This document shows positions 1-64,000 of a stretch of 64,000 bases of DNA, one piece after another (positions within the stretch are counted from its first letter, which is position 1; each line of letters starts with the position of its first letter). The position numbers were made by a program, and so were the translations under genes. The DNA is from Scenedesmus sp. PABB004. Lineage: Eukaryota. Where the stretch lies: NCBI GenBank assembly GCA_014905635.1, contig JABVCE010000022.1, positions 62,001 through 126,000 on the forward strand, written 5' to 3'. The notes below the pieces were generated by a model. That model was not told the DNA's origin, searched no databases, and saw only the letters and a program-made list of their open reading frames with translations.

Positions 1-850
1 ACACCTACGCCAAGCTCAAGAAGGACGGCAAGGACTTTGAGGCGCGGCCGCGGCGCCGTGCGCGACCACAAAAACACGCCCAGCCGCGCGCGGCCGCTGG
101 CTGGCTCACGCGCACCGCCGCCGCCGCGCCCCGCCGGCAGGTCGTCTTTGTGAGCATGGACCGCAACCAGGAGCAGTTTGACGTGAGCGGCACCGCGTCC
201 CAGCGCCCGCGCCGCGCCGCGCCCGCGCCCAAGCCGCGCCTGCGCCCACGCCGCGCCGCGCCGCGCCGCCCGCCCGGCCACGTCTGCCCGCGTGACCCTC
301 TGCCTTTGCAGGACTACTTCAGCTCGATGCCCTGGCTCGCGGTGCCGTTCCAGGACGACCAGCTGCGCAGCGTGCTCACGCGCAAGTTCAACGTGCGCCG
401 CGCCGCGCCGCGCCGCGCCGCGCCCGCCAGCGGGGCCGGCGCCGCCGCCGGGGGGGGGGGGGGGGCGCCGCGCCGCGCCGACGCCCGCCCGCCCGGCGCG
501 CGGCGCGGCGCGGGGCGGGCTGCCGCGCAGGTGCAGGGCATCCCGCAGCTGGTCATGCTGGCGCCGGACAGCACGGTGCTGTCGGCCAACGCGCGCGGCG
601 CCGTCGCCATCGACCCCAGCGGCGAGAAGTTCCCGTGGGCCGGCGCGACCGAACCCAAGTGGGCGCCGGCCGCAGCGCAGCTGGCGCGCCCGCGCCCTGC
701 GCCCCGCGCGGCCCGCGCCTGCGCCACCGGCACGCGGGCGCTCACGGCAGCGCGCCGCGCAGGGCCTTCCCCATGCCCTGGCTGCTGCTGGTGTTCCTGG
801 TGTTCTGGCTGGTCAACACCTTCCTCTTCCCGCCCAGCAAGAAGGGCTGA
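1..850 (+). CDS. Nucleoredoxin/tryparedoxin-like thioredoxin-fold protein with C-terminal hydrophobic tail (5' part outside window; 5 exons visible)
   Basis: Spliced reading TYAKLKKDGKDFE|VVFVSMDRNQEQFD|DYFSSMPWLAVPFQDDQLRSVLTRKFN|VQGIPQLVMLAPD...FPW matches the nucleoredoxin pattern (FEVVFVS.D, MPWLA.PF, V.GIP.LV). The last exon PWLLLVFLVFWLVNTFLFPPSKKG ends at TGA 850. Confidence 0.85.
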
Positions 851-1361
851 CGATGACTGAGCAGCCAGCTGGCGCGCACGGTGTGCGGTCGAGCCGCCGC
901 GGGCGTGCGGGGTGTCGCGCGCGTGCAACGCTGCTTCGAATCCGGTCACCAGCGGGCACGGCGGCCCCGCCGCCCGAGCGCTCTCACACGCAGACTCGGC
1001 GCGCGCGCTCTCGCAGCGCAAGCTCTCCTCCCTCCCTCCTCCCCCCTCTCCCCCTCCTCTGCGCGAGCCTCGGGCCCTCGCAACACGCCAATGGGCCTGC
1101 GCGCGGGCATGCGCCGGCGCGGGCGGCCTGCGGGATGGACGGGCGGCGCGCCGCGCGCCGCCGCCAACGCGTCCCGACTGCTACACCTTCACAGGGCGCG
1201 CGGTGGGGTGCGGCGCGCGCAATGCACAGGGACGATTGCAAGGCGATATAGATGGACGACTGCATCGCATGGCATCATAGTACAGACAGAGCGCGCGCGG
1301 TGCCTGCGAGGCGGGCCAAAACAGCCGCTGGCGGCGGCGGCGCGCGCGGCCAGGCCCGTCG

Positions 1362-2642
1362 TCAGCCCCAGTGCGCCTGGATGCGCTCCTGCAGGCGCGC
1401 CTTGTCCTGCTCGTTCAGCCCCGCCCACGCGTCCTGGGGGAGGTGGTCAAACGCCTCAAAGGGGCGGTCGTCGAGCACGTCAAACGTCGCGCCGCGGATG
1501 GCATCGCGCTTGGGGCCGCACGGCCGGATCGACGTGAGCGCGCCATACGCGCCGTCGAGGGAGAGGTGGGGGCCGTACCAGTACAGCCACGCGATGCACA
1601 CCGCGGGCGCGCGGCCGAGCCCGGCGGTGCAGTGCACGTACACGCTGCGCGGCGCGCGAGGGCGCACGGGCGCGCGGGCGTTGGCGTCGGCGCGGCGGCG
1701 CGCCACGCCGCGCGCGCTGCCGCCGGGAGCCGCGCGCCGGGAGCCGCGCGGCGGGCGCAGCGCTGCCGCCAGCGGCGCGCACCGCTTGCCCTCGCGCAGC
1801 CGCGCCGCGACCTCTTTGACCGCGCCCGGCAGCATCTTGCGCAGGCTGTGGGGGTCAAAGTCGACCGCCTGCGCGCGGTGGGGCGGCGCGGCGCGGGGCA
1901 GGCGCTGTGTCGCCGCCAGCCTGCCGCCGCGCCCAGGCGCTGCCGCCGCGCCCGGGCGCTGGTGGGTGCGAGCGCCCGCGCGCGGCCGCGGCCGCGGCCG
2001 GCGCCGCGCACCGGGTGGCGCACGAGCTCGAGCCCCAGCTCCCGCATCGCGGCGCAGTTGGCGCCCCAGTCGATGCCCCAGTACTCCATGTCCTTGTCCT
2101 GCTGCAGGTTGACGATCACGTCCACGCGGTGCGCGCCCGCGAGCTGGCGCAGCTCGTCGGGGTTGCGCGGCTGCGTGCCGCAGAAGAGCCGCGGCGCGAC
2201 CTCGTGGAAGTAGAGCCCCCGGTCAAAGTGGTACTCAAACGGGCTCGACCAGCCCATCTGGCGCGCCATCTGGGAGTTGTACGCGTCGTCCAGCGCGGCT
2301 GCGCGCGCCGGCGGCGCGGCGGCAGCACGCGGCGGCGTCGGCGCAGCGGCGGCAGCACGCGGCGGCGGCGCCGGCGCCGGCGCCGGCGTCGGCCGCGGGC
2401 GCGCCCGGCGCCTGGCGCGGGGTTTGGGCCCGCCGGGACGCGCCGCGGCGGAGCTGGCGGCGGCCCGCGCGGCGCGGCGCGGCCGCGACGAGCGCCGCAC
2501 CGTGCTCCGCCGGCGCGCCGCCGCCCGCCTGCGCGACCTGCTGCGCCGCGGTCGCGCGCACGGCGAGGCATCGAGGCTGCGATCCCCGGGCCGGCGCGGG
2601 GCCGCTGCGCGGCCCGCAGCGCGCGCGGCAGAGGGCCTGCAT
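1362..2642 (-). CDS. LSF2: Phosphoglucan phosphatase LSF2-like (dual-specificity phosphatase, starch metabolism), with probable plastid transit peptide
   Basis: Motifs PFEYHFDRGL, NLQQDKDMEYWGID, DFDPHSLR, catalytic VYVHCTAGLGRAP, RPCGPKRDAIRGATFD and LQERIQ follow the plant LSF2 layout. ATG at 2642, GT-AG introns, TGA at 1362. Confidence 0.88.
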
Positions 2643-2942
2643 TCTCTCTGCCCGCCCTCTCCGCGCGGCAGCGGCGCGTTGGCTGCCCGTGCGGCGCGTG
2701 TTCGGCGGTCGTGACCGGGCGGACGCCGAATCGCATTGGGTGCTGCGAACGCGCGGAGCCGGATGACGACTGCTCGAGCTCGCAGGGCGCAGGGCCCAGA
2801 ATAGACGCGCTGCGGCCGACACGCTCCCGCCTCCTTCATCTTCAGCCAGCGCGAGATCGCACCCGCCGGGCCCGCGCCGCCGCTGCCCGCCGCCGCCGCG
2901 GAGCGCCAAAAGCAGCGCCGCCCGCCCGCCGCAACCGCCGCG

Positions 2943-4881
2943 ATGGCGGCGGAGCTGCTGCTGGCCGACCTTGCGGGCAAGCAGCCGGTGGGGGCGCACC
3001 TCCAGGAGTGGCTGGACGGCGCGCGGCAGCTGCTCGCCGCGGGCGAGGCCGTGCGCGCGCGGCTCGCGCTCGACACGGTGCTGCAGGCGGCGGAGCACTG
3101 CCTGGAGGCGCACGTGCTGCTGGTGCACACCCACCTCGCGCTGGGGCCGTCCCACTGGCAGCGCGCGCTCGCGGCCGCGCGGTGAGCCGGGGGCGCAGGC
3201 GCGGCGGCGCCGCTGCAGTGCCGCCCGCCGCTGCAGCGCCACGCGCGGCCGGCGGCGCGGCCGGCGGCGCCCGACCGCCCGCGCACGCGCTCGCGCGCCG
3301 TTGCCGCTGCCGCGGCAGGGACGGCGTGGCGACCTGCTGCGCGCTGGCGGACGTCTCGGCCGAGGACCGCGCGGCGTGCCACCTCGCGCTCGGCCTCGCG
3401 CTGGGCAGCGTCGCGCGGCTGACCGCCATGCCGCAGGCCGACCGCTCGCGCGACAGGTGTGCGCACGCGCCCGCGCTCACGCCGCAGCGCCGGCGGCGGC
3501 GGCGGCGGCCGACGCGCGGCGGGCGCGCCCGCCCGCCCGGCCTGCGCGCAGGTCGGAGGCGCGAGCGGTGCTCGCGGCGGCGGCAGCGGAGGACGGCGCG
3601 CACCGCGTGGCGAGCCTGTACGCCCTGGCGCTGATCGATGCAGAGGGGGGACACTACGACACCGCGGTGCGCCACGCGCAGCACGCGCTCGAGGCGGCCG
3701 AGGCTGGCGGCGCGGGCGGCGGCGCGCCGCTGGCGCCGCCCGCGGCGCCCATCGTGGCCCTGCTGGCGCTGCTGCTCTCGGCGAGGTGCGGCGGCGGCGG
3801 GCGGCGGGCGGGCGCGCGGGCCGCGCAGGCTGCGCAGCCGCAGGCGGCCGGCTGGCGAGGCACCGCCGACACACCAGCGCCGCGCCGCCACGCGCAGGCA
3901 GCAGCCCCAGGCCGCGCTCACAGTCGTGGAGGCGGGCCTGGCGAGCGTGGGTGGCGCCGACCGCTGCGACGCGCCCGCCCCCGCCGCCGGCGCCGGCGCG
4001 TCGCTCGCGGGGCTGCGCCTGCCGTGGTGCTACGACGTGCTGCTGTGCCGCGTGCGCGCCGCGCTGCTGCTGGCGCTCGCGGACGCCAACGGCGCGCTCG
4101 GGGTGCTTGGCGCCGCGAAGCAGCGCCTCTCGCTCGCGCGCCGCGCGCTCGAGGCGCGCGGCCCCGACGCGGGCGCCGCGGCGGGCGTGCTGCGGCAGCA
4201 GGAGGCGCAGGTGTGGCGCGACCTCGCGCTCGCGTACGTCGGCCAGCGCCAGCCCGCCGACGCGCAGCTCTGCGTCGAGGCGGCGGCCGCGCTCGAGCCG
4301 CACAGCGCGGCGACGTACCACGCCGCCGGCTGCGTCGCGGCGGCGCGCAAGGACGCGGTCGCCGCCAAGGCTGCGTACAAGGCCGCGCTCGCCGTCGACG
4401 CGGCGCACCCGCCCGCGCTGCTCAGCCTGGGTGCGCGCACCGCGCCGCGTCGCGCCGCGGCCCACCGGCGCCCGCGTTGGCCGGGACCGCCCCCCGACCC
4501 CGCGCCGCGGCGCCGCAGGCGCGCTGCTGCGGCGGCAGGGCGACCCGCATGACCTGTCGGTGGCCGCGAGCCTGCTGACCGACGCGCTGCGCTACGAGCC
4601 GCTCAACCACGTGGCCTGGTTCAACCTGGGGCTCGCCCGCAACCTGCAGGCGCGCGAACGCCGCTGCCGCTGCCGCGCCGGGCGCGCGCGCGAGCGCCGC
4701 TGCCGCTGCCGCGCCGGGCGCGCGCGCGAGCGCCGCCGCCCACGCGCCGGTCGCCGCTGCGCGCGCGCGTGCTTTGCCGCAGGGCCACACCGCGGAGGGC
4801 GAGCGGCACCTGTTCACCGCGGTCACGCTCGCCGCGGCGGCGCCGGTGCTGGCGTACAGCGAGCTGCCGCTCAGCATCTGA
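2943..4881 (+). CDS. TPR-repeat protein, TTC7/NPG1-like
   Basis: Several TPR-like helical exons. The C-terminus LTDALRYEPLNHVAWFNLG...|GHTAEGERHLFTAVTLAAAAPVLAYSELPLSI* resembles the TTC7/NPG C-terminal TPRs. About 5 introns. Confidence 0.65.
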
Positions 4882-4923
4882 CGCGTCGCGGCGCCGCGGG
4901 GCGGCGGCGGCCGCACGGCGGGC

Positions 4924-5417
4924 TCAGTTGCTCTTGCAGGGCGGCGTCGCCGCCGCGAGCGCGCCCGACATGAAGGCAACAAACTCCTCCTGCCCCAGCG
5001 GCGCGGCGCTGCCGGCCGCCGCCGCCGCGCGGGCGGGCAGCCGGTTGGCGCCGAGCACCGTGCGCAGCGCCGCGACGGCCTGCTGCTCGCTGACCGCGCC
5101 GCGCTTGGTGACGTCAAACATGCCAAACACTGCGGCGGCGCGCGGGAAGGCCCTCAGCCGGTGCGGGAGGCGTGCGGGGCGGCGCGGGATGACGCACTCG
5201 TCTGCAGGTCGCCGTCCTCGAGCAGCGGCCGTGTCCCCGCGACCTTGGCCTTCTCGAGGGCCGCCACGATCGCCGCGCGCGGGTCGGGCGGCTTGTGGAA
5301 GACCAGGTCCGCCAGCAGTCCCTCCAGCAGCGCAGGGATGGCGTGCCGGTCGAGGTAGGCCTGCGTTGCGAGCCGCGGGTCGCCGGCGCCGCCGCCGCCC
5401 GGCTGCTGCTGCGCCAT
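4924..5417 (-). CDS. RIIa/Dpy-30-like dimerisation domain plus EF-hand protein, EFCAB10-like
   Basis: Exon 1 reads QAYLDRHAIPALLEGLLADLVFHKPPDPRA. One GT-AG intron joins LQT|MFGMFDVTKRGAVSEQQAVAALRTV (EF-hand-like). TGA at 4924. Confidence 0.75.
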
Positions 5418-5803
5418 CGCCGCTGCGCGCGCGCACGAGTGTCTCTGCGCGTGCGATGACGCTTCAGGAGCGTGTTCGGCGTGCCGGCGGGGCTCGAGCA
5501 CGGCGGAGGCGGCCGGCGGCGCGGGGTCAAGGTGTGGGCAGCAACGCGGGCGGTCAACGCTCTGACAGGCGCATGGGCGGCGGGCGAGGAGCCGCGCGCC
5601 GGTGGGGAGCGAGCGAGCGGCGCCTGGCCCCGCGCCACCGCCTGGCCACGCGCCGTGAGCGCTCGTCGGATCGGCGCCGCTCCGACGAGCGCAGCGCGGG
5701 TGCGGCCGTGCGGCCGTGACGGGCGCTGGGTGCTTCGATGCGCCGCGAGCGCCCGCGCCGCCCGCCGCTCAGCGCGCGGCGCTGTCCAGGCGCGCCCGGC
5801 CGC

Positions 5804-5963
5804 CGCCCTCGCCGCCGCCCTCGCCCTCGCCCTCGCCCTCGCCGCCGCCCTCGCCCTCGCCCTCGCCCTCGCCGCCGCCCTCGCCCTCGCCCTCGCCCTC
5901 GCCCTCGCCCTCGCCCTCGCCCTCGCCCTCGCCCTCGCCCTCGCCCTCGCCCTCGCCCTCGCC
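5804..5963. repeat. (CCCTCG)n hexamer microsatellite encoding a Gly-Glu run on the minus strand
   Basis: Directly visible run of about 25 hexamers with a few CCGCCG interruptions. Confidence 0.95.
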
Positions 5964-6197
5964 GCGCTCGCTCGCCGCCGCCGCGGCGAGCGCGGCCACG
6001 TACGCGTGCTGCAGCCAGAGCACCAGTGACCAAAACCCCAGCATCAGGGTCCAACACTCCACCTGCTCGCTCAGCAGCGCCGCTGCCGCCGCGGCCTGCT
6101 CGCTCAGCTGGGCGGCGCGCTCCGCGCGGTTGCGGCGGCGCCTTGCCGCAGCGGCAGCTCCCGCGGCCCGCCTCTGCTCTGCGATCGAACGCGTAAC

Positions 6198-6485
6198 CAG
6201 GTGCGCCGGCAGCGGCTCGCCCGGGTGCTGCGGGCGCGCGGCGCGCGGCGCGGCGCGGCAGGGCTCGGCGCCGACCGCCGGCGGCAGCGGCGTGGCCGCC
6301 GCGCGCGCGCGCAGGGCGCAGCTCACGCTGGCGGCGTAGGCATCGGCCAGCTTGGGCTTGAGGACGCAGTACCACCGCAGGGACACGGCCTCCACGGTCC
6401 TGTCGCGGCGGCGAGGGTGAGGCGGCAGGGTCGAGGGCAGCGTGTTGACAGCAGCCGCGGGCGCAAGAAGCTGCGGGGCGCGAGC

Positions 6486-6517
<32 letters not shown>

Positions 6518-7043
6518 CACCTGTCGGCCAGGCCGGGCGGCAGGCCCCTGCGCGCGAGCGCGGCCGGGCTCATGGACGAGCCAGCGCCGTACTGCTGCTC
6601 CGCCAGGCCCTCGACCTCGGCGTCGTCCTGCGGGCGCGGCCGGCGGGCATGCGCGGTGACGGCAGCGGTGTCGGCGGCACGCCGCTGCGGCGGCGGGGTG
6701 CGCAGCCGCAGCGGCGGCGGCGCGCCCACCTCCTCCGTCCAGGGGGCGTTGCTGCGGTCCTCCAGGTGCGGCGGCAGCGGCTCGCCCGGGTGCTGCGGGC
6801 GCGCGGCGCGCGGCGCGGCGCGGCAGGGCTCGGCGCCGACCGCCCGCGGCAGCGGCGTGGCCGCCGCGCGCGCGCGCAGGGCGCAGCTCACGCTGGCGGC
6901 GTAGGCATCGGCCAGCTTGGGCTTGAGGACGCAGTACCAGCGTGAGGACACAGCCGCCTCGGTCCTGTCGCGGCGGCGAGGGTGAGGCGGCAGGGCAGCG
7001 TGTTGACAGCAGCCGCGGGCGCAAGAAGCTGCGGGGCGCGAGC

Positions 7044-7078
<35 letters not shown>

Positions 7079-7603
7079 CACCTGTCGGCCAGGCCGGGCG
7101 GCAGGCCCCTGCGCGCGAGCGCGGCCGGGCTCATGGACGAGCCGGTGCCGTACTGCTGCTCCGCCAGGCCCTCGACCTCGGCGTCGTCCTGCGGGCGCGG
7201 CCGGCGGGCATGCGCGGTGACGGCAGCGGTGTCGGCGGCACGCCGCTGCGGCGGCGGGCTGCGCAGCCGCAGCGGCGGCGGCGCGCCCACCTCCTCCGTC
7301 CAGGGGGCGTTGCTGCGGTCCTCCAGGTGCGGCGGCAGCGGCTCGCCCGGGTGCTGCGGGCGCGCGGCGCGCGGCGCGGCGCGGCAGGGCTCGGCGCCGA
7401 CCGCCGCGGCAGCGGCGTGGCCGCCGCGCGCGCGCGCAGGGTGCAGCTCACGCTGGCGGCGTAGGTATCGGCCAGCTTGGGCTTGAGGACGCAGTACCAC
7501 CGCAGGGACACAGCCGCCTCGGTCCTGTCGCGGCGGCGAGGGTGAGGCGGCAGGGCAGCGTGTTGACAGCAGCCGCGGGCGCAAGAAGCTGCGGGGCGCG
7601 AGC

Positions 7604-7635
<32 letters not shown>

Positions 7636-8272
7636 CACCTGTCGGCCAGGCCGGGCGGCAGGCCCCTGCGCGCGAGCGCGGCCGGGCTCATGGACGAGCC
7701 AGCGCCGTACTGCTGCTCCGCCAGGCCCTCGACCTCGGCGTCGTCCTGCGGGCGCGGCCGGCGGGCATGCGCGGTGACGGCAGCGGTGTCGGCGGCACGC
7801 CGCTGCGGCGGCGGGGTGCGCAGCCGCAGCGGCGGCGGCGCGCCCACCTCCTCCGTCCAGGGGGTGTTGCTGCGGTCCTCCAGGTGCGGCGGCAGCGGCT
7901 CGCCCGGGTGCTGCGGGCGCGCGGCGCGCGGCGCGGCGCGGCAGGGCTCGGCGCCGACCGCCCGCGGCAGCGGCGTGGCCGCCGCGCGCGCGCGCAGGGC
8001 GCAGCTCACGCTGGCGGCGTAGGTATCGGCCAGCTTGGGCTTGAGGACGCAGTACCACCGCAGGGACACAGCCGCCTCGGTCCTGTCGCGGCGGCGAGGG
8101 TGAGGCGGCAGGGTCGAGGGCAGCGTGTTGACAGCAGCCGCGGGCGCAAGAAGCTGCGGGGCGGGGCGCGAGCGCGGCGGCGGCGGCGGCGGCGCCCACC
8201 TGTCGGCCAGGCCGAGCGGCAGGCCCCTGCGCGCGAGCGCGGCCGGGCTCATGGACGAGCCGGCGCCGTACT
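6198..8272. repeat. Tandem array of a ~560-bp unit, about 3.7 copies, each with 3 exons and 3 introns
   Basis: Near-identical units begin at about 6198, 6762, 7323 and 7881. Length differences fall in (GGC)n runs and other predicted intron sequence. Confidence 0.95.
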
Positions 8273-10476
8273 GGCTCTCCGCCAGGTCCGCCACCAGGTC
8301 TTCCTCGTCCTGGTCCCAGCGAGCGTCGACACCCAGCTTGGGGAACGCCGCGCTGAACGTGGCCTCCAGCTCGCGGCGCTGCTGGGCGTCTGTGCGCGGA
8401 CGGCGACGAGAGCGCAGCGGGCTCAGCGGCGACGACGGGGCGGTGCCGCCCGACCCGCCCCGCAGCGCGCAGCACGCTGCGCGCAGCCCCGCGGCCCGGT
8501 GCTCACTCTCGGCCGTGAGTGGCATGAGCAGCTCCGTGGCGGCGCGCACGGCCTCGGGTCCGATGCTGGCCAGGTCGAACAGGCTCCCCAGGCCGGGCAG
8601 GTAGCTGGCCACGCTCGCGCTGCTCAGCAGCAGCGGGGGCAGGCCGCTGGCGAGGCGCAAGTCCACGCGCGTGGGCGCGCAGAGCGCGACGTAGCCGCGG
8701 CGGGCCGCGGGCATGTCCTGCCACAGGCCGACCGGCGCGCGCTGCGGGCGGATGCGGGTGAGGTAGGCCTTCAGCCCGTTGGTGTCCTCCGCGCAGAGCG
8801 CGGCCAGCTGGACACCAGCGGGAGGGCAGGGGCGCGGCCACGGCGGCGTCGGCGCTGCGGCGGCCGTACGCGCGGGCAGCACGCGCGTGCGCAGCGCGCC
8901 GCCGCCGCGGCTGGCACGGCCCCCGCCCCACCGCCCCACGCACCAGGCCCGCGGGGCCGCCCTTCTGCCCGCTCAGCCACTCGCCCACGCTGCACCAGTG
9001 GCTCCGCAGCCACGCGCCCGTGCCGGCCCAGATCGCGACAGCGCCGCGGCCTGGTGCGAAGGGAGAGAGATGTTGACGCCAGGGGGGGGGGGCTGCAGCG
9101 GGGCAGCAGCGCTGTAGCGGCGCCCGCGCGGCGCGCGCAGCAGCGCCCCCCGCCGCACCGCGCCAGGGGCAGTAGTCGCCGGGCGAGGTGATCGCGGTCA
9201 CCGCCCAGAACGCGGCGACCTGCATCGCGTTGACCGGGTCGGTCGCGAGGCGCTGCAGGGTCATCACCTCGCCGAGCTGCATGTTGACGAAGCACGCCGG
9301 CGACAGCAGCATCGACTTAAAGTCGTACCGCTGCAGCGGCGACTTGGCGCCGTCCCTGGCGGCAGACGGCGCGGCGCGGCGCGACGCGTGTGGGCGCGCG
9401 GCGCAGCGCCCAGCGCGCGCAGCCGCCAGCAGCGGCGCAGCGTGGCCGCGCGTGCTGCCGCGCGCCGCGGCGACGCACTTGGACCTGGGGTCGAGGCGCA
9501 CGACGACCGTGGCTGTCGTGAACACCTGCTCCGCCGCCGCCGCTGCCTCCATCTCGAGCGCGACCACCTGCGCCTCCGTGGCCGCCGGCAGCTGCGCCTG
9601 CAGCTGCGCGAGCGCCTGCCGCGCGGCAGCCAGGCGCCCGATCGGCTCCATGCACTGGGACCAGCGCGGGCAGTTGATGCTGCCCCGCCTGGACTCGGCC
9701 AGGGCAACGCCCAGGGCAACGCCCGCGTCGCGCACCGCTGACAGCGCTGCTGCCAGCTGCTCCGCAGCCGCGAGCACCGCGGCCTTTCCCTGCTCGAACT
9801 CCAGCGCGATCTTGAGCACGCGGAGCGTGAGGTCCTGCGTGAGCGTGATGAGCACATCGCCATCCTGCTCGACGAGCAGGCGCCGCCGCTGCCCGTCCTC
9901 GATGATGCTGCGCAGCGAGCGCCGCGGAGCGCCGGGCCGTCAGAGGGGGCCGGGCCGTCAGAGGGGGGCGGGTATCGTGACGGGCGGTCCGGGGGGAGGA
10001 GGCGAAAGGGTGCCCCGCGGCCGGCGGTGCAGCGCGGCCGCGCAGGCGCCTGCGCCGCACGCCGCGGCGGCGGCCGCTCACCAGCGGAGCACGAACTCCC
10101 AGTCGCCCTCGCCACCGTCGGCCACGGTGACGCTGATGGGGAAGGGCTCGGCGCCGTCCTCGAACACCTCGCGCAGCATGCCCGGGCGGTCCTCGCGGTC
10201 CTTGCGCGCATCGCCGCGCACGCGGCAGGAGGCGACGTTGGCCGCGGCCTCAGAGCGGGCCGCCCAGGGTTGCTTGTAGAAGGGCAGGAACGACTCCTGG
10301 GCCAGCTGGACGCGCGCGGCAGGGCGGAGGGCGAGCGTGAGGCGGGGGGCGCGCGTGCCGCGCGCGACGCGCGGCGGCGCGCGCAGCGGCGACGCGCCCG
10401 CCCGCCGGCGCACCTCAAACTTCATCTGCGACGGGCAGGCGCTGCGCAGGAAGCGCAGGAAGCGCTCCAGCTTGCC

Positions 10477-10753
10477 TCGGGCTGATGATGTCAGCGCGGC
10501 GGTCAGCGTCAGCAGCGTCTCTGCTGGTGCGGCGGCCCCTCGGGCTGCCGTTACCGGCGCGGCGAGTCGGTGTGCAGCACTGGAGCAGGCTCGGCGTCAT
10601 CTGCTTGATGACCTGCTGCAGGATCAGCTTGCTGTTCACTTTGTGGCAGATTATGTGATGGACATCTGGAAGATGCGGGACACCGTCCTTAAGGGGCGCG
10701 GGACCAATGGGCGCGAGCCTGTGGTGTAACTATCTTTATCTTTATCTTTATCT
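10477..10753 (+). mobile_element. 5'-truncated non-LTR retrotransposon (LINE-like) 3' end
   Basis: A lower-GC 277-bp block flanked by TTGCC direct repeats (10472-10476 and 10754-10758). Its open frame ends ...FVADYVMDIWKMRDTVLKGRGTNGREPVV* (TAA 10729) and is followed by a (TATCTT)4 tail. Confidence 0.8.
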
Positions 10754-11701
10754 TTGCCGTGGCCGGGCAGCCGGTACGCCAGGTAGGCGTCCGCCAGCAT
10801 CGCCAGCATCGCGTCGTCGCCCCGTCCGACGGCGGCGACGAGCTCGTTCGAGAGATCGCCGTCCGTGATGGCCACCCAGCAAAGGACCTGCCACTGCAGG
10901 GCAGTGAGCGCCATGGCGGCGACGTCTGGCGGCGGGCGCGGCGGAGCGGCGACGCGGCGGCGGGTGCGGCGTCACCCAGGCGCCGCGCCGGGGCGGCCGT
11001 GCTGAGGAGCAGCGTGCAGGGCTCGGGCTGGCCCCCCAGCCCCCGCGGCGGCGACGGCCGCGCCGCGGCGCGGCTTCGAGCGCCGCGCGCAGCAGCGCCG
11101 CGCGCAGCAGCGCCGCGCGCGGCAGGCGGGGCTCACAGACGCCGCTGGCACGCGGCGGCCGAACACTCGTCGGCGAACCGCGCGCGGCAGGCGGGGCTCA
11201 CAGACGGTCAGTAGGTAGGCGGGCCGCCCGGCGGGCGGCCTGCGCGCGGGGCGGGGCGAGGCGCGCGTGTAAGCGACTGCACGCGACGTCATGGCGCAGC
11301 TCGGCGGCCGCGCGGCGTGGCTAAGCCCCCGCGAGCACGCACTTTTGCTGTCGCGCGCGAGCACCCCGCAGGTCGACGCGGGGCTCGCTGGGGAGCCGCG
11401 GGACGGCAGAGGCGTCGCAAAACTGGCCCAGGCAGCGGGCGGAGGCGGCATGAGCGGCGCCGCGCCCGGCTGTAGCGCGCGGCACGCTACCGTCGTCACA
11501 CGGCCCCTGCGGCGGAGCCCCGGGGCCCCGCCGCCGCGGTCGGCAACTCGCACGCACGGCAGAGGCGACGGCCGCCTCCCGCACCGCACGCCAGCTCGCG
11601 ATGTCGGCCGGCCCCTCACCGCTCCGTCGTTTGCAGATCCTCCGCGAACCTTGCCCGCTACCTGTGCGCGGCCGCCGCCGCCGCTGCCAAGAGTCGCTGC
11701 C

Positions 11702-12804
11702 ATGCGCCGCTGCCGCGCGGCCTGCCTCGCGCTGGGCCTGCTGCTCGCGGCCCAGGCCGCCGCTGCATCGCGCCCCAGGCGCTCCCTGCGCAGTGCAGGC
11801 CTGGCCGCCGACGCCATCGACGCCGCCGGCGGCGCGTTGCGCAAGGGCGCGGACGCCGCTTCGGCGGCGCTGACCAACACTCGTGAGGCGGCAGAGCGGC
11901 TGGCCGCGACGGCGCGCGCGACGGCGACGGACGCGCAGGCCGCCCTGGCCAACGCGACCGGCGCGCACCTCGGCGGCGCCGTGCAGCGCGCGCTCGCCGC
12001 GCCCAGGCGTGCGGCGGAGGCGCTGCGCGCCGTTCTCGCCCCCGCGCGTGACGCTGTGCACGCCCTCGCCTCTGCGGCGGGGCAGCAGCCCGCGCCCGCG
12101 CCCGCGCCGGCGGCTCCTGGGGTGCAGGTGGTGGGCCTGGACGGCCGGCCCGTGCCCGGCGCGGCCAGCACGACGCTGCGGGCGGTCACCATCCCCGCCG
12201 CGGCCGCCGCGGCCGCGACCGGCGGCGTGGTGGACGTGGTGCCGCCTGGCGATCCCCGCTACGCTGCGCTGGTGGGTGGGCAGCCGCGCCCTGTCCGGCG
12301 CATGCGGCAGAGCCATGGCTGTGTGGCAGCGCCGTCCGCCCGAGGCGCACCCCGCCCCGCTCCGCCGCCCGCCGCAGGCGGCCTCGCTGCCGGCGGCCGC
12401 CGGCGTGTCGCCCGGCGCCGGGCAGCCGCTGACCGTGATGGGCACCGCCCCTGCGGCCGGCGGCGGCGGCGCGACGCCCGCGCCGCAGGTGGTGGTCGCG
12501 CCGCCAGCCTCGGCCCCGCCCCCGCCCGCCCGTGCCCCCGCCTGCCGCGCGCGCGCCGGCCCCCACGCCCGCCGCGCCTGCGCCGACTCCGACGCCCGCC
12601 GCCACTGAGTCGGCTCCCGCGCCGGTGCCCCCGCCCACGCCGGCGCCGGGGGGTGCCGCGGCGCCGGCGCTGGACCTGGTGCCTGCATCGGCCGGCGTGC
12701 AGGCGTTTGACGACCGGGCCGCGATGCTCGGCGCGCTCGCCGCCGCCGTGGGCGGCGCGGCGGCCGGCGGCGTGAAGGCGGGCACGGCGGCGCTGCTGGG
12801 CTGA
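11702..12804 (+). CDS. Hypothetical secreted Ala/Pro-rich protein
   Basis: Signal-peptide-like start MRRCRAACLALGLLLAAQAAA. One GT-AG intron at about 12272-12377. Pro/Thr-rich C-terminal half. One apparent 1-bp slip in a C-run near 12520-12530. Confidence 0.55.
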
Positions 12805-13054
12805 CGCTTGGGGGCAGTTGGGGCTGCAACTGCAACGAATCGCTGCAACGTACGCGTGGGCGCGCCACCGCCAGCCGCCCGGCGCGCGCCGCAGAGACCC
12901 AAAACCCGTCGCTCTCTCCTCCGTGCGCAGGCGCATCCAGCCGCCGCCCAGTGCCTCAGCGGCCCGCACAAACGCCCTCACACAAGCGGCGCCCTGGCGG
13001 CGCCCGGCGCGCGGGCCGGCGCCCGCTGCTCGCGGCGGGCGCGCCGCCGACGGG

Positions 13055-15068
13055 ATGGCGCCGCCGCCGCACGACTGCCTGGCGCTGGGCCTGGCCGAAG
13101 TGGAGCGCACTGGGCGGCCGGAAAGGGCGCAGCGCCAGCTCCTCGCCCACAGGCGCGAGCAGCGGCGGGCGCCGACGCCGCGCCCAGCAGCCTCACGCCG
13201 CATCCCCGGGGGGGGGGGGGGGGGGGGGGGCGCCCGCGGCCACGCGTCGCGGCACCGTGCCCTGCCGACACGCTCCCTGCCGCGGCAGCTGGCCCGCGCG
13301 ACCGCCGCCGCCGCGGCAACCGCCGCTGCGCCGCTGCTGCTGCGCCGCGCAGGCTCGGCGCGCTCGCGCTGAGCCGGGGCGCGGCGCTGGAGACGAGCCA
13401 GGCGGGCGGCATCAGATGGATGGACCTGGACGGCGTGGAGCAGCGCTATCTGCTCACAGGGGCGGCGGACTCAACGATCGAGGCGTTTGACGTGCTGGTG
13501 CGGCGCGCCCGTCGCGGCGGTGGCGGCTGCGCCAGCGCGCCGCGGGGCAGCTCCAGCGGCGCCAGCGCCCGGCGCGGCGGCCACCGCCGCGGCGCCGGCG
13601 CCGCAGGCGACGCAGGCGGCGGACGCGGCGGACGCCGGCGCGTCGCGCGCGCTGCGCCCGCTCTTCACCATCGCGCGCGGCCAGCCCGCGGCGCACCGCT
13701 ACCAGGCGCGGCGCGGCGCGGCGGGGCCTGGCGGCGGCCGCAGCTGCAGCCACGGGCGCGGCCGCCCGCGTCACGCGTGCCCGCGCCCGCGTGCGGCGCA
13801 GGTGACGAGCCTCTGCTGGTATGCTGTCGACACCGGCCTGTTTGTGTCGGGCTCGGCCGACTGCGAGGTCAAGGTGTGGGACACCAACGCGCTCGCAGTC
13901 GCGTGCGCGTTTGGCTGCCCCGGCAAGGTGCAGGCGCTGGGCATGTCGGCCGTCGCGTCGGCGCACGCGCTCGTCGCGGTCGGGACAAAGAAGCCAGGCG
14001 TGATGCTCGCCGACGTCGTGTCCGGCGCGTTTGTCCACACCCTCGACGGCCACGCGTGCGCGCGCGCGCGCCGGCCGCGCCCCCGCGGCGGCCGCGCCCC
14101 CGCGCCGCGCGGCGCCCGACGCCCGCCGCCGGCCGCCCTCCGCCGCCGCCGCCGCCACGCAGGAGCGGCGCGTGCGCGGTGTGCTGGTCGCCCTCGAACC
14201 AGCACCACCTGCTGACCGGCGACGCGGCCGGCGAGGTCCGGCTGTGGGACGTCCGCCGCTCCGGCTGCCGCGCGTTGCTCAGCATGCACGCCACGCAGCG
14301 CGCGCCGCGCGCCGCGCACGGCGCGGCGGCGGCGGGCGCGAAGCGCAAGGCACGCGAGCCGAGCTACGCGCAGCGGCAGGCGGGGCGCGCGCGGGCGGCG
14401 GCGGCGGCGCCGCGCGCGCGCTCGCGCACGAGGGCCCCGTGACGGGCCTGCTCGCCACGCCCGACGGCCTCGGCCTGCTCTCGGCGGGCGCCGACGGCCG
14501 GCTGCGGCTGTGGGACGCGGGCGACTGGCACCACCGCCTCGTACACTACCCTGGCACGCGCAGCAAGGGCGCGTTCCCCAAGCGCCTCGCCGCCACGCCC
14601 GACGGCCGCCACGCGTTCAGCCCGCGCGGCGACGACGTGCAGGCGCGCGCCCCGCGGCCGCCGCCGCGCACGCGCCGCGCGCGTGCGCCCGCCCACGCGC
14701 CCGCCGCCGGCCGGCCCGGGCAGGTCTTTGACGTCCAGAGCGGCGCGGAGGTCGCGCTGCTGAGCCAGGGGCACTACGACGCCGTGACGGCGTGCGCCTA
14801 CTCGCCGCGCACGGGGCAGCTCTGGTCGGCCGGCGCCGACGGCGCGGTCCTTGCCTGGGAGCCCTGGCGCGGCGCCGACGCGCCGGACGAGGAGGACGGC
14901 GCGGACGCGCGCGCCCAGCAGGAGCAGGCGGGGCCCGGGCCGGACTGGTGGATGGCCGCGGCCTCGAGCCGGCGGCGCGCGGCGGCGCCGCCGGCGGCGG
15001 CGGCGGCCGCCGCCGCGCCGCGCCGCACCGCGCCCGACATCGACGCCTGGAGCGACGACGAGGGCTGA
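13055..15068 (+). CDS. ERCC8: DNA excision repair protein ERCC8/CSA (WD40)
   Basis: GGIRWMDLDGVEQRYLLTGAAD, WYAVDTGLFVSGSAD..VKVWDTN, VRLWDVRRSG, GHYDAVTAC and the C-terminal DAWSDDEG* match CSA-family motifs. Confidence 0.9.
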
Positions 15069-15233
15069 CGGCGGCCTCGTGACGCCCACCCCTCCACCCT
15101 CGCTGCCCGCCACACGCACCCGGTGCCCTGCGCGCGTGCTTCACGCCACCCGCGGGCGCCCCGCCAGGTGCGGCTGCGCACGCGCACTCGGCGGGCGGCG
15201 CCGCGCCCACGCCCCCACGCGCCCCCGCTCCTG
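15021..15233 (+). repeat. Native ERCC8 3' end (last codons plus 3' UTR) that is copied in inverted orientation downstream
   Basis: The reverse complement recurs at 19442-19648 and 22891-23097. Confidence 0.9.
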
Positions 15234-15611
15234 CGCGTCCGCAGCGGCGCGAGCTGCTCGCCCCGGCCCTGTGGCGGGCGCCCCGCGCCCTCCTGGGGCG
15301 GCGGGCCGCCGGCGGCACGTGCGACTGTGCGCCCGCGCGCGCGGCGGCGGCGTGGGCGCCCTCGTGCTCGCGCGTGAGGGCCTCCACCCCAGGCGACGAC
15401 GCGGTGCGCCGGGCCGCGGCGGCGCCCGCGGGCCACCTGCACCTTGGCGGGCGCGTGTGGGGCGGCGGGGTCGCAGGCTGAGGCGCATGTTGTTGGGCTC
15501 ACGGGCTGCGCATGCTGTTGCACCGCTGGGACCGCGCCCTTCTACCACGACCCCGCAACGCGCCGCCGACGTGCACCGCGCGCGCGCGCGAGCGAGCCCC
15601 GCCTGCCCGGC

Positions 15612-16974
15612 TCACTCGAGGATGTAATCCTCGTTCCACTCCTGCACGGTGGCAGCGCGCAGCACGCTCGCGGCGGTGTCGCCCATGCCCCAGGCCCCAC
15701 CAAAGCCGCCGGCGCCGGCGCCGCTGCGCCGCAGCTCCGCAGCGGCCGCCGAGCCCGCCCAGCCCCGGCCCAGCGGCCAGGGCGCCACAGCGGCCGGCAC
15801 GGCGCTGGCCGGCGCCTCCGGCAGCGGCGCCAGCATCAGCGCGCCGGTGCTGGTGGCCGGCACGGCGCCGGCGAAGGAGGCGCCGTGGCCGCCGCCGGTG
15901 GGGGCCACGCGGTCAAGCTCCACCGTGGCGGCCGGCACGAGCAGCGGCGGCTGCGCCCGCGCGCGGCGCGGCATGTCCCTGCAGGACGGAAAGCTGCAGC
16001 CGCGGCAGTAGTTGAGCGAGGGGCCGAAGCCCATCTGCACGCGCACCATGAGGCGCACCTCGCCCGGCTGCACGAACGCCGCGTGCTCCAGCCCGTGCTC
16101 CCACATGAGGAGCATGCCGCCCGACGGCACGTGCACCAGGGACGCCTGTCGGGCGGCAGCACGGGGGCGCGCGCGGAAGTCGCAGCACCGGCGCGGGCGG
16201 CCGCCCGGCTGCCGCCGCTGCGCGCGGCGGCGGGAGCGCCGCTGCCGGGTCGCTCAGCGTCGCGCCGCGCGCGCGCGCGCGCGCTCCGCAGCGCAGCCCT
16301 GCCGCCGCCGCGGCATGCGCACCTGGCCGGACTCGGCACGGCGCAGGTGCATGAAGGTGCCGCGCGCCCCGCTGAGCAGGTACAGCCCCGTGATCGTGTC
16401 CACCGCGGCGTCAACGTGCGCGTGCCCGCGCTGCGCCCAGCCCTCCTCGACCAGCCAGCTCGGCAGCGTGGTGTCGCCGCTCATGGCGCATCGTGTTGGG
16501 CGCCGCGATGTCGAGTGGCCCCTGCGCGCGCACGCGAAAGGCGCACTGCCGCAGCTGCGGCGCGCGGCGCCCCGCGGGCGCCAGCAGCGACGCCACGAAG
16601 CGCCACTCGTAGCTGCAGAGCGCCCAGTCCTCAATGTTCTCCCACATGTCCCTGAACAGGCTGCGTTGGGACGGCGGGCAGCGGGGGGTGCCGCCGAGTC
16701 AACGGCGGGGGTCGGCGCGGCAGGGCGGCACGGCAGGCGCCGCGCTCGCGCCACGCTGCGCTCAGCGTCACCCTGCCCCCCGCCCACCGGCGGCAGGGCG
16801 CGCCCTGCGTCTGGTAGGTGCGGGAGACGCGATAATGCGTGGGGGTGCCCCGCTGCGCCAGCGCGTAGTGCGCCAGCAGCACGCCCAGCGGCGTGTAGTG
16901 AGAGGCATGCTCCGGGTCGCGTCGGGGATGACCACGTAGCCCTGCTGGAGCATCTGCCACGACGCGGCGTCCAT
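15612..16974 (-). pseudogene. 2OG-Fe(II) dioxygenase-like gene with at least two frameshifts
   Basis: QGYVVIPDA near the start, then HAHVDAAVDTITGLYLLSG (HxD) and VPSGGMLLMWEHGLEHAAFVQPGEVRLMVRV (distal H and R). Protein-like frames are offset near 16915 and 16480 with no intron to explain them. Confidence 0.55.
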
Positions 16975-17652
16975 CTCGCGCCGCTGTGGCCTGTTTCAGG
17001 CGGCCGGCGATCAGAGGATGCCCATGGTCGGTGTTGGCGGCGGCGGCGCGCGCGCGGCGGTGGCAGCGCCGCGCACGCGCGCCGCGCGCCCGCGGCGTCG
17101 GGGCGCCCCCCGGGCGCCCCGGCAGCCCCCATCCCCCCAGCCGCCGGTGTTGAGACCACCGGCCGGCGCTCCCACGGCGGTAGCGAGGCCGGGGAGCACG
17201 CCCAGCGTCCATCTCGCGCCGCGACGGAATGCGCCGGCGCGCGCAGAGCCACAGGTGACCCGGGAGGACGTGCGGTGCGATCGGCCGCGACGGAATGCGC
17301 CCGGCGCGGGCGGGGCCGCGCGCAAGGCGGCCGCCACGCGGCGGCGCAGCGACGACTCAACCGCGACGCCGCTCGAGGCCACAGGCCGCCCGCCAGCGCC
17401 GCGGTAAGCAGCAGGCTCAGCCCGCTCAGCCCGCCCACGCGCCGACCGCGCCGACCGCGCCGCCGCCGCCGCTCGAGGCCTGCACGCTGCGCGCCGCCCG
17501 AGCAGCGCCGCCGCCCCAGGTGCGCCCCTTGTGGGCCGGGTGCCGCGTTCCCGTGGCCGGGGCGCCGCACGCGGCGGCCCCCAGCGCGTGCGCGCGCGCC
17601 GCTGCTGCGCTGCTGCGCGCCTCACGCCCGCCCGCCCGCCCGCGCAGGGTCG

Positions 17653-19406
17653 ATGGAGCCTGCCCGGAGACGTACCGTGTATGAGTGGGATGGGAGCACC
17701 TACCGCCCGGTCTCGCCGAGCCGCGTCGCCGTGCCGGGGGCCGCACAGCGCGCCCAGCCGGCGGCAGGCGCCGCGCCGGGCGCCGCGCACAGCAGCGCCT
17801 CCGGTGCCGCGGCGCGCCCGCGGGGGGCCGCTGGATGGCTGGGACGACGTGCGCAGCGTGTGGCAGGAGCTCTGCGAGCAGCACGACGTCGACACCGCGG
17901 CGTTCGGCGGCATTTTTGTCAGCGAGCACGCGCTGTCGGTCGAGGAGATCTTGCGCGCCGCCGCGAGCATGCCCCGCGCCAGCCTGCCCGCGGTCTGGCC
18001 GACCGGCGATGACTTCCACGCCGCCGGCGGCGCCGAGCACCTGCATGTCTTCGGCCGCCCCGTGCGGCCGTACGACTGTCAGGTGTGCGACAAGAGCGTG
18101 GAGCACCTCGCCGAGCAGCCCTACAAGAAGCGCCGCGTGTGCGAGGGTTGCTATGAGGTGCGCGGGCTGGGGCGCTCCCTGCGCGCGCGCGCGCGCGCGC
18201 GCGCGCCGCTCCACCGCGCGCAGCGCAGCCGCCGCCGCGGTTAACCACGCCGCCGCCTTCCGCGCGCAGGCCAAGGTGCTGCTGGCGCTGCCGCCCAACC
18301 CGGCCGTGCCGCCCGGCGCGCTGTCTGGCGAGTGGCAGCGCTTCTGCCACAGGTGCTACAAGCCGCACGTGCTGTCCGAGTTTGCAGGCGACCGCGCCAC
18401 ATGCAGCAGGCATGACGGCAGCAAGGAGCTGTGGCGGCCGCAGCGGCTCGAGCAGGAGCTCCTGCGCCAGCAGAACCTCCAGCAGCAACAGCTGCTGCAG
18501 CGCCAGCTCCTCTTGCAGCAGCAGCAGTGGCAGTGGCAGCAGCTGGCGGCGGCGGGCCCGGCGGCGCTCGCACCCGCGGGCGCGCTCGCGGGCGCGCCGC
18601 CGCCGGCGCGCCCGGAGCAGCTCCTGCAGTTCCTGGGGCAGCCGTTGCAGCAGCAGCAGCAGCCCCCGCTGCAGTGGGAGTGGCCGGCGGGGCAGCAGCG
18701 GCAGCAGCAGCAGCACCTGGGCCAGCAGCACATGCAGTCGCCGGCGCCCCCGGCGGCGGCCGGCGGCTTGCTCGCGCTGCTGGCGGCGACGCCAGGCCCC
18801 GGCGGCGGCGGCGGCGCGGCGGCGGGCCCGGCGGCGCTCGCACCCGCGGGCGCGCTCGCGGGCGCGCCGCCGCCGGCGCGCCCGGAGCAGCTCCTGCAGT
18901 TCCTGGGGCAGCCGTTGCAGCAGCAGCAGCAGCCCCCGCTGCAGTGGGAGTGGCCGGCGGGGCAGCAGCGGCAGCAGCAGCAGCACCTGGGCCAGCAGCA
19001 CATGCAGTCGCCGGCGCCCCCGGCGGCGCCGTGCCCCGACGCGCTGTATTGGGAGTGGCGGGGGCAGCAGCAGGAGTGGCAGCGAGAGCAGCAGCAACAA
19101 CAGCAGCAGCACAAGCGGGAGGTGGAGAAGCAGCGCCACAAGGTGGCGTCCCGGCGCTACCCGCCGATCGGCGGCTTCCTGGGCTGGGAGCGCTGCCGCT
19201 GCTCCTCCTCCTCCGCCTTTCCCCTCTCGGGCGGCCGGCGCTCGACGTACAAGTGCAAGGCCCCCCACTGCGTGGCGCGCCTGGTGGTGTTGAGCGACGA
19301 GCTCAACATCACCAGCAGCGAGGTGCTGGGGCAGCACAGCTGCCGCAGCCCGCCAGCGCACACGCAGCCGCAGCCGCTGGCGAAGAAGCGCTTCTGCCAG
19401 GGCTAG
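17653..19406 (+). CDS. Putative transcription factor: divergent SBP domain, Gln-rich region and WRKY-like C2HC zinc finger (copy 1)
   Basis: CQVCDKSV...YKKRRVCEGCYE|AKVLL...WQRFCHRCYKPHVLSEFAGDRATCSRH is SBP-like. RSTYKCKAPHCVARLVV...EVLGQHSC is C-x4-C-x21-H-x-C. A frame slip at the G-run 17822-17827 may be a sequencing error. Confidence 0.65.
18546..19028 (+). repeat. Intragenic direct repeat, two copies of about 213 bp at 270-bp spacing, in the Gln-rich region (also in copy 2)
   Basis: The peptide AAAGPAALAPAGALAG...QQHMQSPAPPAA is encoded twice. Confidence 0.9.
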
Positions 19407-19441
19407 CGGTGCTGCGCTTGTGCAGGCGGCGCGAGCACGTC

Positions 19442-19648
19442 CAGGAGCGGGGGCGCGTGGGAGCGTGGGCGCGGCGCCGCCCGCCGAGTGCGCGTGCGCA
19501 GCCGCACCTGGCGGGGCGCCCGCGGGTGGCGTGCACGCGCGCAGGGCGCCTGGTGCGTGTGGCGGGCAGCGAGCGAGGGGTGGGCGTCACGAGGCCGCCG
19601 TGAGCCCTCGTCGTCGCTCCAGGCGTCGATGTCGGGCGCGGCGCGGCG
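19442..19648 (-). repeat. Inverted copy of the ERCC8 3' end, with the stop TGA changed to TCA
   Basis: Reads APDIDAWSDDEGS... on the minus strand and aligns by eye to 15021-15233 with small indels. Confidence 0.9.
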
Positions 19649-19988
19649 GCGGCGCCTGGCGCGACCACGCGCGCGCGCAGCTGCCGCACCGCAGCGCGGC
19701 GCGCCGCCGCCGCGAGGCTGCGTGCGTCCAGCAGAGTACGCCGGGAGGCAGCGCGCGGGGCTCAGCAGGATCCGGGCGCGATCGCGGTGACAAACGCGTG
19801 GCCTATGTTGAGCCCAGACATCGCCCAGCTCCCGCCCGCGCGCGCCCGCGCCGCCCAGACTCGCGCCCCGCGATCGCCGCACGCAGGCGAAAGCCAGAGC
19901 AGGCGGGGACGCCCCCAGCACGCGTGCGCCGCGCTCGCGATTTCGCTCAACCGCGCACAGCGCGCGCCGCTCGCGCCCCCGCCGGCAC

Positions 19989-20424
19989 AAGGCGCACTGC
20001 CGCAGCTGCGGCGCGCGGCGCCCCGCGGGCGCCAGCAGCGACGCCACGAAGCGCCACTCGTAGCTGCAGAGCGCCCAGTCCTCAATGTTCTCCCACATGT
20101 CCCTGAACAGGCTGCGTTGGGACGGCGGGCAGCGGGGGGTGCCGCCGAGTCAACGGCGGGGGTCGGCGCGGCAGGGCGGCACGGCAGGCGCCGCGCTCGC
20201 GCCACGCTGCGCTCAGCGTCACCCTGCCCCCGCCCACCGGCGGCAGGGCGCGCCCTGCGTCTGGTAGGTGCGGGAGACGCGATAATGCGTGGGGGTGCCC
20301 CGCTGCGCCAGCGCGTAGTGCGCCAGCAGCACGCCCAGCGGCGTGTAGTGAGAGGCATGCTCCGGGTCGCGTCGGGGATGACCACGTAGCCCTGCTGGAG
20401 CATCTGCCACGACGCGGCGTCCAT
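19989..20424 (-). pseudogene. 3'-truncated second copy of the 2OG-Fe(II) oxygenase-like gene
   Basis: Same 5' exons as 16538-16974, cut at the duplication junction before the HxD motif. Confidence 0.6.
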
Positions 20425-21101
20425 CTCGCGCCGCTGTGGCCTGTTTCAGGCGGCCGGCGATCAGAGGATGCCCATGGTCGGTGTTGGCGGCGGCGGCGCG
20501 CGCGCGGCGGTGGCAGCGCCGCGCACGCGCGCCGCGCGCCCGCGGCGTCGGGGCGCCCCCGGGCGCCCCGGCAGCCCCCATCCCCCCAGCCGCCGGTGTT
20601 GAGACCACCGGCCGGCGCTCCCACGGCGGTAGCGAGGCCGGGGAGCACGCCCAGCGTCCATCTCGCGCCGCGACGGAATGCGCCGGCGCGCGCAGAGCCA
20701 CAGGTGACCCGGGAGGACGTGCGGTGCGATCGGCCGCGACGGAATGCGCCCGGCGCGGGCGGGGCCGCGCGCAAGGCGGCCGCCACGCGGCGGCGCAGCG
20801 ACGACTCAACCGCGACGCCGCTCGAGGCCACAGGCCGCCCGCCAGCGCCGCGGTAAGCAGCAGGCTCAGCCCGCTCAGCCCGCCCACGCGCCGACCGCGC
20901 CGACCGCGCCGCCGCCGCCGCTCGAGGCCTGCACGCTGCGCGCCGCCCGAGCAGCGCCGCGGCCCCAGGTGCGCCCCTTGTGGGCCGGGTGCCGCGTTCC
21001 CGTGGCCGGGGCGCCGCACGCGGCGGCCCCCAGCGCGTGCGCGCGCGCCGCTGCTGCGCTGCTGCGCGCCTCACGCCCGCCCGCCCGCCCGCGCAGGGTC
21101 G

Positions 21102-22855
21102 ATGGAGCCTGCCCGGAGACGTACCGTGTATGAGTGGGATGGGAGCACCTACCGCCCGGTCTCGCCGAGCCGCGTCGCCGTGCCGGGGGCCGCACAGCGC
21201 GCCCAGCCGGCGGCAGGCGCCGCGCCGGGCGCCGCGCACAGCAGCGCCTCCGGTGCCGCGGCGCGCCCGCGGGGGGGCCGCTGGATGGCTGGGACGACGT
21301 GCGCAGCGTGTGGCAGGAGCTCTGCGAGCAGCACGACGTCGACACCGCGGCGTTCGGCGGCATTTTTGTCAGCGAGCACGCGCTGTCGGTCGAGGAGATC
21401 TTGCGCGCCGCCGCGAGCATGCCCCGCGCCAGCCTGCCCGCGGTCTGGCCGACCGGCGATGACTTCCACGCCGCCGGCGGCGCCGAGCACCTGCATGTCT
21501 TCGGCCGCCCCGTGCGGCCGTACGACTGTCAGGTGTGCGACAAGAGCGTGGAGCACCTCGCCGAGCAGCCCTACAAGAAGCGCCGCGTGTGCGAGGGTTG
21601 CTATGAGGTGCGCGGGCTGGGGCGCTCCCTGCGCGCGCGCGCGCGCGCGCGCGCCGCTCCACCGCGCGCAGCGCAGCCGCCGCCGCGGTTAACCACGCCG
21701 CCGCCTTCCGCGCGCAGGCCAAGGTGCTGCTGGCGCTGCCGCCCAACCCGGCCGTGCCGCCCGGCGCGCTGTCTGGCGAGTGGCAGCGCTTCTGCCACAG
21801 GTGCTACAAGCCGCACGTGCTGTCCGAGTTTGCAGGCGACCGCGCCACATGCAGCAGGCATGACGGCAGCAAGGAGCTGTGGCGGCCGCAGCGGCTCGAG
21901 CAGGAGCTCCTGCGCCAGCAGAACCTCCAGCAGCAACAGCTGCTGCAGCGCCAGCTCCTCTTGCAGCAGCAGCAGTGGCAGTGGCAGCAGCTGGCGGCGG
22001 CGGGCCCGGCGGCGCTCGCACCCGCGAGCGCGCTCGCGGGCGCGCCGCCGCCGGCGCGCCCGGAGCAGCTCCTGCAGTTCCTGGGGCAGCCGTTGCAGCA
22101 GCAGCAGCAGCCCCCGCTGCAGTGGGAGTGGCCGGCGGGGCAGCAGCGGCAGCAGCAGCAGCACCTGGGCCAGCAGCACATGCAGTCGCCGGCGCCCCCG
22201 GCGGCGGCCGGCGGCTTGCTCGCGCTGCTGGCGGCGACGCCAGGCCCCGGCGGCGGCGGCGGCGCGGCGGCGGGGCCCGGCGGCGCTCGCACCCGCGGGC
22301 GCGCTCGCGGGCGCGCCGCCGCCGGCGCGCCCGGAGCAGCTCCTGCAGTTCCTGGGGCAGCCGTTGCAGCAGCAGCAGCAGCCCCCGCTGCAGTGGGAGT
22401 GGCCGGCGGGGCAGCAGCGGCAGCAGCAGCAGCACCTGGGCCAGCAGCACATGCAGTCGCCGGCGCCCCCGGCGGCGCCGTGCCCCGACGCGCTGTATTG
22501 GGAGTGGCGGGGGCAGCAGCAGGAGTGGCAGCGAGAGCAGCAGCAACAACAGCAGCAGCACAAGCGGGAGGTGGAGAAGCAGCGCCACAAGGTGGCGTCC
22601 CGGCGCTACCCGCCGATCGGCGGCTTCCTGGGCTGGGAGCGCTGCCGCTGCTCCTCCTCCTCCGCCTTTCCCCTCTCGGGCGGCCGGCGCTCGACGTACA
22701 AGTGCAAGGCCCCCCACTGCGTGGCGCGCCTGGTGGTGTTGAGCGACGAGCTCAACATCACCAGCAGCGAGGTGCTGGGGCAGCACAGCTGCCGCAGCCC
22801 GCCAGCGCACACGCAGCCGCAGCCGCTGGCGAAGAAGCGCTTCTGCCAGGGCTAG
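21102..22855 (+). CDS. SBP plus WRKY-like zinc-finger protein (copy 2)
   Basis: Duplicate of 17653-19406, with extra 1-bp G-run slips near 21271 and 22272. Confidence 0.6.
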
Positions 22856-22890
22856 CGGTGCTGCGCTTGTGCAGGCGGCGCGAGCACGTC

Positions 22891-23097
22891 CAGGAGCGGG
22901 GGCGCGTGGGAGCGTGGGCGCGGCGCCGCCCGCCGAGTGCGCGTGCGCAGCCGCACCTGGCGGGGCGCCCGCGGGTGGCGTGCACGCGCGCAGGGCGCCT
23001 GGTGCGTGTGGCGGGCAGCGAGCGAGGGGTGGGCGTCACGAGGCCGCCGTGAGCCCTCGTCGTCGCTCCAGGCGTCGATGTCGGGCGCGGCGCGGCG
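22891..23097 (-). repeat. Second inverted copy of the ERCC8 3' end
   Basis: Same sequence as 19442-19648 at offset 3449. Confidence 0.9.
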
Positions 23098-23825
23098 GCG
23101 GCGCCTGGCGCGACCACGCGCGCGCGCAGCTGCCGCACCGCAGCGCGGCGCGCCGCCGCCGCGAGGCTGCGTGCGTCCAGCAGAGTACGCCGGGAGGCAG
23201 CGCGCGGGGCTCAGCAGGATCCGGGCGCGATCGCGGTGACAAACGCGTGGCCTATGTTGAGCCCAGACATCGCCCAGCTCCCGCCCGCGCGCGCCCGCGC
23301 CGCCCAGACTCGCGCCCCGCGATCGCCGCACGCAGGCGAAAGCCAGAGCAGGCGGGGACGCCCCCAGCACGCGTGCGCCGCGCTCGCGATTTCGCTCAAC
23401 CGCGCACAGCGCGCGCCGCTCGCGCCCCCGCCGGCACGAGGCGGCGCGGGGGTGCCTTCAGCGCGGCTAGCGCGCGCGCCGGGACGCTTTGGCGGGGGCG
23501 TAAGGGACGTCGCGGCGCCTGATTCACACCTACCGCACGCGTGCGGGGCGGCCCCAGCGGCGTCCTGAGCCCGCGCGCCACGGCGGTGAGGCGGCGAACG
23601 CGCGCGCGGGGCCGGGACGGGGGAGGCAGGCGCCGATGGCGGGCGAGCCGCGCCGGCGCGCGCGCTCGTGCGGCCGTAGCTGGCTCGAGGCGCGGGCCCA
23701 AGGGCCCCGGGGCCGGGAGAGCCCGCACGAGGCCGCCGGCCCACGCGGGGGGCGGGCGCCAACCCGCCTACCCGGCTGCTGCTCCCCCGCGCCCGTGCTT
23801 TCGCAGGCGCGCCCGCCGGGCCCAG

Positions 23826-26800
23826 ATGCCCATGGGACGCGGCTCCGGCGAGGGGGACCCGCTGAGCGGGTCTTTCGCAGCCATGAGCCAGCCAAGTCTC
23901 GAGCAGGAGCTGCTGAGTGGCAGCCTCTGCGGCCTGAGCGTGGCCGAGGATGACAGCGGCAGCCTCACCGTGGTCCCCGTCGTCGCTGGAAACGTGCGCG
24001 GCCCGCGGCCCGCGGCGCGCGGCCCGACGCGCGCGCAGCTGCTCGCGCGCACGCGCTGGCCGCCGCCGACCGCCGCCGACCGCCGCCGACCGCCGCCCCG
24101 CTCGCCCCGCCCCCGCCGCGCAGGTGGCCCTCGCGGCGTCGGCGACGAGCGCGGAGCGCGCCCCCGCGCCCGCGCCCGGCGGCGAGCAGCGGCGCCGGCT
24201 CTTCTTCTCCCAGGCGGCGCGCGGCGTCGGCGCGGAGCACCTGCGCGCCTGGTTCAGCCAGTGGGGCGGCGTGGAGTCGGTGCAGCTGCTCGGCGTCGCC
24301 GCCGACGGCACGGTGTGCGGCCACGTGACGATGGCCTCCGGCGACGCCGCCGCGGCCGCGCTCGCGGCGCAGAGCCCCGCCACGCCCACGCCGCTCGGCT
24401 ACCTCACCGTGTCGTGGCCGGTCGATGCGGCCGGCGCGGAGCCCGCGGCGCCTGCCGCGCCGGGCGCCGCGCCGGCGCCGGAGCAGCCGCAGGCGCAGCC
24501 GCAGGCGCAGCAGGCGCAGCAGGCGCAGCCGGCGCAGCAGCCCGGCGCGGGCAGCCCCGGCGCGGCGCAGCCGGCGCTCGTGGCCAACGCGGGCCGCACG
24601 GTGCGTCGGGCGCCGGCCGGCCGGAGCAGGGGCCGCCCGGCCTGCCGACCGCCGCGCGCCGCAGGCATGACCGCCCCGCGCCCCTCACCTCGCACGTCGC
24701 CGCCCCGCCGTTTGATCGCAGATCTTCTTCGCCAAGGTCCCGCCCACCGCGCTCGCGAGCGAGGTCGAGCTGCTGTTCGGCAGCTTCGGCAAGCTCGCCG
24801 AGGTCAACCTCTTCCGCGCGTGGGCCGGCGCAAAGCACAGCAAGGTGCGCGCGCGCGGGCGGCGCGGCGGGGCGCGGCCTGCGCGCCGCGCCGCGCCGCG
24901 CCGCGCGCCAGAGGGCCTGCCCCGCGCGCAGGCGCGCCGCGCGCCCCCGCCCCTCGCGCCCCCGGCCCTCGCGCGCCCGCCTCACGCCGCCGCCGCCGCG
25001 CCGCCAGGGGTGCGGCCTCATCACGTACGTCGACCGCGGCCACGCGGCGGCGGCGATCGCGCAGCTGCACGGCAAGTACGTCTTCCCCGGCAGCGACTGC
25101 CCCATGGTGGTGGAGTGGATGGACCTCAGGAAGCAACGGCCCGTGGGTGCGCACCCCCGCCGCGCCGCGTGCGGCCGCGCCGCGCCACAGCGGGCCGCGC
25201 CGCCGCGCCGCCGCGCCGGCCCGCCCACGCGCGCCGCCGCCGCCGCCGCGCAGCGCCGCCGCCGCCCGCGGACAAGCCGCCGCTGGGCTGCGCGCACGAC
25301 GCATACAAGCTACTGCTCAGCAACGTGCCGCCCGGCGTGGCGGAGGCCGACCTCGGCGCCATCCTCCGCCAGTTTGGCCACGTGGTGCAGCTGCACCTCG
25401 CGCCTGACGCGTCCGGGGTGCGCGGGGCGCGCACGCGCGCGCGGGCGCACGGACGCCGCGCCGCCGCGCCCCGCGCCCCGCGACCGCCGCGCCGAGCCTC
25501 ACTCAGACCCTCCGCGCGTCGCGTCGCGTGCCGCGCAGGTCTCCGCGAGCGGCCACGTGTGGTACGCCACCAAGCAGGCCGCGGACGCGCTGCAGAGCCG
25601 CGCCAAGGCCGACACGCTGTGGCTCCGCGACGCCCGCACGGGGCAGGACCTCGCGCTCGGCGTGAAGCGCGCCGCGCGCAAGCCCGGCGCCGCCTCGGGC
25701 GGCGGCGGCGGCGCCGGCGCCGGCGGCGGCGGCGGCGCCATGCTGCGCGGGCCGCCGCCGCTGGGGCCATACGGCACGATGCTGTGCGCGCCCAACGCGA
25801 GCAGCAGCAGCAACAGCAGCAGCAGCCTCCTGCCCGTGCTGCACCTCGGCGGCCTCTCCGGCGGCCTCTCGGGCGGCCTCTCGGGCAGCGGCGACGCGAG
25901 CGGGCACTTGGTGCAGCTGCAGGGCAGCGCGCGGCTCGCCGGCCTCTCCGGCAGCATGGACCTGAGCAGCGTCGGCGGGCTGCTCTCGCCGGACGTGCTG
26001 CGCCTGCTGCCCGTGGGCGCCAACCTCAGCGGCAGCTGCGTCGTCAGCGGCCCGCTGCACCCCGTCGGGCCCGGGTACCTGCCGGACGCGTGCGAGGCGA
26101 TGTTGGATGTCTATGACGCCACCGGCCTCGCCGCGCCGCCGGTGCACCTGCAGCCCGGCATCGCCGCCCAGGTGCGGGCGCGCGTGCATGCGCGCGCGCG
26201 CAGGCTGCGCCGCGCCGCGCCGCGCCGCGCGGAGCTGCCCGCGCTGACGCCGCCGCCCGCCCGCCTCGCCCCGCCAGCAGCTGGCGAGCAGCTACGCGCA
26301 GCAGCAGCAGCAGCGCCTCGCCGCCGGCGCGGCGGCGGCGCAGCGCGGCGCCGCGAGCAGCCAGGTGTGCGTGCTGCCCGGCGGCATGCTCGCGACGTCC
26401 GGGCAGCACTGCGTGTCCAGCCCCGCCAACCTCATGGCCCGGCTCGATGATGACTATGAGGGCAGCTTCAACATGCCCATCTCCCGCGGCGGCAGCGGCC
26501 ACGCGCTCGGCGCCGCCGGCCTGCCCGTCGGCGGCGCGCCGGCGGCGTGGCCGTCGCAGCACCAGCAGCAGCACCACCCGCCGCCCGGCGCGCCGCGGCC
26601 GCCGGGCGGCGGCGGCGCCGGCGGCGCCAAGGGCATCGCGGTGCCGATCGACCCGTTTGAGGTCCAGCTCGTCGCGGAGCACCTCACCTTTCTCAGCGCG
26701 CGCAGCGGCGCGGCGCTGAACATCACGTCCCTGCCGGGCGCCGGCCTCGCGCTGATGATGACGGGCCGGCCCGACCAGGTCGGCGCGGCGCAGCAGCTGC

Positions 26801-26826
26801 TCGCGGCGCTGCGCGGGCAGGGCTGA
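23826..26826 (+). CDS. CELF/Bruno/FCA-like RNA-binding protein with three RRM-like domains and a C-terminal KH-like domain
   Basis: IFFAKVPP...FGSFGKLAEVNLFR..HSK|GCGLITY...AIAQLHGKYVFPGSDCPMVVEWMD is a CELF-type RRM. Further RRMs start at RLFFSQ and KLLLSNVPP. The C-terminus has LSARSGAALNI...MTGRPDQVGAAQQLL. Confidence 0.8.
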
Positions 26827-28248
26827 GCGCGCGGGCGGGCGGCGGCGGGGGCGGCGGGGAGGCGCGCGGGCGGCGGGGGCGGGCGGCGGGGAGCGCAGGC
26901 GGCGGCGGTCGCCGCCCGCGCGGCGCCGCGCGCCGCGAGCGCGAGGGGAGGAGGGGCGGGGTCGGCCGCGGTCCCTGAGAGCCCAACGACTGTTGCCCGC
27001 GCGGCGGTGTACAGGGCGGCCCGCGCACTCACACTCACGGCACTGACGTGAACGGCGGTCGGTCGGTCGGTCGGTCGGTCCGCGCATGGCTTTGTGGGCC
27101 GGCGCCGGCATGCGCGGCCGCGGCGGCGTCGAGCGAGAGAACCGGCCGCCGGCGGCCCTGCGCTGTGTGATGCATTGCCTGGAACGGGCGCACGCACACG
27201 CGTGAATCGGCGGACGACTGCGTGCCTGCCTGCGCATTCAGGGAACGGGGGCGGCTCGCGAGAGGGAGGGCGGGGGGCACGGGCAGGGGGGGGGAACCTC
27301 GGGCGGCGGGCGGGACGGGCCTGGGCGAGGAACGTGCGTGTCGCGGCGCCCGCGACGGCGCCGCTGAATCATCGCGTTCTTTCCCCTTCCCCCAACGGCG
27401 CCGAGGCGCGGGCTCGGCGCCGGTTGCGCCCCGCCGCCGCGCCCGCGCCGCGCCCGCGCCGCATCGAACACTCTCACACCCGGGCTGACGCCGAACGTTG
27501 CCCGGCCACTGCCGGCCGCGGCGGCGCGGCCGCGTCTGCGCGGCGCCGCGCGCCGCGCCGCGCCGCACGCATGCACGCGGCGCGTTTGAAAGCGGGGGCG
27601 CCGCACTCCGGCCCCGCCCTCGCATACACACACCCACACCCACATACGAGCACCCCGCTTGCGTTCTCACACACACCGACCCGCTTGCGCGGCGCCGCGC
27701 GGCGCGCATGCAAAGCGCCGGCGCGCGCATGCGTCCGCCCACCCCCCACCACCCTGTTCGCACCTTGTGGGAGGCCCCCCTGCGCCGCCCGGATTGCAAC
27801 TCGGCGGCGCCTGGATTGCTTGCCCATCAGGGCTCGCCGCACCTTTTGGATCGCGCACCACACTTGGCCACACTGCACACTGTCCGAGACGGTCTTGGCC
27901 GCCGGTTGTTTGTTCGCTCGTGAGCGGGGCATGGGGCTGGTTGGCGGCGCCGCACACGCGCGCGACGCCCGCACTTGCGCTCTGTCTGTCTTGGCCTTAC
28001 GCGCGCGTCGCTGCCGCAGCGGCCCGCGGCGCGCGCGGTGCGCGCGCGCCTTGGTGCGTCGCCGCACTTGCCTGCTCTGTCTCCCTCTGAGCGCCTAGCC
28101 GTTTGTTGTGAGCCGCAGAGAGGAGGAGGTTCGAGGGAATAAGCACCCACACGCACGCGTCTGTCAGTCTGTCTGTCGTGGTAACCGGTCCGCAATCGCC
28201 GCAGCGGCGCGCGAGCGCGAGCTGAGGGGGGCGCTGGCGATCGCACAA

Positions 28249-28480
28249 GCTGGGCGGCGTCTCCGCCTGGTCTGGCGGTCGCGTGCGTGCGCCGATCGCG
28301 GCGCGCGGGCCTGGGCGGCGCGGGCGCGGGCGGGAGCGGGGCGCGGCCTCAACCACCGTGTTTGCCAACGTGATCGCCCGAATCCCGGGCGCCGCGTCGC
28401 CGCCTGGGGTGGCGGCCGTCGCGCGCGAGCGCGAGGGCGCCCACGCGGCCGCCGCGCCCGCGCGCGCGTTGCGCGCGCCG
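28249..28480 (+). repeat. Diverged dispersed repeat or gene relic related to 19770-19920, 23220-23370 and 15330-15415 (all minus strand)
   Basis: By-eye alignments include gctggg..gcgt..ccgcctg.tctggc...cgatcgcgg.gcgcg..ctgggcggcgcgggcgcg and ccgcgtcg.cgcctggggtgg.ggcc.tc.cgcgcgagc.cgagggcgcccacgc. Confidence 0.65.
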
Positions 28481-29161
28481 GGGCGCCGAGGCCGCCGCCG
28501 CCGCCCGCGCGGCTGCGCCTGGCCGAGGCCGGCCGGCAACTGGAGTCTCAGGCCCCCCCTGCTGCGGTGTGCAGCGCACATGTGTGTGCACACGCTCGTG
28601 GTACAGCGCATGCGTTTTTTGAGCGCCGCGCGCGTGGCGGCGCGCCGGGCCGGGCCGGGCCGGGCCGGGCCGGACACCGCCGCAGCGCATTCCCGATTCA
28701 TTCCATGCAGGCTGCACGCACAGGCCCTGAGCAGTTTGAAGGCCCGCTTGCCACGATGAACAAGTGACGAGGGACCACAAACCAAGTGCCGCCCACAGAC
28801 GCGCGCGGCGCTGTGCAAGGCGGGGCCGGGTCCGCGCCGGGGCTGCGCCCCGGCGGGGCCCACGCCGCCACTACTGCCGCCCCCGGGATCACGCACACAC
28901 AAACGAGCTTCGCAGCCGCCGCCCCTGCCCCCGCGCGCCCGCACGTGCCCCTGCGGCGCGCGCTGCTGGCTGAGCGGCCGCCTATGGTCAATCAATGGGG
29001 CAGCCACCACGTCGCCGCGGCGCCCGGCGAAAAGAAGAATGGGCGGGCCATGGGCCGCCCCCGGGCGCCAGCCACGTTCCGCCGCTGCCGCCCTGAGTTG
29101 TTATTCGCCCCGCCGCGCCGCGCCGCGCCACGCACCGCGGCGCCGCGCACCGCGGCGGCGC

Positions 29162-32100
29162 TCAGGCCTCCTGCTTGAGCAGCAGCTCCACCAGCGCCGC
29201 CTCGGCGTCGTCGTCGTCGTCCCACATCGCCGCGACGTCAGCCTCGGTGAGCGCGCCGAGGGAGCCGAGGCCGGCCATCGCGAGGTCGCCGCTCAGGCCG
29301 AGGCAGGCGGGGCTCAGGCTCATCGGGCCAAACCCCGGCACGTCCGGCAGGCTGCCGGGGGGCAGCGCGCCGCGCGCCCAGTCGGCGGCGGACGGCTGGC
29401 CGGCGCCGCCGGGCGCGGGCCGGCACGCGTCGCCCGCGGCCGCGGCCGCGGCCGCGGCCGCGAGCGCGGGCGCGAGCGCGCCGCGGCCGCCGCCGCCGCC
29501 GCCGCTGCCGTGCGCGTGCTTGGCGGGGGGCTGCGCGCCAAAGGGCGCAGCGCCCGCGCCGGGCGGCTCCGGCGCGCTGGGGTCGCTGAGGCTGCCGGGG
29601 CTGACCGGCCCGCCGAGCGCCACGCCGGCCGAGCCCGGCAGCACGGTGGGCATGCTGGCGCTCGTGTGCACCTGCAGCTGCGCCGGCGCGGCGCTGAACG
29701 CCACGGTCGCCGCGGGCGTCGCCGCGTCGCCAGGCGACAGCGGCGCCGGGCTGCCAAAGCCGCCGCCCCCGCCGGGCGGCGCGTAGCCCGCGGGCGTCGG
29801 CGTCGGCGGGGCTGGCCCTGGGCCCCCGCCAGCGCGTCGCCCGCCGCCGGCAGGTGCTGCTGCGGGTGCAGCAGCGCGGCCGCGGGGTACGGCCACGCGC
29901 CCAGCGCGTGCGGCGGCGCCTGCAGCAGCACGCCCTGCGACGCGCCGCCGTCGGGCGGCGGCAGCGCCGGCTGCAGCTGGAACGCGTGCGGCGGCAGCCC
30001 GCCGCCGCTGGAGCCGCCGCCGCCGCCGCCCTGCGCCGCCGCCGCGTGCGCCGCGGCCGCGGCGGCGGCCTGGTGCTGCTGCAGCAGCGCCTTGAGCTTG
30101 CGCCGCCCGAGCGGGATGCCGCGGCTCCACGCCGGCACGTCCACGCCCGCCGCGAGCAGCAGGTCCTCGTGCCGCCGCACAAAGTGCTTGCGCAGGCAGT
30201 CGGGGTGGTACGCCGCGTAGGGCGTGATGCTGCTGGAGCAGGCGTGGCAGGTGATGCTCTTGTGCGTGTTGATCGTCCAGCGCCCCGTCATCGCGCCGCC
30301 AAAGAGCGCCTCGCAGCGCGCCTGCATGTCGGCGAGCCGCGCCGCGTGCTGCGCGGGGTCGCGGTAGCTGCCTGCGCGCGGCGGGGCGCGGCGGCGGCGG
30401 CGGGCGGTGAGCGTTGGCGTCCGCGTCGGGTGGGCGGCGCGCGGCGGGCGGGCGGGCGGCGGGCGGCGGGCGCGCGCGCGGCCATATGCGCGCGCGGCGC
30501 ACCGTCGGCGTGGCGCGTCGCCTTGCGCCCGCCGGCGGACGGCTGCTCCTCAGACTCGTCGTCCTCGGCGGCGCCGCCGCCGGCCGCGCCCCCGCCAGAG
30601 GCGGCGCCGCCTGCGGCGGCGGCGGCCGCCGCCGCGGTGCGCTGCGCGGCGAGCGCCTTGCCGATGGGCGCGCAGGACTTGCGCCACGGCTCGACGTCCA
30701 CGCCGGCGGCCTTGAGCCAGGGCTCGTGGTGCCGCACAAAGTGCTGCGGCGCGGCGACGCGGCGTGGGGGCGTCGGCGCGGCGCGCGCGGCCCCGGCGCG
30801 GGGACGCCAGCCCGGTGCGGGCGCGGGCGCGGCGCCAGCCTGGCGCGTGCGCGGCTGTCTGCCCCACCCCCGGGCGCACCTTGCGCACTGCGTCGATGTG
30901 GTACGCCTCGTACGGCACGACGGCGGAGCTGCACAGCAGGCACACCACGCGCTTGTGGTGCTCAATCTGCGCGTCAGCAGCGCGCCGCGGCGCGTCAGCG
31001 GCGCGGCGCGGCGCGGCGGGCGCGGGCGGACAGGCAGGGCGGCGAAGCGCGCCGCGCAGCGCCCGGGGCGCGCCTGGAAGCGGTCCGCGATGGCGCCGTT
31101 GAAGAGCGCGTTGCAGCGCGTGCGCATGTCGTTGAGGCGCTGCTGGTGGCGCGCCTCGTCCTTGAAGCGGCCTGACGGCGGCGGCCGGGCGCGGCGTGGC
31201 GGGCGGCGGGTCGGCGCGGCGCCAGCGTGCGGCCGGCTCTGCCCACGTGCCGCCGCCGGCGGCGGCGCGGCGCGGCGGCGCGCGCCGCTCACCGTCTGCA
31301 AACTTGGTCTTGGTCTCTGACTTGACGCGCCCGCCCGCCAGCGCCAGCTGCAGGCCCTGCAGCGCGCTGTCGGCCGGCGCCGCGGCGCCCGACGCGCCGC
31401 GCGCCGCGGCGTCGCCCTGGCTCGCGCTGCTGCCGCGGCTGTGCAGCTCCTGCCCGGGGGGCAGCAGAAAACCGCCCGCCAGGCTTGCCAGGCCCGCACC
31501 GCTGGCTGCGGTGATGCTGTTTATGTGCAGCTGCTGGAGCTGGTCCAGCGAGGTGTGCAGGTCCAGCTGCTGCGGCGCCACGTGCGCCAGCAGCGGCAGG
31601 CACCCCGGCGGCGCCTGGGGGGCGCCGCCCTGCGCAAGCACGACAAAGGGGGTGGAAAAGCTCCCGGGGCCGTGCTGGCCGCGTAGCGGCGGCACCTCCG
31701 GGCGGCGGCGGCGGCGGCGGCCGCGGCCGCGGCCGCGGCCGCTCCCTGCAGCCACGCCTGCTGCTGCGCCTGCCACTGCTGGGAGCGCGGGCTGTCGTCG
31801 CTCTCGCGCTTCACCGCCTTGGCGGGGCTGGGCTCCGGCGCGCCGTCGGCGCCCTGCAGCCGCGCCAGCAGCGCCGCGCGCGGGTCGTGCTCGGCGCCGC
31901 CGCCGCCGTGCGCGGCGCGCTTGGCGGCGCGCGGCGCTCCGCCGTCCTCCTGCTCGTAGGCCGGCTGCGGCGGCGCGGCGCAGGCCCAGTCCTGGCCCGC
32001 GGGCAGGCGGTGGCTCGAGAACGAACCGTTGTCGGTGGCGCCGCTCGCCGCCACGGCCGGCGACGGCGGCGGCGGCGCGAGCGCGCGCGCGTGCGCCGCG

Positions 32101-32899
32101 GCCGGCGCCTCGTGGCTGCTGCTGCTGCTGCCGCCGCCCGAGCCCGGCGTGCGGCCGGCGCCGGCGCCCGCGGCTGCGGGGCCCGCGGCCTCGTCCGACC
32201 CGGGCGCGCCGCGCGCCGCCGGCGGCGACGGCGGGCGGTCGCCGCTGAGCGAGCTGCTGCGCGCGCCGCCCGCCGGCGACGGGGTCGGCAGCCGGCCGCC
32301 GCTGGACTCCCTCAGGTAGTCGGCCAGGGTCCAGGGCGGCGGCGTGGCCGTGGGCGAGAGGAAGAGCCGGCAGGCCGCCGCCGCGGGGATCGCGTCGAGC
32401 GCGGCGTGCTGGTCGCGAAAGTACGCGAACGCCTCGGCCAGGGCCTCGTCGCTCAGGATGGGCACCGGGTTGCCAAAGCTGGGGGCGGCGGCGGCGCGGG
32501 GAGTCGGGCGCGGCCGGCGGCCGCTGCACCGGCGCGCGCGGCGTTCGGCGTTCGGCGTGCGGCGTGCGGCGGCGAGCCCTGCCGCGCCCACCGCGCTCAC
32601 CAGGAGTACTCCAGCCGCCACCACGTCTCCTGGCCCGTGCTAGCGGTGAGCAGGCGCCTGATCTGGGCGCTAAACTCAGCGAGCGATGGCGGGCGCAGCT
32701 CCGCGGGCGGCAGCGAGAGCGGGCCCAGGTGCACCACCGCGCCGTCCCAGGCGCCCACAAGGTGCACGCGTGTGGCGCCCGTGGGGCTCGTCAGGCCGCT
32801 GCCTGCGCGGCGCGGGCGGGGCAGGGGCAGTTGCGCGCGTTGGCGCCTGCGCGTGCGCGCCGGCCGCGAACGCCCCGGAATTGATGTTGCGGGGCCCAT
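29162..32899 (-). CDS. Putative transcription factor: N-terminal PB1-like domain, two BED-like C2H2 zinc-finger modules and an acidic C-terminus
   Basis: WRLEYS|..FGNPVPILSDEALAEAF is PB1-like. CLLC...K|HFVRHH and CHAC...KHFVRRH sit in two homologous ~90-aa modules. The end reads MWDDDDDAEAALVELLLKQEA*. The start codon and two frame junctions (~31700, ~29800) are uncertain. Confidence 0.6.
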
Positions 32900-33503
32900 G
32901 GGTGAAGTGTGGCGGTCGGGCGGCCGCTGCGGCGGCGTTCCCCTATGGAACGCCGCAGCCCTCGCCCGCACCCGCTTCGCGAGGCGACTCCATAGGGGGC
33001 GGCTGGCGCGCTGGTTGGGGGCTAGCGCTCCATCCGAATAAGGGTCGCACGCGAACGGGCGAGCGGACCGCCCTGCGAGGCGAGGGCGGCCGGGTTCAGC
33101 GGGTCCCCTTGCCGTGCCTAGGCGTCCCAACGGCGGCTGCGCCGCGCGTGCCCGCCGGCGCCCGATGCACCTTCCAGAGCCTCGCCGGGCACGGCGCGCA
33201 GGCGCGGGGCCGCGGCAGGGGCCAGCGCGACGCATCAACTTGCTCTCAGATGGGGCTGCCCTCGCCGCGCACGCCGGGCTCAGTGCCCCGCGCCACACCC
33301 TCTGTGCGGAGCCCTGCCATTGGCTACGGCCAGTCGACCATGTGCGTGACACCTAGACCAGGGCTGGGCTGCTCCACGGGCGTCGCGGCCGCCGCCGCCG
33401 TCGCCAGCTGCGGCAGGCGGGAGACGCCCAGCACGCTGCTGAGCCAGCTGCTGCAGCTGCTGCCACTGCGCCGCCGCCGCGGCCGACCCAACCGGCGCCG
33501 CCC

Positions 33504-35339
33504 CTACGCGACGCCCGCGCCGCGCACGATCGCGCGCCCGCCGGCGACGTCGTAGCGCACAGCCACGCCGTCCAGCACCACCGTGTACTGCCCGCCGCCG
33601 CCGTCGTCAGCCGGCAGCGCGCTGGTGCGCTGGTGGAGCGAGCGGATGTCGCGCGCCAGCGCCTGCGCGCGCGCGCGCGCGTGCGCGTGTGTGTGTGTGG
33701 CGGCCGGCCTGTTGCGCCGCCCGCTGGCCCCCGCCGCGCGCCTGCCCCGCACACGCTGCGCCGCCCGCCGGCCCCGGCCCACACCTGCACCACGAGCTCA
33801 CTGAACGCCGCGGCGCTGGGGTAGAGGGAGCGCCGGGCCGCCGCGCGCCGGCGCCACGCCTCTGCCAGCGCGGCGGCCGCGCCGGGCCCGACCTCCACGC
33901 CCGCGAGCGCCAGCGGCTCCTCGTCCGCCTCGGCCTGCGGCGCGGCGCGGCGGCCGCGGCGCGGCGTGCGCGGTCGCCGACGCCTGCAGCGGCGCCGGGC
34001 CGCGGCGCCGGCCCCGCGGCGCGCCGCCGCCGGCCGGCCCCGTGCGGCGCGGGCGTCACGCACCCGCACCCACGCCGGCGCGGCCGCCGTGGGCAGCGCG
34101 TCACAGAAGGGCAGGTAAGGCTTGATGTCCAGCACGGGCGACCCGTCCACGACGTCGGCGCCGCCCAGCACGAGCACCCCCGCGGCCGCGTCGACCTGCA
34201 CAACCTGGCGGCGCGGCGCGCGGGCGAGTGCGGGCGCGGGCACGCGGGCGCGCGGGCGCGGGCGGTGGGGCGCGGGCGGTGGGGGCGTGGCGCACGGGGC
34301 CGCGCGGGCGCGGGACGGCGCGCGCTATGCGGCGCTTTAGGGCCGCGCGCCGCGCGCCTCGGCGGTGCTCAGGCCGATCGGGACGGGCCGGTGCGGCGTG
34401 CGCGTGGCGAGCACGCCGAGCTTGGCGCCGTTGAGGCGCGGCACGCGAATGGTGCCCTTGACGCGCGCGACGTGCTGCGAGGCGCCGCCCGCGCGCGCGG
34501 CGAGCAGCTTCGCGAGGTCTGCGGCGCCGCAGCGGCGGCGGCTGAGCCCCGCGCCCCGCCTCGCCTCCGCGCCCGTGCCTGCGCCCCTCCCTGGCCACGC
34601 GTCGCACCCGTGTTGGCGTGAAACACGTAGATGATCCAGCAGTGAGAGAAGCCGGCGAGGCCCTCGAGCGCGGTTGGCGGAATGCCGGGGCCGAGGCGCA
34701 GCACCGCGCGCGCCGCGGGCACGAGGTGCGGCTGCCGCGGCGTGCCGCCGCGCCTGGTGAAGCAGGAGCGCAGCACGCCGATGGGGGCAAAGGGGTAGAC
34801 GGCCGGCGGGGTGCCGTCCGCGCCGCAGCCGGCGTCGCCCGAGGCCTCGGCGTCGCCCGCCTCGGCGTCCGTGCACGCTGGCCGCTGCTCAACCTCCTGC
34901 CCAGTCTGCCCCTGCCTCTGCTCACGCTGCTCGGGCTGCTGCTGCTGCGGCCGCCCCGGGTCCTGCGGCGCGCGGCCGGCTCCCGCGCCCGCGGCGGCGC
35001 AGCGCGCGTGCTCCAGGCGGAGCTGCGCGAGCGCCTGCTCCGCTCGAATGCGGCCCGCCCGGTCGGCGGCGCGCTTCTCCCGCTCGTGGGACAGCGAGGC
35101 CTGCAGCAGCAGCCGGGCGGCTGCTGGGCGGCGGGCGGCGGCGCGCCCGGGCGGCGGCGCGCACCGGCAGCGGTGCTGGTGCTGCGCGCGGCGCCGGCGC
35201 AAGCCGCTGGCGTCGCCACCGGTGTCGCGCGCACCTGGAGCTGTGCTACGACGGATCGGCTGCGCCGCCAGGCGAGCGCGGCAGCCGCCAGGGCAGCAGC
35301 AGCGGCGGCGGCAGCGGACGCGGCGGTAGCGGCACGCAT
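33504..35339 (-). CDS. TRMO: tRNA (adenine37-N6)-methyltransferase TrmO/TsaA
   Basis: PIGVLRSCF..RGGTPRQP, LEGLAGFSHCWIIYVFHANT, VPRLNGAKLGVLATRTPHRPVPIGLS and GADVVDGSPVLDIKPY. Confidence 0.92.
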
Positions 35340-36359
35340 GTGTCCCCAGCGCGCGCTCGGGCACGCTCTGTGCACGGCCGGCACTGGCAGGGCGCCAGAG
35401 GGAGCTCGCTCGAAGCTGCCGGCGCGGCTGCTAGTCGGGCGAGGCGCGGAGGGCCGGTTGGCGAGCGCGTGGGTGCGTGTGCGCCAGCAGCAGCAGCGCT
35501 GCAGGTCGGGCTGCCCGCGGGCGTCGTCGCAGGCGGCGGCCGGGGCTCAGCGCGGCGACCTGCGCCCTGCAGACCGACGACCTTGCTCTCGTTGCCAACC
35601 GCGGAGCGCGACGTGCGCGCGTCCCAGCGCGCGGATGCGGATGCAGCTGCTATCTGGCGGCAGTCGCGCCGCGCGCCGCGCCGCGCGCTGCGCGCGCCCG
35701 GGCTCCCGTGTCAGAACAGACACCCGGGCGCTAAGGAATCACCATTCGGAATGAAACGCTGCTGCTGCTCGCTCGGCGTGCGGGTCAGCGGCGCCGTGCG
35801 CGGCCGGGCGGCGCGACAGCACAGGCCGTCGCGCCGCCGGCGCCGGCCGCCGCCCTGGAGCGCCCCCAGCCGGCCGGGGCCGCATTCGCATTCGCCGCCC
35901 GCCCGAGCGCGCGGCTCTGCCCACACCCCCGGCGTTCACCACCACGAACTCGCACAACGGCAACGGCGCGCCCCCCTGGGAGTGGGTGCGGCGCCCTCGG
36001 CTCTCACAGGAGCGGGCCGGGTGGGCGGCTACGGCGGTGATGGGAGCGCAGGGGTCCGTGCACCAGAGAGAGAGATCTCGCACCAAAAAAGGGGCCGGCC
36101 AGCGCCGCCACCGGCCGCGCGGCGCGCCCGGCGCCGGCCGGCGGCGCAGGGCAGGTCGTGGTGGGGTTGGCGGCTGTCTAGGCCTTGCTTTCCGTGCAGC
36201 ACCGCCTCGCCAGTGCAGCACCGCCTCACAAACACACAGCCAGCGGCAGACACACGGCCAAAACGCGCGCCCCGCCCCGTCCCGCCAGCTGCGAGCGCGG
36301 GCCGTGCGGCGCGCTGCGTCAACAACACCGCCCTGCGCCCCGCGTGCCGTGGGCGCGCG

Positions 36360-38732
36360 TCACCGCCGCTGCAGGCTGAGCGCCGCCAAGCTCGGCAGCG
36401 GCGGCGCGGCGGCCGCCAACGCGCTCGGCCTGCCGCCGGCAGGCTGCTGCTGCGCCGCCGCGCCGCAGCCGGGGCGGCTGCAGCTGCTGCTGCCGCAGGG
36501 CGCCGCGCCCTGCCCCGCGCCGCCTGGGCAGCTGACCGACCTGCAGCCGCCGCTGCCGCCGCCGTCCTGCCGCGCCGCGCCCGCGTCGCCTGCGCCTGCA
36601 GGCGCGCTCGCGCGGCCGGCCGGCGCGGCGCCAGCGGCGCAGCGCCGCGCCGCCACCGCGCGCGCCAGCCACGGGTGCGCGAGCAGCTCCGGGATGGTCG
36701 CGCGGCGAGCCGGGTCCTTGACCAGCACGCGCCGCACAAAGTCGGCCGCCTCTGCGCTCGTGCTGCCCCAGGGCTCGCCGGTGAAGTCCGGCTCGCTGTC
36801 CATGACCGCCTTGATGATCTGGCGGTCGGTGCCGCCGTTGAAGGGCAGCCGGCCGGCGAGCATCAGGTACACGACCACGCCCACGCCCCACACGTCGGCC
36901 GCGGGGCCGTAGCAGCGCTCGAGCACCTCGGGCGCCATGTAGAACGGCGTGCCCACGATGTCGCCAAACGGCTGCGGCGCGGCGCAACGCGACGCGCGGT
37001 GAGGGCGGGCCGCGGCGACAGCAGGCGGGGCGTGTGCGCGAGCGGGGCGCGGCCGCGGCGCGCGCGGCGGCCCAGCGGCGCGGCGTCTGGCGCGCACCTC
37101 GCCCGGGCGGTGGAACGCGCTCACGCCAAAGTCGCTGATCTTCAGCACGCCCGCCGCGCTGCCCGGCGGCGCCGCGAGCGGCGTGGGCCCGCCGAGCAGG
37201 AAGTTTTCGGGCTTGACGTCGCGGTGCACGACGCCGTGCGCGTGGCAGTGCGCGAGGCTGGTGAGCATCGCGGCCGCGACGTCAGCGGCCTCGGCCTCGG
37301 GCAGGCGGCGGAAGCGGGAGATGTAGTCGAGCAGGTCGCCGCCGGTGCAGAGCTCCATGACGAGGTGGATGTTGCGCTCGTCCTCAAACACGCCGCGCAG
37401 CGCGACGATGCCCGGGTGGCCCGCGAGGTGCTGCAGGATCGCGACCTCGTGCTGCACGTCGCTCACCGCCGCGGGGCAGGCCGCGATGGAGGCCTTGCAG
37501 ATGGTCTTGCACGCCCAGGGGCGCGCGGTGCCGCGGTGCGTGACGAGGCGCGTCACGCCAAACGTGCCGCACCCGAGCGTCTGCCCAAACTCATACTCCG
37601 CGAGCACCTCGCGGCCGCCATAGTCCGGCAGCACCCAGCCCATGCCGTGCCCGACGTCGCCGCCGGGCGCGGGGCGGCTGCTGATGCGGTGCGTGCTGCC
37701 GCCGCGCCCGCCGGCGCCGCCGCTGCCGCTGCCGCCGCTCCAGAAGCTGCCGTCGCTCATCGCCGTGCAGCTGCTGTTGTGCGTCACGCACGCCGAGCCG
37801 CTGCCGTAGAAGCTCGCGCGGCCGCTGCTGCCCGCGCTCGCGCTCGCGGCGCAGAACGGCGCCATGCTGCTCGCCTGGCTCGCCGGGCTGCTGCAGCTCG
37901 GCGTCACCGCGCAGCCGCTCGTCTGGCTGCTGCACATGCTGCTGTTGGCCGACGACGGCGCCTCGCGCAGGCTGCTGCTGCAGCTGTGCAGGCGCAGCAC
38001 GCTGGGCCAGCTGCTGCGCGCGATGGGGCGGTCGAGGTGGCTGCTCGCGGCGCTCGCTGCGCCGCCCCCGCCGACGCGCGCCGCCGCCGCGGCCGCGCAC
38101 TGCGGGCAGCCGCAGCCGCCGCACAGCAGCTCTGCGCCCGCCGCATAGCCGACCTGCGGGCAACGCGGGCGCCGCGCCGTGGTGAGCCGCCGGGCGGCGC
38201 GCGGCGCGGCGCGCCGCTCCTCCTCGCGGCGGCGGCCGCGGGCGGCGCGGCCGGGCGCCGGCCAGCGCGCGGCGCGCGTGCGCCCGCGCGCCTGGTCGCT
38301 CTTGGAGCGCCCGCGCTTTTGCGGCGTGCCGCAGCCCCCGGAGGCGCCGGGCCAGCGATCCCGGCAGCTCGATGCGTCCTCGGCACAGGCGGCCGGCCCG
38401 GCCTGCGCGCGCGCGCGCGGGCGGTGCGGGGCGGGCAGCGGCGGCGCGGCATTATTGCGCGCTTCCGGGCCCGCGCTGCGGGCGCGCGGGGCGGCGCAGC
38501 GCGTCGCGGGCGCTGACGCCAGCAGGACGCCATCCGCCGCCCGCGGCGGCGCGCTCGCTCACCGGCACCGCCTGCCGGCCCGCCAGGGCCTCCAGCTGCG
38601 CGAAGGGCGTGTCCACGTCGCGATCCTGCGGCCGGCCGGGCGCGGGGCGTGAGGCGGGCTGCGCAGTGTCACCGGCGCGGGCCGGCGGCCCCGCGGCGGG
38701 CGGCGCCTCACCGAGCGTGCGAAGGCCAGCAT
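36360..38732 (-). CDS. CDPK/CAMK-family Ser/Thr protein kinase without EF-hands
   Basis: LGCGTFG, ACKTICK, HLVMELCTGGDLLD, HRDVKPENFL, SDFG, VGTPFYMAPEVL and DVWGVGV. The upstream Ser-rich exons were joined by splice-site reading, so the start at 38732 is tentative. Confidence 0.9.
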
Positions 38733-40021
38733 GGTGGGGCTCCCGCCGGGCGCGGACGCGCCGCTGGCGGCCGTGGGCGTCAGGCACACATGCTCCGCCA
38801 ACTGCATTCGCCGCGCCTCCACGCTCCCACCGCGCGCCCTGGGGCGCGGGCGCCGGCCTCCCGGTTCGTGGGCGCCGGTGTGCCCCTCCTGGGACGAGCC
38901 CCGCCCGCCGCGGCGCGGCTCTTGGCCGTCGCGTGGGCGCCGGGGCTGCCGCCCAGCCGGGTCCGGGTGAGCGGGCCCTACTGGCGTCCCATTCGTTCGG
39001 TCTTAAGGAGAAGAGGCCCTCCGGGCGCGCTGGCGGCCGCTGCGAGCCCTGCGCCGGCCGCGGGCTGCGTCCGACAGAAAACGCTGCGGCGCGAGCCGGA
39101 GGCGTGGGGCCGAGGACGGGCCTCAATCGGGCACGGAACTTTGCTGGCACCGGAGTGGGCAGGCGCCCGGGGGCGGGCGGCGCAGCCGGACCGCGGGGGC
39201 GCAGCGCTATGTTATGGGTCCAAGGACCCACGCCGGCGCAGCGTCGCTGCTCCCCGCCCGACCACGCCGCACGTTGACGCACGTCGGCGCGCCGTCGGGC
39301 GCCGCCGCGCGGGGGGCGTACATCGCCGGCACTCGCCGCCGGGGCCAGCACGCGCGCAGGGGGCCTGACGTCGACGCTGTGCCTGCCACGCCGTGCGCGA
39401 TTGGCTGCGCCGCGGCGCCCCCGCGCGCACCGGCCAGCTGGCAGCCGCGCGAGCAGCGGCGGGAGCGGCGCGCGCGGCGGCGGCGGCGGCGGCTCCGCAC
39501 AGCCCGCGAACGCTGGCCGGGCGGAGGGAGCTGAGCGGCGTGGCCTGCGCGCTAGGGGAGCCGCGGCAGTCTCCAGCGAGCGGTTGCCGCCCGAGCCCCG
39601 TGCCCCGTCCGCGCCGTCGGCTGCCGCGCGTTGGTCTAGGCCCCTGCCCTCAGGAGCTGCTGCTGCTATCGATGCACGCACAGAGCCCAGCCCCCTGCAC
39701 GGCCTGGCGGCGGCAGCAGCCGCCGCGCACGCGCGCGCGCACACACGCAGGACTCTCGGAGCGCGGGGCGCGGCATGCACACCCCGCGCACGCCGGCGCG
39801 CGCCGCGACGCGGGGCGTGAGAGCCGCGCCCTGCTGCGCTCGGGCGCGCGTGCAAGTGCCCCGGGGCCGTGCCGCGCCGCCGCACACGCGGCCGAGGCGC
39901 CATCCTGCGCACACTGTGCAGCCCCGCCCAGCCCTGAGCCCCGGACCAGAGTGCTCTCGGCCTAGCTAGTCTTGCGTTGTCCCCCGCCCCCCGCGCCCGC
40001 GCGCCCGCCGCCGGCAGGTTC

Positions 40022-43000
40022 TCACCCCGCCGCGTGCGCGGCCGCGGGCGCCGCGTAGTCGTCGCCGCACTCGAGGTTGGCGCCGCCGCGGCGCAGGCCC
40101 ACGAGCTTGGCCCAGGTGTCGCACAGCTCGCCCATGAAGCCGACATACATGCAGAGCACGTACAGGTCCAGCACCGCAAAGCCGGGCAGCGGCGACTTGC
40201 AGGCCATGTATATGTGCGTGAGCGAGACCGCGGGGTCGCGGAAACGGTCGCCGTCCACGCCCGCGCCGTACCTGCGCGGCAGTGTCGGTCGCGCGGCGGC
40301 GGCGTCGGTTGGTCGGTCGGTCGACCGCGCGCGTGGGCGGGCGCGGCGTCTCGCCCGCGCGAGCGCGGCCGCGCCGCCCCGCGCCGCGGCCCCGCCGGGC
40401 CGCGTCTCTCCCGCGCGCGCGCCCCCGCTCCCGCGCGGCGGCGCACCGTATCTTGGAGAAGGCGAGGTTCTGGAAGGCGTAGAGGTTGTTGGCGCAGTGG
40501 AAGAGGTACAGGTTGCTCCAGCGCACCCAGTGCGCGATGCGGGGGAAGGCGTCGTCGCGGACGTTGAAGAAGGGGGCGAACCCAAACGCGAGCTCCGCCC
40601 GCCCCTCGCCCCGCAGCGCGCTGATGATGCCCTCGTACAGCAGCTTCAGCGTGCCTGCGCGCGCACGAGGGCGGCGGCGGCGCGGGCGGGTGGGCGGGGC
40701 GCGGGCGCGGGCGGCGCGGGCGGCGCAGGCGGGCGCGCGGGGCGAGCAGGGCGGGCGGCGCGGGCGGGCGGCGCGGGCGGGCGGCGGCGCGGGCGGGCGG
40801 TGCGGGCGGGCGGCGGCGCGCACCGGAGTGGGCGCTGCGCTTCATCCGGCAGATGCTCGACACGTAGCCGCGCTCGGTGCCGCCCTCCCAGAGCGGGTCG
40901 AGCAGGACAAAGCCCACGAGCTCGGGCTCGCGCGGCGCGTCGGGCTCCTCCTGCGCGTGCCGCTCCTCGTGGTGGATGATGCCCGGCGCCGCGCCGCCGG
41001 CGCCCACGCCGCCGGCGCTCGCGCTCGGGCCCGCGCCGCCGGCGCCCGCGCCCGCGCCTGCGCCCGCGCCCGCGTCGCTCGGGCGGGCGCCGCCGAAGCT
41101 CGGCATGCTGGTCAGGCTGGCCATGCCGGTGAGGCTGGGCATGCCGGACAGCAGCCCGCTGAGCGAGCCGGTGCTGCTGGCGGTCGTGAGCACGCTGTTG
41201 CTGCGGCTCAGCCCGCCCGAGTGCTGGGACGCGAGGCTGCGCGAGCTCTTGTTCCGCGGCGGCTTGGGCGGCTTGGCGTTGGCGGGCACGCCCTGCAGCA
41301 CCGGGTCGACCACCGCCGGCGGCGCCGACGACGCGGGGTGGTACTGCTCCGCGACGAACAGCCGCACGCCGTCCTGCAAGCCGCGGCGCGGCGGCGCGCG
41401 GCGGCGTCAGCGCGGCGGTGCGCGGCGGGACGCGCGGCCTGCCCCCGGGGACGCGCGGTCTGCCCGCGGGGACGCGCGGTCTGCCCGCGGGGCGGCGCGG
41501 GCGCGCGGGCGCGGCTGCCGCGTGCCTGCAGTCGGAGGTTGTCGTAGTCGACGTTGCGAATGAACACGCGCAGCTCGCGGTCGGCGACGGCCTTCTGCTG
41601 CAGCCAGTCGCCCGAGACGTCGTGCTGCAGCTTCCAGCGCAGCTCGGGCGTGAGCTCGTCGCCGCGCACCTCGCGCACGCGCACGCCGGCGTCGCGCGCG
41701 GCGCGCGCGGCGCTGCGCACGGTGCGCGTCTTGGCGGTGTATGTCCAGCTCTGGACCTGCGCGGCGCGGCGCGCACGCCGCGCACGCGTCAGCCCGGCGG
41801 CACGCACGCGCGACCGCTCGAGCCTCGCCGCGCCGCTGCCGCGCCGCCGCCGCGCCGCCGCCGCGCCGCGCCTGCAGCGTCGTCTCCGCGCCGACGTCGT
41901 TGATGCAGTAGCCCATGTCGTGCAGCAGGGCCGCGTAGTCGGCGCTCGCGTGGTAAAAGTAGGTGGTGGGAAACTCGGTGATGAAGGCCTCGGTCAGGCC
42001 GCGCCAGGCCGGCGCGGCGGCGAGCGGGTCGCCGATGACCGACACGACGACGCGGTTGTACATGTCGCCGACGATGAACGGCAGGCTGCCGACGCCGGGG
42101 ACGAAGAAGTGAATGAACTCCGGGTTGAACAGCTGGCGGCGGGCGGCGGCGCGGGCGGCGGGCGGGCGGGCGGCGGGCGGGGGCGGGCGGGGCGGGCGGC
42201 GCGAGCGGGGGCATGAGTGGGACGGAGGGAGGGACCGGGAGTGAGCGGGACGGAGGGACGGAGAGAGCGGGGTGGGAGCGAGAAAGCGAGCGAGGGCGCG
42301 CGCGCGCACCTGGCTGTTGGCGATGGCGTTGCGGCCGTACTGCCGCATGTAGGGCCCCACCAGCCGCCACGCGTCCGAGTCGTGGCCTGGCGGCGAGGCG
42401 CGCGGCGCGGGCGCGGCGCGGGGGCGGGGTTGGGCGCGCGCCGCGCTGGCCGCCGCCGCGCCGGGCGCGCCGCGGCAGCTGCTGGCCCTGCCGGGGCGCG
42501 GGCCAGGCCGCAGCCAGCCCGCCCCAGGCCGCCAGGCAGCTCCCCGGCCCGCGCCGCACACCCTTGGCGGGCTCGTTGTAGAGCAGGATGGGCTTGGCGC
42601 CCGCCCCCGAGGCCACCGCGCGCAGCATGATGCGCGGCGCCTTGGCCTCGCCGGCCTCGGCCTCGGCCTTGCCGTCGGCGGGCGGCGTGTCCGGGTCCGC
42701 GCCCGCCGGCGCCGCAGCCGCTGCTGCGTCGCCGCCGGCTCCGTCCGGCGCTGCCGCTGCCTCGTCGCCGCGCGGCGCAGCTGTGGGGCCGGCGTCCACC
42801 AGCTTGACGCGCGCCCCACGTCCCGAGGCGGCCTTGGCGATGGCCGGCGGCGTCCAGACACGGCGCTGCAGCCAGCCGACCGTGGCCAGCAGCTCCAGCA
42901 CCAGCCAGAAGCCCGTGCCCACCAGCACCTGCATCGCCTTCCACCCGACCGCCAGAGCCACCGCCTGCAGTGCTGCCACCACCCGCGCGCCGCGCGCGGG

Positions 43001-43039
43001 CGGCGGCGCGCCAGGCGCGCCTGGCGCCGGGGCGGGCAT
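40022..43039 (-). CDS. Free-standing DUF2156 / MprF C-terminal-like (aminoacyl-tRNA-dependent transferase) protein with an N-terminal membrane anchor
   Basis: The spliced product has VIGDPLA, GYCINDVGAETTL, RTVRSAARAARDAGVRVREV, DWLQQKAVADRELRVF, VRLFVAE, LVGFVLLDPLW, CRMKRSAHS|GTLKLLYEGIISALRGEGRAELAFGFAPF and LYAFQNLAFSKIR|YG, in the order expected for the dual-GNAT DUF2156 domain. About 7 introns. Confidence 0.8.
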
Positions 43040-43602
43040 GCCGCGCTGCCGCGCGGGGCTGCTGGCCCAGGCAGGCCCCGCCTGGGCGCCCGAGGTGTCC
43101 GGGCCTCCTCTAGAGCGCCTCGTGGGTCGCTCGCGGCGCCTCCTGGACGCCTGGAGGCCGCGTGCGAGCCGGGGGCGTCGGGGAAAGGGGCGCCGGCTGG
43201 TTCCTGCCGCCTGCCGCGCGCTGGCCGGCCACTGGCGCCCGCGCGTGGCGCGTGGTGCGTGACGCTTGCGCGCCGCGAACTAGCGCGCGCGGAGCGAGCG
43301 TCAGGGGCGGGGCGAACGGCGCGGCCGAGCTGCCGCGGCTCAGGGTCGCGAGCCACCGATCCCCGGCCCCCACCAGCGGCACCCCCGATCTGCCGATGAC
43401 TCGCCTGAGCTCTCGGAACTGCGCGCCGCGCTGACGCGGCCTGCACGCGGGGTGGCCTTGGTCAGCGGCGGGCTGACCGCCTCGCAGCCTGGCACTCCCC
43501 AACCGGCGGCGCGCAGCGCACGCCAGAGCGCCGGCTGCCATCGTTGCCCCACCCGCCCGGACCGGAGCAGCAGCTCGCCTGCACTTGTGCAGCGCCGGCC
43601 GG

Positions 43603-46243
43603 TCAGCGGCAGGCTGGCGGCGCGGCCGCGCGCCGCGTGGGCACCAGCCACATGCCCTGCGCGACGCGCAGCTCCAGCGCCGCGACCGTCTGCGCCAGCA
43701 CGCCCGCGGGGCCGCCCATGCGCGGCGCGAGGCGCCATGAGAAGCAGGAGAGCAGCAGCGCCATCAGCACCTGCGGTCGCGGAGCAGCGCGGGGAGCTCA
43801 GCGTGCGAGCGCGCGCGCACGCGCGGGCCGCCGCCGCCGCCGCGCTCCACACCTTGCACTGCACGAGCGCGAGGTGCTGCGCGACGCAGGCCTTGGGCCC
43901 GATCCCAAACGGCACGAACCGCGCCGCGCCGCTGCCCGGGTGCGTCGCGTAGGTCGGGTCGTCGAGCCAGCGCCGCGGGTCAAACTGCGGCACGGCGCGT
44001 GCGGGCAGCGGGTCGTAGGTCGGCGGGGAGGTTGCGGGCCGGCGCGGCCGCACGCTCGCCGCGGCCGCCGGCCCGCGCGCGGCCTGGTGGCGGCACCTTG
44101 TGGGGCTCCTCCCAGTTGCCGCTGAACATTAGGATGGAGTAAAGGCAAGGGAAAACGATCACGCCGGCCGGCAGCCGGTGCGGGCCGAGCTGCGTGACGC
44201 GCTCCGTCATGCTGCGGCGCGGCCGCGGTCGCGGGCGGCGGGCGTCGCCGGGGCTGCGCGCGGCCGGCGCGGCGCGCGGCGCGCGCGGCAGGCGGCCGGC
44301 GCGGCGAGGCGCGGCGGCGCGCGTGCCGCTGCCTCACCGCGGCGTGGCGGCGACGCCGGCGGGGAACATTCGCATCGCCTCGCTGAGCACCGCGCTGCAG
44401 AATGGCAGCTGGCGCAGAAGGTCCATGTGCAGCGCTGCCGCGGCGGCGGCCGGGTCGCCGTCGCAGGGCAGCCCCGCCGCGCGCAGCTCCGCCACGCAGC
44501 CCGCCTCGGCCTCTGGGTGCTGCGTGAGCAGGTACCTGCGGCGGCGCGGCGCGTACACGCGCGGGTTTTGAGCGGGGCGTGCACGTGCATGCGCGGCGGC
44601 GCGCCGCCCCACGGGCCCGGCGCCAGCGCGCAGCGCGCCGCGCCGCGCTCACAGCGTCCACGCCAGCGTCCAGGGCACCGACTCCTGGCCCACGATCTGC
44701 AGGAATGCCTCCGCCTGCAGCGCCGGCGCGCTCAGCGGCGCGCCCGTGGCGGGGTCTGTCACGCGCGCGAGGCAGGCGGCGAGTGACACGTCGCCCGGCG
44801 CGGCGGGGCGCGCCGCCGCGACGTGCGCCGCGATCGCCGCCGTCACGGCCATGAGCTGGCGGCGCTGCGCGTGGAAGCGCCGCGCCTCCTGCGCGCACGC
44901 GGCGGGGCACGGGGCGGGCCGTTGCTGGCGCACGCGGGCGGGGGCGTTGCTGGCGCGCGCGGGCGGGCGCGGCCGGCCGGCCGGCGCACGCGCTGCGCCG
45001 CCGCCGCTCCGCCGCGCCGCCGCGCCGCCGCGCCGCCCGCACCCGGCAGAGCCCCGGGAGCGCGAGGTATGCCCAGCGCTTCCAGGGGCGCGTGACAAAG
45101 GTGTTGGTGATCGCCACGAGCGACGCGGCGGCCTCGGCGACCGCGGCGGCGTCGCCGAGCGCGGCGCGCGGCATGCGCAGGAAGCCCTCTGCCAGCAGGT
45201 TGATGGTGGCAGCAAAGATCTCCTCGTCGATCAGCACCTCCCCCTCGCCCGCTGGCTGCTGCTGCTGCCCCGGGCGCTGCTGCTGCGGCCCCGGGACGTG
45301 CAGCGACGCGCCGCTCGCGATGCGCCCGCACACATCGGCGTAGCAGCGCACGATGGCCGGGAACACCTCCCTGCGAGGCAGGCGCGGCAGCGCAGGGAGC
45401 CACTGGCGCGCCGCCCTCGCGACGGCGGCGCGGGGCCAGCCGAGCGCGGCCGTCCCGCGCTGTGGCCGCGGGCGCCCGCCGCACCTGACCGCGCTGAGCG
45501 CGTACGCCGGCGCGATGGCGCGCCGCAGCGCCCGCCAGCGCTCCTCGTTCTGCTCGGTCAGGATCGCGCTGCAGCCGCGCTGCCCGTGCGCCTGCGGCGC
45601 GGCGGCGGCGCGGGCGACGCGGGCGGCCGCGGCGTCGCGCCGCCGCCCGCCTGCACCGCGCGGCGCCGCGCGGCGCCGCCGCACACGCGTGCGCGCGCGC
45701 TCACCGAGTCGAACAGCGTGTACTCGGGCGTGCGGCGCGCGCACTCGTTTGGGCCCTTTGCGAGCACCTGCGCCGCGAGGCCGGGGTCTGCCACGAGCAC
45801 GAGGTCCCGGTGTAGGATGCGGATGCGCACGAGCGGCCCGAGCGCCTCGTGCCAGGCCAGGAACTGCTCGTGGCCGTTGGCGAGGTGCAGGGCCATCTGC
45901 AGCACGTGGCCGAGCACCGGGATGCCCCAGGGGCTCGGGACGCGCAGCAGGTCGAGCGTCGTCCAGCGCCGCACGACGAACCACCACGCCGCGAGCAACG
46001 CTAGTGCGGTGTAGGCGGCCAGAGCGGCCAGAGAAGTCGGAGACGGGGAGTGTGCGCCGGGCTCCTGGCGGCGCGGCGGCAGCAGCTCGCGGGCAGCGGC
46101 TGCGGCGACGCCCGCGCGGTGGCGGCGCCGAGCGCGGCGCGCACCGCCTGGGACTGCGCTCCAGCTCCCACCGCGACGGCTGCCAGCACCGCCAGCAGCA
46201 CGGCAGCAGCAGCGCCCCTCGGCGCGCGCCGCGGCGCGGCCAT
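43603..46243 (-). CDS. Cytochrome P450
   Basis: Pro hinge VPSPWGIPVLGH, C-helix WRALRR, I-helix IVGQESVPWTL, ExxR (EAMRMFP), FDPRRW and heme loop FVPFGIGPKACVAQHLA. TGA at 43603. Confidence 0.92.
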
Positions 46244-46655
46244 CGCTGGCGCCGTCCCGACCGGCGCCTGCGCGGCGCGGCGCCTGCCGAAACAGCAAGC
46301 CAAGCACGGCCCGCGACTCCCGGGATTTGCCCACGGCACGCCTCCGCGGCCGACCTGCGCGAGACGCGCAGAGGCCGCGCAGCCACACGCGGCGCCCCTG
46401 GTCTGCGCGTGCCGGGGTCGCGTCCGCGCTCGGATGACTCCACGCAAACTGCGCGGCCGACGCGCAGCAGGCCCCTGCGGGGCACCAGAGCAGCTCACCA
46501 GGCGCGCGCGTGACGGCGGCGCCGCGGCACACCGCCGCCGCCCACCCGGCCGCGCCCACCCCGCGCCAGGCCCTCGACGCGTCGCCCGCCTGAACGCTGC
46601 AGCTCCCGGCAGCGCCCCGGCCGGCCGCGCCCGCCCTGCCGCGACCGCAGCAGAA
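46244..46655. promoter_or_regulatory. Short head-to-head intergenic region, probable bidirectional promoter of the P450 and the methyltransferase
   Basis: About 410 bp between opposed ATGs at 46243 (-) and 46656 (+). Confidence 0.5.
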
Positions 46656-48544
46656 ATGGCCGACCACCGCGCCCAGCTCTACGACGCGGTGGGCCAGATC
46701 TGGCTGGAGCTGTTCGGGGAGCACGTTCATGTCGGTGAGCGAGCTGCGGGCCGGCGAGCGGGCCCCAGCGCGCGGCGCGGGGGGCGCGCGCGCGCGATGG
46801 CATGCGCCCGCCTGGCGCCCGGCGCACGCGCCCGCCGGGGCACGCCGGCGCGGGTACGAGTGCGGCCATAATACAGCGTCCCAACGCGCCGGCGCCGGCG
46901 CCGCCCAACGCGCCGCAGCGTACTACCCCGACACGGCGACCAGGGCCAAGGCAACCTGGCAGGAGGCGCAGCTGGCGCACGTGGACGCGGTGCTGGAGTT
47001 TGCGGGCGTGAAGAAGGCCGCGAGGGTGCGCGCCTGACGCGGCGGCGCCAGCGGGTGGCGCGCGCGCCTGCGCCCGCAGCGTGCGCAGTCCGCGCAGTCC
47101 GCGCGCGCGAGCCCGCCGCCGCCCGCCGCCGCGGCCGGCAGCTGCTGGACCTGGGCTGCGGCTACGGCGGCACGGCGGTGCACGTGGCGCAGCGGCTCAA
47201 GTGCAAGGCGGTGGGCATCAACATCTCGCCCTTCCAGGCGCGGCGCGGCGGCGGCCACCGCGCGCGGCGCGGCGCGGCGCGGCGCGGCGCGCCGGCGGCC
47301 ACCGCGCGCGGCACGGCGCGCGGCACGGCGCGACGCGGCCGAGCCCAGGCCCCGCGCGCGTGCGACCGCGCCGGCCGCCGCCACGGCGTGCGCAGGTGCA
47401 GGCCGCGAACCGGCTGGCCGAGCGCTGCGGCTTCGGCCGCGACGAGGTGTGCTTTGTCGTCGGCGACGCGCTCGCGCCGGACCTGCCGGACGGGCGCTTT
47501 GACCTCGTGCTCTCGGTGGAGAGCGCGGCATACATGCCGGACAAGGAGTGAGCCGGGGTGGCAGCCGGGGTGGCAGCCGGGGTGGCAGGGGGAGCCTCGG
47601 CTCGGTTGCTGGCTGCTGGCCGCGGGCGGGCGGCTGGTTGCCGGCGGCTGGCGCGCGCGGCGCGGCGCGGCGCGGCACGGCGCGGCCGGCCCACGCCCCC
47701 CCCCCCCCCCCCCCCGCGCGCGCGCGCCGCAGGCGCTTCGTGGCCCAGCTGTCGCGCCTGTGCGCGCCGGGTGGGACGGTCGTGCTCGTTGACTTTTGCC
47801 GCCGCCCGGGCCCGGTCAGCGAGCCGCTGCGCGCGCGCCTGGCGCGCATGGACCGCATCTTTGCCACGCCCGGCAACTGGACGTCGGCGGAGGAGTACCA
47901 GCAGCTCATGGGTGAGAGAGCGCTGGATCGCTGGGCTGTGTGCCAGCTGGCGTGCTTGCCCACATGCCGGGGACCCCCCGGGCTGGGCCGAACAAGCAAC
48001 GCGCCCGCCGCGCCCGCCGCGCCGGCCGCGCCCGCCGCCGCGCCCGCCGCAGGCTCCAGCGGGCTGAGCGTCGTGCGCGACGGCAACTGGACGCGCCAGG
48101 TGTGCGGCTTCTGGAACGTGGGCATGTGGGCGCTGCTCACGCGCAACGCCAACCCCGGGCAGAGCTGGCTCTCCTGGTATGGCGAGTTCAGCCGCCGGGT
48201 GCGTCACGCGCCCGCCCGCCCGCCGGCCGCCGGCCGGCCGCCGCCGCCGCGCGCGCGCTCGCTGCCGCGCCAACGCCGCTCCGCCGTCGCGGCGCGGCCG
48301 CGCCCGCCCGGCCGCCCGCCCGCCGCCGCGCCGCCGACCGCGCCCCGCCCCCGGCCGCGCCCGCCGCCGCGCCCGCCCGCCCGCGCAGTGCGCGGTCTGC
48401 CTGTGGCTCTTCCTCGTGGGCGGGCGCGCGGTGCTGGGCATGGGCCTGGGCTACCTGCTGGGCAGCCAGAAGCGCGTCGTGCAGGGCGGCCTCGACAGCG
48501 GCGCGCTCGAGTACCACGTGATTGTGGCCAAGAAGCCCAACTGA
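46656..48544 (+). CDS. SAM-dependent methyltransferase, gamma-tocopherol methyltransferase-like but divergent
   Basis: WLELFGEHVHV|AYY, LLDLGCGYGG, GINISPFQ, GDALAPDLPDGRFDLVLSVESAAYMPDK and RLCAPGG..VDFCRR. No transit peptide. A hydrophobic stretch lies near the C-terminus. Confidence 0.85.
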
Positions 48545-48955
48545 CCCGACTGTGAGCGACGTCACGGGGGAAAGGAGGAAGCCCAACGGACGGTCAACCG
48601 ACTGAGCTGACCCGGCCGCCGCGCGGCGCGCGCACGGACGGGCTGTCGTGTGCAGCGCACGGCGCGCGCGCACGGACGAGCTGGCCCGAGAGAGATGGCC
48701 GCGCGCGCGGGGAGCACTGGCCGGCGCGGTGCTGCACCTGCAGCGGCGCCCGCCGCGAACCTAACGACCTGAACTCTGGGAGTACTACCAACAACACGAC
48801 GGGGGGAGATGCTGTGCTCTGGCTCGTGCCTGCGCTCCGAAACACGCACGCACACTCGCGCGCGTTTGCCCGCGGCGGCGCGCGGCGGCGCCCTGCTGCC
48901 CGCGCCCGACAGCCGCGCGGCGCGTGCATGCTGGCCGCCCATCCAACGCACGCCG

Positions 48956-48960
48956 TGTAA
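48956..48960 (+). terminator. TGTAA polyadenylation signal for the methyltransferase gene
   Basis: Chlorophyte poly(A) signal about 410 bp after the stop; the motif is rare in this GC-rich DNA. Confidence 0.5.
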
Positions 48961-49362
48961 TGTCGCGCGAGCTCGTCGCGGCGGCCGCGCGCGCGCAGCG
49001 GCGCTGTGCGGGTGACGCGCTGCGCCGCGCCGCCGCGCCGGCGCCCAGCGCCGTGGCAGACCCCACTGAACCACGTCTGCCGGCCACGCCGGGCCGGCTG
49101 ACCCTCAGGCCGCACGGGTTCACGCCGCAGTAGCGCCCGCCCTGGCGCGCCGCCCGCCGAGGTCCCGCGCGCCCCCGTCGTCACCAGTTGCGCGTCGTCG
49201 TCGTTGTCGTGACCCGCCGAGGCCCCCGCCGTGTGGCTGTAGCGGTCGGTTGCGCCGCTGCGCAGCAAAGAAACTGCCCGCGCTCGCGCGCCGCCAGCGC
49301 CTCGCCTGCGCGCTCCCCGTCGCGCCCGCGACTGCTCTCGGGCCCGCGCGGCGGCGTCGGCG

Positions 49363-50762
49363 ATGGACCACCACAGGGCGAGCATCCTGTTGCGCAAAAA
49401 GCTCTCCAGCAGCCGCGCGACGCACACCACGGCAGAGGAGCAGTACCAGCGCGAGCAGGTGTGGCTCCGGGCGGCTCCGGGAGTCAGGGCGCGAGCCCGG
49501 CGCACGCCGGCGCGGCGCGGCGCAGCGGCCGCTGCTCGCGCGCCAGGCGCGGCGCGGCGCGCGGCGGCCGTGGCCGGCGGACTCACCGGCTGCCGCGCAG
49601 GAGCTTCTCGCGGCCAAGGCGCGCCGCCTGGCCGGCGCGGAGGAGCGGCTGCTGGCCGCGCTCTACCCGGACGCGGCGCACGTCCGCGCGCGGCAGGCGG
49701 AGGTCCTGCAGCTGCAGGAACAGCAGCTGGCGGCGCAGGCCGAGGCGCGGTGCGTGGGGCGCGGGTTCGGAAGCCGCACGCGGCGCGCGGCGCAGCTTCG
49801 GAACGCCGGCGCAGCACGTCGCGCGGCGCGCGGGGGCGCGCGGCGACACACGCCCGCCGCCGCTCGCACGCCGGCAGGGAGCGCGAGGCGCGGCTGGAGG
49901 CGCAGGCGTCGTCGCGGCGCGCGCGCGAGTCGGCGGCGTCGGCAGAGGCGGCCGGCGGCGCGGCGCGGCCGTGGGCGACCGCCACGCTGAACGCCTACGC
50001 CACAGACCGCGACGAGGTGCGCGGCGCTCGGCCGCGGGCTGCGCCGCGGCCGTGCTGTGGCGGCGGCGCGGTGGTGGCGCGCGCCACCCCAGCGGCCCCG
50101 GCAAACCGCCCGCCGCGCCCGCCCGCCCGCTCCCGCGCCCGCCGCGCAGCGCGACGCGCGCAAGCAGTTTGCGGCGGAGCTGGCAGCAGAGAACCTGGCG
50201 CTGATGGCGGAGCGCGCGGCGCAGCGCGCCGCCGCAGCGGCGGCCGAGGCCGACGCCGAGCGCGCGGCGCTCGCGAGCGGGGTGCGCGGCCGCGCGGCGC
50301 CGCCGCCTCCCGCCGCCCTCCCGCCGGGGGCCGAGCAGCTCACGCGCGCGCCGCCGCCGCCGCCGCCGTCCTCAGTCGCGCAACTACTGGAACCTGGGTG
50401 CCGCCTCGAGCGACCGGCGCTGGATCGCGCCCGAGCACCGCCACCTGCACCCGACCGGCCCGCGCGCCGCGCAGCCGCCGCCCGCGGCCGGGCGCGGCGT
50501 GGTGGCGCCGCCCTGGGCGACGCACGGCGACGGCGCCGCGGGCGCGCTGCGCGGCGGCGAGGAGCGGCGGCAACAGCAGCAGCAGCAGCAGCAGCAGGAG
50601 CAGAGCGCGAGCAAGCAGGCGCCGCCGCAGCAGAACACGGTGCGGCAGCGGGTCGCGCGCGGAGAGGCCGCGGGAGCGACGCGCGGGCTGACCCTTGCCG
50701 CCGCCGCCCCGCTACCGCTGCCGCAGGGCCAGCTGAAACACCCCTGGGAGTGGACGGCGTGA
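49363..50762 (+). CDS. Hypothetical coiled-coil protein
   Basis: Five exons with GT-AG borders join in frame: MDHHRASILL...EQ|ELLAAK...|...|...|SRNYWNLG...HPWEWTA*. Confidence 0.65.
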
Positions 50763-51173
50763 GCCGTGGCGGGTGGGGGAGGAGGGATTGCATGCCGCGC
50801 TGCTGCAACACGCAGCGCGTGCCGCGCCCGCTCGTCGCGCGTGTGTGGCGGCCGCGGCTCTGTGCACGCCAGCAACGGGTGTGCGTGTGATGGTGATTGC
50901 GTGGGCGGCGGCCCTCGGCGGCTCGGGCAAGCAGGGCACAGGCCGGAACCGCCGCCGCGTCGCGCCGCCGCCACCGCGCCGTCGTGCCGCTGCCTCCACG
51001 CCGCGCCCGTCGTTGCGTCGCGTCCGCTGCCCAGACCAGATCGCCGCAGACCGTTGTCCCCGACGCGCCCCGGCGCGCCCGCCGCAGCCTCACGCGCGCA
51101 GCGGCACCAGCGGCAGCAGCGGGCTGCTGCTGCTCTCGCGCCTTTTGCCGCGCGGCTGCCCACCGGGGCCGCG

Positions 51174-52683
51174 ATGTTGCAGAAGAAGAGCTTCGTGAAG
51201 AAGACGAGGGGCGGCAAGGTCGTCAAGGTGGGCAGCCGGCGCCGGCGCTGGCGGCGCGGCCGCCGCTGCTGCCGCCGCCGCAGCTCTCACGCGGCGGCGC
51301 GCCGCCGGCGCCGCAGGTGGTGCGCGAGCACTACCTGCGCGACGACATATGGTGGGGGGGGGACGGCTCGCCCCGCCGCGCCGGCCGCCGCGCCGCGCCG
51401 GCGCCGGCCGACTGCTCACGCCACTCGCCGCGCAGGAGCGGCTCGCCGCTGGACCCGGGGTGCGACCCGTCGGCCCACAAGCTGTCCCCGGACGCCCCGC
51501 ACTACCTGGTTATCGACACCAACGTGGCCCTGCACCAGGCCAGCAGCGCAGCGCGGCGCGGAGCGCTGGCACACGCCGCGCCGCCCCCGGCGGCCACGCC
51601 GCGCGCCGAGCGAGCCCGCGCCGCGCCGCCGGCGCCGCCGCCGCCGCGCGCAGATGGACTTTCTGGAGCACCCGGCGGTGAACGACGTCATCGTGTGCCG
51701 CACGGTCGTGGAGGAGGTGCGGCGCCTGCAGCGGCGGCAGCGGCGGCAGCGGCGGGGTCGGCCGCGAGCGTCGGCGGCGACCGCAGCGCCGGCGCCGGCG
51801 GGCGCCGGCGGGCCTGAGACGCGCGCTCCGCAGGTGGAGCACCGCAACAGGGCGGGCGGGCAGCGGCTCAAGGCGCTGTGCCAGAGCGCGACCAAGCGGT
51901 TTTACGTGTTCAGCAATGAGCACCACAAGTGCGCGCCGCGGCGGCCGCGGCGGGCGCGGCGCTCGCGCCTGCGCGGGCGCGCGGCGGGTGCGGCCGCCGA
52001 GCCGCCGCGCCGCGGCGTGGCGTGGCGCAGGGACACGTACGTCAAGGAGGAGCCGGGGGAGAGCCCAAACGACCGCAACGACCGCGCGATCCGCGTGGCC
52101 GCCAAGTGGTGCGCCCGCGCTGCCCGCCGCGCCCGCGCCGCAGCGCCGCGCCTGCCGGCGCCGCGCTGCCCACCGCGCGAGCCGAGCGCCGCCGCCGCGC
52201 CGCCGCCGCGCCGCCGCCGCGCCGGGCCGCCGCGCCGCGCAGGTACGCGGAGCGTCTGCCCGGCATGCGCATCATACTGCTGACGAACGACGCCGGCAAC
52301 CTCGCGGCTGCGGCCGCGGCGGGCCTCGTCGGCATGTCCCTGCCCGCCTACGCGCGCTCGCGCGCGGCCGAGGCGCCGGAGCTGCAGGACCTCGTCGCGC
52401 GCCAGGCGCGCCGCGCCGCGCCGCGGGGCCGCGCGCGCGCCCAGCGCGCCGCTGCAGCCTCGCCCCTGCGCGCTCGCACCTCACCTCGCCTCTCTCACCG
52501 CCGCCGCCGCCGCGCCGCGCCGCCAGGAGTTTATGGACGATGACGAGGCGGCCCTGGCGGCGGAGGGCGGCGCGGCGCCGGCCGGCGCCGACGGCGCGCG
52601 CGGCGGGCCGGCCGGCCCCGGCCCCGGCAGCAGCCGCGCGGCCGCGGCGCTCGCGGCGGCGGTCGGCGCGGCCGGCGGCAAGC

Positions 52684-52714
<31 letters not shown>

Positions 52715-55700
52715 GCCGCGCGGCGCGAAGCGCGCGCGCGTGTATGAGCAGCACCGCCCGATGAGCGACGTGGCCGCGGGCATCGCGTCGGGGCGGTACC
52801 ACCAGGGCGCGCTGCGCGTCAGCCGGTTCAGCCCGTTTGAGGGCTGGGTCGCGAGCGAGGCGGTGGGCCAGGACATCATGATCACCGGCCGCTCCGACAT
52901 GAACCGCGCCATGGACGGTGCGGCGCGGCGGCAGGGAGAGGGCGGAGAGGGCGGGCGGGCACGGGGAACGGCGGCGCGGCGGCGTGGTGGCAAGTGCTGC
53001 TGCTGCGGGCGCGCCGGGCGCGCGGAGCGGCGGCGGCCGGGGCCGGGGCCCCCGCGGGCGCCGGCTGAACGCGCGCCGCGCGCCGGCCGCCGCGCAGGCG
53101 ACGTCGTGGCGGTGGAGCTGCTGCCCGAGGCGCAGTGGCGCGCGCCCAGCAGGACGCTGCCGGGCGCCGGCGCGAGCGGCGCCGGCGGCGCCGCGGCGCC
53201 GGACAGCCCCGGCGGCGAGGAGGCGGGCGACGAGGCAGAGCTGGCGCCGGAGATTTTCCAGGTGGGCAGCGCTGCGCTGCGGGCCCGCTCGGCCGCGGCG
53301 CGGCCGCCGGCGCGCGGCGGCGGCCGAGGCGCCGCGCACCGCACCGCCGCCGCAGGTGGGCGGCGACACCGACCTGGAGGGCCCCGTGCCGGCCGCGGGC
53401 GCGGCCGGCGCAGACGGGCGGCGGCCCACGGGGCGCGTCGTGGGCATCATCCGGCGCAACTGGCGCAGCAGGTGCGGCGCGCCGCCGCGCCCCGCACGCG
53501 GCTGCGGCGGCCGGCGCACGCGCGCTGAAAGACCGCCGAGGCCTGCACGCCGCACGCCGCACGCCGCGCCCGCCGCGGGCCAGGGGTTACTGCGGGAGCC
53601 TCAAGCCGCAGGACCTCGGCCCCGGCAGCTCCACGCAGGCGCTGCTGTTTGTGCCGGTCGACCGGCGCTACCCGATGATTCGGTGAGGCCAGAGGGTTTA
53701 GGGGTCAGGGTCTGACAGGGCACAGGGCACAGGGCACTGCCAGGGCTTAGGGTTTTAGGAGGCGGTGGCCCCGCTGCCTCCTCGCTGCGGGCCGGTCCGC
53801 CCCTCGGCGCGCGCGGCGCGCGCGCGCTCGCCCCCGCCAGCCGGGGCCGGCGCCCAGCCCGCCCTGCGCCGCGCGCGCGCGCGCGCGCGCGCGCGCAGCA
53901 TCCACACGCGCCAGGGCGCTGCGCTCATGGACAAGCGGCTCGTGGTCGCCATCGACGGCTGGGACACGGACAGCATGTACCCGGCGGGGCACTACGTGCG
54001 CACGCTCGGCCTCATCGGCGACCGCGACGTCGAGACGGTGCGTTGGGTTAGGCGTGGCGGCCGCAGCCGCGGCGCCGGGCATGGGCCCCTCCCCGCCTCG
54101 CCGGCGGCGCCGCTGGCGCGCCGCGCGCGGCTCCAGCACGCCCGGTGTGGCGGTGTGTTGCACCCTGTGACTTGACCAACCCTGAACAATCCTGAACCCC
54201 CACCACCACCCCCAGGACGTGCTGCTGATAGAGAACGACATCAACACCGCGCCCTTCAGCCCCGCGGTGCACGAGTGCGTGCCGCCGCTGCCCTGGGCGG
54301 TGACCGAGGCCGACGTCGCGGGTGCGCGCCGCCCGCCGCCGCCGCCGCCGCGCGGGAGGGGAGGGGCGGGCACCTGCGCACGGGCGCGCCCGGCGGCGCC
54401 GGCCTCTGGCCCGCGGGCGCGGCGCCGCCGTCGGCCGGCGGCGCTCTGGGTTCACGCGCGCGTGTGCCCGCCTCCCGGCGCAGACCCCAACCGCGAGGAC
54501 CTGCGGCACCTGTGCGTGTGCAGCGTGGACCCGCCGGGCTGCATGGACATCGATGACGCGCTGCACGTGCGGTGCGTGCCGCGGCGCGCCGCCGCCGCCG
54601 CTGCGGCGCCCCGTGGCGCGGGAGGGCCCCCGGTGCCGCCGCGCGCCCGCGCGCCCGCGCGCCCACGCGCGCGCCGCCGCCGCGCCCTCTGCTCGGCACA
54701 GCGAGCTGGCCAACGGCAACCTGGAGGTCGGCGTGCACATCGCCGATGTCACGCACTTCCTCGCCCCCGGCACGGCGATGGACGCCGAGGCGGCGTCGCG
54801 CGCGACGACGACGTACCTGGTGCAGCGCCGCATCGACATGCTGCCCAAGCCCCTCACGGAGGACATCTGCAGCCTCAGGCGCGGACGCGGGCGAGCGGGC
54901 GGGCGCGGCCCGGGGCCGCGCGGCGCGGGCCGGGCGTCGCGGGGCCCGGCGCGGGGGCGGGGCGTGGGCGGGCCCCGGCGCGCGCGCGTGGGGCGGCGCC
55001 GGGGCGCGTGAGCGACGCCGCCGCGCGCCGCGCCGCCGGCTCGGGCGCCCGGCGCGCGCAGGGGCGGCGTGGAGCGGCTCGCGTTCAGCGCGCTGTGGGA
55101 GATGACGCGCGGCGCGGAGGTGGTGAGCGTGCGGTTCACCAAGTCGGTCATCGCCAGCCGCGCGGCGCTCACGTACGCGGAGGCACAGGCGCGCATCGAC
55201 GACGAGCGGCTCACAGACGACGTCACAAAGGGTGCGGCGGACGGGCGGCGCCGCCGCCGCCGCCGCCGCAGCGCCCGGCCGCGCGCGGCGCGGCGCGCTC
55301 GCTACCAACGCCCGTGCCCCCGCCGACGCCGCGCGTGCGCGTGCCAGGCCTGCGGCACCTGCTGGCGCTGTCCAAGCTGCTCAAGCAGCGCCGCCTCGAC
55401 GCGGGCGCGCTCAGCCTCGCGTCGCCGGAGGTCAAGTTCAAGATTGACACCGAGACGCACAACCCGCTCGACGTCGGCATGTACCAGGCGCGGCCCGCGG
55501 CGGCGAGGGCTCAGGGCTCAGGGCTCAGGGCTCAGGGCTCAGGGCTCAGGGCTCAGGGCTCAGGGCTCAGGGCTCGGGGGATCAGGGCTCAGGGCTCGGG
55601 GCTCGGGGTCCACTCAAGCTCGCGCCGCTGCAGCGCTGCCCCCTGCGCGGCGCGGCGGTGCTCTCGCCGCTGAGCACAAAAGATCGCCGCCTCTGGTGCC

Positions 55701-57396
55701 TCCCGCCCTGCTGCCGACGCGCGCAGACGCTGGAAACCAACAGCATGGTGGAGGAGCTGATGCTGCTCGCCAACGTGGCCGTCGCGACCGCCATCACGGC
55801 GCGCTTCCCCTCCTGCAGCCTGCTGCGCCGCCACCAGACGCCGGGTGCGCGCGCGGCGCGGCGCCGCGCGCTGGCGTGCGGCTGTGCGTCCTCCCGCCCC
55901 GCGCCGCTGCCGCCGCCTGCGCCCCGCAAAGACGCCTCCCCGCGCCGCCCGCCGCCCGCCGCGCGCCGCGCCTCGCCGCCGCCGCCGCAGCGCCGCGCCA
56001 GTTTGAGCCGCTGCTCGCGGCCGCGGGGTGCGCGGGGTTTGCGCTCGACGTGAGCAGCAGCAAGGCGCTCGCGGGCAGCCTCGACGCCGCGGTGCGCCCC
56101 GACGACGCCTACTTCAACAAGCTCGTGCGCATCATGGCCACGCGGTGCGCGGGCGGGGCGCCAGGGCGCAGGGTTCAGCGCCGAGGGCGGGCTGCTCGGC
56201 GCTCCGGCGCCACCTCGCCGAGCCCCTCCACGCCGCCCGCCCCGCGCCCGCCCTCCCCCGCCCACCCCCGCCCGCCCGCCCTGCGCCCGCTCGCGTCTGC
56301 CCGGCACCCCGCGCGCGTGCGGCGCAGGTGCATGACGCAGGCGCAGTACTTTGGCAGCGGCGAGGTGGGCGCGCCCGAGTACCACCACTACGGCCTCGCC
56401 TCGCCCATCTACACGCACTTCACCTCGCCCATCCGCAGGCGCGCGCGTGTGGTGTGTGCGTGCGCGTGTGTGCGTGCGCGTGTGTGCGTGCGCGTGTGGC
56501 GCGGGCGTGCGTGTGTGTGGTGTGGGTGTGTGGTGTGGGTGGGTGGGTGTGGGCCTTGGGTGTGGTCTGCGCGGGGCGGCGGCGCGGCGGCGGCACGTGG
56601 TGCCACGTGGCGCGGCGCGGCGCGCAGGTACGCGGACGTCGTGGTGCACCGGCTGCTCGCGGCGACGCTCGGCATCGCGCCGCTGCCCGACGCGGTGCGC
56701 GACAGCGACGCGCTGCACGACTGCGCGGGCAACCTCAACACGCGGCACAGGCGCGGACGGGACGCGCCCGGCGCGCAGAGCCGGCGCGCGGCACAGCCCC
56801 CGGGGCACAGGGGCCCCGCCGCCGCCGCCAGGCTCGCTGACCGGCGCGCCGCCGCCACCGCCGCCGCCGCCGTTTCTTGTTCCCCGCGGCCGCCGCGCGC
56901 GCGCGGCCTTGCAGGAACGCGCAGATGGCGGGCCGCGCGAGCGTGGAGCTGCACACGCTCATCTTCTTCAAGGACCGCCCCGTGCTCGCCGACGCGCGCG
57001 TCGTCAAGGCGCGCGCCGCAGGCTGCTGCTGCGCCCCGCCCCGCGCGCGCGCCGCCCGGCCGCGTGCTCTGGCCGCGCGGCTGGCGAGGTTGCCGCGCCA
57101 CGCCGCCGCAGGTCAAGGCCAACGGCCTGGTCGTGTTCGTGCCCAAGTTTGGCATCGAGGGCCCGGTCTATTTGGTGCCAAAGGACGCGGCGAACAACAG
57201 CAACCAGGCCCCGCCCGCATACGCGCTCGACGAGTCGGGCCAGGCGCTCGTGAGCGCCGACGGCGCGACGCGCTTCGCCGTGTTCGACAAGGTTGCCGTG
57301 CGCATCGAGGTCGAGGAGGGCGCCGCGCACCGGCGCAGCCTCGCGCTCGCGCTCGTGCCGCGCGACGAGCTGCCGCCGGGCGACGTCGTGGCGTGA
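51174..57396 (+). CDS. DIS3: Exosome catalytic subunit DIS3/RRP44 (PIN, CSD, RNB and S1 domains)
   Basis: [68 protein letters not shown] and [26 protein letters not shown]. About 22 introns. Confidence 0.97.
53692..53759 (+). repeat. Degenerate telomere-like heptamers in a DIS3 intron
   Basis: TTTAGGG, GTCAGGG, GACAGGG, CACAGGG x2, CTTAGGG and TTTTAGG. Confidence 0.6.
55506..55609 (+). repeat. (AGGGCTC)n heptamer array, a telomere-variant-like repeat, in a DIS3 intron
   Basis: Ten perfect copies at 55506-55575 followed by degenerate copies. Confidence 0.9.
56447..56565. repeat. GT-rich degenerate microsatellite in a DIS3 intron
   Basis: A (GT)/(GGT)/(GCGT) mosaic is directly visible. Confidence 0.8.
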
Positions 57397-57870
57397 GGCG
57401 CCGCGCGCCACGCGCACGCGCACGCGCAGCTCAGCAGGCGTAACGAGCCGAGGGCTCCCCCCGTGCCGGCGCCGCCGGACCTTGCGCTGCGCGCGGGGCT
57501 GGCTGTGCGCGGCGCTGCTGCTGCTCCCGGGCCGCCGCCGCCGCCGGCGCCGCCGCCGGGCCGGCGCGCCTCCCCCGGCGGCACGGCCGAGCTGTGGGAC
57601 TCCCCGCGCGTCAAACGGGGCGAGCTGGCGGACTGGGCGCGGCAGTGGTTTAGACCAACTTTCGGCGCCGCACCGCCGCGCGCTGGCGCCTCTTTGCGGC
57701 GCGGCAGCGCCTCCCACGTGTCATTGCGTCCTCTAGGGACCTTTCCTGTAGCTGGAGAGCCTGTAGCGCGCGCTCCCGACCGCGGGACGCCTCCGCGCGC
57801 TCCCGAGCGCCACCGCTCACCCGCTCGAGAGGCGCTCGACGACACCCCCGCGGTATCGCGGGACGACCTA

Positions 57871-60339
57871 ATGAAGTGCTTCAGCCGCCCCGCGGTGGCG
57901 GAGGAGGCGCCTGACGCCGCACGCGAGGTGCGCAGGCGGGAAGCGCGCCGCGGCGGCTGCGACGGCCCCCGGCGCCGCGGGCGCGCGGCGTTGAACTCCG
58001 GGGAAGTTGTGCCACCTCTCGGCGGTGGCAGAAGCGCCTGCCGCGACCGGCGGCGCCGCCGCCGGTCGCGCGCGCGCGCGCTATATACAGCGCGCTACAG
58101 CCGCGCGGCTGTAGCTACAGCCGTCGCGCCGCTGCTCTGCGCGCCTGACGCCTCCACTCCACCGCGCCCGCCGCGGCTGCCGCAGGCCGGCCGGACCGCG
58201 CCGCGCAAGCGCTCATCGCTTGCCGCGCGCCTCAAGCCGTGGACGTCCTTCGGCAGCAGTACCAGCACCAGCGACGGCGTGGGCGCGAGGGACGCGCTCA
58301 AGGCGCGGGCCAAGTCCTTCTACAAGCGCTGGAGCAACGGGCGGCGCATCAAGAACAGCGCCAGCGGCAGCAGCCTCGCCAGCGGCGCCAGCCTCGAGTT
58401 CGACCTCGGCAGCACCAGCAGCACCAGCGTCGACGGCAGCGGCGGCGGCGCCGCCGCGCGCGCGTCCGACGACAGCTCCGTCGGCGCCGAGTGCGAGGTG
58501 CGCGGGCTCGCGGCGCGCCCCCCGCACGCGCCGACGCGGGCGCTCGCCGCGCCGCCGGCCGCTCACCGCGCCGCCCCTGCCCCGCACGCGGCCGCAGGTC
58601 AAGGTCAGCGTCGGCGGCGCGCTCAAGCCCGCCAAGGCGGCCGCCAAGCCCGCGGCGCCGACGGCGCGGACGGCGCACGCCACCAGCCCGACCGCCGAGC
58701 CGGCCGCCCAGCGGGGGGCGGCGCCGGCCGCAAAGCCCGCCCCGAAGCCCGCCACCAAGCCGGCGGCGCCGACCACCCACGCCGCCCCGCGCCGCGCCAC
58801 CGGCGCGCTGGGCGTGAGCCGCGTGGCCGAGGAGTACGCGCTGCGGGACGCGTGCCAGCCGCTCGAGGGCGGCGCCGGGCCCTGCGGCCCGGGCTGCCGC
58901 ACCGTGTTTGAGAACAACTTTTGGGGCATGGCTGCGATCAAGATGAGCCCCCACCTGGCGCCCTGCTGCGTCGCCGCGCGCCGCCGCTTCATGGCGGCGT
59001 CGGAGGAGGCGGCGGCGGCGGCGCGCGCCCGCCGCCACGCCACGGCCGGCGCGGCGCCCGGCGCCGGTCGCGCCGCGCCGCGCTCCGCGCCCGGCGGCTC
59101 GGCCGGCGCGGGCGCCGCCGCCGTGAGGGCGGCGCGCGAGGCTGCCGCCGAGCGCCGCCGCGCCGACGCGAAGGCGCTGCTGCCCGCGCGCGCGTGGCGC
59201 GTGGCAATCGACGCGACCGACCTGGACAAGCGCGTGGAGCCGGTGCTTCAGTACAAGGCTGAGATCATGGCCGCCTGCGAGGCCACGCGCTGGGCGGTGC
59301 TGGCGCGCGCCGTGGCGGGGTTCACCGGGCGGTCGCTCAACGCCTACGAGGGCGTGCTCGGCGGGCACGCGCGTTGGCGCGCCGAGGCGGCGGAGCTGAC
59401 GATGACGCTGGAGGCGCTCGACGCGGTGGCGCAGGTGCACCTCGACACCACGCTCGAGGGGCAGCGCCAGGTGCGGCCCCGGCCAGCCTGGCGCGCGGCG
59501 GCCGCCGCGGCGCGACGCGCTTCGCTGGTCGCGGCGCGTCGCTGACCGACCTCGCCGCCTCGCCGCCGCCCGCGTCCGGCGCAGGTGCTGGCCTGGAACG
59601 AGCAGCTCGCCCTGGCGCGCGTGCTGAAGGCCGGCCTGCTCGCCGGCGGCAACAAGCGCTGCGCGGGGCCCGCGGTGCGCGGCAGCGCGCCCGCACCGCG
59701 AGGCCGCGGGCGGGCAGCCCCGGCCGTGCCCCGCCGCCGCCGCCGCCGCTCGGCGCTGCCGACCACCTGGCCGCGCCGCGCAGGGCCTGCGCGTCAAGTG
59801 CGACGGCGTCGCGGCCGAGGTGCAGCTGGGCAAGCTGGTGCAGCTGCGGGAGGACGACCTGGCGCGCCGGGGCGCGGCGGCCAGCGAGCTCACGATCAAC
59901 GCGGCGCGCGACCGCGACGCCGTGGCGGCGGCGCTGCGCCCGCTGGGCGTGCACAACCTGGCGCGCGGCCTGCAGGTCGCGGCGGTGCACATCGCAGACC
60001 TGCGCGCGCGCATCGAGGCGCGCCGCCAGCTGCTCATCGCCCTCGGCCAGGAGCGCGGGGTGTGGGAGGAGATCATCGCAGAGGCGCAGGACCGCGTGGT
60101 GAGGCGCAGCAGCAGAGGGCCGCGCCAGGCTGGCGGCGCCGGGCTGCCGCGCGTCGCGCGCCGCCGCGGCGGGGCCCGCGCTGACCCGCCGCGCTGCGCT
60201 GCGCGCCCGCCCGCGTCAGGCCAAGCTGGACGCCTGGCGGCACCGCGAGCTGATGGCGCACGGCCCCGCCCCGGAGATGTGGGCGGCGCCGCGCGGCTGC
60301 AGCGGCCAGGGCAGCAGCTGCAAGCGCACCAAGTTCTGA
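57871..60339 (+). CDS. Hypothetical protein with Ser/Ala/Pro-rich N-terminus, small Cys cluster and helical C-terminal domain
   Basis: Six exons with splice consensus and strongly coding-like codon usage. No family recognised. Confidence 0.65.
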
Positions 60340-61109
60340 TGTGTGCTGACCGCGAGGGGCTTGGTCTGAAGATCAGACCTGCTGGCTGGTGTCACGGCCA
60401 GCGATGAACGCCTGGGCTGTGTCTGGGGGTTGGTCCTCTGAGCTCTGGTTGGGCTGCCATCTCTTGTCTTGACTGCGCGCTGCGCACGCAGCGCGTGCGC
60501 AGCGCGAGAATCGGTCTAGCTCGCTGGGCCAGCAGACGGCGGCTGTTTTTTGCGATTGTCCGGGGCGCAGCTCGCCCCGCGCTAGAGCAGGAATGAACGA
60601 ACGAACGCGCGCGCGCTCGTGCGCGCTGCGCACATGCCAGCTGGAGCGCAACGTGATGTGGGGTCTGGGGTTGGCTTGCAGCAGTGCGCTGTTGCGCGGA
60701 TCGGTTTCAGGCGCCTCGTCAGGCTGGGGACTGCTTTGGGCGCAGCTCGCCCCGCTAAAAAGGAACGACCGCAGGCGTGCGAGTGCGCGGGTGCGCTGGC
60801 GCGACTGCCGCCCCCAGGCCTGGGCGGCGGCGCCAGCAGCGTGCGGCAGCGTGCTGGGCGCGGCGCGGCACCAGCGCGCGGGCAGGGCATCGCTGCGCCG
60901 GACGAGTCGGCGCAGGGGGCTTGTGCGCAGAGGCGTTAGCGGATTGCTGTCGGCGCCGGACAGAGTTTGGATGGGGCGTAGGGGCAGCGGCCGGGCGCGC
61001 CGGCGGAACGGCGCCGCGCGACTGCGGCTGGACTGGGCACCACCTGGTGCGGAACACCTGACTGCGACTGTGAAACATGTCTGGGCAGGGCCTGGGATGT
61101 CTCTTCTTG

Positions 61110-61114
61110 TGTAA
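61110..61114 (+). terminator. TGTAA polyadenylation signal, probably for the 57871-60339 gene
   Basis: First TGTAA I found downstream of the stop at 60339. Confidence 0.4.
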
Positions 61115-61158
61115 AGCAAAGCGCTGGGCCGTTGCACGCGCCGCCGCCGCCTCGTCCG

Positions 61159-63215
61159 TCACGCCTCGATCGTGCGCGCCAGCTGCACCCGCGGCGCGTC
61201 CGCGCGCAGCGGCGCCGCGCCCGGCGCGTGCGCGCCGCGCGTGAACGCGACGCGCCCGCTGCGCGTGGCGCCGTCGGCGGTGGTGAGGCTCCAGTCGTAG
61301 TCTCCGAAGAAGCCCGTGAAGTTGACCGCCGGCCCGGCCAGCCCCGCCGCGGGCACGTCGAGCGCGGTCGTCCACTCCTCGGCCCACAGCCGCCGCACCG
61401 CGTGCCACGCGGCCTTGCGCCGCCCGCCCGCCGCGACGAAGCCGGCGCGCTTGACCCACATGTTGTCGTCGGCAAAGCCCCAGCAGAAGATCGCCTGCAC
61501 CGCGGGGTGCTCAAACCACATCCTGAACAGCGCCTCGGTCACGCCCGCCTGCGTGGCCTCGTCGATGTAGCTGACCGGGCCCGGCTCGCCGCTGCTCGCG
61601 CGGCCGTCCCAGGTGGACATGAGCGAAAACTCGGTGATGACCAGCGGCAGGCCGAGCGTCGCCAGCAGGTCCAGGTTGCGCCGCTGCTTCGCGAGGTCGA
61701 TGCCCTTCAGCTCAAAGTGCGCCTGCCGGTCGCGGCGGGCGCGGCACGGCGCGCGGGCGGGTGGGCGGGCAGGAGGAGGGCGAGGGCGCGGCCGCGCTGC
61801 GCGCGCGGCGGCGCGCAGGCGGCGGGGCGCGGCGCGGCGCGGCGCGGCGCGGCGCGGCGCGGGTCGCGCGCCTGGATGCCGATGCAGTGCACGGGCGCGC
61901 CGTGCGCGAGCAGGTGCTCGCGCACGATGCGCATGAGCTCCGGCGCCGCGTCGGCCTCGATCAGGCTGAAGTCGTTCTGCGACCCCACGGCGGTCCCGGC
62001 CGGGCGGGGCGGGGCGGGGCGGGGCGGGGCGGGGCGGGGTGCGTCAACGGCGGCGGCCCCGCGCCAGCGCCGGTGGCGCGCGGGCGAGGCCGCCGCGCCG
62101 CGCGCCGCTGCGCCGCACCAGGCAGAGCGTGGCGTTGGGGTCGGCCGCGGCGGCCCACTTGAACGCGTCGGGCAGCGCGGTGTCCCAGAGCCCGCACTCG
62201 TCGAGCTTGCCGCGCCACGCGATGATCTCGTTGAACACGTCGTAGGTCGTGAACCGGCCCGCAAACGCGGCGACGTCGCGCGTCACGCGCTCCCGCAGCG
62301 CCTCCACGTACGCGTCGCACGGCAGCTCGTGCGCCCAGAAGTGGTCGGTGCGGTACCACTCGAGCGTGTGGCCGCGGCGCATGGCGAACCCGCGGTCGGT
62401 GGCCCAGCCGGTGTAGTTGGCGGCCAGCGCGGCCGCGGCGGCGCTGGCGTTGCCGCGGCGGGGCTCAAAGTTGAACCACTTGAAGCGATTCTCCGGCACG
62501 ATGCCCCAAAACATCTCCTCGGCGGCCGCGAGGTAGGCCTGGGGGTCGGGCGCGGTCTCGGGCTGCAGCGCGGTGCCAAACACAAACTCGTGCCGCGCGA
62601 GGCGCAGGCTCAGCGACGTCGCGTTGACGGCCGGCGGCAGCGACAGCGAAAAGTCGCCGGTGCGGTGCGCGACCGCCGCGGCCGCGGCCGCCGCCGAGCG
62701 GGGGCGCAGCAGCTGCTGCTGCCAGGGCGGCCCCGGGAGCTGCTCCTGTTGCGACGACTGCTGCCAGGGCGGCCCCGGGAGCTGCTCCTGCTGCTGCGGC
62801 TGCTGCCAGGGCGGGCCCTGCTGCTGCTCCTGCTGCTGCGGCTGCTGCCAGGGCGGGCCCTGGAGCTGCTCCTGCTGCTCCTGTTCCTGCTGCTGGCGCT
62901 GCCAGGGCGGGCCGGGGATCTGGGACTGCTGGTGCCGCTGCCACAGCGCGTCGGGCTGCTGCCAGTGCGCGCCCGCCGCCGCCGCCATGCCGGCCGCCGC
63001 TGGCTGCTCGTAGGAGCTCCAGGGTGACATGCTGAGCTCCTGGGGGTCCCAAGAGGACAGGATCGGCCCTGCGGCGGCGCGCATCGGTTGCGGTTGCAGC
63101 GCAGCGGGGCACGCGGCGGTTGCGCCTGCAGCTCCGCGATCGGCTGCGCACCCGGCCCGGACGCTCGCACAAGCGTCGCGGCCAGCGCCAACGCCAGCAG
63201 CGATCGCGCAGCCAT
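61159..63215 (-). CDS. Secreted glycoside hydrolase family 10 (endo-1,4-beta-xylanase-like)
   Basis: Signal peptide MAARSLLALALAATLVRA, then FVFGTAL, IVPENRFKW, RGHTLEW, YDVFNE (acid/base), NDFSLIE, IGIQ|AHF, LPLVITEF (nucleophile) and HPAVQAIFCWGF. Confidence 0.9.
62710..62925 (-). repeat. Five coding repeats of PGPPWQQ...QQEQ upstream of the GH10 domain
   Basis: CCCTGGCAGC-containing unit on the minus strand, about 39-48 bp period. Confidence 0.85.
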
Positions 63216-63444
63216 CCCTCCTGCGCGGCGCGGGCGAGCTCAACCGACGCTGCGCCGCCGCTGCTGCGCAGGCTGTTCCGTGGCGCGCCCAACTCACGGA
63301 TCGCGGCTGCGAGCGCTCCTGGCGCAGCCGACAGCCCGGGCGGAGCGGCGCCGGCAGTCGGCGGTTGAGCCCCAGGTCGGGGCCTGGCCGCCAGGCCCCT
63401 GGCGCGCGCGGCACGACCGCAGCGTTGTGATGGGGAGCCGCCGC

Positions 63445-63449
63445 TTACA
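63445..63449 (-). terminator. TGTAA polyadenylation signal for the partial gene at the window end
   Basis: TTACA on the plus strand about 490 bp past the stop at 63940. Confidence 0.4.
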
Positions 63450-63939
63450 GCGGCGCGCGCAACAGCACGCCGCGCTCTCTCGGAGTATCGTATCGTACAC
63501 CGTGGGCCAGCGCCCCGCACGAGCGGGAGGGGCGGCCACGCGCGCTCAGCCACAGCACAGCCCCTGGTGCCCAGGGGACCCAGCACACGCTGGGGCCGCG
63601 GCGGGGCGAGAGGCCTGGGGGAGGCCGCCGCTCTGCCGCGCCAGCAACGCCAACACACCGCTACAGCCCTAGACCGCCACACCGCCCGCTCGCTGCTGCT
63701 TCCGCCCGCCGTCGCACGGCGCCGCCGCTGGGGCGGCGGCGCGTGCGCGCGCCGCGCTCGTCGGCGCGCCGCTTCACGGCCAGAGGCCCTGGAACAGGCA
63801 GGGCCTGCGCGCGGCGGGCGCGGCGGCGGGGTGCGCAGGTCAGGCGCGCGCGCTCGCGCGCGCGCGTCTGCCCGCCCCGACCTGCCGCGCGCCCCATGCC
63901 CCGCGCCCCGCCCCGCGGCGCCGCATCAGAAATCAGGTC

Positions 63940-64000
63940 TCACGTGAAGATCTTGGTGCCCTGGAAGTCGGTGAACTGCGGGATCTTGCACTCGGGCTGC
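63940..64000 (-). CDS. 3' end of an unidentified gene continuing beyond the window
   Basis: QPECKIPQFTDFQGTKIFT* with typical coding codon bias. Confidence 0.55.
   Translation of the reverse strand, partial: QPECKIPQFTDFQGTKIFT

Follow-up and report, generated by a model that had tools for sequence, protein, structure and literature searches.

Positions 40022-48544 of the window (the whole 64,000-nucleotide stretch of DNA analysed here) are taken up by three intron-bearing genes, and no other gene lies in between. Two are on the minus strand and encode a free-standing, membrane-anchored aminoacyl-tRNA transferase (DUF2156/PF09924) and a cytochrome P450 of the ER type; the third, on the plus strand, encodes a class-I SAM methyltransferase. 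The transferase looks active, judging by its intact family residues and by the MprF-like fold predicted for its orthologue. It would esterify the hydroxyl of a hydrophobic acceptor with an amino acid delivered by a charged tRNA. Its most likely partner would be the P450, whose gene lies 563 bp upstream in the same orientation and which may either make the hydroxyl for aminoacylation or tailor the aminoacylated product. The methyltransferase, which is divergent from the P450, may then methylate the product, for example on the free amino group. We infer both a shared pathway of the algal neighbours and this order of steps; that the P450 and the DUF2156 protein form a working pair comes, in our judgement, close to an even chance, and that all three genes serve one pathway is rather unlikely. 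An earlier note on this DNA had pointed out the trio, which is confirmed here, and had read it as a candidate biosynthetic cluster, an interpretation that the present analysis supports in part; the idea gains indirect support from bacteria, in which genes for enzymes of these kinds lie side by side.

Gene models and layout of the locus

The G+C content of the window is 74-82%. The transferase gene (40022..43039, minus strand) was modelled with seven exons (43039-42562, 42386-42310, 42132-41872, 41756-41526, 41373-40824, 40654-40447 and 40271-40022, the last including the stop codon) that encode 684 aa and are collinear in tblastn with P0001, the Tetradesmus obliquus protein OEZ86_005718, with which the model shares 65.6% identity across 608 aligned positions. 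Its splice junctions are those of the best alignment to P0001, with four GT and two GC donors. The P450 gene (43603..46243, minus strand) was recognised by PF00067 exon matches and by a collinear tblastn alignment with P0002. Its later exons (the first ending at 45705, followed by 45591-45485, 45370-45043, 44888-44653, 44535-44338, 44211-44097, 43984-43853 and 43770-43603, again including the stop codon) are joined by seven junctions, all with a GT donor and a CAG acceptor. A putative short first exon would run from the ATG at 46243, the sole minus-strand ATG between 46600 and 46005, to a candidate donor at 46172, 46145 or 46190, the acceptor being 46064. The exons from 46004 on encode 527 aa with 67.3% identity to P0002 over 520 positions. 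The methyltransferase gene (46656..48544, plus strand) has seven exons (46656-46734, 46919-47025, 47142-47237, 47396-47547, 47733-47911, 48053-48198 and 48389-48544, including the stop codon) and a 304-aa model, the junctions of which were placed by splice consensus alone, without a guide protein; Pfam matches fell on exons 3 and 4. Each of the three models is free of internal stops and is terminated by a stop codon.

The P450 stop codon (43603) and the DUF2156 ATG (43039) are separated by 563 bp (43040..43602), and the P450 ATG (46243) and the methyltransferase ATG (46656) by a divergent spacer of 412 bp (46244..46655), which is a candidate shared promoter. These gaps, given as about 560 and 410 bp in the earlier note, leave no room for an additional gene. 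The note named the three enzyme families and their arrangement correctly, the methyltransferase being presumably gamma-TMT-like by its end motifs. A profile search, which the note had called for, was run on exons and gave PF00067 at 24.6 bits over a cut-off of 22.8 (further exon matches at 22.7 and 16.8 bits); PF09924 (17.5 and 19.7 bits; cut-off 27.5) and Methyltransf_11/25, together with CMAS (19-24 bits, indicating a generic class-I fold), stayed below their cut-offs. Single exons score weakly because introns split all three genes; P0001 scores 74.2 bits against PF09924 (cut-off 27.5). Hydrophobic segments, scored by 19-residue Kyte-Doolittle windows of at least 1.6, were found in all three algal proteins, as had been claimed, and N-terminal extensions in none. 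The hydrophobic windows start at residues 36-39 and 630-634 of the DUF2156 protein and at residues 254-256 of the methyltransferase, and the N-terminal anchor of the P450 has its hydropathy maximum (1.95) near 46028.

The transferase and its relatives

The window's DUF2156 protein has 19 of the 19 near-invariant family residues, and its stretch aligned to model helix 231-245 is positively charged (five K/R versus one D/E in 18 residues). The best PDB sequence match of P0001 is 4v36, a Lys-PG synthase (E 4.3e-6). The AlphaFold model of P0001 (mean pLDDT 74.6, core blocks at least 90) has two halves parted by a disordered insert of about 120 residues (325-441, pLDDT below 50); the window's model carries a long low-complexity insert within exon 5 and a hydrophobic anchor at the N-terminus. 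When the P0001 model was used in Foldseek, the 17 best chains were all MprF/aaPGS synthase domains, with target TM-scores of 0.78-0.82 (for isolated domains) and sequence identities of 9-14% in the structural alignments. The C-terminal domain of MprF/aminoacyl-phosphatidylglycerol synthase (PDB 4v36, 4v34, 5vrv, 6lv0 and 7duw) thus has the same fold, and the near-invariant residues are common to both, whereas the algal protein lacks the 14-helix flippase domain, belongs to a eukaryotic host and is encoded by a gene with introns. The DUF2156 protein is probably located at a membrane.

The algal transferase is a eukaryotic PF09924 member that carries no flippase and, in common with fungal ErgS, a free-standing DUF2156 enzyme that acts as ergosteryl-3beta-O-glycine synthase, no aaRS; its aminoacyl-tRNA must therefore come from the general pool of the cell (PMC8913301). 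The algal protein differs from ErgS and ErdS in its N-terminal hydrophobic anchor, and the T. obliquus orthologue in its disordered insert. In addition, erdS is accompanied by the ErdH hydrolase (PMC7334510), whereas the algal gene is accompanied by the P450 and the methyltransferase. The nearest Atlas clusters to the algal DUF2156 protein were Ascomycota fDUF/ErgS (score 0.92), a match of value as a lead only.

Matches to 588 representatives were obtained at E <=1e-3 and to 31 at <=1e-30. In the tree, which contained no named fungal sequence, 13 rows formed an algal-looking clade with an SH-aLRT support of 100, and the window's protein is a member of this algal-looking family. The clade lies apart from the P450-linked and methyltransferase-linked bacterial clades and is not nested within them; since the algal proteins form a clade of their own, the bacterial cases are precedents and not shared synteny.

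Linkage of DUF2156 genes in bacteria

In L001, the sole locus from the genome scan, which belongs to a Thiotrichaceae MAG, a stand-alone DUF2156 gene is followed after 41 bp by a P450 gene, the single P450 match in that genome; of the 10 ORFs of at least 120 aa within 8 kb, none was recognised as a methyltransferase. The operon resembles the algal locus in that a free-standing PF09924 gene adjoins a same-strand P450, but the DUF2156 gene comes first, in reversed order, and its proteins are no orthologues of those in the alga. We found no published description of this Thiotrichaceae-related stand-alone DUF2156-P450 operon. The DUF2156 orthologue is present in 48 of 151 relatives. In this gammaproteobacterial lineage (lineage A), an orthologous P450 lies within 1.5 kb of the DUF2156 gene in 22 of the 30 loci examined, directly downstream on the same strand in 19, and the DUF2156 proteins of the P450-linked loci are 45-67% identical (100% in G001 itself). 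The other 8 loci have no P450 in the flank; in G285 and G102 the P450 is on a separate contig. Within a 401-genome sample of the class, the DUF2156 and P450 orthologues were both confined to the same three genomes.

A second bacterial lineage has a 230-aa class-I methyltransferase directly upstream of the DUF2156 gene (30/30 loci), and in a third the neighbour is an FMO-like gene whose Pfam match is of the Lys/Orn N-oxygenase type (5/8 loci), so that three of the four bacterial lineages reached with a stand-alone PF09924 gene link it to an oxygenase or a methyltransferase gene. The bacterial P450 shares only 24% of 235 residues with P0002 (76.6 bits) and is no closer to it than the best PDB P450 (79.1 bits); the bacterial and algal P450s have their two best PDB relatives in common (7wzl; LUT5/CYP97A). 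The bacterial and algal methyltransferases gave no phmmer match to each other. Because neither bacterial enzyme is close to its algal counterpart, the operons are analogies and not cases of orthologous gene order.

A comparable linkage has been published. According to PMC9379638, the PF09924 member VlmA carries out the O-aminoacylation of a hydroxylamine that the monooxygenase VlmH produces, and methyltransferases tailor related products; a set of 3,146 actinobacterial genomes contains 179 VlmA/VlmH pairs, often close to methyltransferases. The list of established DUF2156 functions in the earlier note, which ran from MprF to the fungal enzymes, is therefore incomplete, and the acceptor of the algal enzyme need not be a lipid. 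The valanimycin (VlmA/VlmH) and azodyrecin (Ady7/Ady3/Ady1) clusters share with the algal locus a PF09924 gene beside genes for a monooxygenase and a SAM methyltransferase; there the monooxygenase makes the acceptor hydroxyl and the methyltransferase is a tailoring enzyme (PMC9379638). Unlike the alga, these systems are actinobacterial and soluble, with a two-component flavin N-hydroxylase and conserved VlmB/O/R partners; the algal oxygenase is a membrane P450, and no VlmB-, VlmO- or VlmR-like gene was seen in the trio. The bacterial linkage and VlmA/VlmH together raise the prior for an oxygenase partner of such a transferase.

Alternative readings of the algal trio

One could also envisage that the three genes, real and probably active, are neighbours by chance and serve unrelated processes, the DUF2156 enzyme modifying a membrane lipid alone, like fungal ErgS, and the P450 and methyltransferase acting in other pathways; we consider this a serious possibility, though clearly short of an even chance. 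Both the P450s and the class-I methyltransferases form large families, members of which could be adjacent by chance, and to our knowledge green algae rarely have their metabolic genes in clusters. Genes are closely packed throughout the window, and the flanks hold housekeeping genes unrelated to the trio, a protein kinase (minus strand, ~36.7-37.7 kb) and a DIS3/Rrp44-type exoribonuclease (plus strand, ~53.9-57.2 kb). The position of the algal DUF2156 clade outside the operon-bearing bacterial clades and the distance of the bacterial P450 and methyltransferase from the algal ones fit this reading as well. No orthologous trio was found: the DUF2156 search returned T. obliquus only (1/421 candidates), the P450 search one transcriptome record and nothing in T. 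obliquus (1/2,883), the exon-5 methyltransferase search no relative (0/95), and two metagenome scans no relative either. Taken at face value, the search results would mean that the trio is not conserved; however, the three protein searches relied on single exons as queries and on exact-word indexing, and are therefore weak evidence on this point. Chance is opposed by the linkage seen in the three bacterial lineages and published for VlmA/VlmH (PMC9379638, as above), and by the expectation, a rough estimate and not a computed one, that a P450 would adjoin a given gene by chance in well under 1% of cases.

The methyltransferase might instead be the alga's tocopherol gamma-methyltransferase (VTE4), unconnected with its neighbours, which we regard as improbable. 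The protein shares the class-I SAM fold with VTE4 and the gamma-TMT-like N-methyltransferases, and presumably resembles gamma-TMT in its N- and C-terminal motifs; Pfam shows just the generic fold. VTE4 is a plastid enzyme. Ahead of the methyltransferase start lies a single in-frame ATG, at 46434, which opens a stretch of 74 codons with GC3 0.72 and GC2 0.82, as against 0.92-0.94 and 0.27-0.53 in the exons, and the stretch therefore does not look coding; hence no transit peptide is apparent, in contrast to VTE4 and in line with what the earlier note had said of all three proteins. The codon-position GC profile backs the start codon at 46656, and the protein begins straight at the conserved core. 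Lacking an N-terminal extension, it is unlikely to be an ordinary VTE4, and the absence of any relative among the 95 exon-5 candidates also speaks against that identity.

Returning to the P450 and DUF2156 protein as a pair, a chemistry of the VlmA/VlmH type, in which the P450 would N-hydroxylate an amine, the DUF2156 enzyme O-aminoacylate the hydroxylamine with aminoacyl-tRNA as donor, the ester rearrange toward an N-N or N-O bonded product and the methyltransferase cap it as Ady1 does in azodyrecin, is very improbable: VlmA does act so together with a monooxygenase, the clusters concerned repeatedly contain Ady1-like methyltransferases (PMC9379638 and the review PMC12945691) and the FMO-like neighbour of the third bacterial lineage would suit it, but the algal partner is a P450 and not a flavin N-hydroxylase, the trio is without VlmB/VlmO/VlmR-like genes, and the algal transferase is membrane-anchored, its best structural matches being the lipid-modifying MprF domains.

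Gene models of the trio and its surroundings

The G+C content is 74-82% across the whole window, and with few stop codons in any of the six frames, long open frames carry little meaning. A three-frame reading of the trio (40022..48544) revealed protein-like exons that change frame on both strands, as expected for spliced eukaryotic genes. In an exon-wise Pfam scan of the window, two minus-strand exons matched PF09924 (LPG_synthase_C, that is, DUF2156), three more on that strand matched PF00067 (P450), and two plus-strand exons matched Methyltransf_11/25/CMAS. A search with one DUF2156 exon returned a single protein among 421 candidates, P0001 (Tetradesmus obliquus OEZ86_005718, 632 aa), and for the first large P450 exon, with 2,883 candidates, the sole result was P0002, a 562-aa transcript record of EukProt. 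Both proteins are collinear with the window and were used as guides: the junctions of the DUF2156 and P450 genes are those that give the best alignment to P0001 and P0002, respectively, and those of the methyltransferase were set by splice consensus alone, with no guide protein.

All three resulting models are open and terminated by a stop codon. The DUF2156 gene (43039 to 40022, minus strand) encodes 684 aa with 65.6% identity to P0001 over 608 positions; the P450 gene (46243 to 43603, minus strand) encodes, from 46004 onward, 527 aa with 67.3% identity to P0002 over 520 positions; and the methyltransferase gene (46656 to 48544, plus strand) encodes 304 aa. The models contain 19 resolved introns, 16 of them with GT donors; the other three are best modelled with GC donors (41871 and 41525 on the minus strand, 47238 on the plus strand). 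A putative short first exon of the P450 gene would start at 46243, the sole minus-strand ATG within 46600-46005, which lies in a different frame; several canonical donors and an acceptor at 46064 are present.

The earlier note had described three adjacent enzyme genes, and this is confirmed. Its spacings also held, as we measured 563 bp from the P450 stop codon to the DUF2156 ATG and 412 bp between the P450 and methyltransferase ATGs. The trio is thus a case of physical adjacency of non-homologous enzyme genes, with spacers that leave no room for another gene. The genes on either side are unrelated to it: a TrmO-like gene (~34.1-34.7 kb) and a protein kinase gene (~36.7-37.7 kb), both on the minus strand, and a DIS3/Rrp44-type exoribonuclease gene (~53.9-57.2 kb) on the plus strand. 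No dedicated hydrolase or aminoacyl-tRNA synthetase (aaRS) was seen close to the trio among the flanking genes read, and there are no tRNA genes within the window.

Predicted properties of the three enzymes

The two DUF2156 exons of the window score 17.5 and 19.7 bits on PF09924, below the cut-off of 27.5, because introns split the domain. The orthologue P0001 passes the same cut-off with 74.2 bits, and PF09924 is the only domain that Pfam finds in it. The sole PDB sequence matched by P0001 is the Lys-PG synthase of Bacillus licheniformis (4v36, E 4.3e-6). An AlphaFold model of P0001, built from a 72-sequence alignment, has a mean pLDDT of 74.6 and a pTM of 0.70, with core blocks at >=90, a single long N-terminal helix at residues 2-41, and a disordered insert at 325-441 (pLDDT <50). 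When this model was compared with the PDB by Foldseek, the best 17 chains were all MprF/aaPGS synthase domains, the isolated domains giving TM-scores on the target of 0.78-0.82; aminoacyl-tRNA-dependent peptide synthases and FemX came next. All 19 columns that the 72-sequence alignment shows as invariant or nearly so are retained in the window model. The stretch aligned to model helix 231-245 holds five K/R and one D/E in 18 residues, in P0001 and in the window model alike, and we read it as the charged helix between the two halves of the protein. The algal enzyme looks catalytically intact.

The algal DUF2156 protein differs in architecture from MprF and from ErdS. Unlike MprF, it has no N-terminal multi-helix flippase domain, a single N-terminal hydrophobic segment being present in the window model, and it scores 52.4 bits on the NCBIfam MprF equivalog against a cut-off of 600. 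Unlike ErdS, it has no fused aspartyl-tRNA synthetase domain: Pfam sees PF09924 alone in P0001, and the gene model contains no aaRS-like exon. With neither domain, it is a free-standing, single-anchor DUF2156 protein. According to the fungal papers, the sequence of a DUF2156 protein does not reveal its acceptor or amino-acid specificity (PMC8913301).

A HMMER search of 1.84 billion representatives with P0001 gave 588 relatives at E <=1e-3, 31 of them at <=1e-30. They include many short, highly similar fragments and several long, alanine-rich proteins. For the relatives P0003-P0152 we use "algal-looking" to mean an alanine-rich composition together with clustering with P0001. One relative, P0052 (751 aa), carries a long C-terminal extension that by reading alone resembles an alpha/beta-hydrolase, and this protein may be a fused synthase-hydrolase.

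The P450 exon with the cysteine loop scores 24.6 bits on PF00067 (cut-off 22.8), and the heme-binding loop is read in frame. An N-terminal hydrophobic anchor (Kyte-Doolittle maximum 1.95) and a proline-rich hinge complete its recognizable features. The guide P0002 carries PF00067 and matched 245 different P450 sequences of the PDB at E <=1e-5; the top relative, 7wzl, reached only 79.1 bits and was followed by LUT5/CYP97A, CYP3A4 and CYP46A1. By these sequence comparisons the algal P450 is divergent. No paper mentioning 7WZL was found in the full-text literature.

Exons 3 and 4 of the methyltransferase match Methyltransf_11/25/23/31 and CMAS at E values from 2e-5 to 4e-3, and these weak matches suggest a class-I SAM fold; such short exons leave all of the scores below the curated cut-offs. 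The search with exon 5 found no relative among 95 candidates, NCBIfam gave only generic SAM-motif matches far below cut-offs, the PDB gave MitM only (E 0.36), and the Atlas returned nothing beyond unnamed bacterial clusters that share few features. Both ends of the protein presumably resemble gamma-tocopherol methyltransferase (gamma-TMT, VTE4). One alternative is that the gene is the ordinary plastid VTE4 of the alga. The ATG at 46656 begins right at the conserved core. The only in-frame ATG upstream, at 46434, would add 74 codons with GC3 0.72 and GC2 0.82, values unlike those of the methyltransferase exons (GC3 0.92-0.94, GC2 0.27-0.53), so that this stretch looks non-coding and no transit peptide is apparent. 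The start at the core and the composition upstream bear out the remark in the earlier note that an obvious plastid transit peptide is missing, and they make an ordinary plastid VTE4 unlikely.

Neighbours of stand-alone DUF2156 genes in bacteria

We scanned one genome per prokaryote species with an alignment of three stand-alone, bacterial-looking relatives, and a single locus was obtained, from a Thiotrichaceae MAG (locus L001 at 7959-10398, in genome G001). It comprises a stand-alone DUF2156 gene (140 bits on PF09924) and, starting 41 bp after it on the same strand, a P450 gene (263 bits on PF00067), which is the single P450 match in the whole genome. A DUF2156 orthologue was present in 48 of 151 relatives of this genome. 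Among 30 loci examined with 1.5 kb of flank each (L003, L049-L077), 22 had an orthologous P450, 52-85% identical to that of L001, in the flank; it lay directly downstream on the same strand in 19, was convergent in two, and was present as an upstream fragment only in one. The other eight had no P450 in the flank, one of them being cut by a contig end. The DUF2156 proteins of these loci are 45-67% identical and hence not near-copies. When 401 genomes were sampled evenly across the class, a stand-alone DUF2156 orthologue (47-48% identity) was found only in G001 and two further genomes, G285 and G102, and the same three genomes alone had a P450 at orthologue level (57-58% identity), the next best P450 being <=35% identical; four of the genomes behind the P450 table are marked as unpublished. 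The DUF2156 and P450 genes of G285 and G102 are on separate contigs, and DUF2156 lies between SelO and ProC. No description of a bacterial DUF2156-P450 operon was found among the papers listed for DUF2156 and LPG_synthase_C.

The same kind of sample taken across the phylum, again of 401 genomes, yielded 11 further DUF2156 loci. In two related genomes, the stand-alone DUF2156 gene is preceded at 23-52 bp by the gene for a class-I methyltransferase of 230 aa (L038, 4210-6756), and this methyltransferase gene was found directly upstream in all 30 loci of the lineage, drawn from relatives of genome G614 (L078-L107). The DUF2156 proteins there are 86-100% identical, so the loci effectively represent one genus-like group. 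An Asp/Glu/hydantoin racemase gene in this lineage is convergent with DUF2156 and overlaps its 3' end; outside the reference locus it is much less conserved (57-83% identity) than the methyltransferase and DUF2156 (86-96%).

Eight closely related genomes (L041-L048) have the common order ABC-2 transporter, DUF2156, PhoX. At several of these loci the DUF2156 ORF as called received no Pfam score. An FMO-like gene with a Lys/Orn-oxygenase-like match adjoins DUF2156 in five of the eight, and a PAP2 gene was detected in three. The PhoX and PAP2 neighbours hint at a link to phosphate starvation. One genome (L039, 3851-7472) has a fused 852-aa MprF-like protein with a fatty-acid desaturase gene 35 bp downstream; upstream of the fused gene is one for a 1,013-aa aminotransferase-class-III protein. 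In three of the four stand-alone lineages reached, DUF2156 has a fixed neighbour that is an oxygenase or methyltransferase gene, and stand-alone PF09924 enzymes may often have such a partner. If general, this rule of partnership would aid the mining of PF09924 enzymes for new aminoacylated metabolites.

To place the bacterial proteins relative to the algal ones, 81 proteins were put into a maximum-likelihood tree by a quick IQ-TREE search, with SH-aLRT as the only measure of support. The 13 algal-looking rows group in a single clade with an SH-aLRT of 100, and the bacterial DUF2156 proteins linked to P450, methyltransferase or FMO genes are on the other side of the tree. Of eight proteobacterial proteins, the P450-linked one matched the algal DUF2156 protein best, by a slight margin (75.9 vs 68.6 bits). 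Between the bacterial P450 and P0002 identity is 24% over 235 residues, and the two best PDB relatives, 7wzl and LUT5, are common to both; the 230-aa bacterial methyltransferase gave no phmmer match to the algal one. Descent of the algal pair from the bacterial operons was rejected, given the separate algal clade and P450s that are only 24% identical. With separate clades, distant P450s and unmatched methyltransferases, the operons are a precedent for such partners and no proof for the algal neighbours.

Shared pathway or chance adjacency

The earlier note had interpreted the trio as a candidate biosynthetic cluster for a modified lipid. In such a pathway the P450 would hydroxylate a lipid, sterol or prenyl-lipid at the ER membrane, the free-standing DUF2156 enzyme would transfer an amino acid from aminoacyl-tRNA in ester linkage onto the P450-made hydroxyl, and the gamma-TMT-like enzyme would methylate the amino group of the aminoacyl product. 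This interpretation is partly supported, in that the enzyme families and the geometry of the genes agree with it; the bacterial linkage is an analogy and does not establish a partnership in the alga. Algal evidence for linkage was sought in scans of metagenome contigs with alignment A3 and with P0001, which found no relative, and in three single-exon searches of an exact-word index, which returned at most one match each, from different sources, and so gave no hint that the trio is conserved. A search for sequencing runs turned up no RNA run, only two DNA runs of one study that contain 5-6% of the words.

Our best reading is that the P450 and the DUF2156 enzyme share one hydrophobic substrate at a membrane; we consider it nearly an even call, leaning slightly to the doubtful side. 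That all three genes belong to one pathway is a tentative proposal and rather unlikely, and the same doubt attaches to a green-algal ER-membrane route of P450 hydroxylation, tRNA-dependent aminoacylation and methylation in three steps. The main rival, that the genes lie side by side by chance, is a serious possibility that we rate somewhat short of probable.

Linkage of genes to PF09924 enzymes has been described elsewhere. VlmA, which acts in valanimycin biosynthesis, belongs to PF09924 and moves serine from seryl-tRNA onto the hydroxylamine made by the monooxygenase VlmH (PMC9379638, PMC12945691). A survey counted 179 VlmA/VlmH pairs in 3,146 actinobacterial genomes, with Ady1-like methyltransferases among their recurrent neighbours (PMC9379638). 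An analogous reaction in the alga, in which a hydroxylamine made by the P450 would be O-aminoacylated on the way to N-N bond chemistry, is highly improbable, since the oxygenase of the trio is a P450 and the remaining gene a methyltransferase, with no flavin N-hydroxylase and no VlmB/O/R homologues as in an azoxy cluster of the VlmA/VlmH type. In fungi, erdS is kept beside the hydrolase gene erdH (PMC7334510), and gene linkage around the DUF2156 family is therefore known in eukaryotes too. The fungal work reports that aminoacylated sterols of this kind have not been detected in eukaryotes other than fungi, and it allows for cryptic transferases in other organisms (PMC8913301).

Full-text searches, with relevance judged by title and start of abstract, brought up no paper that connects algae with DUF2156, MprF-type enzymes or lipid aminoacylation. 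Lipid aminoacylation that depends on tRNA has been described in bacteria and, since 2020, in higher fungi. A DUF2156 family that is intact and membrane-anchored in green algae would carry this chemistry into the plant lineage. If the three-step pathway were true, it would give that lineage its first case of tRNA-dependent lipid aminoacylation and would yield a new lipid class, and the Thiotrichaceae-related DUF2156-P450 operon would be its simpler bacterial counterpart. If the P450 and the methyltransferase are indeed partners of the transferase, the locus supplies three candidate genes for one pathway.

Several repeats were observed elsewhere in the window. The segments at ~16567-19400 and ~20018-22830 contain the same peptides at matching offsets (16567-16692 and 20018-20143; 17810-17962 and 21260-21412), with inner Q-rich units of ~270 bp repeated at 18597, 18867, 22045 and 22316; from the sequence, ~3.4 kb of a gene appears to have been duplicated in tandem here. 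A low-complexity GT/AC-rich tract at ~56400-56590 gives His/Thr or Cys/Val repeats when translated in several frames; it is flanked by RNB-domain exons of the DIS3-like gene and probably belongs to an intron. On the minus strand at 61423-62421 are exons with weak matches to glycosyl hydrolase family 10 (E 3.5e-4 and 1.3e-3), and a Q/P-rich repeat follows them at ~62707-62973.

Follow-up and report, generated by a model that had tools for sequence, protein, structure and literature searches.

The window analysed here, a 64-kb stretch of DNA, carries on its minus strand a split gene at 40022..43039. Start and stop codons were found where the original prediction had placed the gene, and the coding span comprises the following parts.

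40022..43039, minus strand: whole coding span, seven exons and six introns, 684 amino acids plus stop
43039, minus strand: ATG start codon
43039-42562, minus strand: exon 1, with the start codon, the N-terminal hydrophobic helix and an Ala/Gly/Pro-rich linker; no Pfam family
42386-42310, minus strand: exon 2, start of GNAT fold I
42132-41872, minus strand: exon 3, GNAT fold I, PF09924 profile match; followed by a GC-AG intron
41756-41526, minus strand: exon 4, with the basic helix between the two GNAT folds and the beginning of fold II, PF09924 profile match; followed by a GC-AG intron
41373-40824, minus strand: exon 5, strand RLFVAE, the entire insert, strand LVGFVLLD and conserved Arg525
40654-40447, minus strand: exon 6, core of GNAT fold II with conserved K600, PF09924 profile match
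40271-40022, minus strand: exon 7, encoding the strands and helices of the C terminus, one of these helices being hydrophobic (residues 633-651), and ending in the stop codon
40024-40022, minus strand: TGA stop codon

The introns measure 115 to 177 nt, with GT-AG borders in four of the six and GC-AG borders in the other two. Their removal restores a single frame, and the spliced coding sequence of 2055 nt specifies 684 residues with no internal stop. GC content is 65 to 79% in the exons and 84 to 95% in the introns, with a GC3 of 0.95. We aligned the spliced protein with OEZ86_005718 of Tetradesmus obliquus (P0002 below): 398 of the 608 aligned columns were identical (65%), and the alignment was free of gaps at all six exon junctions. 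In addition, tblastn of this ortholog onto the window recovered exons 2 to 7. The proposed junctions, two of them with GC donors, are thereby placed by homology. The gene is genuine, nuclear and spliced, and belongs to a green alga of chlorophycean type. It had been described as nuclear and intron-containing, which the restored frame and the identity to the algal ortholog bear out, and as having about 8 exons; the multi-exon structure stands, and the count is seven exons with six introns.

The neighbouring genes, coding for a P450, a protein kinase and a methyltransferase, are exon-split too. Just about 600 bp separate the start codon from the last upstream coding block of the P450 gene, whose PDB sequence matches did not discriminate between unrelated P450s (E 3e-4 to 1.5e-3). 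A link to P0148, a DUF2156-methyltransferase fusion, was considered and rejected, as its methyltransferase part had no match at E <=0.01 to the methyltransferase gene of the window. No second copy of the DUF2156 gene was found within the 64-kb window by tblastn of five relatives.

The N-terminal part of the protein contains one feature suggestive of a membrane association.

42869..42961, minus strand: hydrophobic N-terminal segment, putative single membrane anchor, residues 27-57 (core 36-57), from Kyte-Doolittle analysis

The segment, which the original prediction had quoted, is indeed present. It reaches a Kyte-Doolittle value of 1.69 in a 19-residue window at residue 36 and includes one Lys and one Glu. 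In the model of the ortholog, a helix is predicted at residues 2-41 with a confidence of just 55-75. Comparable hydrophobic segments occur at the N termini of seven relatives (P0002, P0003, P0022, P0031, P0042, P0157 and P0007). An Ala/Arg/Pro-rich N terminus, whose sequence is poorly conserved between the protein and its ortholog, precedes the hydrophobic stretch, and residues 63-150 form a linker with 31 Ala in 88 residues. Pfam identified no flippase family in exon 1, where it found zero families, or in P0002, where it found PF09924 alone; nor did P0002 or any of the exon translations yield a tRNA-synthetase family. These searches agree with the proposal of a free-standing DUF2156 protein that has neither the flippase domain of MprF nor a fused aminoacyl-tRNA synthetase, and the single N-terminal Kyte-Doolittle window agrees with one hydrophobic helix in this region.

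Family membership and predicted fold

Three of the seven exon translations (exons 3, 4 and 6) matched PF09924 (DUF2156/LPG_synthase_C) in collinear order, at profile positions 31-103, 115-174 and 224-284. Taken singly, they scored 21.7, 18.3 and 14.6 bits, each below the curated cut-off of 27.5 bits, and the full-length ortholog P0002 scored 74.2 bits. The translation of exon 3 is 71-72% identical to P0001-P0003. The full-length Pfam pass, the structure model and the fold search concern the Tetradesmus ortholog P0002, not the window's own spliced protein; over the domain columns kept for the trees, the two are 74-77% identical.

A PDB sequence search matched both halves of P0002 to 4v36 (L-PGS; E 4.3e-6). 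An AlphaFold2 model of P0002, built from a 74-row alignment, reached a pLDDT of >=88 per ten-residue block over residues 101-310 and 451-610. When this model was compared with the PDB using Foldseek, ranks 1 to 17 were occupied exclusively by synthase domains of aaPGS/MprF enzymes (E 7e-14 to 5e-7), with a target-length TM of 0.72-0.81 for stand-alone synthase-domain structures; Sbb17 and FemX ranked below them. The ortholog, at 65% identity, is thus modelled as tandem GNAT folds, the structure with which the original prediction had asked for a comparison. The hydrophobic helix of exon 7, with a Kyte-Doolittle value of 1.74 at residue 630, is predicted to lie within this fold (pLDDT 88-98 in the ortholog).

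Of 38 columns with a conservation of at least 75% over 85 rows, the protein matches the consensus in 36. It retains every conserved column common to three MprF domains, e.g., R286, W323, R525 and K600. As judged from the alignment, the conserved active-site residues, including R525 and K600, thus appear to be retained, as had been expected of a true family member. One further feature of the domain is a candidate for tRNA binding.

41655..41750, minus strand: candidate positively charged helix, residues 275-306, with 8 Lys/Arg and 4 Asp/Glu and the conserved R286

The R286 column contains Arg in 76 of the 84 filled rows of an alignment with MprF, VlmA-like and free-standing forms, and residues 231-245 of the ortholog, at the inter-GNAT position, are modelled as helical. 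In enzymes of this kind the basic inter-GNAT helix binds the tRNA acceptor arm (PMC8913301, section 7; PMC6103681, section 7). By its sequence and by the modelled fold of its ortholog, the protein is a member of the free-standing DUF2156 (tandem-GNAT) aminoacyl-tRNA transferases. The domain call itself is not new, because relatives are already labelled in databases as 'phosphatidylglycerol lysyltransferase C-terminal domain-containing'.

Relatives, origin and the internal insert

We built trees of 49 and 85 rows, both rooted on three MprF domains as the outgroup and containing no fungal ErdS or ErgS sequences. In the 49-row tree the protein fell in a 13-row clade (support 100/100), its named relatives being from Tetradesmus and Chromochloris. 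This clade joined another algal clade, one of paralogues (18 rows, 96/80), indicating at least two paralogue lines of the DUF2156 family in green algae. The pair was sister to free-standing bacterial DUF2156 proteins near genes from Thermodesulfobacteriota metagenome-assembled genomes (MAGs) (23 rows, 100/99), and the whole group was placed among other free-standing forms of approximately 340 residues. The 85-row tree likewise grouped the protein with free-standing forms, in a 24-row set (support 99). A long stem leads to the clade, with 0.9-1.07 changes per column in the two trees.

A metagenome search with P0024 as the query yielded 10 loci from Thermodesulfobacteriota or 'Deltaproteobacteria' MAGs (51-55% identity), and the same kind of search for bacterial relatives with P0018 gave no match. 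Two metagenome scans, with P0002 and one alignment as queries, provided no confirmed relative, and word-index protein searches with the full ortholog or its residues 100-345 returned the ortholog itself only. The topology fits a single bacterial origin followed by duplication. The original prediction of an old horizontal acquisition from bacteria is consistent with the 49-row tree as regards the bacterial origin.

The free-standing bacterial proteins (P0018, P0024 and L007, L011 and L013 from Thermodesulfobacteriota MAGs) are likewise tandem-GNAT proteins without flippase or synthetase domains, and are 28-31% identical to the algal ortholog. They are soluble proteins of 345-366 residues that lack the N-terminal hydrophobic helix and the linker, whereas the algal protein has both. 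Around the two loci examined lie genes for ion transporters and a GNAT protein, and no lipid genes. They also differ in one hairpin of GNAT fold II, which has four residues in the bacterial forms and harbours a large insert in the alga.

40921..41346, minus strand: 142-residue insert, residues 359-500, in the hairpin of GNAT fold II, predicted to be disordered
41245..41322, minus strand: Pro/Lys-rich motif in the insert, residues 367-392, with a KPPKPPR core in 6 of 10 aligned rows
41173..41214, minus strand: GLSRSNSVLT..SS motif with an RSxS site, residues 403-416

The insertion of about 130 Ser/Gly/Ala-rich residues had been proposed between RLFVAE and LVGFVLLD. Both the insert and its composition are as described (68 of its residues are A, G or S), and the length needs correction to 142. 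The corresponding insert of P0002 has 148 residues, and the other 15 rows of the clade have 0-58 residues at this site, the two at 0 being cut rows. In all 68 rows of the alignment outside the clade, the same hairpin has 4-7 residues. In the ortholog model, pLDDT is below 50 over residues 337-440 of the ortholog and exceeds 90 in both flanking strands. The predicted RSLAS and RSNS sites were found in the protein. Of 10 aligned rows, 7 have the core R-[ST]-x-S-[VI]-L; it is missing from P0005, and two short rows stop before reaching it. From the motif one might guess that the RSxS site is subject to phosphoregulation. The insert also matched a Yorkie homolog in the PDB, but weakly (E 4.8), and we took this match as chance.

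Proposed function and alternative readings

We consider it fairly probable that the gene encodes a membrane-tethered, aminoacyl-tRNA-dependent lipid aminoacyl transferase; from the features above we infer the tRNA dependence, the lipid acceptor, the membrane tether, the topology and any regulation. The single N-terminal hydrophobic helix would tether the enzyme to the membrane through the flexible Ala-rich linker, and the basic inter-GNAT helix would bind the acceptor arm of a tRNA charged by a separate synthetase. The aminoacyl group would then be moved, at the cleft between the folds, to the hydroxyl of a membrane lipid, either a glycerolipid or a sterol, on the side of the membrane that contains tRNA. 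The disordered insert of 142 residues in the hairpin of GNAT fold II, with its conserved linear motifs, probably serves regulation or partner binding. The MprF synthase domain is described as working poorly in cells when untethered, the lipid being out of reach (PMC8131360, Discussion). The amino acid and acceptor specificities of such enzymes are not predictable from sequence (PMC8913301, section 4).

Part of the evidence speaks against a lipid acceptor. The nearest bacterial relatives are soluble and anchorless and have no lipid gene context, and the family includes enzymes with other acceptors, exemplified by a VlmA-like gene and by Sbb17 and FemX in the fold matches. The same chemistry might be directed at another acceptor, such as a small metabolite, peptide, protein or nucleic-acid base, in the manner of VlmA-type and other stand-alone DUF2156-like transferases; VlmA-type enzymes are soluble and act on small molecules (PMC6103681, section 7). 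A free-standing DUF2156 gene of Streptomyces indeed adjoins VlmB-like, flavin reductase and acyl-CoA-dehydrogenase-family genes in a valanimycin-type cluster, and Sbb17/Sba18 peptide synthases and FemX occur among the fold matches. The product of the Streptomyces gene is of similar core length and has most conserved columns in common with the algal protein. However, the Streptomyces gene is embedded in its cluster, whereas the algal gene encodes a putative anchor and has no biosynthetic cluster around it, and in the 85-row tree the VlmA-like row stands apart at the end of a very long branch (2.95). The hydrophobic N-terminal helix is conserved in the algal clade, the 17 highest fold ranks are lipid aminoacyl synthases, and the sole characterised eukaryotic members, ErdS and ErgS, use a membrane sterol (PMC7334510, PMC8913301). 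We regard a non-lipid acceptor as unlikely.

The best matches in sequence and fold are aminoacyl-phosphatidylglycerol synthases. They would also suit an organellar enzyme without a flippase, in which the N terminus would act as a targeting sequence or anchor for the plastid (or mitochondrion), phosphatidylglycerol as the acceptor and an organellar aminoacyl-tRNA as the donor. Phosphatidylglycerol is the main thylakoid phospholipid, and the Ala/Arg/Pro-rich sequence ahead of the hydrophobic stretch is in keeping with this possibility. The MprF/aaPGS synthase domains (PDB 4v36, 4v34/4v35, 5vrv, 6lv0 and 7duw) share the Pfam family with the algal protein and are its best solved-structure matches, and the MprF domain and the algal protein both have the basic helix and conserved Arg, Lys and Trp columns. 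Nevertheless, MprF has a multi-pass flippase domain where the algal protein has one helix, and Foldseek sequence identity between the ortholog model and these structures is 9-14%. The protein also falls outside the MprF group: it scored 52.4 bits against the 600-bit cut-off of NF033480 (MprF), through the synthase part only, and the 85-row tree, with MprF set as outgroup, groups it with free-standing forms. The N-terminal sequence is poorly conserved with the ortholog. We find this reading improbable.

It is very doubtful that the protein is a dead or re-purposed scaffold with a non-enzymatic role. The 142-residue insert does break a hairpin in what is taken to be the aminoacyl-tRNA-binding fold, and might disrupt GNAT fold II, and the clade stem is long; however, the conserved columns are kept, including all those common to MprF, the strands flanking the insert are confidently modelled in the ortholog, and the domain is well conserved between the two algae. 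Bacterial contamination or an assembly artefact, which a mainly bacterial family and the very unusual GC content of the window (78.9%) might have suggested, is refuted as far as sequence analysis reaches and retains hardly any probability, given six GT/GC-AG introns that restore one frame, best relatives that are annotated Tetradesmus and Chromochloris proteins, and neighbours that are themselves split into exons.

A lipid aminoacyl transferase of this kind can be set beside the fungal enzymes. ErdS is a fusion of AspRS with DUF2156; the algal protein has no synthetase domain and is thus not an ErdS. ErgS, the ergosteryl-glycine synthase, is free-standing, has an N-terminal extension and relies on a synthetase that is a separate protein (PMC8913301, sections 4 and 7), and for both ErdS and ErgS the acceptor is a membrane sterol (PMC7334510, PMC8913301). 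The donor of ErgS is Gly-tRNA and its acceptor group the sterol 3-beta-OH. Like these two, the algal protein is a eukaryotic DUF2156 enzyme of the intron era that is presumed to have come from bacteria; like ErgS, it is free-standing with an N-terminal extension. The extensions of ErgS are described as having no localisation signals (PMC8913301, section 4), whereas the algal protein combines a putative hydrophobic anchor with a large internal insert. The ErgS-like layout initially proposed thus applies to the free-standing domain and not to the anchor. By features, the closest clusters in the ESM Atlas were those of free-standing DUF2156 proteins of Ascomycota and of 'protein ergS' (0.92), which we take as a lead only. 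An ErdH-like hydrolase gene is absent from the algal locus, where the neighbours are the P450 and kinase genes.

tRNA-dependent lipid aminoacylation has long been regarded as bacterial. Beyond fungal ErdS and ErgS, aaPGS-type enzymes appear to be absent from eukaryotes (PMC8913301, Discussion; PMC6103681, section 5), in which aminoacylated lipids have so far been demonstrated for fungal sterols only. A text match of DUF2156 with alga or algae was not found in the literature searched; the eukaryote-wide DUF2156 hits in the supplement of PMC7334510 may include algal ones. The gene described here suggests that green algae may make aminoacylated membrane lipids too. More tentatively, and with less than even confidence in the whole, we propose that green algae make membrane lipids aminoacylated in a tRNA-dependent way, that the DUF2156 gene came from bacteria once and was then duplicated, and that one paralogue line gained a membrane anchor and a disordered, motif-bearing insert through which a kinase or adaptor would control lipid aminoacylation. 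A conserved, spliced and apparently intact algal family would carry lipid-aminoacylation chemistry to photosynthetic eukaryotes. In MprF a flippase domain positions the synthase; the single tether that would take its place here bears on substrate access, and the large insert with its conserved linear motifs suggests regulation in a eukaryotic style. The orthologs of Tetradesmus or Chromochloris offer a concrete gene for testing.

Gene model, family and fold

The peptide blocks quoted in the original prediction lie in stop-to-stop frames on the minus strand, from 43039 to 40022. Choosing exons with GT/GC...AG borders that preserve the reading frame yielded a gene of seven exons and six introns, whose coding sequence of 2,055 nt specifies 684 aa with no internal stop. 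The predicted extent coincides exactly with this coding sequence; the exon number, put at about eight, is seven in the spliced model.

Exons (frame-keeping borders) and introns of the DUF2156 gene
43039-42562, minus strand, exon 1
42386-42310, minus strand, exon 2
42132-41872, minus strand, exon 3
41756-41526, minus strand, exon 4
41373-40824, minus strand, exon 5
40654-40447, minus strand, exon 6
40271-40022, minus strand, exon 7
42561-42387, 42309-42133, 41871-41757, 41525-41374, 40823-40655 and 40446-40272, minus strand, introns of 115-177 nt each

Intron borders are GT-AG in four of six cases and GC-AG in introns 3 and 4. The introns are richer in G+C (84-95%) than the exons (65-79%), and GC3 is 0.95. 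The window as a whole, at 78.9% G+C, is extreme for a eukaryote. With exon 3 as the query, we found OEZ86_005718 of Tetradesmus obliquus (P0002, 632 aa), which shares 398 identities with the window protein over 608 aligned columns, the alignment crossing each of the six junctions without a gap. A tblastn search of the window with P0002 recovered exons 2 to 7 in order. Because of this alignment across the junctions and the exon recovery, the gene model has more behind it than splice motifs.

PF09924 (LPG_synthase_C/DUF2156) matches were found in three of the seven exon translations, collinear on the profile and each below the cut-off alone. P0002 was used as a stand-in for the window protein in the profile pass, the PDB sequence search, the structure model and the fold search. 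It passes PF09924 with 74.2 bits (cut-off, 27.5), and both of its halves align with 4v36, the L-PGS of Bacillus licheniformis (phmmer, E 4.3e-6). An AlphaFold2 model of P0002 built from a 74-sequence alignment has a pLDDT of at least 88 in each ten-residue block of residues 101-310 and 451-610; over residues 337-440 the value falls below 50. Foldseek returned 29 PDB matches to this model at E <=0.001. Ranks 1 to 17 are exclusively aaPGS/MprF synthase domains (4v36, 5vrv, 4v35, 4v34, 9goe, 6lv0, 7duw, 9j8q, 9j8s, 7f47, 6lvf), with target-length-normalised TM scores of 0.72-0.81 for stand-alone synthase-domain structures; next come the aminoacyl-tRNA-dependent peptide synthases Sbb17/Sba18, then FemX. 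These matches therefore assign the P0002 model to the predicted dual-GNAT fold.

Residue conservation was assessed in an 85-row alignment of the window protein, matches of 300 aa or more found in the search of representatives described below, two free-standing proteins of alphaproteobacteria, the C-terminal domains of three MprF proteins and one VlmA-like protein; 20 rows were removed from the set as duplicates within a cluster or as truncated or shorter versions of rows that were retained. The window protein carries the consensus residue at 36 of the 38 columns conserved at 75% or more, departing at Ala280 (Gly) and Phe556 (Leu). It keeps all conserved columns common to the three MprF domains, e.g., P221, G266, R286, W323, R525, G557, P560, Y591, K600 and Y623, so that the active-site residues appear to be retained. 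Residues 275-306, with eight Lys/Arg, align with the inter-GNAT helix, a basic element to which binding of the tRNA acceptor arm is attributed in aaPGS, FemX and ErgS; charge reversal in this helix abolished ErgS activity (PMC6103681, PMC8913301).

Anchor, linker and insert

Pfam found no family in the exon 1 translation and only PF09924 in P0002, and the NCBIfam MprF equivalog model reached 52.4 bits of its 600-bit cut-off, over the synthase part only. The protein is thus free of an MprF-type flippase domain and of an aminoacyl-tRNA synthetase fusion, as had been proposed. A Kyte-Doolittle scan found one N-terminal hydrophobic window, at residue 36, within the predicted segment (residues 27-57); the segment is followed by a linker rich in Ala (31 within residues 63-150). 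A second window, at residue 630, corresponds in the P0002 model to a C-terminal helix that is well packed into the fold. In the MprF synthase domain, an analogous final helix had at one time been misread as membrane-spanning (PMC13534887). Similar N-terminal segments occur in the relatives P0002, P0003, P0022, P0031, P0042, P0157 and P0007, and were not detected at this threshold in P0005 and P0006; several clade members are N-terminally incomplete. Among the free-standing forms of 322-413 aa that were scanned, none has a hydrophobic window up to residue 70; the one nearest the N-terminus is at residue 73 (P0152).

The spacing from RLFVAE to LVGFVLLD is 142 residues in the window protein and 148 in P0002, compared with 0-58 in the other 15 rows of their 17-row clade (the two zeros are cut rows) and 4-7 in all 68 rows outside it, MprF included. 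In view of these lengths, the insert is a clade-specific, expanding feature situated in a short GNAT fold II hairpin, and it is predicted from the model to be disordered. It had been described as low-complexity; it is indeed rich in Ala, Gly and Ser (68 of 142), and RSLAS and RSNS are where they were reported, but it is not low-complexity throughout, as two motifs are conserved among relatives. A Pro/Lys-rich motif (KPPKPPR core) is found in six and GLSRSxSVLT..SS in seven of ten aligned relatives; neither occurs in P0005, and two short rows stop ahead of the latter. These motifs might conceivably serve as kinase or adaptor sites.

Relatives and origin

P0002 was searched without a profile against 1.84 billion representatives, which gave 588 proteins at E <=0.001, 271 at <=1e-10 and 31 at <=1e-30. 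Many of the best 150 of the 588 are exon-sized fragments with 60-93% identity. Among 30 clusters checked for names, an organism was given in the four cases below.

Relatives of P0002 with a named organism
P0046, P0168: Sanguina aurantia
P0068, P0170: Tetradesmus obliquus OEZ86_005320 (UniRef A0A383VNA7), a paralogue
P0177: Chromochloris zofingiensis Cz03g15180
P0043: Nanoarchaeia MAG

We built a quick 85-row tree and a careful 49-row tree (IQ-TREE, LG+C20, ultrafast bootstrap/SH-aLRT), which agree. The 49 rows were hand-picked, omitting fragments, duplicates and a long VlmA-like branch. Both trees were rooted by choice on the three MprF domains, contain no fungal ErdS or ErgS sequences and include many rows of skewed composition. 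In the 49-row tree, P0002 is the immediate partner of the window protein (100/100) inside a 13-row clade (100/100; organism names on three rows) that includes Chromochloris. This clade groups at 96/80 (18 rows together) with a 5-row clade in which the Tetradesmus paralogue, Sanguina and a EukProt protein fall. Sister to these 18 rows are the free-standing bacterial proteins P0018 and P0024 and three Thermodesulfobacteriota MAG genes, the latter retrieved with P0024 at 51-55% identity (23 rows, 100/99). All 23 rows are surrounded in the tree by further free-standing forms of ~340 aa, among them Aureimonas and Rhizobium plasmid genes. The proposed bacterial acquisition agrees with this MprF-rooted position, which fits a single acquisition from a bacterium with a free-standing DUF2156 gene, followed by green-algal duplication. 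In an ESM Atlas feature search, the nearest clusters (0.92) were those of free-standing DUF2156 from Ascomycota and of 'protein ergS', a lead and not a test of kinship.

Two metagenomic relatives are fusions: P0053 (751 aa) joins DUF2156 to an alpha/beta hydrolase (Abhydrolase_1, 100.2 bits), which recalls the synthase ErdS and the hydrolase ErdH, separate proteins in fungi, and P0148 (638 aa) joins it to a SAM methyltransferase (Methyltransf_25, 54.9 bits). In both Thermodesulfobacteriota loci examined, K+ channel and Na+/H+ exchanger genes precede the DUF2156 gene, and a 492-aa GNAT acetyltransferase-domain protein follows on the opposite strand (L011, 5099-6577; L013, 5164-6642).

Genomic surroundings and proposed function

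Neighbours of the DUF2156 gene
about 46915-48541, plus strand, class-I SAM methyltransferase in several exons, divergent from the P450 (CMAS/Methyltransf_25/11)
about 46052-43630, minus strand, multi-exon cytochrome P450 directly upstream (N-terminal exon, 26.2 bits, PF00067)
43826-43921, minus strand, P450 haem-loop exon
37661-36666, minus strand, protein kinase, downstream (PF00069, two exons, 128.7 and 84.3 bits)
34480-34076, minus strand, TrmO-like tRNA methyltransferase, downstream (two exons, 35.1 bits each)

PDB sequence hits of the P450 did not single out a family: CYP51 and plant P450s alike scored near E 1e-3. The methyltransferase has no detectable similarity to that part of P0148, and no ErdH-type alpha/beta-hydrolase is among the gene's neighbours in the window. 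Elsewhere, three peptide blocks in the ORF list recur every 555-565 bases for four rounds at about 6300-8430 (minus strand), which suggests a tandem repeat with a unit of roughly 0.56 kb. Exon blocks at about 51400-57400 (plus strand) resemble a PIN-plus-RNB exoribonuclease (Dis3/Rrp44-like), judging by their motifs.

The best-supported reading is that the window protein is a membrane-tethered, aminoacyl-tRNA-dependent aminoacyl transferase whose acceptor is a membrane lipid. The N-terminal tether would keep the synthase domain near its lipid acceptor, an idea drawn from work on MprF, whose synthase domain, once isolated, works in detergent but performs poorly in cells because the lipid is out of reach (PMC8131360). 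The amino acid and the acceptor are not predictable from sequence, according to the ErgS paper (PMC8913301). The main rival is an acceptor other than lipid, favoured by the presence of VlmA-type enzymes in the family (PMC6103681) and by the nearest bacterial relatives, which are soluble and had no lipid gene context in the two loci examined. Moreover, on a plasmid of Streptomyces sp. NBC_01276 (L006, 1-3978), a free-standing DUF2156 gene adjoins VlmB-like, flavin reductase and acyl-CoA-dehydrogenase-family genes, the layout of a valanimycin-type cluster. The other rivals are an aaPG synthase of the plastid; a dead enzyme, against which the retained MprF-common residues speak; and contamination, against which the introns and the Tetradesmus ortholog speak.

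The domain call is not new, since relatives carry the domain name in databases already; A0A383VNA7 is labelled 'Phosphatidylglycerol lysyltransferase C-terminal domain-containing protein'. Our literature search found no paper pairing DUF2156 with algae. A statement in the ErgS paper has aaPGSs 'apparently absent in eukaryotes' save the fungal enzymes (PMC8913301), and one in a 2017 review has no eukaryotic examples known (PMC6103681). The novelty lies in a conserved clade of green-algal proteins that has an architecture of its own, comprising a single anchor, a linker and a motif-bearing insert, and in the prospect that algae may contain aminoacylated lipids.
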